Part shown: piece by piece, positions 1 through 64,000 of the stretch | How positions within the stretch are numbered: position 1 is the first letter of the stretch | Layout: the number at the start of each line of letters is the position of its first letter | Assembly (NCBI GenBank): GCA_001767955.1 | Contig: MEMO01000016.1 | Location: 39,404-103,403, forward strand | Direction: 5' to 3' | DNA from: Alphaproteobacteria bacterium RIFCSPLOWO2_01_FULL_40_26 | GTDB lineage: Bacteria; Pseudomonadota; Alphaproteobacteria; Rickettsiales; UBA1997 | DNA: 64,000 nucleotides | Program-made: the position numbers and the translations under genes | The notes under the pieces: model-generated | What the model saw: only the letters and a program-made list of their open reading frames with translations | What the model was told of the DNA's origin: nothing | The model's database searches: none

Positions 1-1
1 C

Positions 2-865
2 CGCATTGGCGCGATTTCCTTGCAGAGAATTAGCGGTCTTGCCACATTTTGTCTGGCGCCTTTCTTTGACTATCCAAAAGATTTTGATCCGCGTTTGGTT
101 TCTGATTTTGCTGCCATTCCGCTGGTTAGAAATATCAACATCTCCGCGCTTTTTGCGCTTGGAATTGCCGACACGGAATCTTTCATGCTTGTCAATGGCA
201 TCGATTTTGATGTTTCAAGGGGAAGCATAAAAGCGACAGCAAAACTTTATGAAGAATTTCTGCAAATTATTGAAAAACAGGGAGTTGAAGTGGCGATGAA
301 ATTTGCCGCAAAAGAAGGTTTTAGCGATGCTGAAGCTATGCGAGCAACGCACATGTCTTGGCAAATTGAGAGTTGCAGAAAAGTTTTGCGACATGCTGCA
401 ATGCCGATGATTCTTGGTTCATCCGCGGCAATTCGCGATGATCTCGGCGAGATTTTTGAAAAAGCGGAAAAAGATGAGCCGGTATCTTACGGCAGGCGCG
501 TGATCGATGCTTGTCGCATCATGGTGCGTGATGAAGCTGTTGATCTTGCCACAAAACAAACCTTGGCCTGTATGGCGCAACAGGTTTCCAATGTGCGTCA
601 TCGCGGAAATTTTTATGATACCAGAGCAAAACTGGTTCGTGATGCTAACAACGCTTTGCGCGAAGGTGATTCCAAAAAATTTGGCGAATCTTGTGAGTGG
701 CTTGCAATCATCGTAAGATCAGCTGGAAATCCAGCCAGCCCTGGTAGAAAAACACATGAGTTGTTAACTTATTTCCGAGACAGCTTTGATAAAACCTCCG
801 TGCCCATGGAGGATTTGATGGAAAAAACGGAGCTAGTAAGAAGTAGCGAGCCAGTTCGGCAATGA
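2..865 (+). CDS. hypothetical protein, 5' end runs off the window
   Basis: Frame of the 20..865 track ORF stays open back to base 2. I recognise no family motif. The 3' end overlaps the convergent lipoprotein ORF by about 33 nt. Confidence 0.5.
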   Translation, partial: RIGAISLQRISGLATFCLAPFFDYPKDFDPRLVSDFAAIPLVRNINISALFALGIADTESFMLVNGIDFDVSRGSIKATAKLYEEFLQIIEKQGVEVAMKFAAKEGFSDAEAMRATHMSWQIESCRKVLRHAAMPMILGSSAAIRDDLGEIFEKAEKDEPVSYGRRVIDACRIMVRDEAVDLATKQTLACMAQQVSNVRHRGNFYDTRAKLVRDANNALREGDSKKFGESCEWLAIIVRSAGNPASPGRKTHELLTYFRDSFDKTSVPMEDLMEKTELVRSSEPVRQ

Positions 866-1375
866 GTTGTCTTTTACGGGCTTGACTGAAATCAGGGCGT
901 TATCATCGCTTGGTTTGTGGCCTTTGAGATATTTTTCGTGATAAATCGCAAGTAGTTGGTCCATCTTTTGTGTTTTGCCGGTAAGGTCGGGAGCGTCGGA
1001 GCTGATGATTTCCATCCCATGTTGATCGAAGTAAAGCTGGACGTAGTTGTAAGTGGTTGGATCATCAAAGCTTGGCAGATTATTTTCCTTAAAAAAGAAC
1101 TCCCTGCGCACAATTTCGCCATCATCATTTGTCCATGAAAGTTTAACCAATCCAAAAAATCTGGCTGCGGAAGAAAGATAAAATGATTGGCTACGGCTAT
1201 CGCCCGGATTAAGCGCTGGCAAGGTCAAAACATGTCCTGCCCATTCGCAAGTGATGTTTTTTATTGGCGCAAAACTGGCATTGCTGAAATAAATCACCGG
1301 ACTTTCGCGCTTGAAATTGCCGATTGCGCAGCCAAGGAGGAAAAAAAACGGCAATAGTAAAAAAGATTTTTTCAT
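833..1375 (-). CDS. putative lipoprotein, unknown function
   Basis: First ATG (1375) gives MKKSFLLLPFFFLLGC, a signal peptide plus lipobox. The track ORF start at 1420 is an upstream TTG. Confidence 0.55.
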   Translation of the reverse strand: MKKSFLLLPFFFLLGCAIGNFKRESPVIYFSNASFAPIKNITCEWAGHVLTLPALNPGDSRSQSFYLSSAARFFGLVKLSWTNDDGEIVRREFFFKENNLPSFDDPTTYNYVQLYFDQHGMEIISSDAPDLTGKTQKMDQLLAIYHEKYLKGHKPSDDNALISVKPVKDNSLPNWLATSY

Positions 1376-1416
1376 AAGTTTGGTCGTCTGCCGGAACTTT
1401 GCCCATGCCAAAGTGA

Positions 1417-2307
1417 TCAAATAGACTTCCCCTGCAAAAATAGTTCACGGGTTTTGATGGCTTTGGCAAAGCGCGAGAAAGCGAAGAGATAGCTGTAGAT
1501 CAGGCCGTTAAAGCCATAGATGAAATAGCGGCGCACGAAATAGGCTTTAAAAAAAGCAAAGATCGGGATGAAAAAAATTTTTAAAATTGACGGGTATTTG
1601 TCTTTCCTGAAAGCGTCATTTGCCTGCATTTGTGAATAGGAATTTATTTTCTCGATCCAGTGTGAGTAGGAGCGGAAGGATTGGTGGTGGATGATGTTTT
1701 TAAGTTGGAGGATCGTGCCTCGTGCCTCGTGCCTCGTGCTTCGTGGATTAAAATTACCGAAGCACGAAGCACGAAGCACGAAGCACGAAACATTCCAGAC
1801 ACAAAATTTTGTATAACAACCCTTTCCGGCATGGTTTGTTTCTTTCAGCATGACCGAATCATGCACCGAACTGTTTTTGAATCCGGCCAGATCGCAGTTG
1901 TAAAGGCGAAACTGATTGTAGTAATAAGCCCATTTTTTTGGCTTTTTTTCCTGTGGAAATTTATTGACGATTTTGATGCGAAATCCCGCTACATCATCGG
2001 CGATTTTTCCAGAAAAAATTTCTTTAATCTCCGCACATAATTCCTGCGAAATTTCTTCATCGGCATCAATGTTCAAAATCCATTTATTGCGACATTTCGA
2101 TTCACCAAAAATTTTCTGTTGGCCATAACCTTTCCATTCGTTGAACATCACTTTTGCACCGGCCTGAATGGCTGTTTCACAGGTTCTATCATTGCTTCCA
2201 GAATCAACCACCAGAATTTCATCAGCGATTTCTTTTGCCGCATTGATTACGGAAGCAATGCGATTGGCTTCATTTTTGGTTATGATAAAAATTGAAATCG
2301 GAATCAT
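1417..2307 (-). CDS. family 2 glycosyltransferase carrying an in-frame palindromic-repeat insertion
   Basis: GT2 N-terminal pattern: IFIITKNEANRI, VVDSGSNDRT, NIDADE. The segment GCYTKFCVWNVSCFVLRASCFGNFNPRSTRHEARG is encoded by repeat A1. Confidence 0.85.
   Translation of the reverse strand: MIPISIFIITKNEANRIASVINAAKEIADEILVVDSGSNDRTCETAIQAGAKVMFNEWKGYGQQKIFGESKCRNKWILNIDADEEISQELCAEIKEIFSGKIADDVAGFRIKIVNKFPQEKKPKKWAYYYNQFRLYNCDLAGFKNSSVHDSVMLKETNHAGKGCYTKFCVWNVSCFVLRASCFGNFNPRSTRHEARGTILQLKNIIHHQSFRSYSHWIEKINSYSQMQANDAFRKDKYPSILKIFFIPIFAFFKAYFVRRYFIYGFNGLIYSYLFAFSRFAKAIKTRELFLQGKSI
1690..1820. repeat. palindromic repeat family A, copy A1 (GTGCYTC heptad hairpin), inside the GT2 gene
   Basis: Arms tcgtgcctcgtgcctcgtgcctcgtgcttcgtgg / cgaagcacgaagcacgaagcacgaagcacga around loop attaaaattacc. 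The outer arm agacacaaaattttgtataacaac matches copy A2. Boundaries approximate. Confidence 0.85.
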
Positions 2308-2314
2308 AAATTGG

Positions 2315-2441
2315 GTTGTTCTTAAAATCTTGTGTCTTTACTCGTGCTTCGTGCTTCGTGCTTCGTGGTTTAAAATTACCGGAGCACGATGCACGATGCA
2401 CGAAGCACGAAATTTGCCAGACACAAAATTTGCATAACAAC
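2315..2441. repeat. palindromic repeat family A, copy A2 (intergenic)
   Basis: Full 127-bp palindrome gttgttcttaaaatcttgtgtct...cgtgcttcgtgcttcgtgcttcgtgg..gagcacgatgcacgatgcacgaagcacg...agacacaaaatttgcataacaac, between the divergent GT2 and dsbA-like genes. Confidence 0.9.
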
Positions 2442-2519
2442 TATAAATTGATTGATTTAATTGAGTGCGAAAAATATCTAAAGCCCGTCTCTCTTACGTC
2501 AATTCAAAATCCAAAAGTC

Positions 2520-3278
2520 ATGAAAAAAATAACAATCGCTATTTTGGCGGTTTTGCTGATTGGTTTTGCTGCTCTTGTGGTTCACAATTACAAAACCAAA
2601 ACCTCTTTCAAATATGCTTCGCAAAGCGCGGAGGAGTTGAAGCCGGAACAAAATGCACAGGATGCAGTTAACGCGGCGGTGAATAAAAACGCTCTTGTAG
2701 AGCAACGCAAAAACAGCGATTTGATAAAAATTTTGCCAAGCGATTTTGTTTTGGGTGATAAAAATGCGCCGGTGTTGCTGATCGAATATGCCTCGCTTTC
2801 TTGTCCGCATTGCGCTTCATTTCATCGCGAATCTTTTGAAAGATTGAAAGAGGAATATATCGAAAATGGCAAAGTCAAATTTGTCTTTCGCAGCTTTCCG
2901 TTAAACCAGCAGGCGCTGGTTTCTGCTATGTTTGCGAGATGTCAGGCCGACGATAATGCGGATGCAAAAGATAAATATTTTTCTGCCGTCAAAGTTATTT
3001 TTAAAACGCAGGATAGCTGGGCTTTTGACGAAAAATATGCCGAAAAACTGGAAGCAATTGCCAAGCTTGATGGTATGAGCTCCGATCGTTTCCAGAGATG
3101 CATCAATGACAAATCGCTGCAGGATAAAATGCTTTCAGCGAGAATGGAGGCGGCCAATTCGTTGCAGTTGCGCTCAGCTCCAAGTTTTTTTGCCAATGGC
3201 GAAATTTCGGAAGGCTATGTTGATTATCAGACTATAAAAAAACTGATCGAGAAAAAATTGTCAGAAGCACAAAGATAA
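2520..3278 (+). CDS. DsbA-family thiol:disulfide oxidoreductase
   Basis: ATG at 2520 gives the signal/anchor MKKITIAILAVLLIGFAALVV. CPHC active-site motif in SLSCPHCASFH. The upstream part of track ORF 2316.. is read-through of repeat A2. Confidence 0.8.
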   Translation: MKKITIAILAVLLIGFAALVVHNYKTKTSFKYASQSAEELKPEQNAQDAVNAAVNKNALVEQRKNSDLIKILPSDFVLGDKNAPVLLIEYASLSCPHCASFHRESFERLKEEYIENGKVKFVFRSFPLNQQALVSAMFARCQADDNADAKDKYFSAVKVIFKTQDSWAFDEKYAEKLEAIAKLDGMSSDRFQRCINDKSLQDKMLSARMEAANSLQLRSAPSFFANGEISEGYVDYQTIKKLIEKKLSEAQR

Positions 3279-4042
3279 TGACCGCAAAGTTAGTTGTAAA
3301 AAATCTCATCAGAAATTTTGGTGAAAAAAAAGTTTTAACCGGTATTGATTTGCAGGTTAATCAGGGTGAATCAGTGGTAATTTTGGGAGGCTCTGGAAGC
3401 GGAAAATCAGTGTTGATTAAAATCATTGCCACCTTGATTGCCCCCACTTCTGGAAGCATTAAAGTTGATGGGCAGGAAGTTTCAAATATCAGGCCAAAAG
3501 ATCGTGATAAGCTAATGGAAAAATTTGGTTTTTTGTTTCAGGGCGGCGCGCTTTTCGATTCACTTTCAGTGTGGGAAAATGTCGCCTTTCGTCTGCTTTA
3601 TCACAAAAAAATGAGCAAAAAAGACGCGCGTGAAATCGCGCTGCAAAAATTAAAAGCTGTCGGTTTGAATGAAAAAACTGCCGATCTTTTTCCCTCCGAA
3701 CTTTCCGGCGGTATGCAAAAACGCGCTTCACTGGCGCGGGCGATTGCTGCAAATCCGGAAATTATTTTTTTTGATGAACCAACAACCGGACTAGATCCAA
3801 TCATGGCTGACGTAATCAATGATCTCATCATTGCCAACTCCAAGAAACTTGGCGCAACTACAATTACAATCACTCACGATATGCATTCTGCGCGCAAAAT
3901 TGCCGACAAGGTAGCAATGCTTTATGATGGCAAAATCATCTGGTTTGGTGATGTCAAAGATATGTATTCATCGGGGAATACTTATCTCGATCAATTCATC
4001 CATGGTCGCGCTGAAGGGCCGATAAATTTTTTAATTAGTTAA
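3278..4042 (+). CDS. ABC transporter ATP-binding protein, MlaF-like, no permease adjacent
   Basis: Walker A GGSGSGKS, signature LSGGMQKR, Walker B IIFFDEPT. The start overlaps the dsbA-like stop (TAATG). Confidence 0.8.
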   Translation: MTAKLVVKNLIRNFGEKKVLTGIDLQVNQGESVVILGGSGSGKSVLIKIIATLIAPTSGSIKVDGQEVSNIRPKDRDKLMEKFGFLFQGGALFDSLSVWENVAFRLLYHKKMSKKDAREIALQKLKAVGLNEKTADLFPSELSGGMQKRASLARAIAANPEIIFFDEPTTGLDPIMADVINDLIIANSKKLGATTITITHDMHSARKIADKVAMLYDGKIIWFGDVKDMYSSGNTYLDQFIHGRAEGPINFLIS

Positions 4043-4054
4043 CTTGGGCAAGAT

Positions 4055-4909
4055 ATGAAAAAACATTCTGCCTTCTCCCTGATCGAACTTTCCATCGTAA
4101 TTTTAATCATTGGTATTCTGGTTGCAGGTATAATGCAGGGAAGGTTGATGGTTAAAAAATCCCGCCGTTCCGCAGCGCAAGCGATTACAAAAAATTCTGT
4201 AGTTAACGAAATGTCCGGTCTTGCTTTGTGGTATGAAACTTCGCTTGAGAGTAGTTTCAAGGAAAGCGAAATGTCGGATGGAGGCAATGTTAGTGTTTGG
4301 CATGACAACAATCCTCAAGCTATCAATCGTAATAATGCCGATCAGGGAACGGCAGCAAACCAGCCAAAATTTTACGAAAATGTTTTTAACGGTGCGCTTC
4401 CCGCGCTGCGATTTGATGGGGTTGATGATGCGCTAACCACGGCAAATGGTTTTGATTCTGATTCAGAAAATGTGACAATTTTTTTGGTATGGCAATCCTC
4501 GCTTGATTCAACCTGGCAGGTAATAATCTCAAAAGGTTATACCCCGTCGCCATATCGCATTGCCATCACTGGGAATGCGCATTATTTAACCTATGCCGAT
4601 GCCATGAATAACGGCGCTTCCGCCAATTCAGCAATTATCACCGCAGCCAATAGTCTCAACATTATCTCCGCGAGACGAGCCAAAAATGGAACCATGCAAA
4701 TCTGGATTAATGGCTCATCCGGAGGCACTAATACTGACAGCAGCGGTAGCAATCTGATGACCACCACTGAATCACTTTGGATTGGCGGCTATCCATCCAA
4801 AAATTATGCTCAAGGCGATTTTGCCGAAATGATCATCTTCAAACGCGCTTTACTTACGGAAGAAAGACAAGCGGTTGAAAGCTACTTAAGCAAAAAATAC
4901 AACATATAA
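4055..4909 (+). CDS. prepilin-type N-terminal methylation domain fused to a LamG-like domain (paralog P1)
   Basis: MKKHSAFSLIELSIVILIIGILVAGI is a class III (prepilin) signal with Glu at +5. LamG-like motifs LPALRFDGVDDAL and GDFAEMIIFKRALLTEERQAVESYLSKKYNI. No Cys. Confidence 0.8.
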   Translation: MKKHSAFSLIELSIVILIIGILVAGIMQGRLMVKKSRRSAAQAITKNSVVNEMSGLALWYETSLESSFKESEMSDGGNVSVWHDNNPQAINRNNADQGTAANQPKFYENVFNGALPALRFDGVDDALTTANGFDSDSENVTIFLVWQSSLDSTWQVIISKGYTPSPYRIAITGNAHYLTYADAMNNGASANSAIITAANSLNIISARRAKNGTMQIWINGSSGGTNTDSSGSNLMTTTESLWIGGYPSKNYAQGDFAEMIIFKRALLTEERQAVESYLSKKYNI

Positions 4910-4934
4910 AATCTCTTAATTTCTTTAAAATTTT

Positions 4935-5795
4935 ATGAAAAAACATTCCGCCTTCTCCCTAATAGAACTCTCAATCGTCATCTTAATCATCGGTATCCTA
5001 GTCGCCGGTATAACCCAATCTTCCCGCCTGGTTAAAGCAATGAAGCTAAAAACCGCTCAAAACCTAACCAAAAGCTCTGCCGTTAACAGCATTAAAAATC
5101 TGACCATATGGTATGAAACAACCGTCGATGAAAGTTTCGCTGATAGTGAAGAAGAAAATAACACAGACATCAGCACCTGGAACGACATAAACCCACAATC
5201 ATCATCCAAAAGCAATGCCACCCAATCAAGCACCAAACCGCAATATATCGAAGGTGCGATGAATGGTCTTCCGGTTGTGAGGTTTAATGGAACTGATGAT
5301 TTCTTAAATTTCGACGGAACTCTACTCGTCAACACCAACTATACGATTTTTGTGGTGGAGCAGAGGAGGACTGGCACCGGTATTAACAAACATTTTCTTG
5401 GCGGATCCGGAGTGGCAACCAATACTAACCTGCATCTAGGATATCGTAACGATACGACAGTTACACAAGATCATTACAGCAATGCTATAAACTACACAAT
5501 CCCCGCCTACTCCTCCCCAATACCAAGAATCCACACTTTCTGGTTCAGCAACGCATCCGGAAATGGCAAAAAATACTGGCTTAATGGTGGAACAACCGCC
5601 GACGCATTCGACACTTCCCAAACAGCTTATGTGGCATCTTATGCTGGATCGGCAATTGGAAGATATGCTAGTACCAGCGACTACTTCAACGGCGACGTCG
5701 CCGAAATCATCATCTTCAACCGCGCTCTCAACACCGAAGAAAGACAAGCAGTTGAAAGCTATTTGAGCCAGAAATTTAATGTTAAAATTAGCTGA
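4935..5795 (+). CDS. prepilin-type N-terminal methylation domain fused to a LamG-like domain (paralog P2)
   Basis: N-terminus identical to P1 for the first 26 residues (MKKHSAFSLIELSIVILIIGILVAGI). VVRFNGTDDFL and GDVAEIIIFNRALNTEERQAVESYLSQKFNVKIS. No Cys. Confidence 0.8.
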   Translation: MKKHSAFSLIELSIVILIIGILVAGITQSSRLVKAMKLKTAQNLTKSSAVNSIKNLTIWYETTVDESFADSEEENNTDISTWNDINPQSSSKSNATQSSTKPQYIEGAMNGLPVVRFNGTDDFLNFDGTLLVNTNYTIFVVEQRRTGTGINKHFLGGSGVATNTNLHLGYRNDTTVTQDHYSNAINYTIPAYSSPIPRIHTFWFSNASGNGKKYWLNGGTTADAFDTSQTAYVASYAGSAIGRYASTSDYFNGDVAEIIIFNRALNTEERQAVESYLSQKFNVKIS

Positions 5796-6642
5796 TAAAA
5801 ACGCTGTAAGCATCGTTTAACAGGCGGGCGATTTGGCGGTTTTTGCCATTGGGAATTTTTTTGGAAATTTTCCGCCCGTCAATTTCCGCAATTGGTCTGA
5901 TAATCAAGCTGGAGCTGGTCAAAAACACTTCTTTTGCTTTCATCATTTCAGCGATTCCAAAATTTTTTTCTGCAGTTTTAAGACCATTTTCTTGCGCAAG
6001 TTTAAGCAAGCGATTGCGCGTGATGCCACACAAAATCAAATTGTCGGCCGGTTTGGTGATCAGAACATCATTTGCATCAACGATAAAAACATTGGCATAG
6101 CTTGCTTCAGTGATAACGCCATTTCTTACAAAAATTACATCATCAAAGCCGGAATCTTTGGCTTTCTGATTCATCAAAGTTGAGGCCAATAAATTCACGG
6201 TTTTGATATCGCATCTTTGCCATCTGATATCATCGTGAGTCATTGCCAGAAAGCCGCGCTCAAACTCTTCAGCGGAAACTTTTTTGCGTGGCGAAACTGT
6301 GGCGCAGATTGTTGGTTTCAAATCTTTTGGACAATATGGAATGCGATTTGTCTTGCCGCGCGTAATTTGCATATAGCAGGTTCCGCCCGCCATTTTGTTG
6401 CGTGAAAAAAGTTCAAGCTGAATTTTTTTTAATTCATCGGCGGAAAAATCATGCCCGATTTTTAATTCACGCAAAGAGCGAAAAAAACGCTCGAGATGAG
6501 CATCACCATCAATCAATTTTCCATTTTCAAAAAGCACAACTTCATAAACACCGTCGGCGAATTGAAAGCCACGATCTTCGATGTGAATGAGACATTTTTC
6601 ATGAGGCAAAAATTTGCCGTTTAGATAGCTGATTCTATTCAT
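5788..6642 (-). CDS. dat: class IV aminotransferase, D-amino-acid (D-alanine) transaminase-like
   Basis: EDRGFQFADGVYEVV motif and overall length match D-amino-acid aminotransferases. The 3' end overlaps convergent P2 by 8 nt. Confidence 0.75.
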   Translation of the reverse strand: MNRISYLNGKFLPHEKCLIHIEDRGFQFADGVYEVVLFENGKLIDGDAHLERFFRSLRELKIGHDFSADELKKIQLELFSRNKMAGGTCYMQITRGKTNRIPYCPKDLKPTICATVSPRKKVSAEEFERGFLAMTHDDIRWQRCDIKTVNLLASTLMNQKAKDSGFDDVIFVRNGVITEASYANVFIVDANDVLITKPADNLILCGITRNRLLKLAQENGLKTAEKNFGIAEMMKAKEVFLTSSSLIIRPIAEIDGRKISKKIPNGKNRQIARLLNDAYSVFIS

Positions 6643-6646
6643 AAAA

Positions 6647-7948
<1,302 letters not shown>

Positions 7949-7956
7949 TTAAAAAC

Positions 7957-8112
7957 ATGCTGCGCATAATTCTTATCATAGCCCTGATTTTATTGGCAAT
8001 TCCCTTCTTCAACAAGGCTAAAGATTATTTCAGCGAACAAAGCAAAAAAGTTAAAGTCATCGGTGAAACCGGAGTGAAATTTTTCAAATATAAAGATTCG
8101 AAGAAGAAGTAA
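7957..8112 (+). CDS. possible small membrane protein (51 aa)
   Basis: ATG-initiated ORF MLRIILIIALILLAIPFF... with one hydrophobic helix and a Lys-rich tail. It is below the track length cutoff and fills the eno-pstA gap. No homology evidence. Confidence 0.25.
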   Translation: MLRIILIIALILLAIPFFNKAKDYFSEQSKKVKVIGETGVKFFKYKDSKKK

Positions 8113-8132
8113 CTGCAGTTATTGAGGTTAAC

Positions 8133-9473
8133 CTACCAACGTATCTCGAATTTTTTGCGTAGGAAAATTGCTGCAGAATTTAGAATAATTAAAAATCCAA
8201 GTAGAACCAAAATTGCTGCTGCGGTTTTTTCGGCGAAACCTGATTCGGGTGAATCTGACCAAAGATAGATTTGCACCGGTAAGACTGATGTGGGATCGGT
8301 AAAATTTTGTGGGATATCGGCGATGAAAGCGACCATGCCAATCATCAAAAGTGGAGCAGTTTCGCCCAAAGCGCGCGAAATCGCCAAAATTGTTCCGGTC
8401 ATAATTCCCGGTACTGCAAGCGGTAAAAGATGATGCAAAGTGATCTGCATTTTTGAAGCGCCAAGAGCTGCAGCTCCATCACGAATTGAGTTTGGAATCG
8501 AACGAATAGTATTGCGTGTAGCGATAATAATAACCGGCAAAACCAGCATGAACAAAGTCATCCCGCCGACTAAAGATGAGGAACGCGGCAAATTCATAAA
8601 TTGCAGATAAACTGTTAATCCAAGCAGGCCGTAGATGATTGATGGAATTGCCGCGAGGTTATTGATGCTGATTTCAATTATGTCGGTAAAACGATTTTTT
8701 GGCGCGAATTCTTCAAGATAAAAGGCGCACATTATGCCAATTGGAAAAGCAAAAATCAGAAAAATTACCATCACCAAAAATGATCCGATCAAGCCAGCGC
8801 CAATGCCGGCAATTTCCGGTTCACGCGAATCGGCAAAAGTAAAAAATTTCCAGTTAAAAACTTTTCTTACCTGATTTTTTGTTTTCAGATCAGAAAGCCA
8901 GCGAATCTGATTGTCATTTAGTGAAGAGATATTTTGGTGTTTAAAAAACATATCGGCTTTTGATGCGGCACTTATCCAGAAAATTTTTAAATCGGGATTT
9001 TTCTTGATTTGTTCTTTTATCTCAAGGTTTGCGGCCTTGCTTACCAATTGATAAAGTGAGTTAATTTCAGCAAGTTTTGTGGCTTCGGGAAATCTTTGTC
9101 TCATTGCGTCTTTTATGGCTTGGCGATAATCATCTTCTTTCACGCTGATTTCCAAGGCGATTTCACTTCGGTAAAAATTGCTTTTGGCAAAAATCATAGC
9201 AAACAAAATCAGTAAAAATGCTAAAGCAAAGCCAACCGAAATCATGCCAAACAGCATAAATCGTGATTCGGCGGCATGACGCTTTTTTAGATTTCCAATT
9301 GTTCTAGAGCCTATCTTCAAATTCATTTGTCTTTGATTTTTTGTAAATTTTTGCTCATTTTTTTGAAGAATTTTTTGCAGTATGTCTAATACAGCTGCAA
9401 AATTCTTCAAAAAAGTCGCTAAAAATTTACAAAAAATCAAAGACAAATGAATTTGAAGACAGGCTCTAGCCAT
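8133..9473 (-). CDS. pstA: phosphate ABC transporter permease PstA (start uncertain: 9473 or 9326)
   Basis: C-terminal permease core (ISRALGETAPLLMIG) follows pstC. The first 49 codons are read through palindromic element G1. ATG 9473 overlaps the pstC stop by 8 nt. An alternative ATG at 9326 lies inside the element. Confidence 0.85.
   Translation of the reverse strand: MARACLQIHLSLIFCKFLATFLKNFAAVLDILQKILQKNEQKFTKNQRQMNLKIGSRTIGNLKKRHAAESRFMLFGMISVGFALAFLLILFAMIFAKSNFYRSEIALEISVKEDDYRQAIKDAMRQRFPEATKLAEINSLYQLVSKAANLEIKEQIKKNPDLKIFWISAASKADMFFKHQNISSLNDNQIRWLSDLKTKNQVRKVFNWKFFTFADSREPEIAGIGAGLIGSFLVMVIFLIFAFPIGIMCAFYLEEFAPKNRFTDIIEISINNLAAIPSIIYGLLGLTVYLQFMNLPRSSSLVGGMTLFMLVLPVIIIATRNTIRSIPNSIRDGAAALGASKMQITLHHLLPLAVPGIMTGTILAISRALGETAPLLMIGMVAFIADIPQNFTDPTSVLPVQIYLWSDSPESGFAEKTAAAILVLLGFLIILNSAAIFLRKKFEIRW
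9304..9469. mobile_element. MITE-like palindrome family G, copy G1
   Basis: Near-perfect 166-bp palindrome ctagagcctatcttcaaattcatttgtctttgattttttgtaaattttt...aaaaatttacaaaaaatcaaagacaaatgaatttgaagacaggctctag, flanked by TA. Confidence 0.85.
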
Positions 9474-10659
9474 ATTTTTTCTTGTAATTCTTAATCACCA
9501 TCAAAGCGATGATGTTGAAGATGAAGGTGAATATGAACAAAGTTAAAGCCAATGCAAAGGCAGCCAGTGTTTTTGGACTGTTAAATTCCTGATCGCCAAC
9601 CAAGAGGGTGACGATTTGTGCGGTTGCGGTTGTGACTGAATCAAGCGGGTTAAAAGTCATTTTGGCGACGAGGCCAGCGGCCATAACTACGATCATGGTT
9701 TCACCAATTGCACGCGAAACAGCAAGAATAACCGCGCCAACAATTGATGGCATTGCTGATGGCAAAACCACTTTTTTTATCATTTCCGATTTGGTGCTGC
9801 CCATTGCCAAAGCCCCGTCTTTTAAGGCTTGAGGCACGGCATTTAATGCGTCGTCGGTTAATGAAAGCATAAAGGGAATAATCATCACACCCATAACAAA
9901 ACCCGCTGCCAAAGCGCTTTCGGAAGCGATACCGATCCCAATTACAGCAAAAATATTTTTAAAAAAAGGTGCGATGGTGATAACGGCAAAATAGCCATAA
10001 ACCACCGTCGGCACGCCGGCCAGAATTTCCAATGCTGGCTTGAGATAGTCGCGCGTTTTAGCTTTGGCATAGAGGCAAAGATATATTGCGCCCATGATGC
10101 CAACCGGCACAGCAACAAGCATTGCAATCAAAGTGATAAGCAAAGTGCCAAGAAAAACCGGCACCGAACCGAATGAACTTTTTCCTACCTCTTGTTCAGA
10201 AGTAATTGCCATTTGTGGATTCCATGAAGTGCCAAAAAGGAATTCCAATGGATTCACCTTTTCGAAAAAACGCAAAGCCTCAAACAAAATGGAAATTGTA
10301 ATGATGATGGTGATTAAAATTCCTATGCCGGCGGTGATAGATAAAACAATGGTTCCTGCGTTTTCGATGTGTTTTTTGGAATTAAAATTTCTGTCGTGAA
10401 AAAATTTGATGAGGAAGAAATTTCCAATCGCAAAGACAACCAATAAAATATTTTTGGTAAAATCGGAAAAAGAGGTGAAAATTATGGCAATTGTAAAAAT
10501 CAGAGACCAAAGCACGAAGCAATAAGCATAGTGAATCGGCAGTGAGTTGAAGCGGGATTTTTTGTCGGATTTTTGACGTAAATTTTTGATATTGTGATTT
10601 AGCGCAAATGCCAATATCACAATCAAAGCCAGCGCAATATACCAAAACAGAAAATTCAT
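9466..10659 (-). CDS. pstC: phosphate ABC transporter permease PstC
   Basis: Permease core AVSRAIGETMIVVMAAG, multi-TM, immediately upstream of pstA. Confidence 0.9.
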   Translation of the reverse strand: MNFLFWYIALALIVILAFALNHNIKNLRQKSDKKSRFNSLPIHYAYCFVLWSLIFTIAIIFTSFSDFTKNILLVVFAIGNFFLIKFFHDRNFNSKKHIENAGTIVLSITAGIGILITIIITISILFEALRFFEKVNPLEFLFGTSWNPQMAITSEQEVGKSSFGSVPVFLGTLLITLIAMLVAVPVGIMGAIYLCLYAKAKTRDYLKPALEILAGVPTVVYGYFAVITIAPFFKNIFAVIGIGIASESALAAGFVMGVMIIPFMLSLTDDALNAVPQALKDGALAMGSTKSEMIKKVVLPSAMPSIVGAVILAVSRAIGETMIVVMAAGLVAKMTFNPLDSVTTATAQIVTLLVGDQEFNSPKTLAAFALALTLFIFTFIFNIIALMVIKNYKKKYG

Positions 10660-11410
10660 GAGGAAAATCAGAGTTTTTATTGAAGAAAATAGTCTTTATC
10701 AGGGTCAAGAAATCAAGATTCAAAATAACGATTTTGAATATTTAACCAAAGTGATGCGCCAAAAAAGCGGCGATTGTTTTTTTGTTTTTAATGGGCTCGA
10801 TGGTGAATTTGTTGCTGAAATTTCTGTTGTGGAAAAAAAATTTTTAACTGCGCAGATCAAGGAAAAAATTTCTGATTTAAAAAATGTGCCGAATATCGCT
10901 TTGGCTTTTGCTTTGGTTAAAAATGTGCGCATCGATTTCATCGCTGCAAAAGCTTCAGAACTTGGTGTAGCAAGGTTTCAGCCACTTTTAACGCAAAGAA
11001 CTATCGTTGATAAAATCAATCTTGAGCGCTTTAAAGCCAATATCAAAGAAGCTTGCGAGCAATGCGAAAGAAATGATTTTCCTGAAATTTTACTACCCAA
11101 AAAACTGGAAAAATTTTTGAGTGAGAAAGAGGCACAAGAAAAAATTTTTATTCTCTGCGATGAATCAGGACAAGGGTTAAAAGCGAGTGAAACTCTGCCG
11201 CAAATTTCTACAGGAAGTCGCGAAATCGTAATTTTAACCGGCCCAGAAGGTGGATTTACCAGCGAAGAATTTGCCAAAATGCGTCAATTAAAAAATCTTC
11301 ATGCAATTAGCCTTGGCCCCCGCATTTTAAGGGCCGACACCGCAATCATTTCTGCCCTGACTTTGGTTCAGGAATTTTGCGGTGATTTTGCTTTAAGAAC
11401 AGGTTCTTAG
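10658..11410 (+). CDS. rsmE: 16S rRNA (uracil1498-N3)-methyltransferase RsmE
   Basis: MRKIRVFIEE start, GPEGGFTSEE and LGPRILRADTA motifs. Confidence 0.85.
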   Translation: MRKIRVFIEENSLYQGQEIKIQNNDFEYLTKVMRQKSGDCFFVFNGLDGEFVAEISVVEKKFLTAQIKEKISDLKNVPNIALAFALVKNVRIDFIAAKASELGVARFQPLLTQRTIVDKINLERFKANIKEACEQCERNDFPEILLPKKLEKFLSEKEAQEKIFILCDESGQGLKASETLPQISTGSREIVILTGPEGGFTSEEFAKMRQLKNLHAISLGPRILRADTAIISALTLVQEFCGDFALRTGS

Positions 11411-11415
11411 ATTTT

Positions 11416-12168
11416 TCATAAGCGAAAAATTTTCTTAAAAAAATTTGCAGAGCGTGTTTTTATGATGCCATTTTCACTGCGCAATTTGTCAATGCCGTAT
11501 TCAGAAATTAATTCTTCCGCATCTTGTCGCAGACCATGTTTATTAGCTAGCATGAACATGATTTTTGCCACATCGAGATTGCCATATTTTACAGTCAAAA
11601 TCTGTTTGCCATAAGCCATGGCTTTGATGTCGTCATTTTGTGCCAGAGATGTAAAAAATTTTGCTTTCAACGCAAGAATTTTGGCATGTCTGTTTTCATT
11701 CAGCTTCAAAAAACATTCTGCAGCTTTGGCAAAATGTGAATTCTGAAAATAAATTTTTCCGGCAAAAAAATTTTTCAAAGTGCGATTTTTCGTAAGCTTG
11801 GAATATTTTTTCTGCAATTTTTCTGCTGATTTTTCATCACCCGCTTCAAGTGCAAACAGAAGTTCGCCGATAGTTTCAAAGGCCTGATTATGTCTGTGCA
11901 CCAACTTTTCCAACAATTTAACATAGCTTCTGCGAAACAATAATTTCAGCAAAGCGGGAAATTTTATCGCCAGAATCCGCGCCATCAGATAGGAAAAAGA
12001 AAAAATCAGCAGCGCGATCAAAGTCGAAATCAGAATCGCAGTTAAAACATCGGTTTGCGCTTCATATCCAAGCCATGTGATCAGCACTTCACCATTATGA
12101 TCAAGCAGCCAAACAAGCACAACCACAATGGCAAGAGCGATAAATAAAAACCACAATATGGCAAACAT
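11416..12168 (-). CDS. HemY N-terminal domain protein (TPR-like membrane protein)
   Basis: Two N-terminal TM helices with ITWLGYEAQTD between them, then a helical repeat region. Position downstream of hemD and the Mic60-like gene matches the alphaproteobacterial arrangement. Confidence 0.65.
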   Translation of the reverse strand: MFAILWFLFIALAIVVVLVWLLDHNGEVLITWLGYEAQTDVLTAILISTLIALLIFSFSYLMARILAIKFPALLKLLFRRSYVKLLEKLVHRHNQAFETIGELLFALEAGDEKSAEKLQKKYSKLTKNRTLKNFFAGKIYFQNSHFAKAAECFLKLNENRHAKILALKAKFFTSLAQNDDIKAMAYGKQILTVKYGNLDVAKIMFMLANKHGLRQDAEELISEYGIDKLRSENGIIKTRSANFFKKIFRL

Positions 12169-13044
12169 TTAAGTTAAGCTTTTTAAATAGTTAAAAATCC
12201 CATCATCAATTTTTTGTACCTCAAAAGATGCATTCAGATTGATAAGAAATTCTTTGAGGATTTTCTGACGTTGCAAATCAAGCGCAGCAATCAGATTCAG
12301 AGCTTCATGATAGTTTAGATCATGTAGATTTTTTTCGATGAAGCTGATTATTCCGTCGGTATTTTGCGTATTTTGATCACTGATCTTTCGAACAATCACA
12401 AGTTTCGCCATATTGTGGCGAATCTTGGCAATCACACCTTGGCCACGATTTTCATTTTTACTGACAATCAATTCCGGAATAAGTTTTTTAAAATCACTTC
12501 GCAATTTTTCCGCAGTGGCAAAAGCGGAAAGATTTTTTTTCAGATCGGAAATTTTGTTTTGTAAATTGCCATCGGAAATGGCGAGCAATTCAAAGTTTTT
12601 TAGCTCTTCGAGATGGTTTTGTCCGGAAAAAATTTTATCGCGCAAACTCACATAAACCAAAATCATTTTGCCGATTTTTTCGTGGTTTTTGTATTTTAAA
12701 ATATCGCTTTTCAGCAACTCGATTTCACTTTTCAAATCAGAGATCTGCACCTGATTTTTCAGCAACATTTGATAGATAAATTCCGCACCTTTTTCTCTTA
12801 ATTCGTTAATCGTTAAATCGGACAAATCATCACGATATTCATCTTGATATTCTTTCGAGAGATCAAAAATTTCGCTTTCAACATTGTCAAATTTTTCGAC
12901 TTCATGCTTTGCCGCAAGGCGCTTCTCACGCTCTGATTTCCAATATTCGTAACCAAAATAGCCAAAAAAAATCAGTGACAAAAAGACAACTAACTTCACT
13001 AACCACCACTGCTTTTTTGGCACAGATTTTTTTTCTTCATTCAT
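12169..13044 (-). CDS. membrane-anchored coiled-coil protein, HemX/alpha-Mic60 (mitofilin)-like candidate
   Basis: Single N-terminal TM (WWLVKLVVFLSLIFFGYFGY) and a long coiled-coil region. Sits between hemD and the HemY-like gene. Confidence 0.5.
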   Translation of the reverse strand: MNEEKKSVPKKQWWLVKLVVFLSLIFFGYFGYEYWKSEREKRLAAKHEVEKFDNVESEIFDLSKEYQDEYRDDLSDLTINELREKGAEFIYQMLLKNQVQISDLKSEIELLKSDILKYKNHEKIGKMILVYVSLRDKIFSGQNHLEELKNFELLAISDGNLQNKISDLKKNLSAFATAEKLRSDFKKLIPELIVSKNENRGQGVIAKIRHNMAKLVIVRKISDQNTQNTDGIISFIEKNLHDLNYHEALNLIAALDLQRQKILKEFLINLNASFEVQKIDDGIFNYLKSLT

Positions 13045-13696
13045 AAAATTTCTTCAAAACCGGATTTGAGTTGAAAATTTTCACTTTCGTAAAACCCAAT
13101 CTTTTCATATAATCCGCAACGTTGTCGCTGATGCACAATATTTGCGCGCGGGGAAAATATTCAAGCAGATTGTGCCTTTGCGCCAATTTAAAAAAAATCG
13201 TGGCGCTGTTTTGTGAAAAAATCAGAATTTCATCAAAAAAATTTTCCTGAACAAAAGCCAAAAATTCCGTTGAAAAATTTTCAATTTCATGAGTTTCGTA
13301 AGCATGAATTTTTTTTACATTCTTGAAATTAAAACTAATCACCGAGCCATGAAAATAAAGAACATCTCCCTTCTCTTCCAAAACCAGATTTTGCAATGAT
13401 TGTGCCGAATTTTGCGGCGAAATAATCACATTTTTAAAACCTTCCTCACACAATTTTTGCGCAGTTTTTTTGCCGACGGTAAAAATTTTTATATCATGCT
13501 TTAAACCAGCTTCCTTCAAAGCGAAACAGGCATTGATGCTGGTAATTATTGCTGCAGAAACCGGCATGGAAATTTTTTTAACCGGCAATTTTTTAACAGA
13601 AAAAAGAGGCTCGATAAAAGCTTTAAATCCAACATTTTCAAAAATCTGTGTTAACTCTTTCGCCTGCTCTTTTGGACGGGTTATTAAGACATTCAT
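13037..13696 (-). CDS. hemD: uroporphyrinogen-III synthase
   Basis: ATG at 13696 gives MNVLITRPKEQAKEL, typical of HemD. The longer track ORF starts at a GTG that would overlap sucC. Confidence 0.75.
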   Translation of the reverse strand: MNVLITRPKEQAKELTQIFENVGFKAFIEPLFSVKKLPVKKISMPVSAAIITSINACFALKEAGLKHDIKIFTVGKKTAQKLCEEGFKNVIISPQNSAQSLQNLVLEEKGDVLYFHGSVISFNFKNVKKIHAYETHEIENFSTEFLAFVQENFFDEILIFSQNSATIFFKLAQRHNLLEYFPRAQILCISDNVADYMKRLGFTKVKIFNSNPVLKKFYE

Positions 13697-13722
13697 ATTT
13701 GCAAAGTTAAAAACGAAATTTA

Positions 13723-13752
13723 TTGTGCCGCACCCCTCATATTCACTATAAT
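13723..13752 (+). promoter_or_regulatory. candidate sigma70-type promoter for sucCD
   Basis: ttgtgc (13723-13728), 18-nt spacer, tataat (13747-13752), 17 nt upstream of the sucC ATG. Sequence pattern only. Confidence 0.3.
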
Positions 13753-13768
13753 CTGATTCAAACTTCAA

Positions 13769-14956
13769 ATGAATATTCACGAATATCAGGCCAAAAGCTT
13801 GCTAAAAAAATTCGGCGTTGCCGTGCCGGAAGGACATCCGGCTTTTTCTGTTCCCGAAAGTCTTGAAGCTGCAAAACAGTTGGAAGCATCGGGACATAAT
13901 GTTTTTGTGGTCAAAGCACAAATTCATGCTGGCGGACGCGGCAAGGCTGGTGGCGTCAAAATAGTTAAATCGACCGACGAGGTTAAGGAAAAAGCCGCAC
14001 AAATGCTGGGCATGAAATTAGTGACCCATCAAACCGGCCCGGAAGGAAGAATCGTCAAACGTCTCTACATCGAATCCGGCTCCAACATTAAAAAGGAATA
14101 TTACCTCTCAGCCGTGGTTGATCGCAAAAACAAAGCGATCGTCTTTATGGCCTCAACCGAAGGCGGCGTTGAAATTGAAGAAGTAGCCGCAAAAACTCCC
14201 GAAAAAATCATTTCAGTAAAAATTGATCCCGCTTCCGGAATTCAATCATGCCATGCCAGAAAACTTGGCTTCGCTCTGGGTTTTAAAGGCGATTTGTTAA
14301 AAAAATTTTCACAGCTGATTTTTGCACTTTACAAGGCTTTTAATGAAACCGACGCTTCACAAATCGAAATCAATCCTTTGGTTGAAACCAAGGAAGGTGA
14401 TATCATCGCACTTGATGCCAAAATCAATTTTGATGACAACGCCTTGCATCGTCATGATCAAATCCGCACCCTGCGTGATTTGGATGAGGAAGAGCCTTTA
14501 GAAATCGAAGCCTCAAAATTCGATCTCAACTACATCAAAATGGACGGCAAAATCGGCTGCATGGTCAACGGCGCCGGGCTTGCCATGGCAACGATGGATA
14601 TCATCAAACTTTACGGATCATCGCCGGCAAATTTCCTTGATGTTGGTGGTGGAGCCACGCGCGAGAAGGTCACAGCCGCTTTCAAAATCATCCTTTCCGA
14701 TGCAAATGTGAAAGGAATTTTGGTCAATATTTTCGGCGGCATCATGCGTTGTGATATAATTGCCAACGGCATTATTGAGGCGGCAAAAGATGTTCATTTA
14801 AGCGTTCCGCTGGTAGTTCGCCTCGAAGGAACAAATGTTGATTTAGGCAAGGAAATTCTTGCCAAATCCGGCCTTGCCATCATCCCCGCCAACGATTTGG
14901 CCGATGCGGCAGAAAAAATTGTTAAAGCGGTTAAAACATCTGAAATTTCAAGTTAA
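13769..14956 (+). CDS. sucC: succinyl-CoA ligase (ADP-forming) beta subunit
   Basis: [17 protein letters not shown] start, ATP-grasp and CoA-ligase regions, followed by sucD. Confidence 0.97.
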
Positions 14957-14958
14957 TC

Positions 14959-15855
14959 ATGTCAGTTCTAATCAATAAAAACACCAAAGTTATTTGCCAG
15001 GGAATCACTGGTTCACAAGGCACTTTTCACACTGAACAAGCGCTTGCTTATGGTACTAAAATGGTTGGCGGTGTCACGCCTGGCAAGGGTGGAAGTCAAC
15101 ATCTTCATCTTCCGGTTTTTGACAGTGTTTTTGAAGCCAAACAAAAAACCGCTTGCAATGCTTCAGTGATTTACGTGCCGCCAGCTTTTGCTGCCGACGC
15201 CATTCTCGAAGCAATTGATGCCGAGATTGAACTGATTGTCTGCATCACTGAAGGCATCCCAGTGCTTGACATGGTAAAAGTGAAAAAATCTTTGTGCGGC
15301 TCAAAATCGCGTTTGATCGGCCCCAACTGCCCAGGCATAATCACTCCGGGTGAATGCAAAATCGGCATCATGCCCGGCCATATTCACAAGCGCGGCAAAA
15401 TCGGCATCGTTTCACGTTCCGGCACTTTAACTTACGAAGCAGTTCATCAAACAACCAATACTGGCTTGGGACAAAGCACCTGCATCGGCATTGGTGGTGA
15501 TCCGGTCAATGGCACCAGTTTTATTGATTGCCTTGATATGTTTTTGTCCGATCCGGAAACCGAAGCCATGATCATGATTGGCGAAATCGGCGGAACTGAC
15601 GAGGAAGAGGCTGCCGAATTCATAAAAGCCGAAGCTAAAAAGGGCCATAAAAAACCAATCGTCGGTTTCATCGCCGGCAGAACAGCTCCTCCGGGACGCA
15701 GAATGGGACATGCCGGTGCCATAATTTCCGGCGGCAAAGGCGGTGCGGAAGGAAAAATTGACGCAATGAAATCAGCCGGAATCACCGTCGCCGACAGCCC
15801 GGCAGCGCTTGGTGAAACCATGCTTAAATTACTAAAAAACCCCAATAACGCTTAA
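14959..15855 (+). CDS. sucD: succinyl-CoA ligase alpha subunit; last 4-5 codons and the stop come from repeat C1
   Basis: SRSGTLTYE and [12 protein letters not shown] motifs. The tail ...[11 protein letters not shown] is encoded by the element terminus ccccaataacgcttaa. Confidence 0.95.
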
Positions 15856-16073
15856 GGAATTATGGCTTAAGTCTACAAACTCTAAGTAAAACCAATAAAC
15901 TCCACCACACTGTCACCCCGCACTTGTTGCGGGGTCCATTTGGTCGCAACCAATAAAATCAAGTCTTTGACGAGATGGACCCCGCAACAAGTGCGGGGTG
16001 ACAGTGTGGTGAGATTTGTGATTTAGCTTAGAGTCTGTAAATTTGAATCTGGGTTTCTTAAACGTTATTGGGG
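15840..16073. repeat. composite palindrome C1 (family C shell with a family B core)
   Basis: Terminal inverted repeats ccccaataacgcttaag / cttaaacgttattgggg (15840-15856 / 16057-16073). The inner arms are also inverted. Confidence 0.85.
15902..16011. repeat. palindromic repeat family B, copy B1 (core of C1)
   Basis: ccaccacactgtcaccccgcacttgttgcggggtcca ... tggaccccgcaacaagtgcggggtgacagtgtggtg. Each arm is itself a hairpin (ccccgca cttgt tgcgggg). Confidence 0.9.
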
Positions 16074-16110
16074 TTAAAAAACTAATTTTAACACTAACCA
16101 CAGGAGACAT

Positions 16111-17166
16111 ATGAACGACCGTAAAAAAGCACTGGAAGCCGCACTTTCACAAATCGACAAACAATTCGGCAAAGGCTCGGCGATGAAATTCGGTCAACGC
16201 CCGATAATGGATATTGAAGTGATTCCAAGTGGCTCGCTGGCGCTTGATTTAGCGCTTGGCGTTGGTGGCTATCCACGCGGCAGAATTGTTGAAATTTATG
16301 GACCGGAAAGTTCTGGAAAAACCACCCTCACTTTGCATGCAATTGCTGAAGCGCAAAAGGCTGGCCTATCTTGTGCCTTCATCGATGCCGAACATGCTTT
16401 TGATCCGATCTATGCCAAAAATCTCGGCATTAATCTGGAAGATATGATCATCTCCCAGCCTGATAATGGTGAGGCTGCACTGGAAATTGCCGACACTCTA
16501 ATTCGCTCTGGCGCTGTTGATTTGATCGTAATTGATTCAGTTGCCGCGCTAGTTCCGCAAGTTGAACTTGAAGGCGGTATGGGCGATAATCAAATGGGTT
16601 TACAAGCGCGATTGATGTCCAAAGCCTTGAGAAAACTGACTTCGACCGTTTCCAAAAGCAACGCCACTGTAATTTTCATTAACCAAATTCGCATGAAAAT
16701 CGGCATAGTTTTTGGCAATCCCGAAACCACAACTGGCGGTAATGCGTTGAAGTTTTACGCCTCCGTGCGTCTCGACATCCGCCGCGGCAATGCCATCAAA
16801 GATCAGGATGAGGTTTTGGGTAATGAAACCAAAGTGAAAGTAGTAAAAAACAAAGTCGCCTCACCTTTCAAAATCGCTGAATTTGAAATCATTTATGGCG
16901 AAGGAATTTCAAGACTTGGCGAAATTATTGATCTGGCAGTAAAACACGAAATCATAGAAAAGTCCGGCTCATGGTTTGCCTATAAAGGTGAAAAAATCGG
17001 CCAAGGCAAAGAAAACGCCAAAGCCCATTTGAAAGAAAATCCAAAGCTCACCGAAGAAATTGAAGGAAGAATACGCGAAAAATTAGGCGTAAAAAAACAC
17101 ACCAAAAAAACTGCAGAGGAAGAAAAACCAACAGCAGAAAAAAAACGCAAGGCTGAAACCAATTGA
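16111..17166 (+). CDS. recA: recombinase RecA
   Basis: [10 protein letters not shown] Walker [10 protein letters not shown], full-length RecA. Confidence 0.97.
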
Positions 17167-17183
17167 AGCGCCGACATAAACAA

Positions 17184-17260
17184 GCACCCGTAGCTCAACT
17201 GGATAGAGTATCTGACTACGGATCAGAAGGTTGCAGGTTCGAATCTTGCCGGGTGCGCCA
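17184..17260 (+). tRNA. tRNA-Arg (anticodon ACG), CCA encoded
   Basis: Hand-folded cloverleaf: acceptor gcacccg/cgggtgc, anticodon stem tctga/tcaga, loop ctACGga, T loop ttcgaat. Confidence 0.9.
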
Positions 17261-17293
17261 ACTCTCTCAATGGTTTAGACAGGTTCTTAAATT

Positions 17294-17318
17294 GTCATCC
17301 CGAACTTGTTTCGGGATC
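17294..17318. repeat. family B-like single hairpin arm (diverged, B3)
   Basis: gtcatcccgaacttgtttcgggatc compared with the family B arm gtcaccccgcacttgttgcggggtc. Confidence 0.6.
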
Positions 17319-17325
17319 TATTGTG

Positions 17326-17423
17326 GCCATGTCGCAAATCAACTTCCTGAAAAATCTGAACCCTTGATTTACAAGGGCTCGTCGAGTTTAAAAATGGTAA
17401 GAAATGGGGATTTGCGACAGTCC
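17326..17423. repeat. palindromic repeat family E, copy E1 (intergenic)
   Basis: ccatgtcgcaaatc...cccttgatttacaaggg...gatttgcgacagtc. About 94 percent identical by eye to the reverse complement of copy E2 at 41387-41484. Confidence 0.9.
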
Positions 17424-17623
17424 CATTGTGAAAGACACAATATTTTTGATAACAACTAAAAAAATAGCAAACTCGGAAAGAAGTTTGAAACCTGAATTTT
17501 GTGCAAAAGTTCTCATGAAGAATTATTCGAAAAACATTTTGTTGATTTTTATTTAGGCGTAGAGTTATAGATTATTTGGTTGTTTAGTTTAACATTTTTT
17601 TAAATTTTATTTATAACATTTCT

Positions 17624-18493
17624 ATGAAACGCGCTTTTTCATTAATTGAGTTATCCATTGTAATTTTGATCATCGGCATTTTGGTTGCCGGCATTACTCA
17701 AAGCTCAAGGTTGGTTTCAGCAATGAGACTTAATTCAGCAAGAGCTTTAACTCAGAGCTCTCCAGTGAATTCAATTAAAGATCTAACACTGTGGCTGGAA
17801 ACTACCTCCACTAAAAGCTTTGCCACCGGCACCTCTACTTTTACCAATGTTGAAGAATTAGATAATGATACCTCTATCGGCAGATGGAATGACATCAATC
17901 CTCAAGCTTCTTCCAAAAATAATGCCACTAAATCAACATCTGATCAGGCAAAATATACCACCAATGCCATTAATGGTTTGCCGGCGGTAAGATTTAACGG
18001 AACCAATAATAATTTTGCTTTTGACGGCACTGTGCTTGTTAATACCAATTACACAATTTTTGTGGTTGAGCAAAGACGTTCCAATGGTAGTAATGGGTGG
18101 CTTCTCATTGGTTCCGCTAGTGCATCCAATACTAACTTACATGTTGGTTATCAAGACGACACTACCATGAGATATACTCATTTTAATAATAACCTGACCG
18201 ATACTGTTTCGGCTTATAGCTCGCCTGCTCCAAGGCTTCATATTTTTAGATTTGATCAAGGTAGCGGCAGACAATATTGGAGAAGTGATGACACAACCAA
18301 CCCTGGCGCTTCCGATGCACAAACAGCGCTTTTGGCTTCATATGCCAATTCATCAATCGGAGGATATGGCACTGATTGGTTTAATGGCGATATAGCCGAA
18401 ATCATCGCCTTCAATCGCGCTTTAAAATCTGAAGAAAGACAAGCGGTAGAAAGCTATTTGAGTCAAAAGTTCAATATTAAAATTAAATACTAG
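17624..18493 (+). CDS. prepilin-type N-terminal methylation domain fused to a LamG-like domain (paralog P3)
   Basis: MKRAFSLIELSIVILIIGILVAGITQSSRLV. AVRFNGTNNNF and GDIAEIIAFNRALKSEERQAVESYLSQKFNIKIKY. Closest to P2. No Cys. Confidence 0.8.
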   Translation: MKRAFSLIELSIVILIIGILVAGITQSSRLVSAMRLNSARALTQSSPVNSIKDLTLWLETTSTKSFATGTSTFTNVEELDNDTSIGRWNDINPQASSKNNATKSTSDQAKYTTNAINGLPAVRFNGTNNNFAFDGTVLVNTNYTIFVVEQRRSNGSNGWLLIGSASASNTNLHVGYQDDTTMRYTHFNNNLTDTVSAYSSPAPRLHIFRFDQGSGRQYWRSDDTTNPGASDAQTALLASYANSSIGGYGTDWFNGDIAEIIAFNRALKSEERQAVESYLSQKFNIKIKY

Positions 18494-18513
18494 AGTGTGT
18501 TAAACGGGCTCTA
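18491..18513. repeat. 23-nt mini-palindrome with family G-type termini (TAGAG...CTCTA)
   Basis: tagagtgtgttaaacgggctcta. Its two ends are the TAG stop of P3 (18491-18493) and the TAG stop of ccmB (18511-18513, minus strand). Confidence 0.6.
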
Positions 18514-19122
18514 GAGCACAGCAATCCTGACAATTTTTGCGGTTGCAAATGTCAGAACTAGTCCAAGAAAAACAGCGAGCCCAAAAAGAAGTTTGAAGCT
18601 GATCCAAAAATCTCCGCAAGAAATCAAAAGAATCGGGATTATAAGCGGCAAGGCAATTGTGGCAATTAATGGCGCAGAATTGCTTAAGATCGAAAGACAA
18701 CCGCAGAAACAGCAAATGAAATTAATCGCAAGAGAAGCGAGGAAAACCAAAATTAAAAATTCGCTTTCCGGTTTTAAAAAAGAAGTCGCAATCAGCAGTG
18801 GGAAACAAAGTATCAACCAATTCGCTAGGATTTTTGCCAAAATAAAAATCTCAAAATTTTCGCAGGAAAGCATGGCTTGCTCTATGCTTCCATCATCAAA
18901 ATCTTTTTTTAGAAACTCCGCTGAAGAAAAAATCAGACAGGAAAGTAAAGCAATCCAGATGGCAATAGAGCTGCCAAATGCCTGATTTTCCTTAGTTTGC
19001 GCTAGAAGGGAAAAGCTCGAAATAAAAATCAAAAAAAACAAAAAATTCGCCAAAATCCTTCCGAAATGGCGAAAACCGAGCTTGAGCTCCTGTTGCAAAA
19101 TTATAAAAAGAGCTGACATCAC
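18511..19122 (-). CDS. ccmB: heme exporter protein CcmB
   Basis: Six-TM protein with the typical CcmB N-terminus (LFIILQQELKLGFRHFG). The start overlaps the manC stop by 4 nt. Confidence 0.8.
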   Translation of the reverse strand: MMSALFIILQQELKLGFRHFGRILANFLFFLIFISSFSLLAQTKENQAFGSSIAIWIALLSCLIFSSAEFLKKDFDDGSIEQAMLSCENFEIFILAKILANWLILCFPLLIATSFLKPESEFLILVFLASLAINFICCFCGCLSILSNSAPLIATIALPLIIPILLISCGDFWISFKLLFGLAVFLGLVLTFATAKIVRIAVL

Positions 19123-20534
19123 CTGCCGTATAGGTCGCTAAACCTGACAATATCATCTTCTCCCAAATATTCCCCTGTTTGAACTTCAATTAGCTCTAAC
19201 GGAATTTTGCCCCTGTTTTCCAGACGATGTTTCTTGCCAACGGGGACGTATGTTGATTCGTCTTCGGTTAAAACAAATTCTTTACTGCCGCAGACAACAT
19301 GCGCCGTACCTTTGACCACCACCCAATGCTCGGCGCGATGGTTATGCATTTGCAGCGATAGCGAAGCCTTCGGCTTGACGGCAATTCTTTTCACCTTGAA
19401 ACGGTCAGAAACATCAATCACTTCGAAGCTTCCCCATGGCCGCAAAACTCTGGTATGGGAATTGCATTCCTGCCTTTTATGCTGCTTCAAAAGCTCAAAC
19501 ATTTTTTTGACATCCTGCGAATTGTTTTTGTTGACCACCAGCAACACATCCTTGAGGGAAATTATGATCAGATTCGCAACTCCGATTGCTGCAACTAAAC
19601 CATGCCGTGAATTGATATAGCAATTTTTGCTTTCAAGAACAAAGGCATCGCCAATCAGGCTATTTTTATTTTTATCTTTTTTAGCCAATTCGGAAACAGT
19701 TTGCCAAGATCCAACATCAGACCAGCCAACATCAAGTGGCATTACCGCAACCTTGTCAGATCTTTCCATAACAGCGTAATCAATGGAAATATCGGGACAT
19801 TTTTCGAAGCTTTCTTCATCAAGGCGAACAAAATCAAGATCATAAATTGCTTTGTTATAGGCGTTGACAGAATGAACAAAAATCTCACCACAATATTTCT
19901 GCAAAGCCTCAAGATATATTGAAGCGCGAAACAGGAAAATACCGCTGTTCCACAGATATTCTTTGCTTTCGATAAATTTTTCTGCCTTTTTTTTGTCCGG
20001 TTTTTCGACAAATTTTTCTGCCGCAAAAAGTTCAGGAAATTCGCTTAAATCACGACCCTTTTTTATATAACCATATCCGGTTTCAACCCGACTTGGCTTA
20101 CTGCCAAAGGTAATTAGAAATTCTTCCGTCGCCGCTTTTGCCGCTTTTTTAACCTGGGAAATAAATTTTTTGTCATCATTGACGACATGATCGGAAGGCA
20201 TAACCAGAATCAGATCATCTTTTGGATCTGCGGTAATTACGTCCAAAGCGGCAATCGCAATTGCCGGCGCAGTGTTTCGTCCGGTTGGCTCAAGGATAAT
20301 TGATTTGGCGTTCATTTTAATCGCCCGCAATTCTTCCGCCGCCAAAAAACGATGTTCATTGTTGCAAATAACTATCGGATCAACAAAGCCACAATTTTTC
20401 ACACGTAATGCGGTTTGCTGAAAAAGCGAATATTCGCCAAAAAAATCAATAAATTGCTTGGGATTTAAACTACGGGAAACCGGCCATAGCCTTGTTCCCG
20501 AACCTCCAGAGAGAATTACCGGTGTGATTTTCAT
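19119..20534 (-). CDS. manC: mannose-1-phosphate guanylyltransferase / mannose-6-phosphate isomerase (bifunctional type)
   Basis: First ATG gives MKITPVILSGGSGTRLWP. C-terminal cupin region VKRIAVKPKASLSLQMHNHRAEHWVVVKGTA. Confidence 0.9.
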   Translation of the reverse strand: MKITPVILSGGSGTRLWPVSRSLNPKQFIDFFGEYSLFQQTALRVKNCGFVDPIVICNNEHRFLAAEELRAIKMNAKSIILEPTGRNTAPAIAIAALDVITADPKDDLILVMPSDHVVNDDKKFISQVKKAAKAATEEFLITFGSKPSRVETGYGYIKKGRDLSEFPELFAAEKFVEKPDKKKAEKFIESKEYLWNSGIFLFRASIYLEALQKYCGEIFVHSVNAYNKAIYDLDFVRLDEESFEKCPDISIDYAVMERSDKVAVMPLDVGWSDVGSWQTVSELAKKDKNKNSLIGDAFVLESKNCYINSRHGLVAAIGVANLIIISLKDVLLVVNKNNSQDVKKMFELLKQHKRQECNSHTRVLRPWGSFEVIDVSDRFKVKRIAVKPKASLSLQMHNHRAEHWVVVKGTAHVVCGSKEFVLTEDESTYVPVGKKHRLENRGKIPLELIEVQTGEYLGEDDIVRFSDLYGR

Positions 20535-21162
20535 AAAAATAATCAATTGCGCCGAAACCCTTTATTTTGAGCTTCGTCAATATCTTCAGGTTTTGTGAAT
20601 TAATTCCGCCAAGCGCATAAATTGATAATGAATTTTTGTTTTGCACGGCAATTTTGGCAAAATTTCTCAAACCGAAAAGAGATTGTCGCAAATCCTCATT
20701 TATACCCATTCCATCTGAAGAAGCCGAACTATGACGAAGAAATTTTGTTTCGGGATGGCTTGTAGTTGCAAAGACCGGCGATAAAAAAACCATGTCCGGC
20801 CTGAATTTTCTAGCGCGCAAAAAAGCTTTTGCGCTGTGACAGGAAAAGCTGAAGAGAAAGTTTTTCGGAAAAGATTTTTTTTTGAAAAATTGCAAAGGCA
20901 ATCTATCGCGATCAGAAAAATGAACACCATCGGCTTTGATTTTTTTTGCCAGACCAAAATCTTTTCCAACCAAAATTTTCAGTGATCTTGCGCGCGCTAA
21001 TTTGGCAATTTTTCTGGCAAAAATTTCACGCTCTTCTTTTTTCAAATCATATTCACGAATAATAATTGCGGAATTTTTAGGCAAAGTTTTTATCACTTTG
21101 GCAAAATCCGTAATTTTTTTACGATCGGTAAAAAAAATGCTTTCGAGAAATCTTTTACTCAT
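20470..21162 (-). CDS. thiamine-phosphate synthase family (ThiE/TenI-like) protein
   Basis: FFTDRKK...IIIREYDL...ADGVHFSDRD...ALGGIN pattern. The 3' end overlaps manC by about 65 nt. Contains a half copy of repeat family H (20711-20747). Confidence 0.65.
   Translation of the reverse strand: MSKRFLESIFFTDRKKITDFAKVIKTLPKNSAIIIREYDLKKEEREIFARKIAKLARARSLKILVGKDFGLAKKIKADGVHFSDRDRLPLQFFKKKSFPKNFLFSFSCHSAKAFLRARKFRPDMVFLSPVFATTSHPETKFLRHSSASSDGMGINEDLRQSLFGLRNFAKIAVQNKNSLSIYALGGINSQNLKILTKLKIKGFGAIDYFYENHTGNSLWRFGNKAMAGFP
20711..20747. repeat. family H half-copy (H2) inside the thiE-like gene
   Basis: ccatctgaagaagccgaactatgacgaagaaattttg compared with the H1 arm ccagctgaagaagccgatttatgacgaagcatttttg (about 32 of 37 identical). 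Confidence 0.55.
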
Positions 21163-21796
21163 AAACGAAAAAATAAAAAAGGCCTGCAAACTTTACAGGC
21201 GCAATGTTGCGGAAGTCAATTTAATTGCCGTTTCCAAAATAGTTGCGGCAGAAAAAATTGAAGAAGCGATAAAATGCGGGGTAAAAATTTTCGGCGAAAA
21301 TTACATCAAAGAGGCCAAAGAAAAATGGCAAGAGATTCGTGCTAAAAATTCTGGAATTAAACTGCATTTTATCGGCAATCTTCAAAGCAATAAAGCTGCA
21401 AAAGCTGTTGAGTTGTTTGATTGTATCGAAACTTTAGACAATGAAAAACTTGCCTTGGCGCTACAAAAAGAGATGCAAAAACAGCAGAAAAATCCGGAAA
21501 TCTTCATTCAAATAAATATCGGCGAAGAGCCACAAAAAGGCGGAATTATGCCGCAAGATCTGAAGAATTTCACAAATTTTTGCCGCAAAAATCATCTTAA
21601 TATCACCGGCCTAATGTGCATTCCGCCCTTGAATGAAGCGGCTTCGCCATATTTTGCACTCCTTGCCAAACTGGCGAAGGAAAATAATTTGAAAAATTTA
21701 TCAATGGGAATGAGCAGTGATTTTGAGGAGGCAATCGCATTAGGCGCAACGCATATCCGATTGGGAACGGCGATTTTTGGAGAAAGAAAAATTTAA
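21137..21796 (+). CDS. yggS: YggS-family pyridoxal-phosphate homeostasis protein
   Basis: ATG 21137 gives MLSRNLLLINEKIKKACK...VNLIAVSK...FGENY...HFIGNLQSNK...SMGMSSDF. Confidence 0.85.
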   Translation: MLSRNLLLINEKIKKACKLYRRNVAEVNLIAVSKIVAAEKIEEAIKCGVKIFGENYIKEAKEKWQEIRAKNSGIKLHFIGNLQSNKAAKAVELFDCIETLDNEKLALALQKEMQKQQKNPEIFIQINIGEEPQKGGIMPQDLKNFTNFCRKNHLNITGLMCIPPLNEAASPYFALLAKLAKENNLKNLSMGMSSDFEEAIALGATHIRLGTAIFGERKI

Positions 21797-21853
21797 GATT
21801 TAAGATTTAGGATTTAAGCTGTTAGGACATGTTCTTAAATCTTAAATTTTTGA

Positions 21854-21930
21854 GAGCCCGTAGCTCAGCTGGATAGAGCAACAGCCTTCTAAGCTGTAGG
21901 TCGGACGTTCGAATCGTCTCGGGCTCGCCA
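21854..21930 (+). tRNA. tRNA-Arg (anticodon TCT), CCA encoded
   Basis: Acceptor gagcccg/cgggctc, anticodon stem acagc/gctgt, loop ctTCTaa, T arm ggacg ttcgaat cgtct. Confidence 0.9.
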
Positions 21931-21947
21931 TAAATTTACTGAGGTGG

Positions 21948-21968
21948 CGAATCGTCTCGGGTTCACCA
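21948..21968 (+). repeat. direct duplicate of the tRNA-Arg(TCT) 3' end
   Basis: cgaatcgtctcgggttcacca compared with cgaatcgtctcgggctcgcca at 21910-21930 (19 of 21 identical), 17 nt downstream of the tRNA. Confidence 0.75.
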
Positions 21969-21988
21969 GAATCAACAAAAAAAACATC

Positions 21989-23476
21989 ATGGTCGCCAAA
22001 ATTAAAACCTTTGCTTTTCTTGGAATCGATGTTGTTCCAATTGATGTTCAAGTAAAAATTTCTCCCGGAAATCCAAGTTTTACGATAGTTGGTTTGCCCG
22101 ATAAAGCGGTTGGCGAATCGAAAGAGCGCGTGCGTGCGGCAATTTCATCAACTGGATTGTCATGGCCATATCAGAGAATCACGGTCAATCTTGCGCCGGC
22201 TGATTTGCAAAAGGAGGGTGGGCATTTTGATTTGGCTATTGCGCTTGGCATCATGGTTGAAATTGGCGTTTTGCCGCAGCATTTGGTCGGGAATTTTTTT
22301 ATTTTGGGCGAGCTTGCTTTGGATGGCAGAATCGCTCCCGTTGGCGGAATTATTTCAGCTTCAATTGGCGCTAATCAAAGAAATCATGGCATAATTTGCC
22401 CGGCTGAAAATGGGCGTGAAGCCGCGTGGGCTGGCGATCTGGAAATTATTGCCACTCCTGATATTTTAACGCTCATCAATCATTTGAAAGGTGAACAAAT
22501 TCTGGCACGACCTGAAACTTCGCGGATTACTTCCACAAGAAAATATCCTGATTTATCCGATGTTAATGGTCAGGAAAACGCCAAACGCGCTTTGGAAATT
22601 GCCGCTGCCGGCGGACATAATTTACTAATGGTTGGGCCTCCAGGCACAGGAAAATCAATGCTTGCCGCACGTTTACCCGGAATTTTGCCTGATTGCAGTT
22701 TGGAAGAAATTCTTGAAATCAACATGATTGCATCGGTAAGCGGCAAATTGCTTGATGGCCATTTGATTACCGCAAAACCATATCGCGAAGTGCATCATTC
22801 CGCTTCAATGCCGGCAATGGTTGGTGGTGGGGTTAAAGCCAAGCCAGGCGAGGTTTCTCTTGCTCATAACGGCGTGCTATTTTTGGATGAATTGGCGGAA
22901 TTTCCGCGTCAGGTTTTGGACTCTTTGCGTCAGCCGCTTGAAAGCGGAAATGTCAGCATCGCGCGCGTCAATTCGCATATCACCTATCCATCTGATTTCC
23001 AATTGGTTGCAGCGATGAATCCCTGCCGCTGCGGCTTTTTAGGCGATGCCACGCGTGAATGTAAAAAAGCGCCAAATTGTGGCGAAGAATATAAAAATAA
23101 AATTTCCGGCCCACTTTTGGATCGCATTGATCTCGTAATCGATGTCGGCATGATTAACATTTTTTCCGACAAAAACCAACCGAAGGGAGAAAGCTCAAAA
23201 ACTGTTGCCGCAAGAGTTTTGGCCGCACGTGAATTACAGAAAAAAAGACAGAAAAAAATCAATGCCAAAATTGATGGCGAAATTCTGGAAAAATTTTGTG
23301 CACTTGATGAAATGGGACAAAAAATCATGCAAAGTTTTGTTACAAAATCACAAAGCTCGATGCGTGGAATCACCAGAGTTTTAAGGGTCGCACGCACTAT
23401 CGCTGATCTTGAAAAAAGCGAAATAATTCATCCAAACCATCTATTTGAGGCTATTTCTTATCGCAGAAAAATATGA
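21989..23476 (+). CDS. comM: YifB/ComM-family Mg-chelatase-like AAA+ ATPase
   Basis: MVAKIKTFAFLGIDVVPIDVQV start, Walker A GPPGTGKSMLA, LFLDELAEF, C-terminal RVARTIADLE. Confidence 0.9.
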   Translation: MVAKIKTFAFLGIDVVPIDVQVKISPGNPSFTIVGLPDKAVGESKERVRAAISSTGLSWPYQRITVNLAPADLQKEGGHFDLAIALGIMVEIGVLPQHLVGNFFILGELALDGRIAPVGGIISASIGANQRNHGIICPAENGREAAWAGDLEIIATPDILTLINHLKGEQILARPETSRITSTRKYPDLSDVNGQENAKRALEIAAAGGHNLLMVGPPGTGKSMLAARLPGILPDCSLEEILEINMIASVSGKLLDGHLITAKPYREVHHSASMPAMVGGGVKAKPGEVSLAHNGVLFLDELAEFPRQVLDSLRQPLESGNVSIARVNSHITYPSDFQLVAAMNPCRCGFLGDATRECKKAPNCGEEYKNKISGPLLDRIDLVIDVGMINIFSDKNQPKGESSKTVAARVLAARELQKKRQKKINAKIDGEILEKFCALDEMGQKIMQSFVTKSQSSMRGITRVLRVARTIADLEKSEIIHPNHLFEAISYRRKI

Positions 23477-23988
23477 GAATACGCAAAGCACAAAAAACTG
23501 ATGCAAAAAAAATTTTTGAACTTCACCTCAAAGCTGCAGAAATAAAGGATGGAGTGGCCAGAATGCCGAAAGAGATTTTCTTGCACGATATTGAAGATTT
23601 TGTCGATGAAGCACTACAAAAAGGCTTAATTTTTGTTGGAGAAATTGATGAAAAAATCATCGCTGAAATTCATTGCTACAAAAATTTCCCGCACTGTTTC
23701 AAACATTGTTTAAGCAATACAACACTGGTTGTTCACCCTGATTTTCATAAGCTCGGGCTGGGTCGAAAAATTTTTTCTCACTTGCTTGAAGAAATCAAAA
23801 ACCATCATCACAACATTGCCCGCGTTGAATTATTCTGCCGCCAAAGCAATTCTCATGCCATAAAACTTTACCAATCCCTTGGTTTTGAAATCGAAGGAAT
23901 TTGCAAAAACCGCCTTCTTGATTCAAAAAACGAATTAAGCGACGATACAATGATGGCGTGGTTTAATCCTGAATTTCTTCAAAAATAA
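23473..23988 (+). CDS. GNAT-family N-acetyltransferase
   Basis: VHPDFHKLGLGRKIFSHLL acetyl-CoA binding motif, about 170 aa. Confidence 0.75.
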   Translation: MRIRKAQKTDAKKIFELHLKAAEIKDGVARMPKEIFLHDIEDFVDEALQKGLIFVGEIDEKIIAEIHCYKNFPHCFKHCLSNTTLVVHPDFHKLGLGRKIFSHLLEEIKNHHHNIARVELFCRQSNSHAIKLYQSLGFEIEGICKNRLLDSKNELSDDTMMAWFNPEFLQK

Positions 23989-24706
23989 TTTTTCTCAAAC
24001 GCTCAACATCGCTTAAATGTGGGGCATGACCGCAATTTTTGAAAATTTCGAAGTGAAAATTTTTGATTTTCTTTTGGAAATATTCGGCTTGCGAAATGTG
24101 AACAATCATATCGCCATCGCCATGAAAATAAAGAGTGCGCGGCATGTTTTCAAAATTTATGTCAAAGCAGGAAAATCTTTCCAATTCTTTTAGCCAAAAT
24201 TTTAGTTGTTCAAAATTTTCATCATTAACGGCGAGGGTGCGCGCAATCTCGGCGGCATTGCGATCATTCATTGCGATTAGGATGGAAAATTGTTTCAGAG
24301 CTTGCTTCGGTGCTTGCGAAAAACTTTTATAAAATTCATTAAAAGTTGCTGTGGCCATACCAGCTTGAACGCGTGAATCTTTGACCATTTGGAAAGGCGT
24401 GGCAAGCAAAACCAACAATTTTGGCTGCAGGATTTTTTTCTCGATTAATCTTATGGCCAGTTGCCCACCAAGACTCCAGCCCACTAAAATTTCCGGATTG
24501 AAATTTTGTTTTTCAATTTCGGAAAAAAAACTTTCAACGGAATTGAGGCGCGAATAATCAAAAGATTGCGCAAAAAAAATGGGGTCGAAAATTGATTGCA
24601 AAGAATCAAATTTCTGACCCCATCCTGAAAGACATAAAACCTTTGGACAAAGTTTTTTAGAGTTTAAAATCACCAAATTTTTTCTTGAATTTTGCAACTC
24701 TTTCAT
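23963..24706 (-). CDS. alpha/beta hydrolase (BioH-like esterase fold), start uncertain
   Basis: LCLSGWG, nucleophile elbow GWSLGG, C-terminal GHAPHL. All candidate starts (ATG 24706-24715, GTG 24673) overlap the rpmE 3' end. Confidence 0.7.
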   Translation of the reverse strand: MKELQNSRKNLVILNSKKLCPKVLCLSGWGQKFDSLQSIFDPIFFAQSFDYSRLNSVESFFSEIEKQNFNPEILVGWSLGGQLAIRLIEKKILQPKLLVLLATPFQMVKDSRVQAGMATATFNEFYKSFSQAPKQALKQFSILIAMNDRNAAEIARTLAVNDENFEQLKFWLKELERFSCFDINFENMPRTLYFHGDGDMIVHISQAEYFQKKIKNFHFEIFKNCGHAPHLSDVERLRKIIFEEIQD

Positions 24707-24920
24707 CATTGGCATTGATAAAATTTGTTGCTTTATCATGCCAGGCCGGATGGTTTTTTGGATCAACATCCAGCCTTAAATTACCATCTTCCTTGCCCCA
24801 GCTTGTAAGAATTTGAAACTTGCTACCGTCAGTCATGACAACATTGACCAGATGTTGCTTGGGATGAGCCCCAACTATTGGCGCCTTTTTTGTTTGAGTT
24901 TTTGTTTGAACCTGTGCCAT
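24657..24920 (-). CDS. rpmE: 50S ribosomal protein L31 (Cys-less type, N-terminal extension)
   Basis: HPKQHLVNVVMTDGSKFQILTSWG...HPAW...RVAKFKKKFG resembles the alphaproteobacterial L31 layout. Confidence 0.75.
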   Translation of the reverse strand: MAQVQTKTQTKKAPIVGAHPKQHLVNVVMTDGSKFQILTSWGKEDGNLRLDVDPKNHPAWHDKATNFINANDERVAKFKKKFGDFKL

Positions 24921-25110
24921 GAGAAATTTTAAAATTGATTTATCAAAAAATGGGCGCGCAACCTAGAATCAACATTTTCCCGTGTCAAGAACGTGGCTTC
25001 AAAAGAGCACAAAAAACTTGACATTGGCTGGAAGGCCAAAAACAATGATCGCAATTTTACAGACCTTTTTCAATCTTACTTACTCAAGCATTTTCAGGTT
25101 TTTAAAGTTG

Positions 25111-26331
25111 ATGAAAATTTACCTTTTACAAAAAAAACTATCTCATGTGGGCAAAATCTTTGTCTCTGCGTTGCTGAAGGGATTGTTGCGTTTATATCGC
25201 CTGATTTTCACCAAACGCACCATACTTTTCGTCACCAATGAAAAAATCAGAAGCATCACTCTTGGGCCAATCATGCAGGCCTGCATTTTTTTGTTTGTCG
25301 CCTGGATTGCAAATTTGTTCATGCAATCTTTACACTATGACGAAATTGTCAGCGCCAAAGCCAATGAAATAAACAAACTCAAAACCGTAAACGCCTATTT
25401 CCAAAGCCAATTTGAAAATGCCAATGATAAACTCAAAAAAGTTAATGAATATTTGATCTCAATAACCGGCATAAATCACAATGCCAGCTCGTCAAAAGAG
25501 AATAATTTCAAGCAGCCGGAAAGCTTTGAAGAAGACGACCTTTCCAGGCGCGACAAGCAAACTTTAAATCAGATTAAAAATGTGGAGGATCAATTTTCCG
25601 ATATCCAGATGATTGCTCGCACTAGAATTAAAAAAATCGAAAGCGCCATTGCCATCACCGGACTTAACATCAAAAAAATCCCATCAAAAGAATTGTGGCA
25701 GGCAGAAAAGTCAGTTTCTGCAAAAAATTTCAGCAATCAAGGCGGCCCTGAAAATAACGATGATTCGCTTGAAACCGCACTTCAAGCTATCCCTTTGTCA
25801 GACAAAAATGACTACATCGAAAGACATTTACAAACTCTGAAATTCAACAGCGAAATCGATTATCTAATGGTGCTGGAAAGATTGGCAAATATCATGCCAT
25901 TATCAAGACCGATGAAAAACTACTACATCTCCAGCTCTTTCGGCAGAAGAGCTGATCCAATTACCAGAAGACATGCTTTGCATCATGGTCTTGATTTTGT
26001 TGGCGTCACTAATGAAAAGATCGTTAGCCCATCATTAGGCAAAGTTGTTTTGGCTGGTAAATTTAGCAATTATGGCAATGCGGTGGTGATTGATCACGGC
26101 TTCGGTATCACTACGCGCTATGGTCATTTGGCAATGGTTAAAGTTGGCACAGGACAAATCGTGAAAAAAGGTGATGTAATCGCAATTCAGGGCAATACCG
26201 GACGCAGCACTGGCCCACATTTGCATTACGAAGTGAGATACAAAAATATTCCTTTAAACCCGAAAAAATTTTTAGAAGCCGGAGACGCGCTGTTTAACAA
26301 CGAGAAAACAATCAACTATGCCAATAGCTAG
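25111..26331 (+). CDS. M23-family (LytM) metallopeptidase with membrane anchor and coiled coil, start uncertain
   Basis: HHGLDF, VIDHGFGITTRYGHL and GNTGRSTGPHLHYEV motifs. TM segment IMQACIFLFVAWIANLF. The track ORF begins at GTG 24982. Confidence 0.85.
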   Translation: MKIYLLQKKLSHVGKIFVSALLKGLLRLYRLIFTKRTILFVTNEKIRSITLGPIMQACIFLFVAWIANLFMQSLHYDEIVSAKANEINKLKTVNAYFQSQFENANDKLKKVNEYLISITGINHNASSSKENNFKQPESFEEDDLSRRDKQTLNQIKNVEDQFSDIQMIARTRIKKIESAIAITGLNIKKIPSKELWQAEKSVSAKNFSNQGGPENNDDSLETALQAIPLSDKNDYIERHLQTLKFNSEIDYLMVLERLANIMPLSRPMKNYYISSSFGRRADPITRRHALHHGLDFVGVTNEKIVSPSLGKVVLAGKFSNYGNAVVIDHGFGITTRYGHLAMVKVGTGQIVKKGDVIAIQGNTGRSTGPHLHYEVRYKNIPLNPKKFLEAGDALFNNEKTINYANS

Positions 26332-26743
26332 CATTAAATCCAAAGTCATATCAATCGCACAAAACAGCTCAACCAACGACAATTCAATTGTTAAAAAATT
26401 TGAGATAATCAGCTCCAGTCTCAAATCAACTCCAACAATTCTGGCGCGCGACCTTGAAATTGAAGGTCAAATCAACAGCGTCGGACTCATTGAAATCGAG
26501 GGTTCAATCAAAGGAACAATTAATGGTAATTCTGTCATTCTGCGCGAAGGAGGAAAAATCGAAGGCACAATCATTGCCGAATCTCTAAGTTTGCGTGGCA
26601 GTTTTAATGGCAAAATCAAAGCCAAAAATATCAACATTGCAAACAAAGCCAAAGTTCACGGCGAAATCGAATATGGCTCTCTTTCAGTTGAAGATGGCGC
26701 TTGTATTGATGGGCAGTTTAAGCGTGTCAACTATAAGGGTTAG
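26318..26743 (+). CDS. bactofilin (DUF583) cytoskeletal protein
   Basis: Repetitive beta-helix pattern LEIEGQINSVGLIEIEGSIKGTINGNSVILREGGKIEGTI...VHGEIEYGSLSVEDGACIDG. The start overlaps the M23 gene stop by 14 nt. Confidence 0.85.
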   Translation: MPIASIKSKVISIAQNSSTNDNSIVKKFEIISSSLKSTPTILARDLEIEGQINSVGLIEIEGSIKGTINGNSVILREGGKIEGTIIAESLSLRGSFNGKIKAKNINIANKAKVHGEIEYGSLSVEDGACIDGQFKRVNYKG

Positions 26744-28077
26744 AACCGCGTTAGCCTTTTCAAAATCTCATCTTTTGTAATCAAATTCACCAAAAATCTC
26801 ATCTCCGGACCATGTTCTTTGCCGGTCAGAGCCAAGCGGATTGGCATAAAAAGCTCTTTGCCTTTGCGAGGAGAATGTTTTTTGATTTCGGCAAACCATA
26901 AATTCCAGCAATTCTCATCTTCGGTATCTGATGGCAATAGAGATGCCGCCTGGAGCAAAAATTCCTGATCTTCCTTTTTGTTAGAAAAACGAAATTTGTT
27001 TGAACAAATTTCAATCCAATCTTTGATTTCATGCAGAAAACACAGATTTGACTTTACAATATTCCAAAATTTTGGCGAAATTTTTTCTGTGATTCCAATT
27101 TCTTCTAAAACCATCTCAACTTCTTTAAAATCAAGGCTCTGCAATAATTTCTGATTAATGTTTGTTAATTCGCCAATGTCATAATTTGTCGCTGATTTGG
27201 AGAATTTTTCAAAAGAAAAATTTGCCACTAATTCGTCAAAATTTTTGTAAATTTTCAGCGCATCAGAAGTGCCGATTTGGGCGAGAAGATTGATGATTGA
27301 CATCGGTTCGTAACCTTCATTTTTCAAGGCTTTTATATCGAATCCGCCTTCGCGCTTGGAAATCTTCCCATGCGAAGCCTTGACCAAAGCCAGATGAGCA
27401 AAATCAGGTATTGCGGCGTCAAGCGCCTCAAAAATCTGGATCTGAATTGCGGTGTTGGTGATGTGATCTTCGCCGCGAATAATGTCGGTAATTTTGTAAT
27501 CGATATCGTCAATTACTGAACAGAAAGTGTAAGTCGGAACACCATTATCGCGCACCAAAACCGGATCAGAAAAATGCAGGCCATCATAGAAAATGCGTCC
27601 TTTGATTTTGTCATTCCATTCAATTTTTTTATCTTCGAGCAGAAAGCGGTAATGTGGTTTTAGCCCCTGCGCACGCAAAGAATTTTTTTGTTCTTTAGTC
27701 AATTTTGTAGCAGAGCGATTGTAGATGGGAGTAAGGCCTGAAGCAATCTGGCTTTTGCGTTGCAGATTCAACTCTTCCGGAGTTTCAAAGCATTCATAAA
27801 GCCTGCCATTTGCAATCAGCCGATTTTTTGCCTCTTCATATTTTTCAAGCCGATTAGACTGTTTTATCAAATCATCATATCTCAAGCCAAGCCATTGCAT
27901 ATCGCGCAAGATTTGATCGCGATATTCGTCGCACACACGTTCAACATCGGTATCATCAAGACGTAGAATAAACTTTCCGCCAATTTTTCTGGCATAGAGA
28001 AAATTAATGATCGCCGCGCGGATATTGCCGACATGAAGAAAGCCGGTGGGAGAAGGAGCAAAGCGGCAGGATTTCAT
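26740..28077 (-). CDS. gltX: glutamate--tRNA ligase
   Basis: RFAPSPTGFLHVGNIR (HIGH region), KISKR (KMSKS variant). Confidence 0.93.
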   Translation of the reverse strand: MKSCRFAPSPTGFLHVGNIRAAIINFLYARKIGGKFILRLDDTDVERVCDEYRDQILRDMQWLGLRYDDLIKQSNRLEKYEEAKNRLIANGRLYECFETPEELNLQRKSQIASGLTPIYNRSATKLTKEQKNSLRAQGLKPHYRFLLEDKKIEWNDKIKGRIFYDGLHFSDPVLVRDNGVPTYTFCSVIDDIDYKITDIIRGEDHITNTAIQIQIFEALDAAIPDFAHLALVKASHGKISKREGGFDIKALKNEGYEPMSIINLLAQIGTSDALKIYKNFDELVANFSFEKFSKSATNYDIGELTNINQKLLQSLDFKEVEMVLEEIGITEKISPKFWNIVKSNLCFLHEIKDWIEICSNKFRFSNKKEDQEFLLQAASLLPSDTEDENCWNLWFAEIKKHSPRKGKELFMPIRLALTGKEHGPEMRFLVNLITKDEILKRLTRF

Positions 28078-28925
28078 CTTAAAAAATTAACAATACTCAA
28101 ACAAACTATCAAAACCCCTACAAAGGACATCAAAAATTTTGCTGGAAGTTTGGAGGTAATTTTGGCGGCAATTGGCGCAGCAATGATTCCGCCGATTATT
28201 AAACCGGCAACAATTTCCCAATGAGGAATGCCAATCAGCACAGTAAAGGAAAGTCCAGTAACAAGATTAACAAAAAATTCTGAAGCAGAAACCGATCCGA
28301 TAGTTTTCTTTGGTTCATGACCCGAGCCAAGCAAAGTGGTTGTGACAACAGGCCCCCAGCCTCCGCCACCAACAGAATCTACAAATCCGCCAACAAGGGC
28401 AAGAGGTATAATTTTTCTGCGCTTGATGATCATGTGAAAAGAAATTTTTCTGAAAGCCTTGATGAGAATATAAAAACCGATAACCAGCAAATATCCTGAA
28501 ACCCACGGCCTAACTATTGCAGCATCAATCGAGGTGATCAGCAGCGCTCCTAAAACTCCCCCGATAATTCCTGGAATTATCAGAGAACGAAAAAGCTTTC
28601 TGTTAAAATTTCCAGCTCGCCAATGGCTCAAACCTGAAGCGCCAGTAGTGAAAATTTCTGAAATATGAATGGCGCCGCTGGCAATTGCCGGCGCAATACC
28701 ATGCGCCATCAGAAAAGTGATCACAATAACACCATAAGCCATGCCCAGAGCACCATCAATCATCTGCGCCAAACAACCAATGAGAAAAGCTAAAATGAAG
28801 AATTCTTCGTTGAATCCTCCTGAATTATTCAGGGATAAAAAGATAACCAGAGCGGCTGCGGCAAGAACAAGCGCCGCAGCCGAAATATAAAAAAAACGAC
28901 TAGAATTTTTGGTTTCCGTCATCAA
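28074..28925 (-). CDS. TauE/SafE-family anion exporter membrane protein
   Basis: About 8 TM helices with internally duplicated Gly-rich segments typical of TauE/SafE. Confidence 0.7.
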   Translation of the reverse strand: MMTETKNSSRFFYISAAALVLAAAALVIFLSLNNSGGFNEEFFILAFLIGCLAQMIDGALGMAYGVIVITFLMAHGIAPAIASGAIHISEIFTTGASGLSHWRAGNFNRKLFRSLIIPGIIGGVLGALLITSIDAAIVRPWVSGYLLVIGFYILIKAFRKISFHMIIKRRKIIPLALVGGFVDSVGGGGWGPVVTTTLLGSGHEPKKTIGSVSASEFFVNLVTGLSFTVLIGIPHWEIVAGLIIGGIIAAPIAAKITSKLPAKFLMSFVGVLIVCLSIVNFLR

Positions 28926-31283
28926 TTAACTAAAAAACCCGCGACGCTTTCTTGGCGCTTCCTCGCGATCACCACCGCGATCACGATGGTCTCCTCTATC
29001 GCGACGATCTCCTCTTCTGTCATCGCGATCACGTCTATCGCGACGATCTTCGCGATCACCGCGGTCGGGACGATCAGAGCGATCACGATCTCCTCTATCA
29101 CGATCTCTGCCGCCACGTCTATCCTCGCGCCCGCCAGATTCTCTCTCATCAACATATTGCGGTTTGTTTTGCAGACGATCGGAAATATCTTCACCTGTTG
29201 CCTGATCAACACAACGATAGCTCAATTTTGGACGTCCCTTTTTGTCAAAACCGATGACTTTAACTTTGACGATATCGCCCTCATTGATGATGTCCTCGAC
29301 AAAATCAACGCGATATTCGGCCAGTTCGGAAATGTGAACAAAACCATCGCGATTGTTGGAAATGCTGATGAAAGCGCCAGCATCAATCACTTTTACCACC
29401 GGACCTTCGTAAATGTCGCCAATTTCAGGCTCGAAAGTAATGTCGCGAATCATTGCCATAGCTCTCTTGATTGCTTCACTGCTGCTTGCTGAAACCTTAA
29501 TCACGCCGCTATCCTCGATATCAACCGTAGCGCCGGAAACCGCACAGATTTCCTTGATAACCGCGCCGCGAGAACCAATTACGTCGCGAATTTTCTTTTG
29601 CGGAATTGTGATTATTTCAACCTTTGGAACATTGGCATTGAGCTCGGACCTTGGTTGAGACATTACTTCGTTCATTTTTCCAAGAATGTGCATTCTACCG
29701 GCATTGGCCTGTTCCAAAGCCCTTTGCATGATTTCGGCGGTAATGCCATTGATTTTGATGTCCATCTGCAAAGAGGTGATGCCATTGCTGGTTCCCGCCA
29801 CTTTAAAATCCATATCGCCGAGATGATCCTCATCACCCATGATGTCAGACAAAATCACATAATTTGAACCTTCCTTAATCAAACCCATGGCAATGCCTGA
29901 AACTGGGGCTTTGATAGGCACGCCGGCATCCATTAGGGCAAGAGAAGTTCCGCAAACCGTGGCCATTGAAGATGAGCCATTTGATTCAGTGATTTCAGAA
30001 ACAACGCGGATTGAATAGGAAAAATTTTCTCCCGAAGGCATCACTGGATTTAAAGCGCGCCAAGCCAATTTGCCATGACCAATTTCACGGCGTCCCGGGG
30101 CTCTGAGCTGGCCAACTTCACCAACCGAATAAGGCGGGAAGTTATAATGCAGCATAAAACCTTCTTCACGCATACCGGGATCAAGATCTTCGATCAACTG
30201 CCTGTCTTTGTTTGAGCCAAGAGTTGCAACTACTAAAGCCTGTGTTTCGCCACGAGTGAAAAGGGCGCAGCCATGAACTTGCGGCAAAATTCCGGTTTCA
30301 ACCACAATTGGGCGAATCTGATCGGTTTTACGGCCATCAATTCTTGTGCCATGTTTAAGCACATCATTGCGCACAATTTCCTGCGATAAAATTTTGAAAA
30401 TTGACTTAATCTTATTTTCATCAACGCCTTTTTCTTCATTGATAAATTTGGCCTTCACATCACTAAAAATTTGATCGAGTTCGGAAACACGAACTTGCTT
30501 CTCTTGCTTTTTGTAAGCAGCAATCAGGCGATCGCCGATAAAATTGGCGATGTCATTTTTAAGTGCTGAATTGTCATTTTGCGGAACCGCAATTTTTTTC
30601 TTACCAGCAGCAGATTTGAGATCTTTGATCATCGCAATTATTGGCTGGAAGGCTTGATGTCCAAAATTTACCGCATCAAGCATTTGGCTTTCTGTTAGTT
30701 CTTTAGCTTCAGATTCGATCATCAAAACTGAACTTTCTGTGCCAGCAACTATCAAATCCAGGCGGCTATTTTTAAGCTCTTCAGCACTAGGATTAATGAC
30801 AAATTGATCATTAACAAAGCCAACTCTAATTCCCGCAATCGGCTCCAAAAATGGCGCTTCGGAAATTGCAAGAGCGGCAGAAGCGCCAATCAATGCAACA
30901 ATATCGGGGGTGCAGGCCGCATCATAAGAAAGCAGAGTGCAGACCACATTGACTTCATTATAAAAATTTGACGGAAAAAGCGGACGAATCGGACGATCAA
31001 TCAAGCGCGAAGTCAGAGTTGCAACATCTGAAGGTTTGGCTTCGCGTTTAAAAAAGCCACCGGGGATTTTTCCGCCGGCATAATATTTTTCGATATAATT
31101 TACGGTTAAAGGAAGAAAATCCACACCATCAAGAGGCTTTTGCGCAACAGTCACCGCACAAAGCACGGTGGTATTTCCATATTTTGCAACAACTGAGCCG
31201 CCGGCTTGACGAGCTATTTTTCCGGTTTCAAGCGATAGAATTTTTCCATTCCATTCGATTTCTTTTTTTACAACATTGAACAT
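28926..31283 (-). CDS. pnp: polyribonucleotide nucleotidyltransferase (PNPase) with an Arg/Asp-rich C-terminal tail of about 75 aa
   Basis: Two RNase PH domains, KH and S1 (FVHISELAEYRV), then RESGGREDRRGGRDRDRGDRDRSDRPDRGDREDRRDRRDRDDRRGDRRDRGDHRDRGGDREE. Confidence 0.97.
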   Translation of the reverse strand: MFNVVKKEIEWNGKILSLETGKIARQAGGSVVAKYGNTTVLCAVTVAQKPLDGVDFLPLTVNYIEKYYAGGKIPGGFFKREAKPSDVATLTSRLIDRPIRPLFPSNFYNEVNVVCTLLSYDAACTPDIVALIGASAALAISEAPFLEPIAGIRVGFVNDQFVINPSAEELKNSRLDLIVAGTESSVLMIESEAKELTESQMLDAVNFGHQAFQPIIAMIKDLKSAAGKKKIAVPQNDNSALKNDIANFIGDRLIAAYKKQEKQVRVSELDQIFSDVKAKFINEEKGVDENKIKSIFKILSQEIVRNDVLKHGTRIDGRKTDQIRPIVVETGILPQVHGCALFTRGETQALVVATLGSNKDRQLIEDLDPGMREEGFMLHYNFPPYSVGEVGQLRAPGRREIGHGKLAWRALNPVMPSGENFSYSIRVVSEITESNGSSSMATVCGTSLALMDAGVPIKAPVSGIAMGLIKEGSNYVILSDIMGDEDHLGDMDFKVAGTSNGITSLQMDIKINGITAEIMQRALEQANAGRMHILGKMNEVMSQPRSELNANVPKVEIITIPQKKIRDVIGSRGAVIKEICAVSGATVDIEDSGVIKVSASSSEAIKRAMAMIRDITFEPEIGDIYEGPVVKVIDAGAFISISNNRDGFVHISELAEYRVDFVEDIINEGDIVKVKVIGFDKKGRPKLSYRCVDQATGEDISDRLQNKPQYVDERESGGREDRRGGRDRDRGDRDRSDRPDRGDREDRRDRRDRDDRRGDRRDRGDHRDRGGDREEAPRKRRGFFS

Positions 31284-31349
31284 AGTTTCAGCTTTTAAAG
31301 TTAAGTTAATAAAGGAGGATTAAAACAGCGCCAAGCAACACACCGGACA

Positions 31350-31619
31350 CTATTTTCTGATATCAAGTTTTACGATTAAATCATCATAACATTTCTGGTC
31401 AGACTTCTTGAGGTAATCAAGCAATCTTCTTCTCTTACCGACCAAAATCAGCAAACCACGACGCGAAGAAAAATCTTTTTTGTGAGTTTTTAGATGTTCG
31501 GTTAAATTATTAATCTGTCTGGTTAGAACAGCGCATTGCACATCGACTGAACCAGTATCATTTTTAACCTTGGCAAATTCAGCTACGATTTCTTTTTTTG
31601 ATTTAGTAAGAAGCGACAT
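31350..31619 (-). CDS. rpsO: 30S ribosomal protein S15
   Basis: 89 aa, [32 protein letters not shown]. Confidence 0.95.
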
Positions 31620-31644
31620 TTTTGAAGTTTATTTCTCTCTGATT

Positions 31645-31706
31645 CTAAAAGACTTTTCTAAAGACTTTTCTAAAGACTTTTCTAAAGGACTTTTCTAAAG
31701 GACTTC
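31645..31706. repeat. tandem repeat, about 5 copies of a 12-13 nt unit (TAAAGACTTTTC)
   Basis: ctaaaagacttttctaaagacttttctaaagacttttctaaaggacttttctaaaggacttcg in the truB-rpsO spacer. Confidence 0.9.
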
Positions 31707-31708
31707 GT

Positions 31709-32428
31709 TTAGACATCCTGCATCAAGAGCAGCGACCCGTCAGAAAAACGGCCGCCATAAGTAGCGATGGATTTTAAGGCGTCAAGAGAAATTGTTTTTT
31801 CATAAAAAAACTTTCCGACTTGCAGACGAATCAATTGTGAAACAAAACCGCACACACCGGCTTCTTTGCAGATATCGCGCGCTAATGAGCGGATATAAGT
31901 TCCTTTTGAACATTCAACTTCAAGCTCGGCAAATTCAGAATTATTTTCGAATAATTTTAGTGAAAAAATTTCCACTGCGCGAGCAGGAATTTCAAATGCA
32001 ATACCTTTGCGGGCCATATTGTAAGCACGTTCACCATTAATTTTTATTGCTGAAAATCGCGAAGGATGTTGTAAAATTTTTCCGACAAAAAATGGCAAAA
32101 CCGAAATTAATTTTTCTGTTGTTGGTCGCATCAAGCTAGATTCTACGCATTTTCCTTCAACATCATCAGTATCGCGAAACTCACCAAAAGTTATGCGAAA
32201 AAAATATTTTTTTTGCGCCGACATCAATTTTTCAGAGGTTTTTGTTGCCTTATTTAAAGCAATCGGAAGCACGCCAAAAGCAAATGGATCAAGCGTTCCA
32301 CCATGACCAACTTTTTTTGCACCGGTAATTTTTTTAACTATCGCAACAGTTTTGGCAGAAGAAAAGCCGATGGGTTTGTCAATATTAAGCCAGAGATTTT
32401 GTTCAGAAAGTTTACACCGTGTTTGCAC
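31709..32428 (-). CDS. truB: tRNA pseudouridine(55) synthase TruB (short, 239 aa)
   Basis: GHGGTLDPFAFGVLPIAL catalytic motif, GTYIRSLARD. Ends soon after the catalytic domain. The start overlaps the atpG stop by 17 nt. Confidence 0.9.
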   Translation of the reverse strand: MQTRCKLSEQNLWLNIDKPIGFSSAKTVAIVKKITGAKKVGHGGTLDPFAFGVLPIALNKATKTSEKLMSAQKKYFFRITFGEFRDTDDVEGKCVESSLMRPTTEKLISVLPFFVGKILQHPSRFSAIKINGERAYNMARKGIAFEIPARAVEIFSLKLFENNSEFAELEVECSKGTYIRSLARDICKEAGVCGFVSQLIRLQVGKFFYEKTISLDALKSIATYGGRFSDGSLLLMQDV

Positions 32429-33311
32429 CAGAGATGATATCGATCAGTTCTTTCGTAATATTCGCTTGCCTTGTGCGGTTATAGACCAATGTCAAATTTT
32501 TGATCATCTTGCCGGCATTGTTGGTTGCGGCTTCCATCGCCGCCATTCTGGCTCCCTGTTCAGAAGCGCTATTTTCGAGAAGCTCATTGTAAATCTGCAT
32601 TGCCACATTTTTAGGCAAGAGTTCGGATAAAACCTCTTCTTCACCTGGCTCGTAGCGCACCGGAGATTCAAAACTATTTGAATTGGCGTTTGAATTGGAT
32701 TTAAACGAGATCAAAGCTGGAATAATCTGCTTGCAAACCTGTTCCTGCGCGATTGCCGATTTGAATTTGCTGTAAATCGCCTCACAAACATCAAACTGTT
32801 TTTCATTGAAAAAATTGGTTAATTTTTCTGCCAATCCTTCAGCTGATTTATGGGTGATTACACTTTTAAAAATTCCGGAAACATGCTCGATTATCTGCTG
32901 GCCATAAGCTGATTTGAGCTGCTCATAAGCTTTACGACCGACGCAAAAAATTTTTACTTCATAACCTTGTGCAACCAAAGCATTAATGCGGCTCTTGGCA
33001 AACTTCACCGTAGCGCTATTCAAACCGCCACACAAACCACGATCAGAGGAAATGATTGCGATCAGATAAGTTTGTGACTTGTTTCTGCCGGTTAGTAGCG
33101 GAAATTTTTCATTGAAATTGTCGCGCACTGAAACATTTCCCGCAATTGTTGTGATCATTTCATGTAGTTTTTCAGCGTAGGGACGGGAAGCTTCAACCGC
33201 ATGCTTGGCCTTTTTTAAACGCGACGCCGCAACCATCTTCATGGCTTTGGTCATCTTCTGCGTCGATTTGACTGACTTAATCCTGATTTTGAGAGTTTTT
33301 AGATTGGCCAT
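32412..33311 (-). CDS. atpG: F0F1 ATP synthase gamma subunit
   Basis: MANLKTLKIRIKSVKSTQKMTKAMKMVAASRL and C-terminal ITKELIDIISGA. Confidence 0.95.
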   Translation of the reverse strand: MANLKTLKIRIKSVKSTQKMTKAMKMVAASRLKKAKHAVEASRPYAEKLHEMITTIAGNVSVRDNFNEKFPLLTGRNKSQTYLIAIISSDRGLCGGLNSATVKFAKSRINALVAQGYEVKIFCVGRKAYEQLKSAYGQQIIEHVSGIFKSVITHKSAEGLAEKLTNFFNEKQFDVCEAIYSKFKSAIAQEQVCKQIIPALISFKSNSNANSNSFESPVRYEPGEEEVLSELLPKNVAMQIYNELLENSASEQGARMAAMEAATNNAGKMIKNLTLVYNRTRQANITKELIDIISGANTV

Positions 33312-33316
33312 CTCGA

Positions 33317-34849
33317 CTACTGCAAAAACACTTTCAAAAACTCTTCAATTGCCTTTTTTAGCTTGGCCTCATTGGCTTCAGTAATTTTTTGCTCCTCTTT
33401 AATCGAAGCTAAAATTTCTGAATGGGAAGCGTGAAGTTTGCGCAAAAATTCTTTTTCGAATTTAGTCACTTCTTTTGCCGGAACTTTGTCGAGATAACCT
33501 TTCACACCGACATAAATTGAAACAACCTGTTCTTCAAAACCCATTGGTGAATATTGATTTTGCTTGAGGAGTTCGGTTAATTTGCGCCCCTTATCGAGCA
33601 ATTTTTGTGTTGCCGCGTCGAGATCAGAACCAAATTGTGCGAAAGCTTCAAGTTCACGAAACTGCGCCAAATCTAGCTTGATTGTGCCTGCAACCTGTTT
33701 CATCGCTTTTGTTTGCGCTGCCGAACCTACACGGGAAACCGACAGACCAACATTAACCGCCGGCTTAATGCCTTTGTAGAAAAGCTCAGTTTCAAGGAAA
33801 ATCTGCCCGTCAGTAATTGAGATTACGTTGGTTGGAATGTAGGCCGAAACATCTCCGGCTTGAGTTTCAATAATCGGCAAAGCGGTGAGCGAACCGCCGC
33901 CGCAAGCATCGGACATTTTCGCCGCGCGTTCAAGAAGGCGTGAATGGATGTAGAACACATCGCCGGGATAAGCCTCGCGTCCAGGCGGCCTGCGAAGCAA
34001 TAATGACATCTCGCGATAAGCTACGGCATGCTTGCTCAAATCATCATAAGCAACCAAAGCATGCATGCCATTATCGCGGAAAAATTCGCCAATTGTGCAA
34101 CCGGTGTAAGGCGCAAAAAATTGCAATGCGGCCGCTTCAGAAGCGGTTGCAGAAACTACCACCGAATATTTCATCGCGCCGGCATCTTCCAAAGTTTTTA
34201 CAATTTGTGCTACGGTTGAACGTTTTTGTCCAATAGCGACATAGATGCAGTAAAGTTTTTTCTTCTCGTCATTTTCATCATGGGCTTTGGCTTGATTGAT
34301 GAAGGTGTCAATAACAATAGCGGTTTTGCCGGTTTGACGATCGCCAATAATCAATTCGCGTTGACCACGACCAATCGGAATCAAACTGTCAATTGCTTTG
34401 ATGCCGGTTTGCATCGGTTCGGAAACTGATTGACGCGCGACAATTCCTGGCGCCTTCACCTCAACGCGACGATATTCAACATTGCGCAAAGAGCCCTTGC
34501 CATCAATTGGATTGCCAAGCGCGTCAACAACACGGCCGAGCAGACCTTTGCCAACTGGAACTTCAACGATTTTTCCAGTTCTTTTTACATTCGAACCTTC
34601 CCTGATTTTTTCGGAATTGCCGAAAATTACGATACCGACATTGTCGGCTTCAAGATTGAGGGCCATGCCTTTTATGCCACCATCAAACTCAACAAGCTCA
34701 CCGGCTTGAACCTTGTCCAAACCATAAACTTTGGCGATACCGTCCCCGACTTTAATGACTTCACCAATCTCTTTTAGCTCAGCTACACTGTGAAAATTTT
34801 CGACAGTTTTTTGCAGGATGTTTGAGAATTCTTCGATTTTAAATTCCAT
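33317..34849 (-). CDS. atpA: F0F1 ATP synthase alpha subunit
   Basis: [10 protein letters not shown] Walker A, full length 510 aa. Confidence 0.97.
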
Positions 34850-34881
34850 ATGATTTTGTAGTTTAGCTTGATAGTGAGCGT

Positions 34882-35430
34882 CTAGTTAATGGCAGCAAGG
34901 CATTCTTTCTGTAGTTTTTCAAACTGACTTTTGAGGCTGGCATCAATCACTTCTGATCCAATTTTGATTTGAATCCCGCCTAAAATTTTTTCCTTAATGG
35001 TTTCCTTGATGGCGACGGTTTTTCCGGGATATTTTTTTTCAATCAGAATTTTAACGCGATCAAGTTGTGATTTTTTTGGCTTCACTGCCGCAATCACTTC
35101 AACTTCAAGGATGTTTTTATATGCTTTCACCAATCGTGAAAATTCTTCGTAAATTTCCGGAAACAAATTCAAGCGGCGATTGCGCACAATAGAGGCAAAG
35201 AAATTTGAGGTTAATGCGCCAAGCTCAAATTTTTTTGTCACCTCGCTGATGATATGAACCAGATCGGTTCTTGCGATCACCGGATTTTTCAATTCATGAG
35301 CAAAGCTGGTGGAAAAATTTTGCTTAAATACTTCGAGTTCTGAAGCAACTTTATCGAGAGAATTATTCTTTCTTGCCGCAACAAATAAGGCTTTGGCATA
35401 ATTCTTGGCAACAACTGAAATTCTTGGCAT
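34882..35430 (-). CDS. atpH: F0F1 ATP synthase delta (OSCP) subunit
   Basis: About 180 aa, NYAKALF start motif, position upstream of atpA. Confidence 0.88.
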
Positions 35431-35562
35431 GTGAAGAAGATGTTTGAGGATTTGGCTCTAAATTGAAGGCGCGGCAAGGTAGTCTCCAAAAAATAAAATG
35501 CAACTTGCGTTATTTTAGAAGACATGGGGGTTAAATGAAGAGTTTGACGAATACCGCCTTCT

Positions 35563-36480
35563 CTATTTCCCGCCCCCTAAAAACGCGTAAGAAAGAATTT
35601 TATAACAAAGCTTCGCCGCTAGAAAATCGCAGGAATGAAGTTGTTTTATTGGCGCAAGCTCAACCACATCAGCGCCAACAAATTTGGAAATTTTGCCAGC
35701 TTCGCGGATGATATCGAGCGCGTCTTCCCACATCACGCCTCCTGGTTCCGGCGTGCCGGTTGCCTGCATTAAACTTGAATCAAATCCATCCAAATCAAAG
35801 GTAACAAAAACCGGACGATTTTTTAGCGGCGCAACAATTTTTTTTGCGTCCCATTTTCTTTTGTCTTTACCAAAGTGAATGGCGATGCGGTGGCGATTGG
35901 CTTCAAGATACGGAATTTCACTCGCGGAAATATTTCTGATGCCACATGAAATCAGTGTTGAAATCGGATAATCCATAACACGACGAAGCGCTGAAGCATG
36001 CGAATAATGCTCGCCATCATAACCATCGCGCAAATCGGCATGGGCATCAAAATGCAAAATTGCCAGATCGGGATATTTTTTGACGAAAGGCCGAATTGAG
36101 CCGGCGGTAATTGAATGCTCACCGCCAAGAATCAGCGGAAACTTTCCCGCTGCCAAAATTTTTTCTGTGATTTTTTCGAGCTGCTTCAGGGATTTTACAA
36201 CGGACGCGTGATCAATTTTTTGCTCTTTCATCGTCACCACGCCATATTTGCGAAAAGGTTCGCACCAAAATTCTTCATCAAAAAGCTCAACTTGCTTTGA
36301 GGCTTTGATAATGGCTGCAGGCCCTTTAGACGTACCTCCGCCATAGCTCACCGATTTTTCCAAACCAAATGGCACGACAACAACTTTTGCGTCATCAAGC
36401 GATTTCAGATATTTTTCTTCAATGCCAAGAAAGCCGGATTTTTGCGGTAGAAGATTTGAGAGAACAAAATTTTTGGTCAT
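35563..36480 (-). CDS. speB: agmatinase (ureohydrolase family)
   Basis: GGEHSIT, HFDAHADLRD, TFDLDGFD and EPGG manganese-site motifs. Confidence 0.85.
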   Translation of the reverse strand: MTKNFVLSNLLPQKSGFLGIEEKYLKSLDDAKVVVVPFGLEKSVSYGGGTSKGPAAIIKASKQVELFDEEFWCEPFRKYGVVTMKEQKIDHASVVKSLKQLEKITEKILAAGKFPLILGGEHSITAGSIRPFVKKYPDLAILHFDAHADLRDGYDGEHYSHASALRRVMDYPISTLISCGIRNISASEIPYLEANRHRIAIHFGKDKRKWDAKKIVAPLKNRPVFVTFDLDGFDSSLMQATGTPEPGGVMWEDALDIIREAGKISKFVGADVVELAPIKQLHSCDFLAAKLCYKILSYAFLGGGK

Positions 36481-37670
36481 AAAAAATTCAAAACATTAAC
36501 ATGTCCCATCTTGCGCCCGGCAACAATTTTCTCTTTGCCGTAAAGATGAATTTTTGCACGCGGATTTTTGTAAAATTTGTCCAGATTTTTTACTTCATCG
36601 CCGATTAAATTTTTCATAAAACCGCAAGAATGAAATTTTGTTGAACCAAGCGGAAGAGCAGTAATAGCGCGGATCAATTGCTCAAATTGTGAAGTAACCG
36701 CCCCATCCATCGAAAAATGTCCGGAGTTGTGCGGTCTTGGCGCCAACTCATTTACGAGCAATTCACTGCCAACAACAAAAAATTCAACCGCCAAAATTCC
36801 AACCAAATTAATTTCTTTGGCAATTTTTTTTGCCAGGCTTTGCGCCTTTATTCTCAAGCCTTTTGGGATTTGTGCCGGATAAAAACTTTGATCCAAAATG
36901 CCGTTTTTGTGAATGTTGGTTAACGGCTCATAAGCAGCAATTTCACCATTTTTTGAACGCGCAACTATCACCGAAATTTCCGAATCAAATGGACAAAATT
37001 TTTCCAGAATTAATTTTGGACCCCGCAACAAGTGCGGGGTGACAGGCTTCGGAGTGATGCTAGCGCTTGTCACCCCGCACTTGTTGCTTGTCACCCCGCA
37101 CTTGTTGCTTGTCACCCCGCACTTGTTGCTTGTCACCCCGCACTTGTTGCGGGGTCCATCTATCAAACTACTCCAGACTCTATCAGCATCCACAGCGTTT
37201 TTCAAAACAAACTGCCCCTTGCCATCATAACCCATCATGGCGGTTTTTAAAATGGCTTTGCCAAATTTTTTTAGATTTTTTTGCAGAACTTCACGACTTG
37301 GAATTTCAGCATATTCCGTGGCTTTTATGCCAATCGAATTAAGAAAATTTTTTTCCAAAATACGATTTTGTGTGATTTTTAAAATTTGCGGCTTCGGACA
37401 GACTTCAACTTGTGAAGCAAGATAATCAGCGGTTTCAAAAGGGATATTTTCAAATTCAAAAGTGGCGATATCGACCATCTTGCTAAATTTTTTCAGCGCC
37501 ATTTTGTCGGAATAATCAGCATTGATTATTTGATTGGTTACAAAACTCGCCGGAGAATTTTTTTGATCGCTAAACACAACGCTGCGAAAGCCCATCATAT
37601 GCGCATAAAAACAGGTCATGCGTCCCAATTGCCCGCCGCCAATGATACCAATGGTTGTGATTTTTTTCAT
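36477..37670 (-). CDS. purK: N5-carboxyaminoimidazole ribonucleotide synthase carrying an in-frame 47-codon repeat insertion
   Basis: ATG 37670 gives MKKITTIGIIGGGQLGRM. ATP-grasp core GYDGKGQ and C-terminal HLYGK...GRKMGHV. The insert GPRNKCGVTS(NKCGVTS)x3...VTPHLLRGP is encoded by repeat B2. Confidence 0.9.
   Translation of the reverse strand: MKKITTIGIIGGGQLGRMTCFYAHMMGFRSVVFSDQKNSPASFVTNQIINADYSDKMALKKFSKMVDIATFEFENIPFETADYLASQVEVCPKPQILKITQNRILEKNFLNSIGIKATEYAEIPSREVLQKNLKKFGKAILKTAMMGYDGKGQFVLKNAVDADRVWSSLIDGPRNKCGVTSNKCGVTSNKCGVTSNKCGVTSASITPKPVTPHLLRGPKLILEKFCPFDSEISVIVARSKNGEIAAYEPLTNIHKNGILDQSFYPAQIPKGLRIKAQSLAKKIAKEINLVGILAVEFFVVGSELLVNELAPRPHNSGHFSMDGAVTSQFEQLIRAITALPLGSTKFHSCGFMKNLIGDEVKNLDKFYKNPRAKIHLYGKEKIVAGRKMGHVNVLNFL
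37018..37158. repeat. palindromic repeat family B, copy B2, with a 4x 21-nt internal tandem array, inside purK
   Basis: ggaccccgcaacaagtgcggggtgac...(cttgtcaccccgcacttgttg)x4...cggggtcc, about 141 bp (47 codons). Confidence 0.92.
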
Positions 37671-37727
37671 AGCTTCAAAGAGAAAGCGCGGCAAGCTAGG
37701 AAGTGAGACAACATTTTCAACAAATTT

Positions 37728-38429
37728 ATGCCGCAAAAATTCCAACAATTAAAAAAGGCGAAACGCTTGAAAAAATCTTCGCAGAAATGGCTGTTGCGAC
37801 AAATTAATGATCCTTTTATTGAGCGCGCCAAAGCTGAAGGATGGCGCTCTCGTGCTGCTTTCAAGATTATTGAAATTGATCAGAAATTTAAAATTTTTAA
37901 AAAAGGAAAAATCGTGGTTGATCTTGGCGCTGCGCCGGGAGGATGGTCGCAATATGCGGTGCAAAAAGTGGGTGAGGGCAATGTGATTGCGATTGACCTT
38001 TTGCCAATTGATCCGATTCCGGGAGTGAAATTTTTTGTTCAGAATTTTTTGTCAGAAGATGCGGCAAAAAAAATAATTTCCGGACTGGAAGGAAAATGCG
38101 ATATTCTGCTTTCCGACATGGCCGCAAACACCATGGGCGATAGACAAACCGATCATTTACGCATCATTGCACTGCTCGAAGAATCGCTAAATCTGGCGGA
38201 AAAAATTTTACGCCAAGGCGGATGTTTTGTGGGAAAAATTTTTCAAGGCGGAAGTTCCAACGAAATTCTAAAAAAACTCAGAAAAAACTTTTCGACCGTA
38301 AAATATTTCAAACCCGAATCTTCACGCAAAGATTCGGCAGAAACTTATTTGGTAGCATCGGGATTCACTCCGTATGACTCTGAAGAGGTGGAAGAAGGGA
38401 GGGGGGAGTTGTTTCGACAATTGCGCTAA
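37728..38429 (+). CDS. rlmE: 23S rRNA (uridine2552-2'-O)-methyltransferase RlmE/FtsJ
   Basis: SSQKWLLRQINDPFIERAKAEGWRSRAAFK and SAM motif VVDLGAAPGGWSQ. Confidence 0.92.
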   Translation: MPQKFQQLKKAKRLKKSSQKWLLRQINDPFIERAKAEGWRSRAAFKIIEIDQKFKIFKKGKIVVDLGAAPGGWSQYAVQKVGEGNVIAIDLLPIDPIPGVKFFVQNFLSEDAAKKIISGLEGKCDILLSDMAANTMGDRQTDHLRIIALLEESLNLAEKILRQGGCFVGKIFQGGSSNEILKKLRKNFSTVKYFKPESSRKDSAETYLVASGFTPYDSEEVEEGRGELFRQLR

Positions 38430-38637
38430 TGGCAGTTTCATTTGCCCGAATATTTGCATCATTTTTTGGCTTATCAGTTGCGGTTAATCTGTAGGAACAG
38501 CCGCTTTCATCTCCCACCTGTTGAAAACGGTAAGAACATTCGCGCCCAAAAAATCCCGGACTCAGAGTGTTTTTTTCAAGCAATTTGCAAGAGCTGGTTA
38601 ATACGGATAGAGCAACAAGAAATGAAAGGCGAAACAT
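38365..38637 (-). CDS. possible small lipoprotein
   Basis: MFRLSFLVALSVLTSSC signal plus lipobox. Two CSYR motifs. Its 3' end overlaps the rlmE 3' end. No homology evidence. Confidence 0.3.
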   Translation of the reverse strand: MFRLSFLVALSVLTSSCKLLEKNTLSPGFFGRECSYRFQQVGDESGCSYRLTATDKPKNDANIRANETAISAIVETTPPSLLPPLQSHTE

Positions 38638-38644
38638 GCGTCGG

Positions 38645-39619
38645 TTAAATATTGCCGCCAGAAATTATAACCAAAAATTTCTGGTTTCTTTGCGGTGGAT
38701 TGTTTTTTAAAAATTGCGCCAAACCAGCAACGGCAAGTGCTGATGTCGGCTCAATTTTTTCCAGCAAAATTTCTGAAAGTTTTTTTTGCCAGAAAATTAT
38801 TTCTTTTTCAGAAATTTCCAAAATGCCAGCAATTTTTTTGATGTAATTGAAGCAACGCTCTGATGTCGCTAGAGTTCTGGCGCCATCGGCAATTGTATCT
38901 GGCGTGTCATCAAAATGAAAAATCTTTCCTTCACGAAGCGAGCGTGCCGTATCGTTGGCATTTAGTGGCTCACAGCCAAAAATTTTTGCCTGCGGCGAAA
39001 GTTTTTGCGCCGCCAAAAAACATCCTGAAATTAATCCACCGCCACCAAGAGGTGCAAAAATTGCTGCGACCTCTCCGATTTCTAGAAGTGCTTCCAAAGC
39101 AGACGTACCTTGGCCGCAAATCACATCATCATTGTCAGAAGGATGAATGAAAAAATATCCTTCCTGCTGTTTTTTTTCCGCGGCACGATTTACCTCGTCT
39201 CTTCTTTCAAACAAAACCACCTCAGCGCCAAGATTTTTTGCCACAGCAATCTTCACCGGCGAGGCTTTTTTTATCATGTAAATCAGGGTCGGAATTCCAA
39301 ATTTTTCCCCCACATAAGCGATCGCCTGAGCATGATTTCCTGAAGAGTGAACCACGATTTTTTTCGGAAAATTTCCATTTTTTTCAGCAAAATTTAACAC
39401 CGCATTAAACGCTCCACGCGCCTTGAAAGAATTGGTTTCCTGCTGATTTTCCATTTTAAAAAAAACCTGCGCGCCAAATTCGTTGTTTAATTTTTGATCT
39501 GAAATTAGCGGCGTGTTTCTGATGTGATCTTCAATGCGACGATGCGCTTTCAAAACATCGTCAAATGTTAATTCGGAAAAAAGCGGGGGCGAATGAGTTT
39601 GAATACAGGCTCTAATCAT
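38645..39619 (-). CDS. PLP-dependent threonine/serine dehydratase family enzyme (no regulatory domain)
   Basis: SFKARGAFN (PLP lysine), SSGNHAQAIAY, GGGGLISG. Confidence 0.85.
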   Translation of the reverse strand: MIRACIQTHSPPLFSELTFDDVLKAHRRIEDHIRNTPLISDQKLNNEFGAQVFFKMENQQETNSFKARGAFNAVLNFAEKNGNFPKKIVVHSSGNHAQAIAYVGEKFGIPTLIYMIKKASPVKIAVAKNLGAEVVLFERRDEVNRAAEKKQQEGYFFIHPSDNDDVICGQGTSALEALLEIGEVAAIFAPLGGGGLISGCFLAAQKLSPQAKIFGCEPLNANDTARSLREGKIFHFDDTPDTIADGARTLATSERCFNYIKKIAGILEISEKEIIFWQKKLSEILLEKIEPTSALAVAGLAQFLKNNPPQRNQKFLVIISGGNI

Positions 39620-40083
39620 TATTTGATTTCAAAAATTGCGTCAACTTCAACAGCAACGCCGAAAGGAAGCGAGCCAGAACCGACGGCGGCGCGAGCATGT
39701 TTGCCGGCATCGCCCAACACTTCAACCATAAGGTCGGAAGCGCCGTTGGCAACGGATGGATGATCTTTGAAACCGGCATCGCCATTGACGAAAATTCCAA
39801 GCTTGATGCAGCGAACTACGCGATCCAAATTGCCATCGCAGGCAAGTTTTAATTGAGCGAGAATGTTGATAGCACAAAGGCGTGCGGCTTTCTTGGCATC
39901 TTCAGCGGAAATTTCCAATCCGACTTTGCCGATAAACTGCAACTTGCCTTCAGCAAGAGGAAGCTGACCGGAAACAAAAATCTGATTTCCCGATTTCACA
40001 AATCCGACATAGTTGGCAACAGGCACCGCTGGAGTTGGCAAGACAATTCCGAGCGATGAAAGTTTTTGGTCAATTTTCGACAT
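39619..40083 (-). CDS. ridA: RidA/YjgF-family reactive-intermediate deaminase
   Basis: ATG 40083 gives MSKIDQKLSSLGIVLP... and C-terminal VAVEVDAIFEI. Its stop codon overlaps the start of the dehydratase-like gene at 39619. Confidence 0.8.
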   Translation of the reverse strand: MSKIDQKLSSLGIVLPTPAVPVANYVGFVKSGNQIFVSGQLPLAEGKLQFIGKVGLEISAEDAKKAARLCAINILAQLKLACDGNLDRVVRCIKLGIFVNGDAGFKDHPSVANGASDLMVEVLGDAGKHARAAVGSGSLPFGVAVEVDAIFEIK

Positions 40084-40102
40084 TTGTTCTCCTTGTTTGT
40101 TT

Positions 40103-41122
40103 TTATTTTCCCGCAATCCCAAGTTTTTCAAAAAGTCTGCGATCGCGCTCCATTTCCGGGTTTGAGGTGGTAAGTAATTTTTCGCCATAAAAAATCGAAT
40201 TAGCTCCGGCAAGAAAACACAAAGCTTGGGTTTGCTCATTCATATTTTCACGGCCGGCTGACAAACGCACCACAGATTTTGGCATCATGATGCGCGCAAC
40301 GGCAATGGTTCGGACAAATTCGAATTGATCGAGATCTTCAACTTTTTCAAGCGGCGTGCCCTTGACTTTCACCAACATGTTGATTGGAACTGATTCGGGA
40401 TGCTTCGGCAAATTAGCGAGCACGATCAGCATTTTTGCCCGATCTTCACGCATTTCTCCCATGCCGACAATTCCGCCCGAACAAACATTCAGGCCGGCTT
40501 CGCGCACGTTTTTGAGGGTGTTGAGACGATCCTCAAAACTGCGCGTGGAAATAATTTCCGAATAAAATTCTGGCGAAGAGTCGATATTGTGGTTGTAGTA
40601 ATCAAGCCCGGCATCCTTGAGTTTCTTGCTTTGCGAGTCGGTTAGCATTCCAAGCGTCATACAGGTTTCAAGGCCGGTTTTTTTTACCGCATCGACAATT
40701 TCACAAATCTTTTTTACATCGCGATCATGAAGATTTCTCCATGCCGCTCCCATGCAAAACCTTGAAGCACCAGCTTCTTTCGCTGCTTTGGCGGCATCAA
40801 GAATTTTTGAAATTTCCATCAGCGCAGATTTTTCAAGACCAGTGTTATAATGCGCCGATTGCGGACAATATTTGCAATTTTCCGGACAGGAACCGGTTTT
40901 GATGCTTAAAAGCGTGCTGATTTGCACCGCATTCGGATTGTGATTTTGGCGATGAATTTCCGCCGCTTTGAAAACAAGATCGGAAAATGGCAATACAAAA
41001 AGTTGTTCGACTTCCGCAACCTTCCAATCATGACGAGTATTAAAATCGTAAGATAAAACGGGTAATTCCGTTGATTCCGTTTGGCAGAGTTCTTTCATTA
41101 TTCTTTCCAGATAATATGGCAT
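40103..41122 (-). CDS. bioB: biotin synthase (alternative start 41098)
   Basis: Radical-SAM [30 protein letters not shown]. Confidence 0.93.
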
Positions 41123-42183
41123 TTGAAGAGCTCGCCCATTTGATCAGGCGCGATTAAACGATCAATAGCGGAATTTTCGTTTGGCAATTTTTTGCGGCGC
41201 TCTTCGATGCCAAGCGAAATTAAAAATTCCCTTTGCGTTAATAATTGCGAATTCAGATTAAAATTTTTGGCGATTTTATCGAGCGCGGAAAAATCAACAT
41301 GGGCGGTAATGTCGCAATCTTTTTCAAACAGGCTAACTTTGCGGTGATTTTTTACAGCTTGCAAAGTGTTGGCAAATTCATTTTGAGACTGTCGCAAATC
41401 CCCATTTCTTACCATTTTTAAACTCGACGAGTCCTTGTAAATCAAGGGATCAGATTTTTCAGAAAGTTGATTTGCGACATGGTCATTTTGGACATAGCCA
41501 TAATCAAAATTGATGGCGATTCCACCGTGAATATTCAAGGCTTCGCAGAGTTGTGTCATAAATTTTCGCGCAGCGAAACTATATTCAAAAACCGCACCGA
41601 TTCTAGCGAGGGAGGTTATTTCTTTTTCCACAAACTGATGAAGTTTCAAATCAAAATTCCTGATCACAAACCTTTCTGAATCAATCAAACGCTCGCACCA
41701 GCCAATGTCGGTTTTGATGAATTGGTCGATGGGAAAACAATCAAAAAGTTCGTTGGAAAGGAAAAAAATTTGCCCATTTTTTTGTTGCAGAAACTCATCA
41801 AAACTTTCATGCCATTCAACTTCAAAATCCTTCAATTTTTCCTGCTGAATTTTTCTTAAAACCGGATTGATCTCAATGATGTGAAGTTCTGCAAACTCAA
41901 GAAAATCAATGGCTTGTGAGATTTTTTTATCGGCAAATTTTTTGATTGTGATCAGAATATCAAAAAACAAAGTTCCCTTTCCCGCGCCCATTTCCACCAG
42001 AGCAACTTTTGACTTTTTTGCAGAAAAAATCTGCAAAAAACAGGCGGCAATTAATTCACCAAACACCTGAGAAATTTCCGGAGAAGTTATGAAATCGGCG
42101 AGAGGATTTTTGGTGTGGTAATAGCCTTGTTCTTTATCAAACAAGGCTTCTTGCATGAAATGTGAAATACCTATGGCCGCCAA
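41098..42183 (-). CDS. class I SAM-dependent methyltransferase, NDUFAF7/MidA (DUF185)-like, carrying an in-frame repeat insertion
   Basis: [27 protein letters not shown] and DYGY...TLQAVKNH...DITAHVDFS pattern. The segment [35 protein letters not shown] is encoded by repeat E2. Confidence 0.8.
41387..41484. repeat. palindromic repeat family E, copy E2, inside the methyltransferase gene
   Basis: gactgtcgcaaatcccca...tccttgtaaatcaaggga...gatttgcgacatggtc, reverse-complement orientation relative to E1. Confidence 0.9.
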
Positions 42184-42938
42184 TTGAGGAAATTTTTTAA
42201 CAATTTTAATCCCGTTTCACCGCTTTTTTCGGGGTGGAATTGCACACCAAAAATATTTTCCTTCGCCACAATTGCGGTAAGTTTATCGCCATATTCAACT
42301 TGCGCCAAAACGTTATTTTCATTCTGACAAACAAAGTGATAGGAATTGGCAAAATAAAAATGTTCACCATTTTCTATACCTTGCAGAACCGCATGTTTAT
42401 TGGGTTTAATAATAATATCGTTCCAGCCCATATGCGGGATTTTTAGAATCGACCCCCCATCCCCCTCCAGGGGGAGGTCGCGCATACGCGTCGACTTCTT
42501 CGTTAAGAGAGATTGAGTTTGCGAGAAGAGAGATTGAGTTTGCGGGAGGTCGCGCATACGCGTCGACTTCTTCGCTGAATTAGCATCGAGAATTTGAGGA
42601 ATTTTTTCAACATGCCCGTTGATAAATCCCAATCCCTGATGCTCGCCATTTTCATATCCGATATTGGCCAAAACCTGCATGCCGACACAAATTCCAAGAA
42701 AAGGTTTTTTTTCTTTTAAAACCTGATTGCGCATTTCCGGCAAAAATCCTTCCATGTTTTTAAGACTATCCATGCAATCACCAAACGCACCAACGCCGGG
42801 CAAAATCAGATAATTGGCTGATTTGAGATCGGAAATTTTATTCGAAACCGTGATTTCTTGGGGATTGGCAATATGCGATAGAGCATTGGCAACCGAACAC
42901 ACATTGCCGGCGCCATAATCGATGATGAGTATCTTCAT
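42171..42938 (-). CDS. hisH: imidazole glycerol phosphate synthase glutamine amidotransferase subunit HisH carrying an in-frame repeat insertion
   Basis: [26 protein letters not shown] (catalytic Cys), PHMGWN, GVQFHPEKS. An insert of about 45 aa, ...KKSTRMRDLPQTQSLFSQTQSLLTKKSTRMRDLPLEGDGGS, is encoded by repeat F1. Confidence 0.9.
   Translation of the reverse strand: MKILIIDYGAGNVCSVANALSHIANPQEITVSNKISDLKSANYLILPGVGAFGDCMDSLKNMEGFLPEMRNQVLKEKKPFLGICVGMQVLANIGYENGEHQGLGFINGHVEKIPQILDANSAKKSTRMRDLPQTQSLFSQTQSLLTKKSTRMRDLPLEGDGGSILKIPHMGWNDIIIKPNKHAVLQGIENGEHFYFANSYHFVCQNENNVLAQVEYGDKLTAIVAKENIFGVQFHPEKSGETGLKLLKNFLNWRP
42450..42584. repeat. repeat family F, copy F1 (partly duplicated), inside hisH
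   Basis: gaccccccatccccctccaggg-ggaggtcgcgcatacgcgtcgacttcttcg-(agagagattgagtttgcg)x2-ggaggtcgcgcatacgcgtcgacttcttcg. Boundaries approximate. Confidence 0.88.
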
Positions 42939-43306
42939 GCAACTCTGAAACTTTTAGCAAAACGTAATTCTGCATCAGTTTGATCCTGCCCAAAAACAAA
43001 ACCGACAAACTCATAGCCCCTTTTTTTTAGATGCTCGCAAAGCCAGTAATTGGCATTTAGAGCTACGATGAAGATGAAAAAAAATTCCAAAATCATCTTA
43101 TCAAAAGACGAGGAAATCTGGCCGAACCAGACAAAAACGATATTAATCACAACCAGCGCTACGCTTTCTCTCCACATCCTGTGATATAAAAACCACAGGA
43201 TGCTGAAAAAAAATGCTGCGAAAGAAAAACCTTCCGAAAGCAAAACAATGTCGGGATTTTCTGCGTTAGAATTTTTTTTGATCAGAGCGCTGTAAATCTT
43301 TGTCAT
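42935..43306 (-). CDS. DUF2628-family small membrane protein
   Basis: [19 protein letters not shown] motif and two TM helices. Confidence 0.65.
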
Positions 43307-43659
43307 CTCATCGCCGCTTTGGCCTTTTCAACAATTTTGCCAAAAGTTTCCGGCTCTCTAATCGCCAAATCGGAAAGCACTTTGCGGTCAAGATCAATTT
43401 GAGCGGCTTTCAGGCCGCTGATAAATCTTGAATAAATCAAACCATGCTCGCGAACCGCGGCGTTGATGCGCTGGATCCAAAGACTACGAAAATCTCTTTT
43501 TCTCACTTTGCGATCGCGATAGGCATATTGCATCGCCTTTTCAACCTTCTCAATTGCAACACGGAAACAGTTTTTAGCACGACCGCGATAGCCTTTGGCC
43601 ATCTTTAAGATTTTTTTGTGACGGGCTTTTTTGGTTACACCTCTTTTTACACGACTCAT
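43303..43659 (-). CDS. rplT: 50S ribosomal protein L20
   Basis: [27 protein letters not shown]. Confidence 0.96.
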
Positions 43660-43686
43660 TTTTCTCCTGTAGTTATGCGCCCTCTT

Positions 43687-43797
43687 GACCCCCCGCCCCC
43701 CTATCCCACTAAATAGGGGGATAGGGGGAGGTCGCGCATTCGTTCGCTTTGCTCACTACGCGTCGACTTCTTTGTGGAGGATAGTTTGAGTTTGCGG
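43687..43797. repeat. repeat family F, copy F2 (rpmI-rplT spacer)
   Basis: gaccccccgcccccctatccc..gggatagggggaggtcgcgcat[17-nt insert]tacgcgtcgacttctttg..gatagtttgagtttgcgg. Same orientation as F1. Confidence 0.85.
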
Positions 43798-43804
43798 TTA
43801 TATT

Positions 43805-44008
43805 TTAATGATTATACGGCATTTTATACTTCAAAACACTGGCTGTATTGCCTTCGGCGAGCACGGCGCTTTTGCGCAGGCTGCGAATTTGCCTCTGACT
43901 TTTTTTGCCGAGATTGTGTCTTTTGCCGGCCTGCTTGTGCAGAATTTTTCCGCTACCGGTTACTTTGAAGCGCTTTTTGGCGCTGCTATTTGTTTTCATT
44001 TTTGGCAT
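43805..44008 (-). CDS. rpmI: 50S ribosomal protein L35
   Basis: ATG 44008 gives MPKMKTNSSAKKRFKVTGSGK. Confidence 0.93.
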   Translation of the reverse strand: MPKMKTNSSAKKRFKVTGSGKILHKQAGKRHNLGKKSQRQIRSLRKSAVLAEGNTASVLKYKMPYNH

Positions 44009-44074
44009 GATACCTCTTTGAATTGCAGAAACACGGGTGGACAAGGTCGCTTTGAAACCCATGAATCCAAGATG

Positions 44075-44147
44075 TGGGATTGGTAGGAATCGAACCTACG
44101 ACCAAGGCGTTATGAGCGCCCTGCTCTAACCTCTGAGCTACAATCCC
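44075..44147 (-). tRNA. tRNA with anticodon CAT (elongator Met or lysidine-Ile2), no encoded CCA
   Basis: Minus strand gggattg ta gctc agaggtta gagc a gggcg ctCATaa cgcct tggtc gtagg ttcgatt cctac caatccc a. Not initiator-like, because positions 1-72 pair. Confidence 0.85.
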
Positions 44148-44222
44148 GTAATCAGGGCCCGTAATCAGGGATTGTGTGCGGGGCGGCGCAAATTAGAGAC
44201 GGAGAGCTTTTTTGCAAGTGAG

Positions 44223-44741
44223 TTATTGCTTTGCCTTGGCCACGCAAACCAGAGCTGGACGGATTAAACGATCGGCGATGGAATATCCGGCTTGAATAAC
44301 CTGCATCACAATTCCTTCTTCCGCATCCGATTCAATGTGGGCAATGGCTTCATGAAAATGGTGATCGAATTTCTGATTCAGCGGATGAATTCTTTTGACC
44401 TGATTTTTTTCTAAAACTTTCAGCAATTCTTTTTCGGTCATCGCGATGGCATCGGCATAATTTTTAATCGCAGGATTTTTTTCGATTTCATCTTTTGGCG
44501 CATTTTCTGAAGCAAGAAAAAAATTTTCTGCGACCATAACCAGATCGGAAACAAAGTTGGAGATGGCAAATTTTGCCGTCTTCTCAAGCTCTTCGCGCGA
44601 TCTTCTACGCACATTGTCAAGCTCGGCCAGGGCGCGCAATAATTTGTCGTTTAGTTCGGAATTTTTTTGCTCGAGATCCAAAATCTTTTCTTCGAGAGGG
44701 TTTTTTTCCGGCGCGATTTCAGTTTTATTTTCTTCAGTCAT
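44223..44741 (-). CDS. grpE: nucleotide exchange factor GrpE
   Basis: [14 protein letters not shown]-terminal [14 protein letters not shown]. Confidence 0.93.
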
Positions 44742-44819
44742 TTTTTAATGAATTTTCGCACAACATAAATTCCGATGCAGTAGTTTCAAGATTGCTTTCA
44801 AAGATTTTATTTTTATACT

Positions 44820-44995
44820 CAATCCAGCTGAAGAAGCCGATTTATGACGAAGCATTTTTGAGGAAAAATTGCGACCCCGTCGACGCGCAGCGCGACAAAA
44901 CAGAATGCGGGCTGTATCAAGTGATACAGCCAAATTCTCCGAGCAAATTTTTACCAAAAAGGCGAAGTCAGAAATCGGCTTCTTCAGCTGGATTG
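44820..44995. repeat. palindromic repeat family H, copy H1 (grpE-clpP spacer)
   Basis: Terminal inverted repeat caatccagctgaagaagccgattt / aaatcggcttcttcagctggattg. Internal hairpin gctgtatcaagtgatacagc. Confidence 0.88.
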
Positions 44996-45031
44996 GGTAT
45001 AGAAATTCGCAAAATTAAATTTCACAAATTC

Positions 45032-45658
45032 ATGTCAGAAAAAATTCTCGATCAGGCTAATTACCTGATTCCGATGGTAATCGAACAAACCGCAAGAGGT
45101 GAGCGCTCTTTCGACATTTACTCTCGCTTACTGAAAGAACGCATCATTTTTTTATCAGGACCGGTGAATGATCAGGTTTCCTCTTTGATCGTAGCACAAC
45201 TTCTTTTTCTCGAATCGGAAGATCCAAAAAAAGACATTTATTTTTACATCAATTCGCCCGGCGGTATTGTGACTTCCGGCCTCGCCATGTATGATACCAT
45301 GCAATATATCCGTCCCGATGTCGCAACGCTTTGTATCGGACAGGCGGCTTCGATGGGCTCTCTGCTTCTTGCCGCCGGAACTTCAGGAAAAAGATTTTGT
45401 TTGCCCAATTCGCGCATCATGATTCATCAGCCAAGTGGTGGTTTTCAAGGACAGGCCAGCGATATCGAGATCCACGCGCAAGAAACCATAAATCTGAAAA
45501 AAAGACTCAACGAGATTTATGCCAAGCACACCGGACAAAAATTATCCGCAATCGAAAAAGCCATGGATCGCGATAATTTCATGTCGCCAGAGAAAGCTAA
45601 AGAATTCGGGCTTGTAGATGAAGTAATAACCAGAAGACCAGACAAGAATGACAAATAA
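45032..45658 (+). CDS. clpP: ATP-dependent Clp protease proteolytic subunit
   Basis: First ATG gives [34 protein letters not shown]. Active-site GQAASMGS. The track ORF 44573.. is read-through of H1. Confidence 0.95.
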
Positions 45659-46937
45659 AAAACACGAAAACGAAAAAGAGCTATCATGCTCCTTTTGCGG
45701 CAAAACACAGCATGAAGTAAAAAAACTAATCGCCGGTCCGGCGTCCTTCATCTGCAACGAGTGCGTTGGGTTGAGCATGGATATTTTGCGCGAAGAGCAA
45801 AAAAAATCGCCGCTGAAAAAGCCTGATGGCGGCAAGCCGACTCCGCAGGATATTCTCAAAATTCTCAACGAATATGTCGTTGGCCAAAATCACGCCAAAA
45901 AAGTTTTGTCGGTTGCGGTTTACAATCACTACAAACGCATTGATTCAAGTGGTCTCGTCGCAGCAGATAGCGTCGAGCTGGCCAAATCAAACATTCTGAT
46001 GATTGGGCCAACCGGCTGCGGCAAAACTCTGCTCGCTCAAACTTTGGCGCGGATTCTGGATGTACCTTTTACCATGGCCGACGCCACCTCTCTTACTGAA
46101 GCCGGTTATGTCGGCGACGATGTTGAAAATATCATCGCCAGGCTTTTGCAAGCGGCAAATTATGATATTGAAAAAACCCAGCGCGGCATTGTTTACATTG
46201 ACGAAATTGACAAAATCGCGCGCAAATCAGAAGACAATACGCGTCGCGATATTTCCGGCGAGGGTGTGCAGCAAGGTTTGTTGAAAATCATCGAGGGCAC
46301 GGTTGCTTCCGTTCCGACTCAACCGGGACGCAAAAACTCACAACAGGAATATGTTCAGATTGATACGCGCAACATTCTGTTTATCTGCGCCGGCGCGTTT
46401 TCCGGTCTGGAAAAAATCATCGTGGTCCGCGGCAGCAAATCAACCATCGGCTTTGGCGCCGATGTGCGCGAAAAAGACGATCTCTCGCGCAAGGATATCT
46501 TCACCAAAGTTGAGCCTGATGATCTGATAAAATTCGGCATGATTCCAGAAATTGTCGGCAGATTGCCAATAATTGCTCCGCTTGAAGGCTTAACCGAAGA
46601 GGATTTAACCAGAATTTTATCCGAACCAAAAAATGCGGTCACCAAACAATATCAAAAACTTTTTGCTCTGGACAAAGTCGAGCTGGAATTTGAGGAAGCG
46701 GCACTAAAAGAAATCGCCAAACGCGCAATCGATCGCAAAACCGGCGCCCGCGGGCTTCGCGCTATTGCCGAAAATATTCTGCTTGATGCGATGTTTAACA
46801 TTCCGTCGCAAAAAAATGTCAAATCGATTGCGGTAACAAAAGAATCAATCGCCAAAAACAAGCCTTTGGCCATAACTCATCTGAGCGAAAAGGAGATCGA
46901 GGAAAGAGGAGATAAAAAGGCGATATCGGTTGTTTAG
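45648..46937 (+). CDS. clpX: ATP-dependent Clp protease ATP-binding subunit ClpX
   Basis: Zn finger CSFCGK...CNEC, Walker A GPTGCGKT. Confidence 0.97.
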
Positions 46938-46945
46938 GTGGTTGT

Positions 46946-47109
46946 TAGAGCCTGTCTTAAAACCCAACGTGTCTCGATTTTCCATAAATTTTGAGCGACT
47001 TTTTGGCAAAATTTTGCCGCTGTATTCAACATACTGCAAAAAATTTTGCCAAAAAACGAGCCAAAATTTATGGAAAATCGAGGCGCGGTGGGTTTTAAGA
47101 CAGGCTCTA
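46946..47109. mobile_element. MITE-like palindrome family G, copy G2
   Basis: tagagcctgtcttaaaacccaac..tctcgattttccataaattttg...caaaatttatggaaaatcgag..gtgggttttaagacaggctcta, 164 bp, TA-flanked. Confidence 0.85.
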
Positions 47110-47152
47110 GAGCCTGTGTCTGGAATATTTCGTGCATCGTGCTTCGGTAATA
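47110..47152. repeat. family A-like half element (A3) abutting G2
   Basis: gagcctgtgtctggaatatttcgtgcatcgtgcttcggtaat. It resembles the left arm of A2 (cttgtgtct...tcgtgcttcgtgc). No matching right arm. Confidence 0.55.
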
Positions 47153-47176
47153 TTGCGTCTCTAAGTATAGCGCCGA

Positions 47177-47623
47177 TTACCTCTTCAATCTAAAAAAATC
47201 TTGTAGCAGTTTTTGCGATTCTTTTTCGCTGATTCCAGAATAAATTTCTGGTTGATGGTGACATGAGGAGCTATGGAAAATTCTGGCGCCATTTTCAACT
47301 GCGCCAAATTTCTTATCGCTTGCGGCATAATAAATACGTTTAATTCTGGCCAGAGAAATTGCGGCGGCGCACATAGCGCAAGGTTCTAGAGTTACATAAA
47401 GATCGCAATCATCAAGCCGTGATGAATTTTTAACTTCAGCGGCTTGGCGCAAAACCAAAATTTCAGCATGAGCAGTTGGATCATGTAATGTTAAATTTTT
47501 ATTGAAGGCTTTGGCAATAATTTTGCCATGCTCAACTAACACAGCGCCAACCGGTACCTCATCATTTTCAAAAGCGATTTTTGCCTGTTTTAAAGCCTCA
47601 TTCATGAAGTGGTTTTTTGTCAT
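47177..47623 (-). CDS. tadA: tRNA adenosine(34) deaminase
   Basis: HAE...PCAMC zinc motifs, 148 aa. Confidence 0.9.
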   Translation of the reverse strand: MTKNHFMNEALKQAKIAFENDEVPVGAVLVEHGKIIAKAFNKNLTLHDPTAHAEILVLRQAAEVKNSSRLDDCDLYVTLEPCAMCAAAISLARIKRIYYAASDKKFGAVENGARIFHSSSCHHQPEIYSGISEKESQKLLQDFFRLKR

Positions 47624-48411
47624 GAGACTTTTACTTTCTTAAAAATTTTAAAAAAATTTTCTGTGGTTTTTTGAGCAACTTTTTCAGCTGGAATTCCTTT
47701 TAGATCAGCGATGAATTCAACAACCTGGCGAGTAAAGGCTGGCTGATTAATTTTGCCGCGATGGGGAGTGGGGGCAAGATAAGGCGCATCAGTTTCAACT
47801 AGCAAAAATTCCAGCGGTAAATCTTTAACAATTTCTTGCAAATTTGTGGCATTTTTAAAAGTGACTATGCCAGAAATTGAGATGTAAATTCCCAAATCAA
47901 CAGCCCTTTTAGCCAAATCTCTTGAACTGGAAAAACAATGCAAAATCGCTGGAAATTCAGAATTTTTTTGTTCGGAATCTAGAATTTCAGCCATATCATG
48001 ATCGCAATCACGACTGTGAATAATCAGTGGCAAATTTGTTCCACGTGAAGCCTGGATATGTTCTAAAAAAGAAATTTTTTGCAGATCGATTGTTGATTGA
48101 TCGTGATAATAATCGAGACCGGTTTCGCCGATTCCGATAATTTTTGGATTTTGGCAGATTTTTATAATTTCTGCCGCAGAAATTTTTGGCTGTTCTTTGA
48201 CATTACACGGATGAATTCCGGCCGAAGCGTAAATAAAATCATATTTTTTTGTGTAATTGAGCAAATTTTCAATCTCGGTAATGCGCGTGCAAATTGTTTG
48301 CAAAATTTTTACATTATTTTGTAAAGCATTTTCGACAATTTCCTCGAGCTTTAAACCTTTTTGCTCAATCAAATCAAGATGGCAATGTGTATCGACTATA
48401 TAGCTATTCAT
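47620..48411 (-). CDS. tatD: TatD-family metal-dependent hydrolase
   Basis: ATG 48411 gives MNSYIVDTHCHLD. GETGLDYY, LIIHSRD and VETDAPYL motifs. Confidence 0.9.
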   Translation of the reverse strand: MNSYIVDTHCHLDLIEQKGLKLEEIVENALQNNVKILQTICTRITEIENLLNYTKKYDFIYASAGIHPCNVKEQPKISAAEIIKICQNPKIIGIGETGLDYYHDQSTIDLQKISFLEHIQASRGTNLPLIIHSRDCDHDMAEILDSEQKNSEFPAILHCFSSSRDLAKRAVDLGIYISISGIVTFKNATNLQEIVKDLPLEFLLVETDAPYLAPTPHRGKINQPAFTRQVVEFIADLKGIPAEKVAQKTTENFFKIFKKVKVS

Positions 48412-48913
48412 GAAGATTTTTTCTGATTTTACTCGAAGAAATATCAAAATTTTTTGTGAAAAAAATCGAATATTTTCCCTGTTTTATGAAATTCCACGCA
48501 GGAAATTTTTTAATTTTTAGCAGAAATTTTTCACGCGCAAAAATTGCTATATGAATCATTGAAATTAATTTTTTGAAATTTTTCCAACGGTGAAAACTTT
48601 CCAGATTATCCGCGCCCATTATCCAAAAAAACTCGATATTTTTATATTTAGCTTTGAGTTTTTTGATTAATTTTTCGGTATGAATTTCATCAAAATGATG
48701 AATTTTGAGCCTGGAATGATTCCAAATAAGTTTTTCGCATTTTTGAAGGCGAGACACATAACCCTCATAAATTTTTGCTTCTTTCAGCGGGTTTTGTTTG
48801 GTTGCAATCCACCACACTTGATCAAGGACGAGTTTTTTTATGGCCAAATCGCTGATATAAACATGCCCCTGATGCGGCGGATTAAAGCTACCGCCAAGTA
48901 AACCAACTCTCAT
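48404..48913 (-). CDS. nadD: nicotinate-nucleotide adenylyltransferase
   Basis: GLLGGSFNPPHQGH motif, ISSSKIR near the C-terminus. Confidence 0.88.
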   Translation of the reverse strand: MRVGLLGGSFNPPHQGHVYISDLAIKKLVLDQVWWIATKQNPLKEAKIYEGYVSRLQKCEKLIWNHSRLKIHHFDEIHTEKLIKKLKAKYKNIEFFWIMGADNLESFHRWKNFKKLISMIHIAIFAREKFLLKIKKFPAWNFIKQGKYSIFFTKNFDISSSKIRKNLHE

Positions 48914-48929
48914 CGTAAGCTAAACTTAT

Positions 48930-49000
48930 CGAAGCACGATGCACACTGAACCAAGTTCAGTGCAAGCTGCGCGATGCACGAACATTTTGTATTAATAACC
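48930..49000. repeat. degenerate family A-like copy (A4)
   Basis: cgaagcacgatgcac[actgaaccaagttcagt]gcaagctgcgcgatgcacgaacattttgtattaataac resembles the right arm of A2. Confidence 0.5.
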
Positions 49001-49004
49001 ATCA

Positions 49005-49862
49005 TTATCCCGCAATTATTGCCGTTAAAATTAAAACCCCAATCCACAAATTGGCCTTAAAAATTGCCATGCAATTTTTGGAATTTTTGAAATCACATTT
49101 TTTGATTTTGTAAATCAGAAAAAAGAATGGCAAAAAAAGAATGGCAAAAAAATCTGTTTTAAATTCTTCGCGTAAACCAAGATAAATCAAGCCCAGATAC
49201 ATCATCACACTCAATGAAAGCAGAATTTTTTTTGGACTATTCTGAAACTTTATTGCGGTTGATTTGACGCCGATATGCAAATCATCTTCGATATCCTGAA
49301 AGGCATAAATTGTGTCGTAAATCACCGTCCAGATCATACAGCAGAAATAAAGGATTAGCGAGCTGACATCAATAGTTTCAAGGATTGCCAAGCTCGACAT
49401 CAGAATTCCGAAATTAAAAGTCAGACCTAAAAAAATTTGTGGATAGTAAGTGATGCGTTTCATCAGAGGATATGAAATCACAAGCACTAGCGCAAAAAAT
49501 CCGCTTAAAATTGTTTTGAGGTTAAATTGCAGCAAGATCAGCAAACCCAAAAACAATAGCAAAGTCAGTAAAATCAAGGCTTGGCGACGTGAAACTTTTC
49601 CACAAACCAATGGACGATTTCTGGTGCGCGCTACCTTTTCGTCAAATTTCTGATCAAATAAATCATTGATTATGCAGCCAGCAGAGCGCATCACAATTGA
49701 TCCGATAAAAAATAAAAAAATTATATGAAACGTTTCTACGACATTGAGTGCAGGCAATTTTTTTATCGCCAAAAAAATGCCAAAAAGACATGGCAAAAAT
49801 AGCAGCCAAATTCCGGTTGGCTGATGTAATCTTACAAGTTTTAGATGGTTAGAAAAAAGCAT
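49005..49862 (-). CDS. ubiA: 4-hydroxybenzoate polyprenyltransferase
   Basis: NDLFDQKFDEKVARTRNRPL and the second Asp-rich motif YAFQDIEDD. Confidence 0.9.
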   Translation of the reverse strand: MLFSNHLKLVRLHQPTGIWLLFLPCLFGIFLAIKKLPALNVVETFHIIFLFFIGSIVMRSAGCIINDLFDQKFDEKVARTRNRPLVCGKVSRRQALILLTLLLFLGLLILLQFNLKTILSGFFALVLVISYPLMKRITYYPQIFLGLTFNFGILMSSLAILETIDVSSLILYFCCMIWTVIYDTIYAFQDIEDDLHIGVKSTAIKFQNSPKKILLSLSVMMYLGLIYLGLREEFKTDFFAILFLPFFFLIYKIKKCDFKNSKNCMAIFKANLWIGVLILTAIIAG

Positions 49863-49870
49863 GATTAATT

Positions 49871-50107
49871 CCTCGATAACGCTTAAGAAAATTTGTAATC
49901 ACTTTACTCTCCATGGGTCATTTACCACTCACAAAATATTACCCCTCACAAAATATTACCCCTCACCCCAACCCTCTCCCACAAGGGGAGAGGGAGTAGC
50001 GCCGAATTCGGACTAACTCCCTCTCCCCTTGTGGGAGAGGGTTGGGGTGAGGGGTAATGTTCTTCAAAGAGTAAGGTTGAGAGCATTTTTCCTAAGCGTT
50101 ATTGGGG
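49871..50107. repeat. composite palindrome C2 (family C shell with family D core 49956-50057)
   Basis: Termini cctcgataacgcttaag / cctaagcgttattgggg. Core ttacccctcaccccaaccctctcccacaaggggagagggag...ctccctctccccttgtgggagagggttggggtgaggggtaa. Short tandem ttacccctcacaaaata units on the left arm. Confidence 0.9.
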
Positions 50108-50217
50108 TTAAATTAATAATTAATAACAGGCTTAGGCTCAACTTCTCATTTTAATTTTTGATCTTTGACTTTTGATTTTATTCATTAGTTTCCGCGCACG
50201 TTTAAACAACTGATTCT

Positions 50218-52227
50218 ATGCATAAATTACTGATTGCCAATCGTGGTGAAATTGCCTGTCGCATTATCAAAACCTGTCGCAAAATGGGGATTAGAACCGT
50301 GGCAGTTTATTCCGATGCCGATACTAATTCGCTTTTCGTGCAAATGGCTGATGAAGCCATAAATATCGGCCACTCTCCGTCATCACAAAGCTATCTCAAT
50401 GTTGAAAAAATTTTAGCAGCGGTGAAGAAGACCGGCGCCACCATGGTTCATCCTGGCTATGGATTTTTATCAGAAAACCGCAATTTCGCTAGCGCGCTCG
50501 CAAAAGCCGGTGTGATTTTTGTTGGTCCGTCAGTTCATTCCATCGAAATGATGGGCGATAAAATCCAGTCAAAAAAATTGGCGTTGGAAGCCGGAGTTAG
50601 CACAGTTCCTGGCCATATGGGCGTCATCAAAGATGACAAAGAAGCGATAAAAATTGCCGAAGAAATTGGCTTTCCGGTGATGGTTAAAGCCTCCGCCGGC
50701 GGTGGCGGAAAGGGAATGAGAATCGTGTGGAAAAAAGAAGAAATGGCGGAAGCCTTTCTGTCCGCTTCAAACGAGGCGCGCAACAGTTTTGCTGACGATC
50801 GCATTTTCATCGAAAAATTTATTGAAAATCCGCGCCACATTGAAATTCAGGTTTTAGCCGACAAGCAAGGAAACATCGTTTGCCTTGGCGAACGTGAATG
50901 CTCGATTCAGCGCAATAACCAAAAGGTGATTGAAGAAGCGCCGAGCTCTTTTGTTGATGAAGAAACGCGCCAGAAAATGTATGAGCAATCCAAAGCTCTG
51001 GCCGCAAAAGTTAGATATTATTCTGCCGGCACCATCGAATATATCATGGATAAAAACAGGAATTTTTATTTCCTCGAAATGAACACGCGCCTGCAGGTTG
51101 AACATCCGGTTACCGAACTAATCACCGGCCTCGATCTGGTTGAGTTGATGATTAAAATCGCATTTGGTGAAAAACTGCCTTTCAGACAGGAAGATATCAA
51201 ACTCAAGGGCTGGGCCATGGAATCACGCATTTATGCTGAAGATCCTTCGCGCGGCTTTTTGCCTTCGTCAGGCCGCATCAATCTCTACATCGAGCCCGAA
51301 AAAAATGAGCATGTTCGCGTTGATTCCGGCATTTATGAAGGTGGCGAAGTTAGCATGTTTTATGATGCGATGATCGCAAAACTTTGCTCCTACGGACACA
51401 ACCGGAATGAAGCGATAGAACATATGCGCCACGCTCTGGGAAGCTTTGCTATTGGCGGCGTTTCGCACAATATCAGCTTCCTTGAAACTATCATGAAAAA
51501 TGAACGTTTTGTTAATGGCGATATTTCAACCAGCTTCATCAAGCAGGAATTTCCGGCAGGCTTTTCTGGCAGCGAACTGGATTCACAAGCCGAAGAGGTT
51601 CTAATCGCTTCAGCAATGGAAATTTTTCTCAAAAATTACGAGCGCAACGGCCATATGACCGGCCAGCTGCGCAATCGTGAAAAACAAATTTCCGAACGCT
51701 GGGTGGTGATCATTGACGATAAGCCATATCTGGTAAGCATTGTCGATAGAAATGATGAGTTATTGGTTCTCGAATGCGATCACAAAGAAATCACTATCAA
51801 AACTTCGTGGAATAATGGTGAAAAGCTTTTCCGCGCGATTGTGAATGGCAGAAATGTTGGGGTAAAAATTCGTGAGAATAACAATACTGGAAGCTACTTG
51901 CTGCAATATTCCGGCCTTGATGCTTTCATCACCGTCTATTCTCCGCGAATTGCCGAGCTTTCAAAATTCATGCCAAAAATTGAGAAAAATGCCAAGCCGG
52001 TAAACATGACTTCACCAATCACCGGAAAAATCGTGCGCTTTAAAGTGAAAGAGGGTGAAGAGATAAAAGCCGGACAAGAGCTGGTAATCATCGAAGCAAT
52101 GAAAATGGAAAATTCCATCCGCACCGATCACGATGTCAAAATCGGCAAAATCAAATTCAAAGAAGGAGAGACAGTGGCAATCGGGCAGGTGGTGATTGAG
52201 TTTCTTAGAGAAGATGTTTTGGTATAA
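50218..52227 (+). CDS. biotin-dependent acyl-CoA carboxylase alpha subunit (biotin carboxylase + BCCP), propionyl-CoA carboxylase-like
   Basis: MHKLLIANRGEIACR, GGGGKGMR, EMNTRLQVEH, C-terminal biotinylation EAMKME. No beta subunit adjacent. Confidence 0.9.
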   Translation: MHKLLIANRGEIACRIIKTCRKMGIRTVAVYSDADTNSLFVQMADEAINIGHSPSSQSYLNVEKILAAVKKTGATMVHPGYGFLSENRNFASALAKAGVIFVGPSVHSIEMMGDKIQSKKLALEAGVSTVPGHMGVIKDDKEAIKIAEEIGFPVMVKASAGGGGKGMRIVWKKEEMAEAFLSASNEARNSFADDRIFIEKFIENPRHIEIQVLADKQGNIVCLGERECSIQRNNQKVIEEAPSSFVDEETRQKMYEQSKALAAKVRYYSAGTIEYIMDKNRNFYFLEMNTRLQVEHPVTELITGLDLVELMIKIAFGEKLPFRQEDIKLKGWAMESRIYAEDPSRGFLPSSGRINLYIEPEKNEHVRVDSGIYEGGEVSMFYDAMIAKLCSYGHNRNEAIEHMRHALGSFAIGGVSHNISFLETIMKNERFVNGDISTSFIKQEFPAGFSGSELDSQAEEVLIASAMEIFLKNYERNGHMTGQLRNREKQISERWVVIIDDKPYLVSIVDRNDELLVLECDHKEITIKTSWNNGEKLFRAIVNGRNVGVKIRENNNTGSYLLQYSGLDAFITVYSPRIAELSKFMPKIEKNAKPVNMTSPITGKIVRFKVKEGEEIKAGQELVIIEAMKMENSIRTDHDVKIGKIKFKEGETVAIGQVVIEFLREDVLV

Positions 52228-52248
52228 GCGATAAGTTTTAAAAATTTT

Positions 52249-53550
52249 ATGTTATTCGAAATATCGGTAATCGTCATTTTATTGTTGCTAAACGCTTTCT
52301 TTGCCCTTTCAGAGTTTGCCATCGTGTCCTCAAGCAAATATAGGCTGAAAGCAATGTTTAAGTCCGGGGATAAAAGAGCGAAGGTTACCTTAAAATTGGT
52401 TGAAGAGCCCGCAAAATTTCTCTCTACAGTCCAGATAGGAATCACATTGGTTGGAATCCTCGCCGGAGCATATGGTGGCGCTACTATTGCAGAAAAGTTA
52501 GAGCCTTATTTTGATTCAATAGCCTTAATAAATCCGAATGGAGAAATTGTTTCGGTAATGTTGGTAGTGGTTGTAATCACTTATTTCTCAGTCGTTTTTG
52601 GTGAATTGCTTCCAAAACAAATTGCCCTTTCGAATCCCGAAAAATTAGCTGTTAGAGTTGCGCCAGTGATGAATCTGGTTTCTGATATTTTTTCACCTTT
52701 AGTGAAATTATTGGAATCTTCCTCCGTGATCACGATGAAGATTTTTGGGGTGGTTAGAAGCGGTAACAAAAAAGTTACCGAGGCGGAAGTAAAAGCAATG
52801 ATTGATGAAGGCGCCGAGAGCGGAGCTATCAACCGGGAAGAACAGGATATGATGCAAAGAATCATTAAACTCGGGGATAGAAGTGTGAAATCCATTATGT
52901 CTCACAGAACCGAAATCACTTTCTTTGACAAAAATGATAGTTTGGATTCGATAAAACAAAAAGTGCGCAACTCGCGTCACGCGAGATATCCGGTTTTTAG
53001 TTCAAATGAAAGAGAGGTAGAGGGCGTTATTGAGGTAAAAGATATTCTTGAAGCTGCGATATCGTCAAAACTTTCGGATATTGGCGATTTTGTTAAAAGA
53101 CCAACAATTTTACCGGAAAATGCCAACTGCCTGCAGGCTCTAAAAATTTTTAAAACCAGCCCGACTCATTTAATCACAGTGATTGATGAATATGGCGATA
53201 TGCAGGGAATAATAACCTTATCCGATATTTTAGAGGCTATAGTTGGAACAATTTCTTCAAATTATTCCGATGAGAAAAGACCTCACATAATCCCTAAAGA
53301 AAATGGTTCCTGGATGGTTGATGGCATTACTTCAATCCATGAAATTAATCTTGAAATCGGCATAGATGAAATCTCAAGCCTTGGTTCTTATGAAACAATA
53401 GCAGGTTTTGTTTATCAAAATTTAGGCGGAGATCTGAAGGAAGGGAACGCGCTGAATCTATTCGGATATAGTTTTGAAATTATCGATATGGATGCCCATC
53501 GCATCGATAAAATCCTGATTAAAAAAAATCCGCCGGTTTTGGAAGTGTGA
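52249..53550 (+). CDS. CNNM/TlyC-family protein (DUF21-CBS pair-CorC_HlyC)
   Basis: N-terminal 4-TM DUF21 (LSEFAIVSS), CBS region, C-terminal transporter-associated domain. Confidence 0.85.
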   Translation: MLFEISVIVILLLLNAFFALSEFAIVSSSKYRLKAMFKSGDKRAKVTLKLVEEPAKFLSTVQIGITLVGILAGAYGGATIAEKLEPYFDSIALINPNGEIVSVMLVVVVITYFSVVFGELLPKQIALSNPEKLAVRVAPVMNLVSDIFSPLVKLLESSSVITMKIFGVVRSGNKKVTEAEVKAMIDEGAESGAINREEQDMMQRIIKLGDRSVKSIMSHRTEITFFDKNDSLDSIKQKVRNSRHARYPVFSSNEREVEGVIEVKDILEAAISSKLSDIGDFVKRPTILPENANCLQALKIFKTSPTHLITVIDEYGDMQGIITLSDILEAIVGTISSNYSDEKRPHIIPKENGSWMVDGITSIHEINLEIGIDEISSLGSYETIAGFVYQNLGGDLKEGNALNLFGYSFEIIDMDAHRIDKILIKKNPPVLEV

Positions 53551-53581
53551 ATGAATACGGAGAAGGGGCGGTGAAGGTAAA

Positions 53582-54514
53582 TCAAAAAACATAGCGACTC
53601 ATTAACCATAGAAGGATCGCTTTTTGTATATGCAAACGGTTTTCAGCTTCGTCAAATACTGCAGATTTTTTGGAATCAATCACATCGGCGCTCACTTCAA
53701 AACCGCGATAAGCCGGCAGACAATGAGTAAAAATTGCATGGCTTTTTGCCAGTTTCATCAGCGCTGAATTGACCTGATATGGTCGCAAAAGATTAATCTT
53801 TTTTTGTTTGAGAGCATCATCTTGTTCGGACAAATCGCCCATGGAAAACCAAGTGTCGGTGATGAGCACATCAGCATCTTTTGCTGCTTTTTTTGCATCT
53901 TCAAAATAGAAAATTTTGGCGCCGTTTTTTTGTGCTTTTTTGATTTCGATATTACAAAAATCGAACTCTCGCGGCGAGGAAATTCTCAATTCAAAATCAA
54001 AGGCTTTGGCGGCATGGATGTAGGAGTTAAGCACGTTGTTTTGATCGCCAAACCAGACAAGTTTTTTGCCGGAAATTTTTCCCAAATGTTCTTCGACTGT
54101 CAAAATACTGGCAAGAATTTGGCAGGGATGAGAAAAATCGGAGAGCGCATTAATCACCGGAATCGAGGAATGTTTTGCCAACTCTAAAATTGTCTGATGC
54201 GAGTTGGCACGAATCATGATACAATCAACAAAACGCGATAAAACTTTGGCAGTATCGGAAACAGCTTCACCTTTGCCAAGCTGCATGTCATTTTTGTTCA
54301 TCACGATAGCATGTCCACCAAGCTGATTCATACCAACCTCAAAGGAAACACGCGTGCGAGTTGAGCTTTTTTCAAAAATCATTGCCAGGTTTTTGCCTGG
54401 CAAAAACTTTCCGGATTTCGCTCCTGATTTTTCTTTTTTCAGATTTTTCGCCAGTGATAAAATTTTGCGCAATTCCTTCGCCGGAATTTTGTCAAGATCG
54501 ATGAAATGTTTCAT
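53582..54514 (-). CDS. argF: ornithine carbamoyltransferase
   Basis: STRTR, HPCQ, DTWFSMG and HCLP motifs. Confidence 0.88.
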   Translation of the reverse strand: MKHFIDLDKIPAKELRKILSLAKNLKKEKSGAKSGKFLPGKNLAMIFEKSSTRTRVSFEVGMNQLGGHAIVMNKNDMQLGKGEAVSDTAKVLSRFVDCIMIRANSHQTILELAKHSSIPVINALSDFSHPCQILASILTVEEHLGKISGKKLVWFGDQNNVLNSYIHAAKAFDFELRISSPREFDFCNIEIKKAQKNGAKIFYFEDAKKAAKDADVLITDTWFSMGDLSEQDDALKQKKINLLRPYQVNSALMKLAKSHAIFTHCLPAYRGFEVSADVIDSKKSAVFDEAENRLHIQKAILLWLMSRYVF

Positions 54515-54586
54515 TGCAAATTTTTTAAGGAAGCGGCAAAAACTATGGTTGGGCTCGCTTTTGTCAAGGCTTCAAACAAACTCTCA

Positions 54587-55753
54587 ATGTCAAAGAAAAT
54601 TTTTATCGTCAGCGGCGGAACCGGTGGTCATATTATTCCGGCGCGTTGTCTTGCCACGCATCTTGCCAAAGAAAATTGTGAAGTGATGTTTTTTGGTGAT
54701 ACCAAACTCACCAATTATACTAAAAAAGAAGATCGCTTTCCTTCAATCATCATCAGCTCTTCGCAAATAAAAAAATCGCCGTTTTTTTTACTTAAAGCGA
54801 TAACCAGAATTTCATTTGGAATTTTACAATCTTTTTATTTTTGTCTGCGCTTTTATCCACAATATGTAGTTTCATTTGGCGGCTATGCCACCTTTCCGAT
54901 GCTGATTGCGGCAATTTTGACCAAAAGAAAAATAATTCTTCATGAACAGAATTCTCACCTTGGAAAAGTGAATAGAATTTTTGCCAATTTTACCAAAAAA
55001 ATTGCTATTTCATTTCCTGAAACTTCGGGGATTTCACAAAAAAATCTGTCAAAAATTGCACTCACCGGCAATCCGGTTCGTGAAGAAATTTTTGCGCTCA
55101 ACAAACTTGCTTACACTTTGCCAAAGCCAGAGGAGATGGTAATAATGCCAGACAACAAAATGGGATATGATGTGATTCTGGCATCTGATTTTTATGAATC
55201 GGAGAAAGAAAGGCTAAAAGATTTTTTCAAAATTCTGATCATCGGCGGATCCGGCGGAGCGAAAATTTTCAGTGAAATTCTACCCAAAGCCTTCTTCAAT
55301 CTCGGCGGAAAATACAAGGATGATATTCAGATCATCCAGCAATGTCGTAGCGAACTGATGGAAAAAACTTTCGAGCAATATCAGGCCTTCAATTTAAACA
55401 TCGTCATTGATTCTTTTTTCGAGAATATGGATGAGCTGATTCGTGATTCACATCTGATAATCGCGCGCGCCGGATCATCTTCGATTTTTGAATTTTGCGC
55501 CGCCAAAAAACCAATGATTTTGATCCCATTTGCCGCCGCTGCCGATAATCATCAGGAAAAAAATGCGCGCTATCTTGAAAAACATGGCGCGGCGATTGTC
55601 ATCAAAGAAGAAGATTTTACCATCAACAAAATCAGCGAGGTTTTAAAACAGCTTATCGACAATCCGGAAAATCTGCAAAAAATGTCGGAAAAATCAGGCT
55701 CTTTGGCAATGCTGAATGCAACTAAAGACCTAAAAAGACTCTGTGATTACTGA
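54587..55753 (+). CDS. murG: undecaprenyldiphospho-muramoylpentapeptide beta-N-acetylglucosaminyltransferase MurG
   Basis: ATG 54587 gives MSKKIFIVSGGTGGHIIPA. C-terminal ARAGSSSIFE...ADNHQEKNA. Not in a dcw cluster here. Confidence 0.9.
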   Translation: MSKKIFIVSGGTGGHIIPARCLATHLAKENCEVMFFGDTKLTNYTKKEDRFPSIIISSSQIKKSPFFLLKAITRISFGILQSFYFCLRFYPQYVVSFGGYATFPMLIAAILTKRKIILHEQNSHLGKVNRIFANFTKKIAISFPETSGISQKNLSKIALTGNPVREEIFALNKLAYTLPKPEEMVIMPDNKMGYDVILASDFYESEKERLKDFFKILIIGGSGGAKIFSEILPKAFFNLGGKYKDDIQIIQQCRSELMEKTFEQYQAFNLNIVIDSFFENMDELIRDSHLIIARAGSSSIFEFCAAKKPMILIPFAAAADNHQEKNARYLEKHGAAIVIKEEDFTINKISEVLKQLIDNPENLQKMSEKSGSLAMLNATKDLKRLCDY

Positions 55754-56258
55754 AACTCCGAAACCAACAATTGATTCGATAAAAACTCCCGAATTCATTG
55801 CCTTGCCAAATGTTGAGACTGAAATTTCCATTGCAGAAATTTTGAAAGAAAAACGCCAAAATCTGAAATTGAGTTTAAGCGATGTCAGCGCTTATTTACG
55901 CGTCAAAGAAAAAGATATCATCTCCCTTGAAAACAACGAAATAAGCAGAATCGCCAAATACCTCTATGTTCCGGGACTGGCTCATGCTTATGGAAAATTT
56001 TTGAAAATTGATGAAAAAATCATTGAAGAAAAAATCAAATTTCTTGGCATCAAACAAAATACCGAAAACAAAAAGCACATACTGATCAACGTTGGTGAAA
56101 ACACCAGTCTAACGCCAAGCAAAGATATGATCTTCAACTTCACTATGATTTTTATTTTGCTGTTTCTTTTGATGCTCTCCGCCTACAATTCATACGAAGG
56201 CAGTGATAATTTAACTACCAATAAAAATCTGATTTCTGAGTTCAAGAATGAGTTTTAA
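55743..56258 (+). CDS. short RodZ-like protein (HTH domain plus one TM)
   Basis: HTH segment IAEILKEKRQNLKLSLSDVSAYLRVKEKDIISLEN followed by TM IFNFTMIFILLFLLMLSAY. GTG start overlaps the murG stop. Confidence 0.5.
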   Translation: MITETPKPTIDSIKTPEFIALPNVETEISIAEILKEKRQNLKLSLSDVSAYLRVKEKDIISLENNEISRIAKYLYVPGLAHAYGKFLKIDEKIIEEKIKFLGIKQNTENKKHILINVGENTSLTPSKDMIFNFTMIFILLFLLMLSAYNSYEGSDNLTTNKNLISEFKNEF

Positions 56259-56260
56259 CC

Positions 56261-56425
56261 TAAGAACCTGTCCTAAATCTTTTTTAACCCCATATTTTGC
56301 CCTGTTTTGGCTTATTTTTTGCCAAAATTTTTCAAAATATGTCCATATATTTATCAAAATTTTGACAAAAAAACGCTCAAAACATGACAAAATCTGTGAT
56401 TAAAAAAGATCTAGGACAGGTTCTA
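56261..56425. mobile_element. MITE-like palindrome family G, copy G3
   Basis: taagaacctgtcctaaatctttttt...aaaaaagatctaggacaggttcta, 165 bp, TA-flanked. It contains the annotated ATG of the AsmA-like gene. Confidence 0.8.
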
Positions 56426-59400
56426 AAACAAAAATTGCTATCTACCATCAAATCGGAAGCTGTCAAAATCGGCGCTGTGGTTTTTATCTCCATAATTCTG
56501 CTGGTTATGATTCTGCCGCTTTTTTTTGATAATTCGGCGTTGAAATTTCAGATTGCGCAAAAAATCAGCCATATTTCAAACGCAAATTTTTCAATTAAAG
56601 GAGGGCTAAAAATAGCATTGCTACCATATCCAAAAATCACTGCCTATGATGTGTTTTTGCAAAATTATCAGACAAAATCTGTAGATGAAAATGGGCAAAA
56701 AATTTATAATTTTTATGCCAAATCCGTTACCGTGAAATTTCCGATTTTTCATGATTCACAAGATAATCCGATAGATAAAATAATTTTCTCCGATGTAGTT
56801 CTCACAAGACATTATACCACAAATAATGATCTTGCCCGCCAAAATAAATTTACGGAAAACCTGACACAATTCACCAAAAATTCCACCAACAATTCCAATG
56901 AAAAAAAAGTAGGATCAGGAATCAGTGAAAAATTATTTCCAATTGAAGACATAAAATCCTCTCACTTTTCAGCCACATCATTACCGCAAATAACCATCAA
57001 AAATGGTGAAGCAATTTTATATGATAAATTTGAACGCAAGAAGGAAATCAAATCCATCAATGCTGAAATAGAATGGAGCAAGGAAAGAATTATCACTGCA
57101 GGAAATTTTCAAAGCGAAGAGGTAAAAAGCGATTTTAAAATATTGGCAAAATTTAATTCGAAATCAGGAAAACATGACTCAATTTTAGAGTTGGCTTCTC
57201 CGCTTATACAACTGCACGCAAGCGGAAATTTTACTTCAGAAAATCGCGGGATCACGGCTAGTGATTTTAAGGGCAAAATTGAAGCGGAAATTTTTGAACT
57301 GAAATCCGCCTATCAAAGCTATTTCAAAAATAATGACTTGCTGGCGCAAAAATTAAAATACAACGCCAAGCCAATAAAAATCAGCGCTGATATTGCAAAT
57401 AGCGGCAAAGAAATTTCCATCGCAAATTTGAATGTGATTTCCGATGTGGCAAAGGGAAATGGCAATATCAATCTCGATTTCAATCTCGATTTCAATCTCG
57501 ACTTCACTGGCACAAATAAAGTGACAACAATTGACGCCATGCTGTCTTTTGAGAATCTTGATCTCGATAATTTATGGTCAACAGACACAGTCCAAACAAC
57601 AGATGCCGTTAACACAAAAGAAGCTCAAACTGAAGAAACTCAAATTACAAACGGGGAGGATAAAACACAGGATTCACAAGATTTAAGCCTCAGCACAAAA
57701 ATCAAAAATTTTGATCTGGCCGCTGAAATCAAAATCGCCAATGTCAAATATCGCCAGGGTGAAATCAAAGATGCCGACATTTATCTAACCATTTCAAAAA
57801 ATGGTGAAATCATGATATTGCCAATGATTTTCAGGATTCCGGGAGATGGAATTTTACGCATCAATGGCGTTGTCGACAACTCTTTGGCCTTTCCAAAATT
57901 CATCGGCAAAATTGATGCTTCCGGCAAAAGCATGAAAGATATTTTTAAGTGGCTGAATATCGAATCACAAAATCTGAAATATGACAATCTCGGACAATAC
58001 AACCTTTACTCCGATGTCATGCTTTTGCCAAACAACCTGTCTCTCAACAATCTCTATCTCAATATCAACAATGGCACAAGCGAGCTGCTCGGTGAAATCA
58101 AGGCACAAAGTCAAAGTAAAACAACAACCATAATTAGCCGCTTTGAAGTCGGAAATTTCAACATTGACGATTATTTCCTCACCTCGGGACAAAATGTTTA
58201 TTTGTCCTATGGATCTCTGCTAAAAAAGATGTTCTGGCTTAACAATATCTCATCAAACAATGAGCTTAATTTAAAGTTCGATCGTTTGGTTTACAAAGGA
58301 GAGGAATTTCCGGAGCAATCGCTGAAATTGAAGTTCGGACGCGGTTATTTGCAGATTTCTGATCTTAATCTCAAATCACAAAACACCGACTTGAACGCCA
58401 ATATGACCATTGATATTAGCGACAAAAACCCACGCTTTGAAATTGACGCCAAAGGTGAAAATTTCCTTTATGAAACTACACAAAAAAGTGAATTGATTAA
58501 AGATGAAAAACAGAAACCCAAAAATTTTCTTGATCAGTTTTACACTTTACCATCGCTTGAGGGATTCAATGGCAAAGTTTCATTCGATTTTGGCAATGTC
58601 ATCATGGATAATCTTACACTCAAAAACGTTAAATTTGCCGGAAAACTAAAAGATGGAAATATCGAAAAATCAGAATTCGCTTGTGATGCATATGATGGAA
58701 AATTCAGCTACAAGGGCACAATCGGCATCAAAAACAATAAGACCATTAACGGCAATTTTTCATTCAGCGATGCTCAGTTGCAGCCACTTTTATCCGACAT
58801 GTTTGGTATCAAAAACATTTCCGGAATCGCCAATATCTCAGCAAACATCACTTCAATTGCCGATAAGAAATCCGATTTCGCCAAACAATTAAGCAGTGAA
58901 GTAAAATTCAGCACCAATGCACCAATAGTTGAAGGATATGGTTTAAGCGATCTGGTAAAAAAAATGCTCGCCAAACAAATCTATCAAAATGAGCTGCGCG
59001 ATCCGGAAAAAATTTTGTTCAACAAGGAAAGCAAAACCATCTTCAAACAGGCCAGTGGAACGATTCAGATTAACAATGGACAAAATGGAAGAATGCGCAT
59101 CAATGTTAATGCACCGGCAATCAACGCCATTTTATCCGGTACGATTAATGCTGAAAACATAACGATTGATACTTTGTTTAATGCCATCTTCATTACCGGA
59201 AATCATCAAAAACAAACTCCAATCAACATCGCAACCAATCTCAAAGGGCCAACCAACAACATACAACAAAACACCAACTTTGATCAGGTGAAGCAATATC
59301 TCGGTTTAATAAAAGGCACAAACATTATACCCACACCATTAGAACCTCCAACACAGCCAAATCAGCAGCAGCTGATATATGATCAAACACAATTGAGATT

Positions 59401-59494
59401 GCCGCCGGAAGTAACGCAAATACAAAATCAGGCCGAATCCATGAAATCCATGCTACCTGCACAAACAGAGCAAACAGAACAACCAGTACAATGA
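56384..59494 (+). CDS. AsmA-family outer-membrane biogenesis / lipid-transport-like protein (start uncertain)
   Basis: N-terminal TM (IGAVVFISIILLVMILPLFF) followed by a long beta-rich, Asn-rich region of about 1000 aa, as in AsmA-like proteins. An alternative TTG start at 56435 lies just outside element G3. Confidence 0.7.
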   Translation: MTKSVIKKDLGQVLKQKLLSTIKSEAVKIGAVVFISIILLVMILPLFFDNSALKFQIAQKISHISNANFSIKGGLKIALLPYPKITAYDVFLQNYQTKSVDENGQKIYNFYAKSVTVKFPIFHDSQDNPIDKIIFSDVVLTRHYTTNNDLARQNKFTENLTQFTKNSTNNSNEKKVGSGISEKLFPIEDIKSSHFSATSLPQITIKNGEAILYDKFERKKEIKSINAEIEWSKERIITAGNFQSEEVKSDFKILAKFNSKSGKHDSILELASPLIQLHASGNFTSENRGITASDFKGKIEAEIFELKSAYQSYFKNNDLLAQKLKYNAKPIKISADIANSGKEISIANLNVISDVAKGNGNINLDFNLDFNLDFTGTNKVTTIDAMLSFENLDLDNLWSTDTVQTTDAVNTKEAQTEETQITNGEDKTQDSQDLSLSTKIKNFDLAAEIKIANVKYRQGEIKDADIYLTISKNGEIMILPMIFRIPGDGILRINGVVDNSLAFPKFIGKIDASGKSMKDIFKWLNIESQNLKYDNLGQYNLYSDVMLLPNNLSLNNLYLNINNGTSELLGEIKAQSQSKTTTIISRFEVGNFNIDDYFLTSGQNVYLSYGSLLKKMFWLNNISSNNELNLKFDRLVYKGEEFPEQSLKLKFGRGYLQISDLNLKSQNTDLNANMTIDISDKNPRFEIDAKGENFLYETTQKSELIKDEKQKPKNFLDQFYTLPSLEGFNGKVSFDFGNVIMDNLTLKNVKFAGKLKDGNIEKSEFACDAYDGKFSYKGTIGIKNNKTINGNFSFSDAQLQPLLSDMFGIKNISGIANISANITSIADKKSDFAKQLSSEVKFSTNAPIVEGYGLSDLVKKMLAKQIYQNELRDPEKILFNKESKTIFKQASGTIQINNGQNGRMRINVNAPAINAILSGTINAENITIDTLFNAIFITGNHQKQTPINIATNLKGPTNNIQQNTNFDQVKQYLGLIKGTNIIPTPLEPPTQPNQQQLIYDQTQLRLPPEVTQIQNQAESMKSMLPAQTEQTEQPVQ

Positions 59495-60270
59495 TCGAAA
59501 AAATCCTGCAAAAAAAAGGCCAAGAAAAAATAATTTGTCTTACCTCCTACAGCTTTCCCATAACCAAAATTCTCGATGAATTTTGTGATATTATTTTGGT
59601 TGGCGATTCGCTTGGCATGACAATTTACGGTATGCCAGACACGATCGATGTCACACTTTCAATGATGATTAATCACGGCAAGGCCGTGGCAAAAGCGGCA
59701 AAAAAATCATTAGTGGTTGTTGATCTGCCTTACGGAACTTACGAAAAATCCAAAGAACAGGCGCTTATTTCAGCAAAAAAAATTATTTCCGAAACAGGCT
59801 GTGATGCCATTAAAATCGAGACTTCGGGTGATTTGGTTGCAACGGTAAAATTTTTAACCGACAACAAAATCAACGTCATGGGACATGTCGGACTTTTGCC
59901 ACAACATGTGCGCAAAATCGGTGGCTATCGCTATCAGGGACGCGATAAAAATTCAGCAAAAGAGATTCTTGCAACAGCAAAACTGGTAGCAAAAGCCGGT
60001 GCATTTGCGCTAGTGATTGAAGCGGTTCCGGCAGAGCTTGCGGCAAAAATCACAAATGAAATTTCCATTCCAACAATCGGCATTGGCGCTTCAGCAGAGT
60101 GCGACGGGCAAGTTTTGGTAATTGATGATCTGCTCGGATTAAATCAGGAATTCAAACCAAAATTCGTCACTCATTACGAAAATCTGGCAGAAAAAATTTC
60201 CACCGCCGTCAAAAAATTTTCCACCGATGTGAAAGCAAAAAAATTTCCATCACGAGAAAACATGTTGTAG
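59491..60270 (+). CDS. panB: 3-methyl-2-oxobutanoate hydroxymethyltransferase
   Basis: ILVGDSLGM, GCDAIKIE and GHVGLLPQ motifs. The start overlaps the AsmA-like stop (ATGA). Confidence 0.92.
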   Translation: MIEKILQKKGQEKIICLTSYSFPITKILDEFCDIILVGDSLGMTIYGMPDTIDVTLSMMINHGKAVAKAAKKSLVVVDLPYGTYEKSKEQALISAKKIISETGCDAIKIETSGDLVATVKFLTDNKINVMGHVGLLPQHVRKIGGYRYQGRDKNSAKEILATAKLVAKAGAFALVIEAVPAELAAKITNEISIPTIGIGASAECDGQVLVIDDLLGLNQEFKPKFVTHYENLAEKISTAVKKFSTDVKAKKFPSRENML

Positions 60271-60298
60271 AGCCTGTTTGACAGTTAGTTTCTCGTTT
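60268..60298. repeat. family G-type solo terminus / mini-element at the panB stop
   Basis: tagagcctgtttgacagttagtttctcg shares tagagcctgttt and tagtttct with the mini-element at 62173. Confidence 0.5.
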
Positions 60299-60336
60299 CT
60301 ATTTTGCCGCGTCCTTTAACCACCTTACTTCCAAAA

Positions 60337-62175
60337 ATGACAGATTTTCGCAACATCGCCATAATCGCTCATGTTGACCATGGCAAAACCACTTTGATTG
60401 ATGCCATGTTGCATCAAAGCGGAACTTTTCGTGCCAATCAGCAAGTTGAAACACGCGTGATGGATTCCAACGCGCTCGAAAAAGAACGCGGCATTACCAT
60501 TCTTGCCAAATGCACTTCACTGATGTGGGGGGGCAACAAAATCAATGTTATTGACACTCCCGGACATGCCGATTTTGGCGGTGAAGTTGAGCGTGTTTTG
60601 TGTATGGCTGATAGCTGTCTGCTTTTGGTTGATTCTGCAGAAGGTGTAATGCCACAAACCAAATTTGTGCTCTCAAAGGCTTTGGCCATCGGACTTCGTC
60701 CTATTGTAATCATCAACAAAATTGATCGCCAAGATGCGCGCCCTGATGAAGTTTTAAACGAAATTTTTGATCTTTTCGTTTCACTAAATGCCAATGATGC
60801 ACAGCTTGATTTTCCAGTTTTATATGCCGTTGGCCGCGATGGCTGGTGCGTTCGCGATATTGAAAAAGATCAGCGCAAAGATCTCTCGCCACTTTTTGAT
60901 CTGATCCTCGAGCATATCACGCCACCAAAATTTGATACTGACGCACCATTCAAAATGCTGGCCACTCTTCTCGATCACAGCCCATATTTTGGCCGCATGC
61001 TAACCGGCCGTATCTATTCCGGACGCGCTAAAAATCTGATGAGTTTCAAGGCAATTAACTTGAAAGGTGAAGTGGTAGAACAAGGCCGCCTCACTAAACT
61101 CCACGTCTTTCGCGGTGTTGAAAAAGTTGCGGTGGAAGAAGCAAAAGCCGGCGACATTGTCTCAATTGCCGGTTTGGAAAAAGCATCAGTTTCCGACACA
61201 CTTTGCGATTTGTCAGTTTTCGAACCAATTAAATCAACGCCAATTGATCCACCGACAATGGCCATCACAATTGGCGTCAATGATTCTCCTCTCGCCGGAA
61301 CGGAAGGTAGTAAAGTGACCTCGCGCATGATTCGCGATCGCCTTTTTGCCGAGGCTGAAACCAACGTCGCCATTAAAGTTAAAGAATCAGGGGCCAAAGA
61401 TGCTTTTGAAGTGGGCGGACGCGGTGAATTACAACTTGGCGTGCTAATTGAAAATATGCGTCGTGAAGGCTTCGAGCTTTCAGTTTCAAGGCCTCGTGTG
61501 CTTTTCAAAAAAGGTGAAAATGATGAAATTTCAGAACCGGTGGAAGAAGTTGTGGTTGATGTTGATGATAATTTCAGCGGCGTTGTTGTTGAAAAACTTT
61601 CATCGCGCAAAGGCGAAATGATTGATATGCGCCCATCTACCGGCGGCAAAACTAGAATTATTTTTTATGTGCCTTCGCGCGGGTTAATTGGATATCAAAG
61701 CGAATTTTTAACCGATACTAAAGGCACCGGCGTTCTAAACAGAATTTTCCACGCCTATATTCCATATAAAGGCGAAATGTCGGAACAAAAAAGCGGCGCA
61801 TTAATTGCAACCGATCCAGGCGAAGCTGTGGCCTACGCTTTATGGAATCTGCAGGAACGCGGAGCGTTATTTATCAAACCGCAACAAAAAGTTTATTCCG
61901 GAATGGTTGTCGGAGAAAATTCCAAACAGGGTGATTTGGAAGTGAATGTTTTGAAAGGCAAACAACTCACCAACATTCGCGCTTCCGGCACTGACGAAGC
62001 TATTCGCCTTACTCCGCCACGCGAATTAACACTCGAAGACATGATCACTTATGTTGGCGATGATGAGTTGGTAGAAGTAACACCAAAATCCCTGCGTCTG
62101 CGCAAAAAAGTTTTGGATTCAAATGAGCGCAAAAGATTGAGCAGAAGTAAGGAAGCGAAGTTTGATTTTGTTTAG
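60337..62175 (+). CDS. typA: translational GTPase TypA/BipA
   Basis: ATG 60337 gives MTDFRNIAIIAHVDHGKTTL. DTPGHADF and NKIDR motifs. Confidence 0.95.
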   Translation: MTDFRNIAIIAHVDHGKTTLIDAMLHQSGTFRANQQVETRVMDSNALEKERGITILAKCTSLMWGGNKINVIDTPGHADFGGEVERVLCMADSCLLLVDSAEGVMPQTKFVLSKALAIGLRPIVIINKIDRQDARPDEVLNEIFDLFVSLNANDAQLDFPVLYAVGRDGWCVRDIEKDQRKDLSPLFDLILEHITPPKFDTDAPFKMLATLLDHSPYFGRMLTGRIYSGRAKNLMSFKAINLKGEVVEQGRLTKLHVFRGVEKVAVEEAKAGDIVSIAGLEKASVSDTLCDLSVFEPIKSTPIDPPTMAITIGVNDSPLAGTEGSKVTSRMIRDRLFAEAETNVAIKVKESGAKDAFEVGGRGELQLGVLIENMRREGFELSVSRPRVLFKKGENDEISEPVEEVVVDVDDNFSGVVVEKLSSRKGEMIDMRPSTGGKTRIIFYVPSRGLIGYQSEFLTDTKGTGVLNRIFHAYIPYKGEMSEQKSGALIATDPGEAVAYALWNLQERGALFIKPQQKVYSGMVVGENSKQGDLEVNVLKGKQLTNIRASGTDEAIRLTPPRELTLEDMITYVGDDELVEVTPKSLRLRKKVLDSNERKRLSRSKEAKFDFV

Positions 62176-62204
62176 AGCCTGTTTTCAAACTCAACATAGC
62201 TCTA
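62173..62204. repeat. 32-nt mini-palindrome with family G termini at the typA stop
   Basis: tagagcctgttttcaaactcaacatagctcta. The first TAG is the typA stop codon. Confidence 0.6.
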
Positions 62205-62208
62205 GTTT

Positions 62209-62466
62209 CTAAGAATAAACTTCACGACGATGAGCAACTCTAACCACAGTGACTACCAATTGAACCCCTTCTCTTGCACATAAAAGGCGATAGTCTCCAA
62301 CACGAAATTTGTAAAATCCTGTCAAATCTCCGGCTAATGGTACGAGATATTTTTCAGGAGCAGTCTGGAGCTTTTCTACTATTGCCCTGTCTATCCTTTT
62401 TCTGATTTCCGGTGTTAGTTTAGAAAAATCTTTTTCAGCTTTTTTAGTGAAATGGATTTGCCACAT
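62209..62466 (-). CDS. relE: RelE/ParE-family type II toxin
   Basis: 85 aa, FTKKAEKDFSKL...FYKFRVGDYRLLC...VVRVAHRREVY, a typical RelE/StbE pattern. Confidence 0.85.
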   Translation of the reverse strand: MWQIHFTKKAEKDFSKLTPEIRKRIDRAIVEKLQTAPEKYLVPLAGDLTGFYKFRVGDYRLLCAREGVQLVVTVVRVAHRREVYS

Positions 62467-62715
62467 TTAGAGCTTGTATTTTTTTCTGATTTTATCGTAT
62501 GGAACGGATTTCTGTTTGGATTTTTTGAATTCATCATAGGCTTTTTTTGCCTCGTGATAATCCTCAATATCTTCAAGCTTTTCAGCCAAAAGTTTTTCCA
62601 AGGCTTTTTTGATAAAATAACTTTTAGATCTCTCCTCCATGTTGCAAATCATGGTTAATCCTTGATCTAAATGATTTGGAATTTGTGCAGAAATTGTAAT
62701 AACGCGTTCTTGCAT
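62467..62715 (-). CDS. ribbon-helix-helix (CopG/RelB-like) antitoxin
   Basis: 82 aa, RVITISAQIPNHLDQGL...RSKSYFIKKALEKLL is RHH-like. Abuts the toxin start with no gap. Confidence 0.75.
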   Translation of the reverse strand: MQERVITISAQIPNHLDQGLTMICNMEERSKSYFIKKALEKLLAEKLEDIEDYHEAKKAYDEFKKSKQKSVPYDKIRKKYKL

Positions 62716-62793
62716 AAAAGATTTATAAAAAATTTTCTTTCATAAATAGTTATTAAAACATCAGAAAAATAACTAGTAAATAAACTTTTTATT

Positions 62794-63846
62794 GTGACTA
62801 AAAATCTGACTTATCTAACCAAACAACAGATTATAGAAGGACTTATAAGATTAGGCGAGAAGCCATTTCGTGCCAAACAGATTTGGAATTGGATTTATGC
62901 GCGCGGCGTAAAATCTTTTGACGAAATGACGAATATCTCAAAAGAAACGCGTGAAGTTTTATCGCAAAATTTCTCATTTGAACATCCACAAATTTCCAAA
63001 GATTTAACCTCATCTGATGGCACCAGAAAATGGTTAATAAAATTTTCTGACTGTCGTGAAGTTGAAACAGTTTTTATTCCAGAAGAAACCCGCGGCACGC
63101 TCTGCATCTCATCGCAAGTCGGTTGCACCCTATCCTGCAAATTCTGCCATACCGGTACTCAAACCTGGGTTAGAAATCTCGAATTTCATGAAATTGTAGC
63201 GCAAATTTTACTTACAAAAGATTTGCTTTGCGATTGGAACAAAAAAGAACGCAAACTGACCAACATAGTATTCATGGGCATGGGCGAGCCATTTTTTAAT
63301 TATGAAAATGTCGCCAAAGCGGTGAGAATTTTAAATGATTCTGATGGTTTGGATTTGTCAGCACGAAAAATCACTATCTCAACTTCTGGTCTTGTTCCTG
63401 AAATTTTACGCGCTGCAGATGAGCTGAAAACAAATCTGGCAATCTCACTTCATGCCACAAATGACAAGCTTCGAACCGAAATTATGGCTATCAACAAAAA
63501 ATATCCTCTCGCTGAACTTTTATCTGCTTGCAAAATTTACAATCGTAAAAATCCAAACCAAAAAATCACTTTTGAATATGTGATGCTAAATGGTGTGAAT
63601 GATTCAGAAATTCATGCGCAAGAATTGGTTAATTTGGTCAGAAAATTTAACTTGAATGTCAAAATCAACTTGATTCCGTTTAACCCATGGAATGACTGCG
63701 CATATGATTGTTCCAAATCAGAACAGATTTTAAATTTTCAAAAGAAATTAAAAAACGCCGGTTTAATTTCTCCAATTCGTAAAACTCGCGGTGATGATGT
63801 TTTGGCGGCTTGCGGCCAACTAAAATCTTCATCACAAAGATCATAA
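62794..63846 (+). CDS. rlmN: 23S rRNA/tRNA (adenine-C2)-methyltransferase RlmN
   Basis: FRAKQIWNWIY, radical-SAM CTLSCKFCHTG, FMGMGEP, C-terminal ACGQL. GTG start. Confidence 0.93.
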   Translation: MTKNLTYLTKQQIIEGLIRLGEKPFRAKQIWNWIYARGVKSFDEMTNISKETREVLSQNFSFEHPQISKDLTSSDGTRKWLIKFSDCREVETVFIPEETRGTLCISSQVGCTLSCKFCHTGTQTWVRNLEFHEIVAQILLTKDLLCDWNKKERKLTNIVFMGMGEPFFNYENVAKAVRILNDSDGLDLSARKITISTSGLVPEILRAADELKTNLAISLHATNDKLRTEIMAINKKYPLAELLSACKIYNRKNPNQKITFEYVMLNGVNDSEIHAQELVNLVRKFNLNVKINLIPFNPWNDCAYDCSKSEQILNFQKKLKNAGLISPIRKTRGDDVLAACGQLKSSSQRS

Positions 63847-63862
63847 ACAGTTTCTAACATAA

Positions 63863-64000
63863 TCCCAATAACGCTTAAGAAAATTTGTAATCACTTTACT
63901 CTTTCTAGGTCATTTACCCCTCACAAAATATTACCCCTCACAAAAAAATATTACCCCTCACCCCAACCCTCTCCCACAAGGGGAGAGGGAGTTATACCAA
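63863..64000. repeat. composite palindrome C3 (family C terminus plus family D core), truncated by the window end
   Basis: tcccaataacgcttaagaaaatttgtaatcactttactc...ttacccctcaccccaaccctctcccacaaggggagagggag is nearly identical to the left half of C2. Confidence 0.88.

Follow-up and report, generated by a model that had tools for sequence, protein, structure and literature searches.

A TGTC-tagged REP dimer with a tandem partial-repeat array lies in frame within purK of an uncultured alphaproteobacterium

Repeats of the CGTC REP superfamily are short hairpins preceded by an unpaired tag, CGTC or its variants TGTC (often) and CCTC, with a stem of 8–9 bp, a loop of 4–5 nt and a tail of consensus CCA; stem pairs 1 and 2 are almost invariably A-T (PMC3733652). 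They are found mostly in Alphaproteobacteria, with members in several phyla, and frequently form dimers, of which the inverted ones mostly carry their tags outside ('HH') and rarely inside ('TT') (PMC3733652). Units and dimers occur in frame within known genes, clusters encode 43–82 aa, and no dedicated transposase is known (PMC3733652, Di Nocera, De Gregorio & Rocco 2013). The superfamily includes RPE-4 (CGTC-4) and RPE-6 (CGTC-1) of Rickettsia conorii and the dRS3/NIME repeats of Neisseria (CGTC-1), and the separate GTAG REPs, REPINs and BIMEs are also short, imperfect tagged hairpins that form inverted dimers, whose spacers may be conserved or variable (PMC3733652). RPE-1 (Ogata et al. 2000, 2002) is a palindrome of ~100–150 bp that sits in frame in unrelated housekeeping genes and is translated as an additional peptide, judged to be compatible with the fold of the host protein (PMC10969869).

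We analyzed a 64,000-nt stretch of DNA (the window) from Alphaproteobacteria bacterium RIFCSPLOWO2_01_FULL_40_26, for which a sequence-only reading had described a purK ORF that stays open through a repeated palindromic element. Frame and palindrome were both confirmed in the sequence, and the repeat peptide that had been read from it was recovered in the minus-strand ORF, which runs ...VWSSLID-GPRNKCGVTS(NKCGVTS)x3-ASITPKPVTPHLLRGP-KLILEKF.... Two copies of a 27–28-nt hairpin, TGTC-ACCCCGCA-CTTGT-TGCGGGGT-CCA, make up the element (Table 1). By its sequence we assign this hairpin, with its TGTC tag, to the CGTC REP superfamily, most of whose published features it fits. It adds 40 or 47 residues, depending on the allele, to an otherwise normal PurK.

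Table 1 Features of the purK locus and of the other REP copies in the window
Feature	Position	Strand	Evidence
purK (N5-carboxyaminoimidazole ribonucleotide synthase)	36477..37670	-	ORF list, NCBIfam, PDB, AlphaFold2, dN/dS
In-frame insert of 47 codons, REP dimer with tags inward	37018..37158	-	sequence, ORF list, inverted repeat
Complete REP module, tail to tag, TGG-ACCCCGCA-ACAAG-TGCGGGGT-GACA	37017..37044	+	sequence; motif recurs in window
Unique 20-nt spacer GGCTTCGGAGTGATGCTAGC, left REP to array	37045..37064	.	sequence; encodes ASITPKP
21-nt tandem array, unit GCAACAAGTGCGGGGTGACAA on purK sense strand, 4.1 copies	37065..37150	-	Tandem Repeats Finder
Complete REP module, tag to tail, TGTC-ACCCCGCA-CTTGT-TGCGGGGT-CCA	37131..37158	+	sequence; inverted-repeat arm I8
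Non-coding REP dimer, tags outward, REPs 15911-15938 and 15976-16003	15911..16003	.	motif, inverted repeat
Degenerate REP-like match AAACAAGTTCGGGATGACA, 3 mismatches	17293..17311	-	motif scan

The two REP modules of the insert form inverted-repeat arms of 31 nt (37017–37047 and 37128–37158) that are 97% complementary. In the purK frame the right module supplies the leading GPRNKCGVT, and the left one, with its 8-bp stem and 5-nt loop, the codons VTPHLLRGP; the complete insert peptide is GPRNKCGVTS(NKCGVTS)x3ASITPKPVTPHLLRGP. The array was called at period 21 with 4.1 copies, 100% matches and a score of 172. Each unit consists of part of the 5' arm (GCA), the loop, the 3' arm, the tag and one more base, and the last array copy on the plus strand belongs to the complete right REP. 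The spacer next to the left module is unlike the spacers of other copies. Because the palindrome proper (37017–37159, TGGACC...GGTCCA(T), ~141–144 bp) spans 142–143 nt, the boundaries given for the 141-nt insert follow the codons by convention and are accurate to ±2 nt. Three of the six reading frames of the insert are open.

Several other identities for the insert were considered. No terminator-like site was found in the insert or adjoining it, which ruled out an intrinsic terminator. Rfam returned only tRNAs for the whole window at gathering thresholds and, for the insert at E values up to 10, only sub-threshold noise resembling miRNA hairpins. When the 52-aa insert peptide was searched against 5.8 billion proteins, none of 16 candidates was significant, an uninformative outcome for a query so short and compositionally biased. 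Of the features of a MITE, the 31-nt arms are present, and the flanks (...GAT|GGACC...GGTCC|AAA) show no direct repeat. Compared with the empty site, the inserted gene lacks four codons (AK[SN]Q) and has the codons L-I-D.

The host gene encodes 397 aa counted from the ATG at 37670, the likely start (MKKITTIG); the longer listed ORF (36477..37748, minus strand) begins with a TTG at 37748. The product matched the NCBIfam PurK equivalog NF004676 with 425.7 bits against a cutoff of 387, the match being split around the insert, and PurK structures in the PDB at E = 4e-77. In the alignment to the solved PurK 4dlk, query residues 165–215 lie opposite only ~5 residues. An AlphaFold2 model of the insert-bearing protein (pTM 0.82, core pLDDT ~90) was matched by Foldseek to solved PurK structures with TM scores of 0.82–0.87 (for 3q2o, 0.82/0.86 with an rmsd of 2.2 Å). 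Residues 172–216 of the model have pLDDT <50 and no secondary structure, and lie between the helix at 159–170 and the strand at 220–224. The model thus predicts the insert to be a disordered loop that joins the ATP-grasp lid (B) domain, at its last helix, to the C domain, at its first strand. The insert lies only 4–5 residues ahead of the invariant E-K-F motif, at a hinge of the lid domain, so neutrality of the loop is not guaranteed. For purK, dN/dS was ~0.15 (0.134/0.924, 0.164/0.976 and 0.076/0.48), which indicates that the gene is under purifying selection; together with the equivalog score, this ruled out reading the gene as a pseudogene. The gene order ftsJ-purK-arginase-atpH is conserved.

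Orthologue comparison bore out the proposals that the segment is lineage-specific and that PurK without it is of normal size. Orthologues of ~350 aa lack the segment and read W-A-Q-A-K-S-Q-K-LILEKF at this place, and the split equivalog match agrees; the segment is therefore not conserved PurK sequence. Most close orthologues carry no insert, and the DNA of an empty site was found in locus L121. The expectation that the array changes length with the frame kept was also upheld: a contig 99.7% identical to the window (L001, protein P0123), 27.7 kb long and of conserved synteny, has three units where the window has four. The REP also occupies this site in four related proteins of ~75% identity (P0002–P0005), where the spacers are different and P0004 has lost one REP arm. 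All six length variants (window, P0123, P0002, P0003, P0004 and P0005) are open. In two further proteins, P0025 and P0047, the same loop holds a GTAG-type REP dimer. At the DNA level, the clade formed by P0002–P0005, P0025 and P0047 was compared through loci L002 (P0004) and L003 (P0047).

The 21-nt unit is not confined to purK. It recurs in 4–7 copies at two sites in an ABC ATPase gene and in a prephenate dehydrogenase gene, on contigs that probably come from the same or a closely related organism, and one of the ABC-gene sites has seven units in one version and four in another. The earlier view of a local expansion of the array is therefore only partly right: only copy number is locally variable, while the unit itself, being identical in other genes, is a feature of an element subfamily (or has been homogenised between copies). 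By Pfam, the REP lies in frame in genes with the domains ABC_tran, PDH_N/PDH_C, CarA, Chorismate_bind, PAP2 and SIR2, and elsewhere its DNA is read in other frames, giving QQVRGDK or HPALVAC. Locus L114 is a carA gene on the opposite strand and not a copy of purK.

Array periods differ between coding and non-coding settings. Within real genes the period is 21 nt at six loci and 24 nt at one, a multiple of three in 7/7, whereas non-coding arrays have periods of 19–25 and 40 nt, with multiples of three in 5/18 (hypergeometric p = 0.0016, to be read with the coding arrays not being independent, because four of the seven share one unit and probably one genome). The partial copies are also polar: 54 half-REPs lie on the tag side and none on the other side. 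Simple symmetric slippage does not predict this polarity, and the array may therefore arise by a directed process.

The hairpin is widespread. In the window, the 19-mer CAACAAGTGCGGGGTGACA occurs eight times with up to three mismatches, against 0.04 expected. The copy at 15903–16011, which had been taken as the core of the same element, proved to share only the 27-nt hairpin with the purK insert; it is the opposite dimer with a different spacer, A+T-rich and 37 nt long. This dimer lies between sucD and recA, nested in a palindrome at 15838–16075, has stops in four of six frames, and its spacer resembles one in another genome (L011). The survey of the window organism's genome comprised these 64 kb and a few related contigs, with two REP loci in the window and three more insertion sites on contigs likely from the same organism. 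The exact REP 20-mer was found in at least 117 stretches from at least 54 assemblies, counted by accession prefix. Among the matches listed, the module is common to many genera and phyla, and no Rickettsia record is present; one gammaproteobacterial MAG has at least 28 REP loci. Across loci, the flanks are conserved, with TGACA, in reverse complement, in 115/157 occurrences and GGA or AGA in 112/157. Pairs no more than 400 nt apart are tags-outward in 20 cases and tags-inward in nine, the purK copy being of the rarer type. A single match among 2.9 million viral contigs means that phages are not an obvious vector. A full-text literature search for the REP sequence gave no match, and the sequence is absent from the text and supplements of PMC3733652 that were searched.

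We consider it likely that the insert is a TGTC-tagged REP dimer fixed in the B–C loop of PurK, most likely translated, and selfish or neutral rather than adaptive. A dimer would have become fixed in the codons of the loop between the last B (lid) helix and the first C-domain strand. With a hairpin that is stop-free in most frames and a spacer built of 21-nt (7-codon) partial hairpin copies, purK would stay open, and the enzyme would tolerate the translated repeat as a disordered surface loop of 47 residues. Whole 21-nt units would be gained and lost, probably through replication slippage or unequal exchange, and within genes an array would survive only with a period divisible by three. Translation is most likely in view of the six intact length variants, the periods divisible by three and the purifying selection; neutrality and the slippage mechanism are what we infer. 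On this view the element is selfish or neutral DNA that selection has filtered, and not an adaptation of PurK.

Co-option of the insert, either as a Cys-rich, variable loop at the lid hinge (acting in ATP-grasp closure, metal binding or redox) or as a hairpin affecting purK mRNA stability or translation, is improbable. It would accommodate the retention of the REP at this site in two clades despite ~25% protein divergence, the different REP in the same loop of P0025 and P0047, the position beside the invariant EKF motif, the one Cys in every seven residues of the array, and an RNA fold of −89.6 kcal/mol (z = −9.85) in which the mRNA can form a perfect 28-bp stem. However, the peptide simply follows from the REP sequence in that frame, and other frames are used in other genes; spacer length and content vary freely among relatives, down to the missing arm of P0004; most close orthologues lack the insert; and the loop is predicted to be disordered. 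Even less probable is a segment that never reaches the protein, through translational bypass, RNA excision or protein splicing, or a purK copy in decay. Stable hairpins in coding RNA can promote bypass elsewhere, as at T4 gene 60 and the mitochondrial 'byp' elements. Skipping, however, would leave the insert free to vary in length and to acquire stops, whereas all six variants are open and in-gene periods are always divisible by three; the insert has neither intein nor intron motifs and matches no Rfam family, and dN/dS and the equivalog-level score speak against decay. An assembly artefact can be rejected as next to impossible. Such repeats do confuse assemblers: P0127 fuses the 5' half of purK to an ABC-gene flank within the array, and the 630 bp that separate the two ABC insertions are missing from L124. 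The four-unit allele, however, is present in two NCBI MAG assemblies (L126 and L127), identical or near-identical purK proteins from ENA, JGI and read-derived sources fall in the cluster, the three-unit allele lies in its own syntenic contig, and relatives have the REP at the same site.

Whether the two inserted clades trace back to one event bears on history rather than on what the insert is. A single ancient insertion, afterwards lost in most lineages, is possible though doubtful. Position, orientation and frame of the REP are alike in both clades, and the codons L-[I/V]-D directly before it are common to them (TTGATAGAT and TTGGTCGAT). Against this, the window clade and the P0002–P0005/P0025/P0047 clade were sisters in none of 200 neighbour-joining bootstraps, in all of which (200/200) the latter was recovered, and each lineage's purK copy carries the array subfamily of its own lineage. 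The AK[SN]Q codons, moreover, are kept in empty orthologues and distant outgroups and missing from both inserted alleles, so excision could not have restored them. A bolder and rather unlikely proposal takes together the growth of half-REPs at the tag end only, the spread or homogenisation of 21-nt subfamilies among surface loops of housekeeping enzymes, and the occupation of the PurK hinge by this REP in two non-sister clades, within one of which a GTAG-type REP now sits there, and holds that insertion and copying at the tag are directed and specific to structure or site. If true, it would give a handle on the machinery that moves CGTC REPs and reveal a natural process that generates 7-residue enzyme repeats of variable copy number.

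Under the preferred reading of a tolerated REP dimer, PurK offers a natural experiment on what a core enzyme can bear, with a loop that is empty in many orthologues or occupied, by a TGTC REP dimer with five different spacers or by a GTAG REP dimer, and with a three- versus four-unit polymorphism in a single population. The contrast between in-gene and non-coding array periods would provide sequence evidence for read-through by the ribosome. How CGTC-type REPs multiply may be hinted at by two observations, the strict polarity of the half-REP arrays and a 27-nt module that is identical across phyla. In practice, REP repeats yield chimeric contigs, and the genes affected should not be annotated as pseudogenes.

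Compared with described CGTC REPs, all window copies have TGTC in front of the stem; the 8-bp stem and the 5-nt loop CTTGT come closest in size to family CGTC-2; the tail is CCA in 4/4 complete window modules and C-[C/T]-[G/A] across loci; and tags-outward dimers predominate. The first stem pair is A-T and the second C-G, a departure that does not exclude membership. The purK copy further differs in having the TT arrangement, rare among CGTC REPs, and a spacer in which partial REPs form a polar array with a period of 21 nt, and its host is an uncultured groundwater alphaproteobacterium that retains purK. Neisseria dRS3/NIME repeats are likewise CGTC-type hairpins in clusters or arrays. NIMEs are intergenic arrays with units of 50–150 bp bounded by complete dRS3 repeats, whereas the present units are partial REPs of 19–25 nt that may sit inside genes. 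With GTAG REPs, REPINs and BIMEs (RAYT, IS200/IS605-like Y1) the element shares the tagged imperfect hairpin and inverted dimers able to fold into one long hairpin, but its tag is TGTC and not GTAG. A phmmer search of 3984 ORFs of the window and loci found no IS200-like protein, a weak result given an approximate query and the divergence of RAYTs, and Pfam found no transposase among the ten window ORFs scanned. Fungal mitochondrial GC clusters, double-hairpin elements and 'byps' are mobile G+C-rich palindromes of A+T-rich genomes, some of them bypassed by the ribosome. Like the GC clusters, the present hairpins are G+C-rich and invade coding genes of an A+T-richer genome; unlike the 'byps', they belong to a different genetic system, and the frame constraints in purK would indicate read-through translation.

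A parallel in coding sequence is with RPE-1: the palindrome lies in frame in a functional gene, here purK and also those for an ABC ATPase, prephenate dehydrogenase, CarA, a chorismate-binding enzyme, PAP2 and Sir2. RPE-1, however, is a long, single, Rickettsia-specific palindrome family, whereas the purK element is a dimer of 27-nt REPs with tandem half-units, its module present across many genera and phyla. Rickettsia is not known to have de novo purine synthesis, and the purK host is therefore not a Rickettsia. In-frame palindromic insertion is a known kind of event, of which the purK case is a well-documented further example, extending in-frame palindromic repeats beyond Rickettsia, where they are best known, to uncultured groundwater Alphaproteobacteria of a free-standing lineage.

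The single open frame listed at 36477-37748 (minus strand) encodes a PurK of 397 aa counted from the ATG at 37670. Its score against the NCBIfam PurK equivalog NF004676 is above the cutoff (425.7 versus 387 bits), and it matches solved PurK structures in a PDB search (E = 4e-77), and both matches are broken into two parts, with residues 165-215 opposite only ~5 residues of Bacillus anthracis PurK (4dlk, 169-175). The sequence-only reading had proposed a palindromic element in frame inside purK, encoding the extra residues GPRNKCGVTS(NKCGVTS)x3ASITPKPVTPHLLRGP at 37018-37158. This is borne out by the open frame, by two 31-nt arms (37017-37047 and 37128-37158) that are 97% complementary and by a perfect 21-nt tandem repeat of 4.1 copies (37065-37150). 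The palindrome proper measures 142-143 nt, so the proposed 141 nt reflects a codon-based boundary. As also predicted, the segment is lineage specific in alignment with PurK orthologues: the 70 closest sequences are mostly ~350 aa and read ...W-[AS]-Q-A-K-[SN]-Q-K-LILEKF at the insert position, where empty-site DNA was seen in L121, among the closest uninserted orthologues.

An AlphaFold2 model built from the alignment of these 70 sequences (pTM 0.82, core pLDDT around 90) superposes on PurK crystal structures with a TM of 0.82-0.87 and an rmsd of ~2.2 Å. In the model the segment is predicted as a loop: residues 172-216 have pLDDT <50 and lack secondary structure between helix 159-170 and strand 220-224. 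The strand following the insert aligns in the PDB search with E. coli PurK from residue 150 on, reported as the point in the E. coli structure where the B (lid) domain gives way to the C domain. Nei-Gojobori dN/dS estimates with the insert left out were 0.134/0.924 for the window versus L121, 0.164/0.976 for the window versus L002 (the DNA of the related PurK P0004) and 0.076/0.48 for L002 versus L003 (the DNA of P0047), pointing to purifying selection. The gene order ftsJ-purK-arginase-atpH is kept in all contigs examined, so the compared purK genes are orthologues. Judged by sequence and model, the segment is inserted DNA, and the gene seems to have stayed functional. Other lineage-specific in-frame inserts lie elsewhere in PurK in the orthologue alignment A1 (P0064, P0055, P0044 and P0005/P0047), including 41 aa ahead of the same helix in P0064, 31 aa within the C domain of P0055 and, at further positions, inserts of 4 aa. 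These inserts suggest that repeat insertion into genes is common in this bacterial group.

The repeating module, TGTC-ACCCCGCA-CTTGT-TGCGGGGT-CCA, is a hairpin of 27-28 nt in which an unpaired tag is followed by a stem of 8 bp around a loop of 5 nt and then by a tail; its core 19-mer occurs eight times in the window versus 0.04 expected. The array unit GCAACAAGTGCGGGGTGACAA comprises part of the 5' arm, the loop, the 3' arm, the tag and one extra base. From the order and opposed orientation of the two complete hairpins, both tags point inward. Stop codons are absent from three of the six frames of the purK element. Folded as RNA, the insert can form one long hairpin whose perfect stem spans 28 bp (-89.6 kcal/mol, z = -9.85); a terminator-like site was looked for at the insert and none is present. 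The earlier observation is thus confirmed and its interpretation largely right, with two corrections. One concerns 15902-16011, which had been named as the same element: the hairpin module is common to both, but the copy between sucD and recA carries its two hairpins with tags outward around a 37-nt A+T-rich spacer, has stops in four of six frames and is a different dimer type.

Repeat elements and their components in the window and in one related contig
Feature	Position	Context	Description
purK element, 1st on sense strand		purK	complete hairpin, tail to tag
purK element, 2nd		purK	three more copies of GCAACAAGTGCGGGGTGACAA
purK element, 3rd		purK	unique spacer, 20 nt
purK element, 4th		purK	second complete hairpin, opposite orientation
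REP dimer	15903-16011	between sucD and recA, within larger palindrome 15838-16075	tags outward
Second palindrome family	1713-1789	ORF 1417-2307, minus strand	in frame in family-2 glycosyltransferase gene
Second palindrome family, similar copy	2335-2440	directly upstream of neighbouring DsbA-like gene	non-coding
Third repeat family	41384-41482	ORF 41098-42183, minus strand	MidA-like gene
Third repeat family	17325-17427	intergenic	adjoining tRNA
Third repeat family	L123 5221-5319	inside ABC ATPase ORF	ORF already bears two REP dimers
Larger palindromes	15838-16075 and 49871-50107		ends CCCCAATAACGCTTAAG...CTTAAGCGTTATTGGGG
17-20 nt tandem arrays	49922-49966 and 63914-63961	adjoining CCCTCTCCCACAAGGGGAGAGGG hairpin	TTACCCCTCACAAAATA
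Four more long inverted repeats	9304-9469, 44809-45006, 46946-47109, 56263-56424		arms 64-78 nt, 81-92% complementary

Several further repeats share the window. The second palindrome family consists of opposed 7-nt arrays, (TCGTGCC)x4.7 and (CGAAGCA)x4.6, encoding ...CVWNVSCFVLRASCFGNFNPRSTRHEARGT..., and the third family (~99 nt, GACTGTCGCAAATC...GATTTGCGACATGG) splits the Methyltransf_28 match of the MidA-like gene in frame. At the centre of one larger palindrome is the tags-outward dimer, and in the other lies a different REP dimer, CCCTCTCCC-ACAAG-GGGAGAGGG. The CCCTCTCCCACAAGGGGAGAGGG hairpin with its arrays is another REP family with partial-unit arrays, and its loop, ACAAG/CTTGT, is also that of the purK REP and of the GTAG-type REP in L003. 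The four long inverted repeats are located at the starts of genes or close by (PstA-like permease, ClpP, downstream of ClpX, AsmA). In other MAGs (L056, L053, L020, L072 and others), further widespread small hairpin families adjoin the REP, such as CGTCATCCCGCACTTGTTGCGGGATC, CATGCCGCACTTGTTGCGGCATC, GGATTGCTTCGCTCTCGCTCGCAATGACG and a hairpin encoding VIPAKAGIQ; all have a CGTC-like tag and tail layout.

The 90%-identity cluster of the window PurK has 11 members from NCBI, ENA, JGI and read-derived sets. The four-unit allele is present in two NCBI MAG assemblies, while the cluster member P0123 has three NKCGVTS units and lies on a contig that matches the window at 99.7% identity across 7.27 kb, with the array differing by exactly one 21-nt unit. 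A clade of PurK relatives at ~75% identity (P0002-P0005) carries this hairpin in an identical site, orientation and frame with different interiors: in P0002 the other arm bears a 7-residue array, (VTPHSQL)x3; there are GECGVTS repeats with loss of the second hairpin in P0004; and short unique spacers in P0003 and P0005. Nested within this clade, P0025 and P0047 have a different palindrome at the loop, GTAGGGGCTGGCCTTGTGCTAGCCC..GCGACCACAAGGGTCTCCCC, a GTAG-type REP dimer encoding VGAGLVLARLRPQGSP that replaces the TGTC REP, with several flanking codons gone.

With the insert region masked, neighbour joining recovered the relatives' clade (P0002-P0005 plus P0025/P0047) in 200 of 200 bootstraps and placed it as sister to the window lineage in none. 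Simple excision was rejected as the source of the empty sites, as the AK[SN]Q codons kept by uninserted orthologues are absent from both inserted alleles. Given these codons and the clades that are never sisters, either the loop received an element on two or more occasions or there was lateral exchange of an inserted allele. Ahead of the hairpin, both inserted alleles have the codons L-[I/V]-D in common (TTGATAGAT and TTGGTCGAT). The purK copy of each lineage carries the array subfamily of that same lineage, which would reflect gene conversion between copies or else a recent insertion by whichever subfamily was active locally.

The exact 20-mer CCCCGCAACAAGTGCGGGGT was found in at least 117 stretches of the species-representative genome collection and in a single viral contig. 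The matches listed come from 54 assemblies (counted by accession prefix), mostly MAGs of Alpha- and Gammaproteobacteria that bear labels such as Rickettsiales and Coxiellaceae, with a few from Fibrobacter, Ignavibacteria, Alistipes, Heliobacteriaceae, Anaerovoracaceae and Peribacteraceae (Firmicutes MAGs among them). The 27-nt REP module recurs identically across these assemblies with conserved flanks, TGACA in 115 and GGA or AGA in 112 of 157 occurrences, and pairs have tags outward in 20 cases versus inward in nine. The gammaproteobacterial MAG JBDTIZ01 alone has at least 28 REP loci, often located where contigs end. Scanning metagenomes with a 39-mer that covers two array units yielded four contigs, which probably derive from the organism of the window or a very close one, given their 41-42% G+C and the other repeat families they share with it. 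In these contigs the identical 21-nt array lies in frame at two sites of a two-domain ABC ATPase (seven units in one assembly and four in another at site 1; five at site 2) and in prephenate dehydrogenase (HPALVAC x4). The second correction follows from these copies: the array had been held to have expanded locally in purK, which agrees with its varying unit number, but the identical array also occurs in other genes. Genes of other MAGs likewise contain the module in frame, namely those for CarA, for a chorismate-binding enzyme (24-nt array), for a PAP2 phosphatase (21-nt array) and for a Sir2 deacetylase. One ABC-gene contig, L124, fuses the two REP dimers without the 630 bp between them, and in the 256-aa product P0127 the 5' half of purK runs into the ABC-gene flank inside the array; these junctions represent either assembly collapse across repeats or real recombination between repeat copies.

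The best-supported account is that of a REP dimer, selfish or neutral, tolerated within a disordered hinge loop of PurK, whose array would change in whole 21-nt units while frame-breaking variants would be removed by selection. In non-coding arrays adjoining the hairpin, the periods are 19-25 and 40 nt, multiples of three in five of 18, versus a period of 21 or 24 nt in all seven arrays inside Pfam-confirmed genes (hypergeometric p = 0.0016, although the seven are less than fully independent, since four have a single unit in common and probably a single genome of origin). The frame is open in each of the six length variants of the purK insert. Open variants and coding periods divisible by three are expected if ribosomes translate the repeat and are contrary to expectation if it is bypassed or excised. 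Translation and neutrality of the insert and slippage of its array are inferences. A purely passive picture does not fit the polarity of the half-REPs. Beside 131 complete hairpins in the window and listed loci, extra copies of the 3' arm plus tag number 54 on the tag side versus none on the tail side, so arrays always grow from the tag end; the mirror-image half (tail plus 5' arm) was found never on the tail side and once on the tag side.

No Rfam family matches the element, and a full-text literature search for the REP sequence did not find it. The CGTC-tagged REP superfamily (Di Nocera et al. 2013, PMC3733652) has a CGTC tag, often altered to TGTC, a stem of 8-9 bp, a loop of 4-5 nt and a CCA tail. 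It is predominantly alphaproteobacterial, spans five phyla in all, forms dimers mostly with tags outside and includes units and clusters inside genes, with coding stretches of up to 82 aa, without a dedicated transposase; RPE-6 and RPE-4 of Rickettsia conorii are CGTC-1 and CGTC-4, and in Xanthomonas recB genes distinct REPs occupy nearly one and the same position (PMC3733652). In-frame RPE insertions are unusually frequent in Rickettsia and possibly also occur elsewhere (2024 review, PMC10969869). The anatomy of the purK REP agrees with most superfamily features, although its second stem pair is C-G instead of A-T. REP consensus similarity across genomes is generally low (2025 survey, PMC12306157), against which the cross-phylum identity of the purK module stands out somewhat. 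The purK case is an intragenic CGTC/TGTC-type REP dimer, placed by its anatomy in the class that includes RPE-4 and RPE-6, and its value lies in a natural allele series in one enzyme loop, a period-of-three signature and polar arrays.

Follow-up and report, generated by a model that had tools for sequence, protein, structure and literature searches.

Rickettsia and Wolbachia are the best-known carriers of in-frame 'selfish' repeats within essential genes, and the way in which these repeats move has long been unclear. The Rickettsia palindromic elements (RPEs) of the types RPE-1, -2 and -3 were reportedly described by Ogata et al. in 2000 and 2002, and the Wolbachia palindromic elements (WPEs) are said to have been reported by Ogata, Suhre and Claverie in 2005. 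RPEs measure 105-146 bp and possess 12-bp terminal repeats; among their 44 insertions in R. conorii, 19 are in-frame in protein genes, and a guanylate kinase that bears an RPE is active (PMC2229807, PMC10969869). Throughout the spotted fever group of Rickettsia, RPEs that lie in genes occupy conserved positions, and a WPE sits in the biotin ligase gene of Wolbachia (PMC3767692). The target-site duplication (TSD) of RPEs is given as '?' in a review table, and some copies of the Correia/NEMIS, ERIC and YPAL elements are fused in-frame to host ORFs (PMC2229807).

Family E, a dispersed repeat carried by an uncultured groundwater alphaproteobacterium (40.7% GC), resembles RPEs in several respects. 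It is small (99 nt, against 105-146 bp), its terminal inverted repeats (TIRs) are short (11 bp and perfect, against 12 bp), and it occurs both in intergenic DNA and in-frame in unrelated housekeeping genes (about 21 of 47 sites, against 19 of 44 insertions in R. conorii). Both kinds of element encode a conserved passenger peptide, and the host of family E is likewise an alphaproteobacterium, whose nearest named relatives, as judged by AtpA (83-89% identity), are MAGs labelled Rickettsiales or Rickettsiaceae. The differences concern kinship, host, target site and age: no sequence relationship between family E and RPEs was detected in searches of the E peptides against NCBIfam and Pfam; the host is a groundwater organism outside the genus Rickettsia; the 6-bp TSD of family E is unambiguous, whereas that of RPEs is entered as '?' (PMC2229807); and E copies are 92-99% identical and recently active-looking, whereas RPE positions in genes are conserved across the spotted-fever group (PMC3767692). 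As far as tested at the level of sequence, family E appears to be an RPE-like, protein-coding MITE without detectable sequence kinship to RPEs.

Other described repeats are similar in part. WPEs, by description, are also protein-coding palindromic repeats from another Rickettsiales lineage, and the biotin ligase gene birA (L089) is among the hosts of family E as well. The Correia/NEMIS (107 bp, Neisseria), ERIC and YPAL elements share with it the TIRs, the TSD, a size in the order of 100-170 bp and the lack of a transposase gene (PMC2229807), whereas a TA motif occurs in the TSD of Correia, ERIC and RUP elements and the TSD of family E is a 6-bp duplication of the form WTWATG. In these described families, in-frame genic copies are exceptional, whereas they account for nearly half of the E sites.

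Family E in the window and in one aquifer

The window, meaning the whole stretch of 64,000 nucleotides analysed here, contains two complete copies of family E, one within a gene and one beside a tRNA gene, together with a fragment of an E-type terminus.

17184-17260: tRNA-Arg(ACG)
17320..17325, plus strand: left TSD of the intergenic copy, ATTGTG
17326..17424, plus strand: the 99-nt intergenic copy of family E, lying 66 nt downstream of tRNA-Arg(ACG)
17425..17430, plus strand: right TSD of the intergenic copy, ATTGTG
20679..20750, minus strand: fragment with an E-type terminus, GAGATTGTCGCAAATCCTCATTT, which matches the E end at 84% identity over 32 nt
41379..41384, minus strand: TSD of the genic copy, downstream in gene orientation, AAAATG on the minus strand
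41385..41483, minus strand: family E, genic copy, 99 nt made up of A (consensus G), the 96-nt core and TC, with in-frame read-through
41484..41489, minus strand: TSD of the genic copy, upstream in gene orientation, AAAATG on the minus strand, equal to CATTTT on the plus strand

The preliminary description had placed both copies correctly and in opposite orientations, and had estimated their identity by eye at about 94 percent. The cores, at 41387-41482 (minus strand) and 17327-17422 (plus strand), are slightly closer than that, being identical at 93 of 96 positions (96.9%), so that the two copies are clearly related on proper alignment; a repeat search that includes the flanks pairs them over 109 nt at 93%. 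A 29-nt element probe finds only these two sites in the window (41385-41483 and 17326-17424), with an expectation of 0.00 from 100 shuffles. There is nothing unusual about the copy beside tRNA-Arg, an intergenic insertion of family E. The same description had pointed out that this non-coding copy is free of stops in one frame, which is true; as independent evidence, it is trivial, because the copy is 97% identical to the genic one, and the open intergenic frame was rejected as a signal of selection for the same reason. Frames of this length are open by chance in about 1 in 8 cases at this GC content, as estimated from base composition.

The fragment at 20679..20750 combines an E-type terminus with an arm that belongs to a different repeat family (44809-45006). 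It is located in-frame within the ORF at 20470-21189 (minus strand), which reads ...SSASSDGMGINEDLRQS... at this place and is ThiE/TenI-like by motif recognition only.

Beyond the window, a scan of metagenome contigs with a 22-base element pattern returned 59 loci, all of them from datasets of the same aquifer; relying on an exact match, this census is a lower bound that is biased towards young copies. When the core was compared by blastn with the window and all fetched loci, 87 matches were obtained at 52 flank-unique sites, which are drawn from several MAGs and metagenomes of one aquifer and do not represent one closed genome. Complete copies are present at 47 of the 52 sites, with 91.7-99% identity to the window copy and without any change in length. 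Family E thereby occupies 47 distinct TSD-flanked sites, about 21 of which are in-frame in unrelated conserved genes.

The boundaries of the element were established from the flanks of these 47 sites. The six bases that precede G-CCATG... recur after ...AGTC-YC at 83-91% of sites per position, and agreement drops immediately outside this block, to 23% one base outward and 62% one base inward. Because the agreement is confined to those six bases, the element is 99 nt long and its TSD measures 6 bp, with the consensus target WTWATG followed by G in 60% of sites. Duplications of 5 bp or 8 bp were considered and rejected, since the sixth position behaves as the other five do; in two sites that lack G at this position, the identical base recurs on the opposite side, which again argues against both readings. 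Copies without a TSD prove to be left and right combinations of two other sites (for example L030, L036 and L076; L030 joins the left flank of L080 to the right flank of L049), and these reflect either recombination between copies or chimeric assembly.

The consensus of the element is G-CCATGTCGCAAATCAACTTTCTGAAAAATCTGAACCCTTGATTTACAAGGGCTCGTCGAGTTTAAAAATGGTAAGAAATGGGGATTTGCGACAGTC-CC. Its termini form an 11-nt perfect TIR, TGTCGCAAATC / GATTTGCGACA, which is near-invariant over 49 copies and is followed by a weaker, imperfect extension, and the interior contains a single 6-bp hairpin (CCCTTG/CAAGGG). The repeat had been introduced as a palindrome of 97-99 nt; the full extent is 99 nt with 6-bp direct repeats flanking each window copy, and the label overstates the symmetry of an element that shows only 22% ungapped identity to its own reverse complement. 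Folded as RNA, it reaches energies of about -29 to -31 kcal/mol (z = -3.2 and -2.6), only moderately better than shuffled sequence. There is no coding capacity for a transposase, the open frames being limited to a peptide of about 32 residues.

Small, numerous and hairpin-forming repeats in a bacterial genome also bring to mind the REP/BIME class, which is mobilised by a RAYT (Y1) transposase and not in the cut-and-paste or copy-and-paste manner of a MITE. REPs are not known to generate target-site duplications, whereas that of family E is clear and 6 bp long. Membership in this class is further made highly improbable by length and ends, given that REPs measure 20-40 bp and carry GTAG or CGTC heads (PMC3733652), whereas family E measures 99 nt and its TIRs lack such heads.

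The insert in a MidA/NDUFAF7-like methyltransferase

The gene that carries the genic window copy is the following.

41098..42183, minus strand: host gene, MidA/NDUFAF7-like SAM-dependent methyltransferase (PF02636)

This ORF is listed from a TTG codon; in databases, the identical protein is called from the ATG at 42156, with a length of 352 aa. It matches PF02636 (Methyltransf_28) with E = 1.1e-41, in two stretches. It had been proposed that a dispersed repeat has entered this methyltransferase in-frame, at a point between its DYGY and TLQAVKNH blocks, and the orthologue alignment, the census and the structure prediction all bear this out.

Family E adds exactly 35 residues to the protein. None of the 31 closest orthologues (60-66% identity by BLASTP, typical length 320-340 aa) has any residue at the insert site, where they read DYGY(V)-K-(T/N)-EFANTLQA; the segment is thus not a conserved feature that orthologues possess without the repeat. 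It is absent from the structure 1zkd as well: residue 249 of that PDB entry is aligned with query residue 234 as well as with 269, so that about 34-35 residues have no counterpart there. The remainder of the protein is well preserved: of the 88 positions at which the orthologues are invariant, 85 are kept, which falls within the values that the orthologues reach when each is left out in turn (93-100%).

In the AlphaFold2 model of the protein, the MidA fold is confident; TM is 0.70 against 1zkd and 0.69 against Dictyostelium MidA (5zu0). Confidence is high except in the insert region, residues 231-275, where pLDDT is below 50; in this model, the insert is predicted to be a low-confidence, unstructured excursion with no confident loop position. 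A highly conserved block lies on either side of it, the two being separated by only about 5 residues in the orthologues, and the site is not obviously a permissive location. The RPE-bearing guanylate kinase of Rickettsia offers an analogy, on which the insert most likely undergoes transcription and translation as a passenger loop that affects function little.

The element entered the gene at CAA-AAT-G, and the duplication of AAAATG accounts for the QN...QN repeat in the protein; the TSD at 41484..41489 encodes part of the first QN.

Since L030, L036 and L076 are clear left/right chimeras across E copies, misjoins driven by the repeat do occur, and the insertion in the MidA-like gene could in principle be a product of metagenome assembly in which the repeat was wrongly joined into the gene. 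The identical insert-bearing protein, however, is found on 20 contigs from independent assemblies and samples of one aquifer system in NCBI, ENA and JGI, including GCA_001767865.1 and GCA_001768805.1, and on this ground an artefact is to be regarded as practically ruled out. The junctions point in the same direction, with a perfect 6-bp duplication, an intact reading frame and both flanks from one gene. A search for an insert-free MidA allele in a close strain found none.

Reading frames, host genes and the passenger peptide

Each insertion of family E comprises 99 + 6 = 105 nt, that is, 35 codons, and because this amount is added every time, the downstream frame is never shifted. Two of the six reading frames of the element are free of stops, one in each orientation, and because of the terminal repeat both of them start with VAN and end with DLR. 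An insertion in a stop-free frame at a tolerant site would add a loop of 35 residues to the protein. When sites were required to have at least 30 codons on either side of the element, 22 unique sites fell inside long open frames, 17 in the forward frame and 5 in the reverse orientation.

About 21 sites are in-frame within conserved genes, namely MidA and 20 hosts supported by Pfam; domains were found in 20 of the 20 hosts scanned, MidA having been scanned separately. These hosts encode a CopA-type P-type ATPase, NuoG, RibF, Ddl, a MetX-like alpha/beta hydrolase, FolC, ferrochelatase (HemH), BirA, MurC, TrmD, an AddB-like PD-(D/E)XK nuclease, ComEC, an ABC ATPase, an iron-type alcohol dehydrogenase, a C26 amidotransferase, the C-terminal part of DnaE, a Fic protein, an RlpA-like protein, a formyltransferase and ParB. 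The last is an ambiguous host, as the true start codon is probably located shortly downstream of the element. In several hosts, including the HAD domain of CopA, the molybdopterin domain of NuoG and ferrochelatase, the Pfam match spans the insert, and in TrmD and ferrochelatase the inserts appear as pure gaps of about 35-37 residues against the PDB homologues.

The remaining sites were examined by excising 105 nt in silico, and only one of them interrupts a long gene in a stop-containing frame, the gene being that of an IS1634-like transposase. A second transposase gene (IS5-like by eye) has a family E copy together with a deletion. With gene-end sites and chimeric joins included in the count, about half of the census is in-frame in genes and about half is intergenic or at gene ends, and disruptive insertions in housekeeping genes are essentially absent. 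Such a distribution is as expected if insertion is largely blind and harmful copies are removed by selection. Present-day copies are those compatible with in-frame read-through, and we infer that the others were removed by selection.

The frames also bear on whether the insert is removed before it can matter, either as a small self-splicing RNA or as an intein-like segment, in which case the frame would be irrelevant. The terminal stem and the inner hairpin, at about -29 kcal/mol and z of about -3, would be in keeping with a structured RNA of this kind. Known group I and group II introns and inteins, however, are far larger than 99 nt or 33-35 residues, and an Rfam scan of the window matched three tRNAs and no other family. 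Spliced insertions would be expected to spread over all six frames, whereas those in housekeeping genes are all stop-free and the sole insertion that introduces a stop lies in a transposase gene. Excision of either kind is therefore considered most improbable, and read-through as a passenger loop is the reading followed here.

The peptide itself shows little that would set genic copies apart. Intergenic copies differ from the consensus at 2.9 positions per copy and genic copies at 2.7-2.8. For genic forward copies, synonymous to nonsynonymous differences from the consensus number 12:31, and for intergenic copies, taken in the same notional frame, they number 25:49; this is a crude count in which many substitutions are shared subfamily variants and thus non-independent. 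Because the genic and intergenic splits are alike, there is no sign of selection on the peptide.

Searches with the E peptides in three frames against Pfam and NCBIfam gave no match, even at E <= 10; NCBIfam probably includes the TIGRFAM-derived RPE domain models. A search without a word index among 1.84 billion cluster representatives found the peptide in only two proteins, one Fic protein and one short ORF, and a homologue search with the peptides of both open frames found only 3 proteins. These protein searches undercount badly and are not taken as a measure of rarity, because the DNA census shows at least 21 genic copies.

Occurrence in-frame in about 21 conserved genes, with 17 of the 22 in-ORF copies in one frame, could also be read as the mark of a recruited functional module, a shared interaction, targeting or regulatory loop that is kept because it is useful; the peptide is hydrophilic and, on a reading of its sequence, a plausible surface loop. 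Several observations make this very unlikely. Genic copies lack a synonymous excess over intergenic ones (12:31 against 25:49), and roughly half of the sites are intergenic. The copies, at 92-99% identity, are too young for their retention to mean much, and the peptide belongs to no Pfam or NCBIfam family and recurs in only the two proteins named above among the 1.84 billion representatives. The bias towards the forward frame, moreover, can arise from target preference combined with the stop-free frame.

Proposed mobilisation of family E and its meaning

Family E displays the characters of a MITE: small size (99 nt, against a usual span of roughly 50-400 bp), no transposase gene, TIRs, a TSD of fixed length whose sequence varies between sites, and many dispersed, near-identical copies. 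It is very probably a young, non-autonomous transposon of the MITE type that is read through as a passenger loop. In the proposed mechanism, a transposase supplied in trans would recognise the terminal repeats and make a 6-bp staggered cut at the target.

Candidates for such a partner were sought around the copies and in the window and loci. No autonomous element with E terminal repeats and no long inverted pair of them was found in about 0.74 Mb (window and loci). Apart from E copies, the aquifer loci and the window contain the terminal repeat at just 2 unique places, one of which is the window fragment at 20679-20750. Members of the IS1634 family make duplications of 5-6 bp. The IS1634-like element was nevertheless rejected as a partner, its ends (CTCTTCCCAACTTGTCCTACC) being unrelated and its gene being disrupted by family E. 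An IS5-like fragment (P0126) was rejected in turn, as it has no Pfam match and is itself an insertion target. Both transposase genes that adjoin E copies are thus targets and not partners.

A scan of genome contigs for the terminal repeats separated by a gap returned 18 matches, most of which are due to chance or unrelated (for example, in Saccharibacteria and Nocardioides). Only five of the 18 (L001, L009, L011, L012 and L016) are MITE-like elements with the same ends; they combine the same terminal repeat with different interiors, lie in Rickettsiales-labelled MAGs and in some cases have 5-bp duplications. The occurrence of the same ends in other MAGs suggests a shared transposase family.

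A wider reading joins these observations and is offered tentatively, as one that is less likely than not to hold. Family E would be a currently active, 'coding-compatible' MITE, in which the addition of 105 nt and the single stop-free frame in each orientation would be adaptations at the level of the element for colonising gene-dense coding sequence. It would belong to a superfamily with the terminus G(A/G)(G/C)(A/C)(C/A)TGTCGCAAATC that extends across environmental Rickettsiales-like bacteria, and one transposase would serve all of its members.

For annotation and assembly, the consequences are practical: inserts of 35 residues inflate and split domain matches, and E copies cause chimeric joins in metagenome assemblies. 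Family E is not surprising in principle, yet it is an unusually clean and apparently recent case outside the classical hosts. Because an uncultured groundwater host, young copies, an unambiguous TSD and a frame-neutral addition of 105 nt each time come together here, it provides a cleaner system for exploring how such elements transpose and why proteins tolerate them. If family E is indeed an active MITE of the wider kind proposed above, the mobility of RPE-type elements could become directly testable, given the clear TSD and the young copies.

Family E and other dispersed repeats

Besides family E, the 99-nt MITE-type repeat found in-frame in the MidA gene, at least five more palindromic repeat families are dispersed in the window, with arms of 64-136 nt that are 72-96% complementary, and some of these further repeats adjoin or overlap ORF ends.

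Palindromic repeat sites in the window
9303-9469, 15838-16075, 44809-45006, 46946-47111, 49939-50074, 56263-56424 and 63855-63994

Some metagenomic contigs (L030, L036, L076 and L049:7767) combine flanks from two different E sites, the left from one and the right from the other; such joins stem either from recombination among E copies or from metagenome assembly that produced chimeras at the repeat. An E insertion also splits the transposase gene of an IS1634-like element, present on two contigs (L056:5768-7604 and L041:3749-5595), which has terminal repeats CTCTTCCCAACTTGTCCTACC and is bordered by a 19-bp direct repeat (GCTATCCTTTCTGGCGGCA); a paralogue of this element in L039, about 75% identical, is without an E copy. 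Three paralogous ORFs of ~285 aa with a prepilin-type N-terminus (MKKHSAFSLIELSIVILIIGILVAGI) are located at 4054-5795 and 17617-18493; the intergenic E copy lies ~200 nt upstream of the start of one of these ORFs.

Extra segments within ORFs of the window

Features of the three ORFs
42171-42938, minus strand: hisH ORF, matching TIGR01855 (E = 6e-63)
36477-37748, minus strand: PurK-like ORF, with a repeat region at 37017-37169
20679-20750: E-type terminus fused with an arm from the repeat family at 44809-45006, in-frame in the ThiE/TenI-like ORF 20470-21189 (minus strand)

HisH consists of two family-matching stretches separated by an extra segment (42440-42620, ...KKSTRMRDLPQTQSLFSQTQSLLTKKSTRMRDLPLEGDGGS...), inside which a 31-nt direct repeat lies at 42472-42502 and 42544-42574, with a spacing of 72 nt. 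Since the hisH product on contig L023 has 231 aa, compared with 255 aa in the window, a single 72-nt unit seems to vary within the population.

The PurK-like ORF contains three to four tandem copies of a 21-nt unit, GCTTGTCACCCCGCACTTGTT, with a hairpin (CCCCGCA...TGCGGGG) that is found again at 15903-16011, and PurK lengths differ across contigs (397, 405, 416 and 423 aa). In reverse reading, the unit yields the peptide QQVRGDK; repeats of this peptide are present in an ABC ATPase (L079) as well as at the C-terminal ends of two MidA orthologues, P0004 and P0008. The ThiE/TenI-like ORF gains roughly 18-20 residues from its fragment (...SSASSDGMGINEDLRQS...), placed between SPVFATTSHPE and the GLRNF block.

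In-frame inserts in related lineages

Protein searches with the E peptides recovered only two to three carriers, against at least 21 genic copies identified by the DNA census of public metagenomes; word-indexed and cluster-representative protein searches are largely blind to short inserted peptides. Many close homologues of AtpA (33317-34849, minus strand) have 526-531 aa, compared with 509-510 aa in the window copy and others, which suggests that AtpA of relatives carries a 17-21-residue insert. MidA orthologues of related metagenomic lineages (P0002, P0004, P0008, P0023, P0032, P0042 and P0067) contain lineage-specific inserts elsewhere in the protein, such as SKTGFVTPSSCSDQAQVDVNGWTGLQTPSS and KDLHPLVAQLEAMPQTRNLPLNRG.

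Inserts in MidA orthologues, by alignment column
95-117, 195-260, 294-315 and 463-488

As these orthologues carry their own inserts at other positions, in-frame insertions seem to be common across the clade.

Follow-up and report, generated by a model that had tools for sequence, protein, structure and literature searches.

The window, the whole 64-kb stretch of DNA analyzed here, derives from an uncultured groundwater alphaproteobacterium, whose relatives in public databases are labeled only "Rickettsiales bacterium" or "Pseudomonadota bacterium." On its minus strand, at 42171..42938 with the stop codon counted in, lies a hisH gene encoding a protein of 255 amino acids. The translation of this open reading frame (...GHVEKIPQILDANSAKKSTRMRDLPQTQSLFSQTQSLLTKKSTRMRDLPLEGDGGSILKIPHMGWN...) is identical to that read in the first-pass annotation, which had described an intact frame with its catalytic motifs in place; this is borne out, as both the catalytic Cys in LGICVGMQ (Cys84) and the HPE motif (His235 and Glu237) are retained. 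The protein scores 212 bits against the HisH profile TIGR01855, compared with a curated cutoff of 105, and is thus a member of the HisH family, but the match is split in two by additional sequence, the second stretch covering residues 166-252. An identical HisH is encoded by an intact ORF on 20 public contigs, including one from GCA_001767865.1 (MEMG01000015.1) and several from metagenomes of this aquifer assembled at ENA and JGI.

The hisH gene is solitary, flanked by a DUF2628 gene and a methyltransferase gene and lying outside any his operon. The gene order rpmI-rplT-DUF2628-hisH-Methyltransf_28-bioB is kept in relatives with a HisH of 208-209 amino acids, for example, L033 (GCA_964447395.1) and L035 (GCA_017999675.1, labeled "Rickettsiales bacterium"), so that the solitary position is conserved across the clade, including relatives without the additional sequence. 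Neither the 64-kb window nor the fetched loci were found to contain hisF, hisA, or another his gene. For hisF, a tblastn search with Thermotoga maritima HisF as the query covered the window together with every fetched locus and gave no match; in the window, his genes and transposases were sought by a Pfam scan of about 40 ORFs, again with none found.

The additional sequence is a repeat-derived insert of 153 nt, or 51 codons, at 42447..42599, which is read on the minus strand and encodes PQILDANSAKKSTRMRDLPQTQSLFSQTQSLLTKKSTRMRDLPLEGDGGSI, including the peptides DLPLEGDGGSILK and DLPQTQSLFSQTQSLLTK. Its limits were set by comparison with the empty site in L033: where the window gene has 153 nt, the insert-free ortholog has 12 nt (SGEN) and reads GAAAAAATT-TCTGGCGAAAAT-CTAAAAAT, so that the window gene is longer by 47 codons net. 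The proposal that a dispersed repeat is inserted in frame just before the PHMGWN motif of HisH therefore stands, as does its location; the extent first given, 42450-42584, proves slightly too narrow against insert-free orthologs.

On the plus strand, the insert is a succession of short modules in the order HP2 - SL1 - tail - tail - SL1 - degenerate tail. It opens with the short form of HP2, a C5/G5 hairpin (ACCCCCCATCCCCCT-CC-AGGGGGAG; 42452..42476), followed by the first copy of a 31-nt direct repeat (42472..42502), which holds the stem-loop SL1, GTCGCGC-ATAC-GCG(T)CGAC. Two tandem tail units of 21 nt (AAGAGAGATTGAGTTTGCGAG / ..GGG; 42505..42546) encode QTQSLFS and QTQSLLT; the 21-nt unit AAGAGAGATTGAGTTTGCG.. 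occurs here twice in tandem, and AGAGAGATTGAGTTTGCG is likewise present twice. The second copy of the 31-nt repeat, with the second SL1 (42544..42574), is 100% identical to the first, and a degenerate spacer and tail (CTGAATTAGCATCGAGAATTTGAGG; 42575..42599), encoding PQILDANS, closes the insert. The 30-mer GGAGGTCGCGCATACGCGTCGACTTCTTCG within the direct repeat has exactly two occurrences, 42473-42502 and 42545-42574, compared with none in 100 shuffles.

A second copy of the same repeat fills the spacer between rpmI and rplT, as had been proposed on the basis of the first reading, although its bounds are 43669-43804 (136 nt, plus strand) rather than 43687-43797. L033 has 8 nt at this position. 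The spacer copy and the hisH copy share colinear exact blocks of 17, 16, and 12 nt; the spacer copy consists of an HP2 of the long form, with CTATCCC/GGGATAG as its inner stem, an SL1 with a loop enlarged by 18 nt, and a single tail. Immediately downstream of it lies rplT, encoding ribosomal protein L20 (43303..43659, minus strand), and on its other side is an open frame containing rpmI, encoding ribosomal protein L35 (43805..44062, minus strand; 67-85 amino acids on related contigs), the stop codon of which abuts the repeat. These are the only two copies in the 64-kb window of what is here called family F, the name used in the first-pass annotation.

The length of the loop that carries the insert was compared among HisH proteins. 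Nearly all of the best 120 database matches are 206-212 amino acids long, and among them, a large insert at this loop is found only in P0002 (231 amino acids), P0003 (232 amino acids), and P0083 (235 amino acids). In 65 aligned close orthologs, the loop measures 3-8 residues in 60 proteins, 9-11 in two, and 27-31 in three, against 51 in the window; similar loops in HisH proteins from unrelated taxa had been named as an observation that would speak against an insertion, and the alignment leaves the insertion in place. The two loops of 9-11 residues belong to P0113 (221 amino acids) and P0116 (223 amino acids), the extra length of which is mainly C-terminal. The loop of P0083 is of a different origin: it is encoded by about 80 nt bounded by a perfect 11-bp inverted repeat, AACCCAAATCC...GGATTTGGGTT, and shows no similarity to family F.

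Three kinds of module make up family F: the C5/G5 hairpin HP2, the inner stem of which varies; the stem-loop SL1 (GTCGCGC...GCG(T)CGAC); and tails of 21 nt, which number from one to three. After these tails, another SL1 and tail may follow, as in the long form. Given in the orientation of the window plus strand, the left end reads (TATGCACCC..)ACCCCCCAT. The HP2 consensus is CCCCCT-AGGGGG, with either nothing or an inner stem with the loop TAAATA between the two halves; inner stems include CCTCTCC/GGAGAG, TCTTCCC/GGGAAG, and CTATCCC/GGGATAG. The SL1 consensus is AGGTCGCGCA-T(A/G)CGCGTCGAC, with 0, 10, or 18 extra loop nucleotides at the hyphen, and SL1 is followed by TTCTTYG, a spacer, and the tail AGAGATYGAGTTTGCGAA. 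The pairing of these hairpins is supported by their variation: 97% of stem cells pair, compared with 49-62% when partners are slid, and five stem pairs are changed on both sides, a level of covariation matched by 0-1 of 500 shuffles. A G-C pair in the SL1 stem of L003 is changed to A-T. Long-form copies fold far better than shuffled sequences (z = -4.1 to -6.2); the hisH insert, with its short-form HP2, folds no better than shuffles (z = -1.4).

More than 12 distinct copies of family F were found in related genomes, in addition to the two in the window. A scan of public genome contigs with an SL1 pattern gave one true match, L008, an independent copy that has its modules in the same order and lies in the MAG of a lake alphaproteobacterium (a GTDB genome); three other genome matches, all GC rich, were discarded as chance. 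Further copies (in the series L019-L030) came from three JGI bins, Ga0155648, Ga0155344, and Ga0155951. Of the 13 loci from the metagenome scan, four (L021, L026, L027, and L031) lie in unrelated DNA of high GC content and match by chance. The two window copies match a family F profile, which draws on independent members in other genomes, with E-values of 1e-24 to 1e-27, which are partly circular because both copies are among the ten sequences from which the profile was built.

The relatives also account for the internal duplication of the hisH copy. The duplication, reported from the first reading as a property of this copy, is real but is not specific to hisH, since an intergenic copy in L022 has the layout HP2 - SL1 - tail x3 - SL1' - tail-like and a copy in the ksgA gene of L028 has the layout HP2 - SL1 - tail - SL1 - tail. 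Thus, the duplication is the long-form architecture of the family, and the hisH copy is a long-form unit read on the reverse strand in a stop-free frame. This layout was probably present when the element arrived in hisH, or else it is easily regenerated by family F. In L023 and L025, whole family F units are tandemly arrayed.

Several copies lie within genes, as judged from Pfam assignments and translations. Two in-frame units are present in Mfd (L023; NTPHPPQGGGRACASTSS...), in-frame family F sequence is found in KsgA/RsmA (L028 and L030; ...SRGRSRMRVDFMDDETPSLQNLMSRMRVDFMDNETPSLQ), and two in-frame copies in QueC (L024) flank a different palindromic repeat. In RsmH (L008), family F provides the first 40 or so codons, and the ATG of rsmH overlaps the stop codon of mraZ. 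With hisH included, the in-gene copies are read in at least three frames or orientations (RMRDLPL..., NTPHPPQGGGRACASTSS..., and SRMRVDFMDDETPSLQ...), with both orientations of the element represented. Intergenic copies, in sites that include the rpmI-rplT and iscR-iscS spacers, contain stops in most frames. The stop-free frames within genes and the stops in intergenic copies therefore point to a filter for stop-free, in-frame landings and not to a dedicated coding function.

Family F is not the only repeat in coding sequence at this locus. Both purK (+46 amino acids) and the Methyltransf_28 gene (+35 amino acids) carry in-frame inserts from other repeat families, so that three genes within 6 kb (hisH, purK, and Methyltransf_28) contain members of three repeat families.

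Hallmarks of known mobile elements were sought in family F and at its insertion sites. Neither window copy has terminal inverted repeats; the sole inverted repeat within either is the internal HP2, and the full-length ends are not complementary. There is no target-site duplication at either hisH or rpmI-rplT when filled and empty sites are compared; rather, 8-15 nt are replaced by the element, at rpmI-rplT in comparison with L033 and at hisH in a comparison of L036 and L003. No transposase was detected by Pfam match among the long window ORFs other than 56384-59494 and 60304-62175, whether scanned directly or annotated on matching contigs, and the Rfam search, at both gathering and E-value thresholds, returned only tRNAs and noise, with no match to family F. 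The spread of the family could depend on its hairpins, by single-strand transposition, or could occur by recombination or gene conversion between copies.

The position of the insert in the HisH protein was examined by structure prediction and by sequence alignment to solved structures. Foldseek retrieved the HisH structures 4gud, 1kxj, 7ac8, and 1ka9_H as the best matches of the AlphaFold model, with target-normalized TM-scores of 0.82-0.90, confirming the HisH fold. The mean pLDDT of the model is 80, with values above 90 in the core and below 50 for residues 118-166; the insert is accordingly predicted to be disordered, whereas the core is predicted with confidence to be folded. The loop corresponds to residues 112-117 or so of T. 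maritima HisH and precedes the PHMGWN strand; the insert aligns between residues 110 and 115 of the Thermus thermophilus protein, just before residue 117 of the T. maritima protein. Two HisF-contacting residues of T. maritima, W123 and K181, are matched by W172 and K238 in the window protein, and K166, which directly follows the insert six residues before the hinge Trp, is the equivalent of T. maritima R117. In T. maritima, W123 forms the hinge contact with R249 of HisF, and R117 is assigned to the "more distant interface" between the two proteins; replacing R117 by alanine has only a minor effect on glutaminase activity (PMC12828452). Because the insert abuts the R117 equivalent, it is placed at the rim of the HisF interface and not in the interface itself, and it may affect HisF binding. 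An alternative placement of the loop, at a hairpin tip far from HisF, was dropped since R117 of T. maritima counts as an interface residue. Outside the loop, C84, H235, E237, W172, K238, and L165-K166 (immediately after the insert) are invariant in 65 orthologs, as is the H235-P-E-K-S motif.

The insert varies within the population from which the window derives. Two contigs, L001 and L002, encode a HisH of 231 amino acids that lacks a segment of 72 nt, or 24 codons (42503..42574 in the window or, in the alternative placement allowed by the 31-nt direct repeats, 42472-42543). The breakpoints fall inside these repeats. On one side of the gap, both contigs match the window without a difference for 2.4-2.9 kb; on the other side, a single base differs in 5.3 kb (L001) or 1.25 kb (L002). 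Samples from the same aquifer contain both alleles, of 255 and 231 amino acids. The insert owes its instability to the two identical 31-nt SL1 repeats: recombination between the SL1 copies, or replication slippage, would remove exactly 72 nt and yield the 231-amino-acid allele. The lost tails are near the family consensus and the remaining tail has diverged, so the lost tails could not have arisen by duplication of the diverged terminal tail of the short allele; deletion from the long allele is, by this argument, the parsimonious direction.

A second species, represented by L003, carries a homologous insert in a hisH gene that is about 26% divergent from that of the window at the DNA level. 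Here, 87 nt stand in place of 15 nt (CGENL). The insert is present on L003, L004, and one 40-kb contig and is absent from L036 and L037, even though the latter are 99.0% identical to the insert-bearing strains upstream and 96.5% downstream. At the protein level, P0003, which has the insert, shows 100% identity outside the loop to P0006, which lacks it, the corresponding DNA being 96.5-99% identical. A 10-nt junction in the degenerate terminal spacer and tail that is otherwise variable, CTGAATTAGC, is common to the inserts of the window and L003. Within each species, the hisH and spacer copies share SL1 and HP2 variants, GTCGACGCG/GCGCGAC/GGGGGG in the window's species and GTCATCGCG/GCGTGAC/GGGAGG in the second species, which points to concerted evolution or local re-seeding of the copies. 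Insert-bearing HisH proteins are neither sister to one another nor monophyletic in a neighbor-joining tree. Three histories are compatible with these data: a single early insertion that was lost more than once, transfer of the insert by recombination, and insertion on several occasions. A single ancestral insertion common to the window and L003 is suggested by the shared junction, but the tree and the P0003/P0006 polymorphism do not favor it over the other two. The loop ANVAKGDFK of P0008 might, at a guess from the protein, be a deleted remnant of the insert.

These observations are best explained by a non-autonomous, hairpin-forming dispersed repeat that, in all probability, is both tolerated in a permissive HisH loop and translated along with the rest of the enzyme. 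Most likely, the insert would dangle from the enzyme as a disordered loop, leaving catalysis and HisF binding essentially intact, and its persistence would reflect near neutrality and not usefulness. Translation of the insert is inferred from the reading frames. Removal of the extra sequence before or after translation, as with an intervening sequence or an intein, would give a mature HisH without the insert, and the stable hairpins of the element could in principle serve as RNA-processing sites; nevertheless, motifs of inteins or introns are absent, Rfam gives no match, and the contrast between stop-free frames in genes and stops in most intergenic frames implies translation, making removal hardly credible. 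It is also very improbable that hisH is silent or decaying in a lineage that no longer makes histidine, with the insert tolerated because the gene no longer matters. Such decay would fit the solitary gene and the lack of other his genes in the window and fetched loci, but the ORF is intact on all 20 contigs, none of the 65 orthologs departs from the catalytic triad or from the Trp and Lys that contact HisF, and the same solitary position is occupied in relatives without the insert. Furthermore, dN/dS is 0.07 between the window and L003 and 0.19 between the window and L032, with dS saturated, and judged by these ratios, hisH is under purifying selection.

The opposite possibility, that the insert has been exapted as a selected interface add-on or regulatory loop that tunes HisH-HisF docking or allosteric activation, draws on its location at the interface periphery beside K166, on the retention of a homologous insert with an identical junction in a species so divergent that dS is saturated, and on the occupation of the same loop by an unrelated element in P0083. 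Against this, alleles with, without, or with half of the insert coexist in near-identical strains of two species, the peptide is poorly conserved between species and predicted to be disordered, the R117 alanine substitution has little effect in T. maritima (PMC12828452), and unrelated enzymes carry other family F copies in different reading frames. Exaptation is therefore decidedly unlikely. A bolder version, in which the HisH loop is a recurrent and perhaps targeted landing site, the polymorphism is trans-specific, and the loop tunes docking to or coupling with HisF in length steps of 24 codons, is highly doubtful; if true, it would amount to a natural, repeat-generated "interface add-on" on HisH with long-lived insert and no-insert alleles. 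Part of the allelic evidence could also be technical, given that the short form is known from two contigs only, both assembled with megahit, with breakpoints in direct repeats. An assembly artifact is, however, an unlikely source of the difference between 255 and 231 amino acids: a repeat of 31 nt is much shorter than either the final k-mer (141) or the reads, the two short-form contigs come from different assemblies, other repeat-associated indels separate contigs of the window's population, and presence/absence polymorphism occurs independently in the second species.

A nearly neutral, translated repeat at this position would have several implications. Selfish palindromic DNA inside coding genes, best known from Rickettsia, would extend to an uncultured lineage of aquifer alphaproteobacteria, and the evidence for its turnover is unusually direct in that natural populations contain alleles of one enzyme with the whole insert, with half of it, and with none. 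The HisH loop has been taken by two unrelated elements, and three neighboring genes bear inserts that represent three repeat families. In the annotation of such genomes, proteins of outlying length and domain matches broken in two would be real features and not frameshift errors. HisH/HisF is a well-studied allosteric system and could be used to show the cost of a repeat-encoded loop of 24 or 47 residues at the rim of an interface.

Apart from its loop, the window HisH resembles the solved enzymes of T. maritima (1GPW and 7AC8), T. thermophilus (1KA9), and Vibrio cholerae (4GUD) in its fold, catalytic triad, and interface Trp and Lys, with target-normalized TM-scores of 0.81-0.90 across these structures; it differs in having 51 residues at the insert loop, compared with about 4-7, a variable number, in these structures.

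The closest parallel to family F is provided by the Rickettsia palindromic elements (RPEs), repeats of 100-150 bp that are abundant in both intergenic and coding regions and occur in frame in many unrelated genes, at positions thought to be compatible with the fold of the protein (PMC10969869; PMC1779305). Like RPEs, family F comprises dispersed, multicopy, hairpin-forming repeats of about this size that lie between genes and, in frame and without disruption of the ORF, in unrelated housekeeping genes. The fold-compatible insertion into a surface loop is found in HisH as well, given the variable length of the loop and its modeled disorder, and the window region shares with RPE-bearing genomes the presence of several repeat families per genome with lineage-specific variants. 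There are also differences. The host is a groundwater alphaproteobacterium and not Rickettsia, and the likeness is one of behavior; family F is built of modules and includes tandem 21-nt tails as well as arrays; it has no single conserved frame or peptide but is read in at least three frames and in both orientations; and its length polymorphism within a population is seen directly.

Two other classes of small repeats offer partial parallels. Short palindromic repeats have been classified into GTAG- and CGTC-tagged superfamilies by Di Nocera et al. (2013), the CGTC type being predominant in Alphaproteobacteria, including RPE-4 and RPE-6, lacking a dedicated transposase, and sometimes being intragenic (PMC3733652). 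As with such REP sequences, family F consists of short imperfect palindromes that are often clustered and in some cases lie inside genes, and its SL1, a bulged 7-bp stem of about 19 nt in all, contains CGTC. However, by inspection against the published description of 20-40-nt palindromes (PMC3733652), the CGTC of family F is inside the SL1 stem and is not an unpaired terminal tag, the stems start with G/C and not A/T, there is no CCA tail, and the unit is a composite of two different hairpins plus tails, about 85-135 nt in length. Bacterial MITEs such as Correia, ERIC, and Nezha are occasionally fused in frame to host ORFs (PMC10969869), and family F resembles them in being small, noncoding, multicopy, and structured, but it lacks terminal inverted repeats, as well as target-site duplications at the two sites where empty and filled states can be compared. 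Because it has neither the hallmarks of CGTC REPs, as these are described, nor those of MITEs, and no single reading frame, family F is assigned here to no named family. By its behavior, it is classed as a new repeat family of the RPE kind, representing a known phenomenon in a new lineage.

Family F, the modular hairpin-forming repeat inserted in hisH, is accompanied by other repeats that lie in frame within coding sequences. The purK gene (ORF 36477..37748, minus strand) carries an in-frame insert of 46 aa (37017-37169, minus strand) derived from a third palindromic repeat family, further copies of which occur in the window at 15903-16011 and 17293-17321. Within this insert, the 21-nt unit GCTTGTCACCCCGCACTTGTT is present four times in tandem and encodes four successive NKCGVTS peptides. 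The called lengths of PurK range from 397 to 423 aa in the contigs of the window's population, and the ortholog in GCA_017999675.1 (“Rickettsiales bacterium”) lacks the 46-aa insert. The Methyltransf_28 gene that neighbors hisH (ORF 41098..42183, minus strand) likewise contains an in-frame insert, of 35 aa at approximately residues 232 to 266 (41377-41485, minus strand), consisting of a 109-nt repeat that is different from family F and has an intergenic counterpart at 17324-17432, to which it is 93% complementary; again, the GCA_017999675.1 ortholog is without the insert. A composite in-frame insert of ∼90 aa was found in queC of a related JGI bin (L024, positions 1-287), where a palindromic repeat of the GCACGAAG type lies between two family F units; repeats of this type are also present in the window, at 1749-1803, 2342-2405, and 47115-47169. 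In GCA_964437775.1 (L032, positions 725-841), the same HisH loop that harbors the family F insert in the window is occupied by an unrelated insert of ∼80 nt, the ends of which form a perfect 11-bp inverted repeat (AACCCAAATCC / GGATTTGGGTT).

Long repeats of at least four more families, palindromic or inverted in structure, are dispersed across the window, chiefly in intergenic regions, with repeats at 49869-50121 and 63855-63994, 9303-9469 and 46946-47111, and 1695-1809 and 2317-2431. The repeat content of this genome is unusually high given its housekeeping gene content. Within a palindromic repeat whose arms span 46946-47015 and 47040-47109, the window has a 152-nt segment (46956-47107) that is missing from the otherwise identical NCBI contig MEMG01000015.1 and from a further contig of the population (L010), a further example of a repeat-associated indel among these contigs. 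Another aquifer metagenome contig (L011, positions 1-2480) matches the window as far as ∼45001, beyond which a recG-like helicase gene takes the place of clpP. The divergence point falls within an inverted repeat (44809-44872 / 44943-45006), so either the DNA was rearranged there or the repeat gave rise to a chimeric assembly.

A prepilin-type N-terminal methylation motif (MKKHSAFSLIELSIVILIIGILVAG) stands at the start of three paralogous genes of the window (4054-4133, 4934-5013, and 17617-17696), and at least one of the three contains a laminin-G/concanavalin-like domain. Relatives encode VirB4 (L019, a locus of a related JGI bin) and an ankyrin-repeat protein of 1,308 aa (GCA_964447395.1). 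Upstream of hisH, a DUF2628 gene (42935-43306, minus strand) showed a subthreshold match (49.8 bits; cutoff, 90) to Erum7620/ECH_0207, an Ehrlichia family whose members are putative type I secretion effectors; this match weakly hints at a Rickettsiales-like lifestyle.
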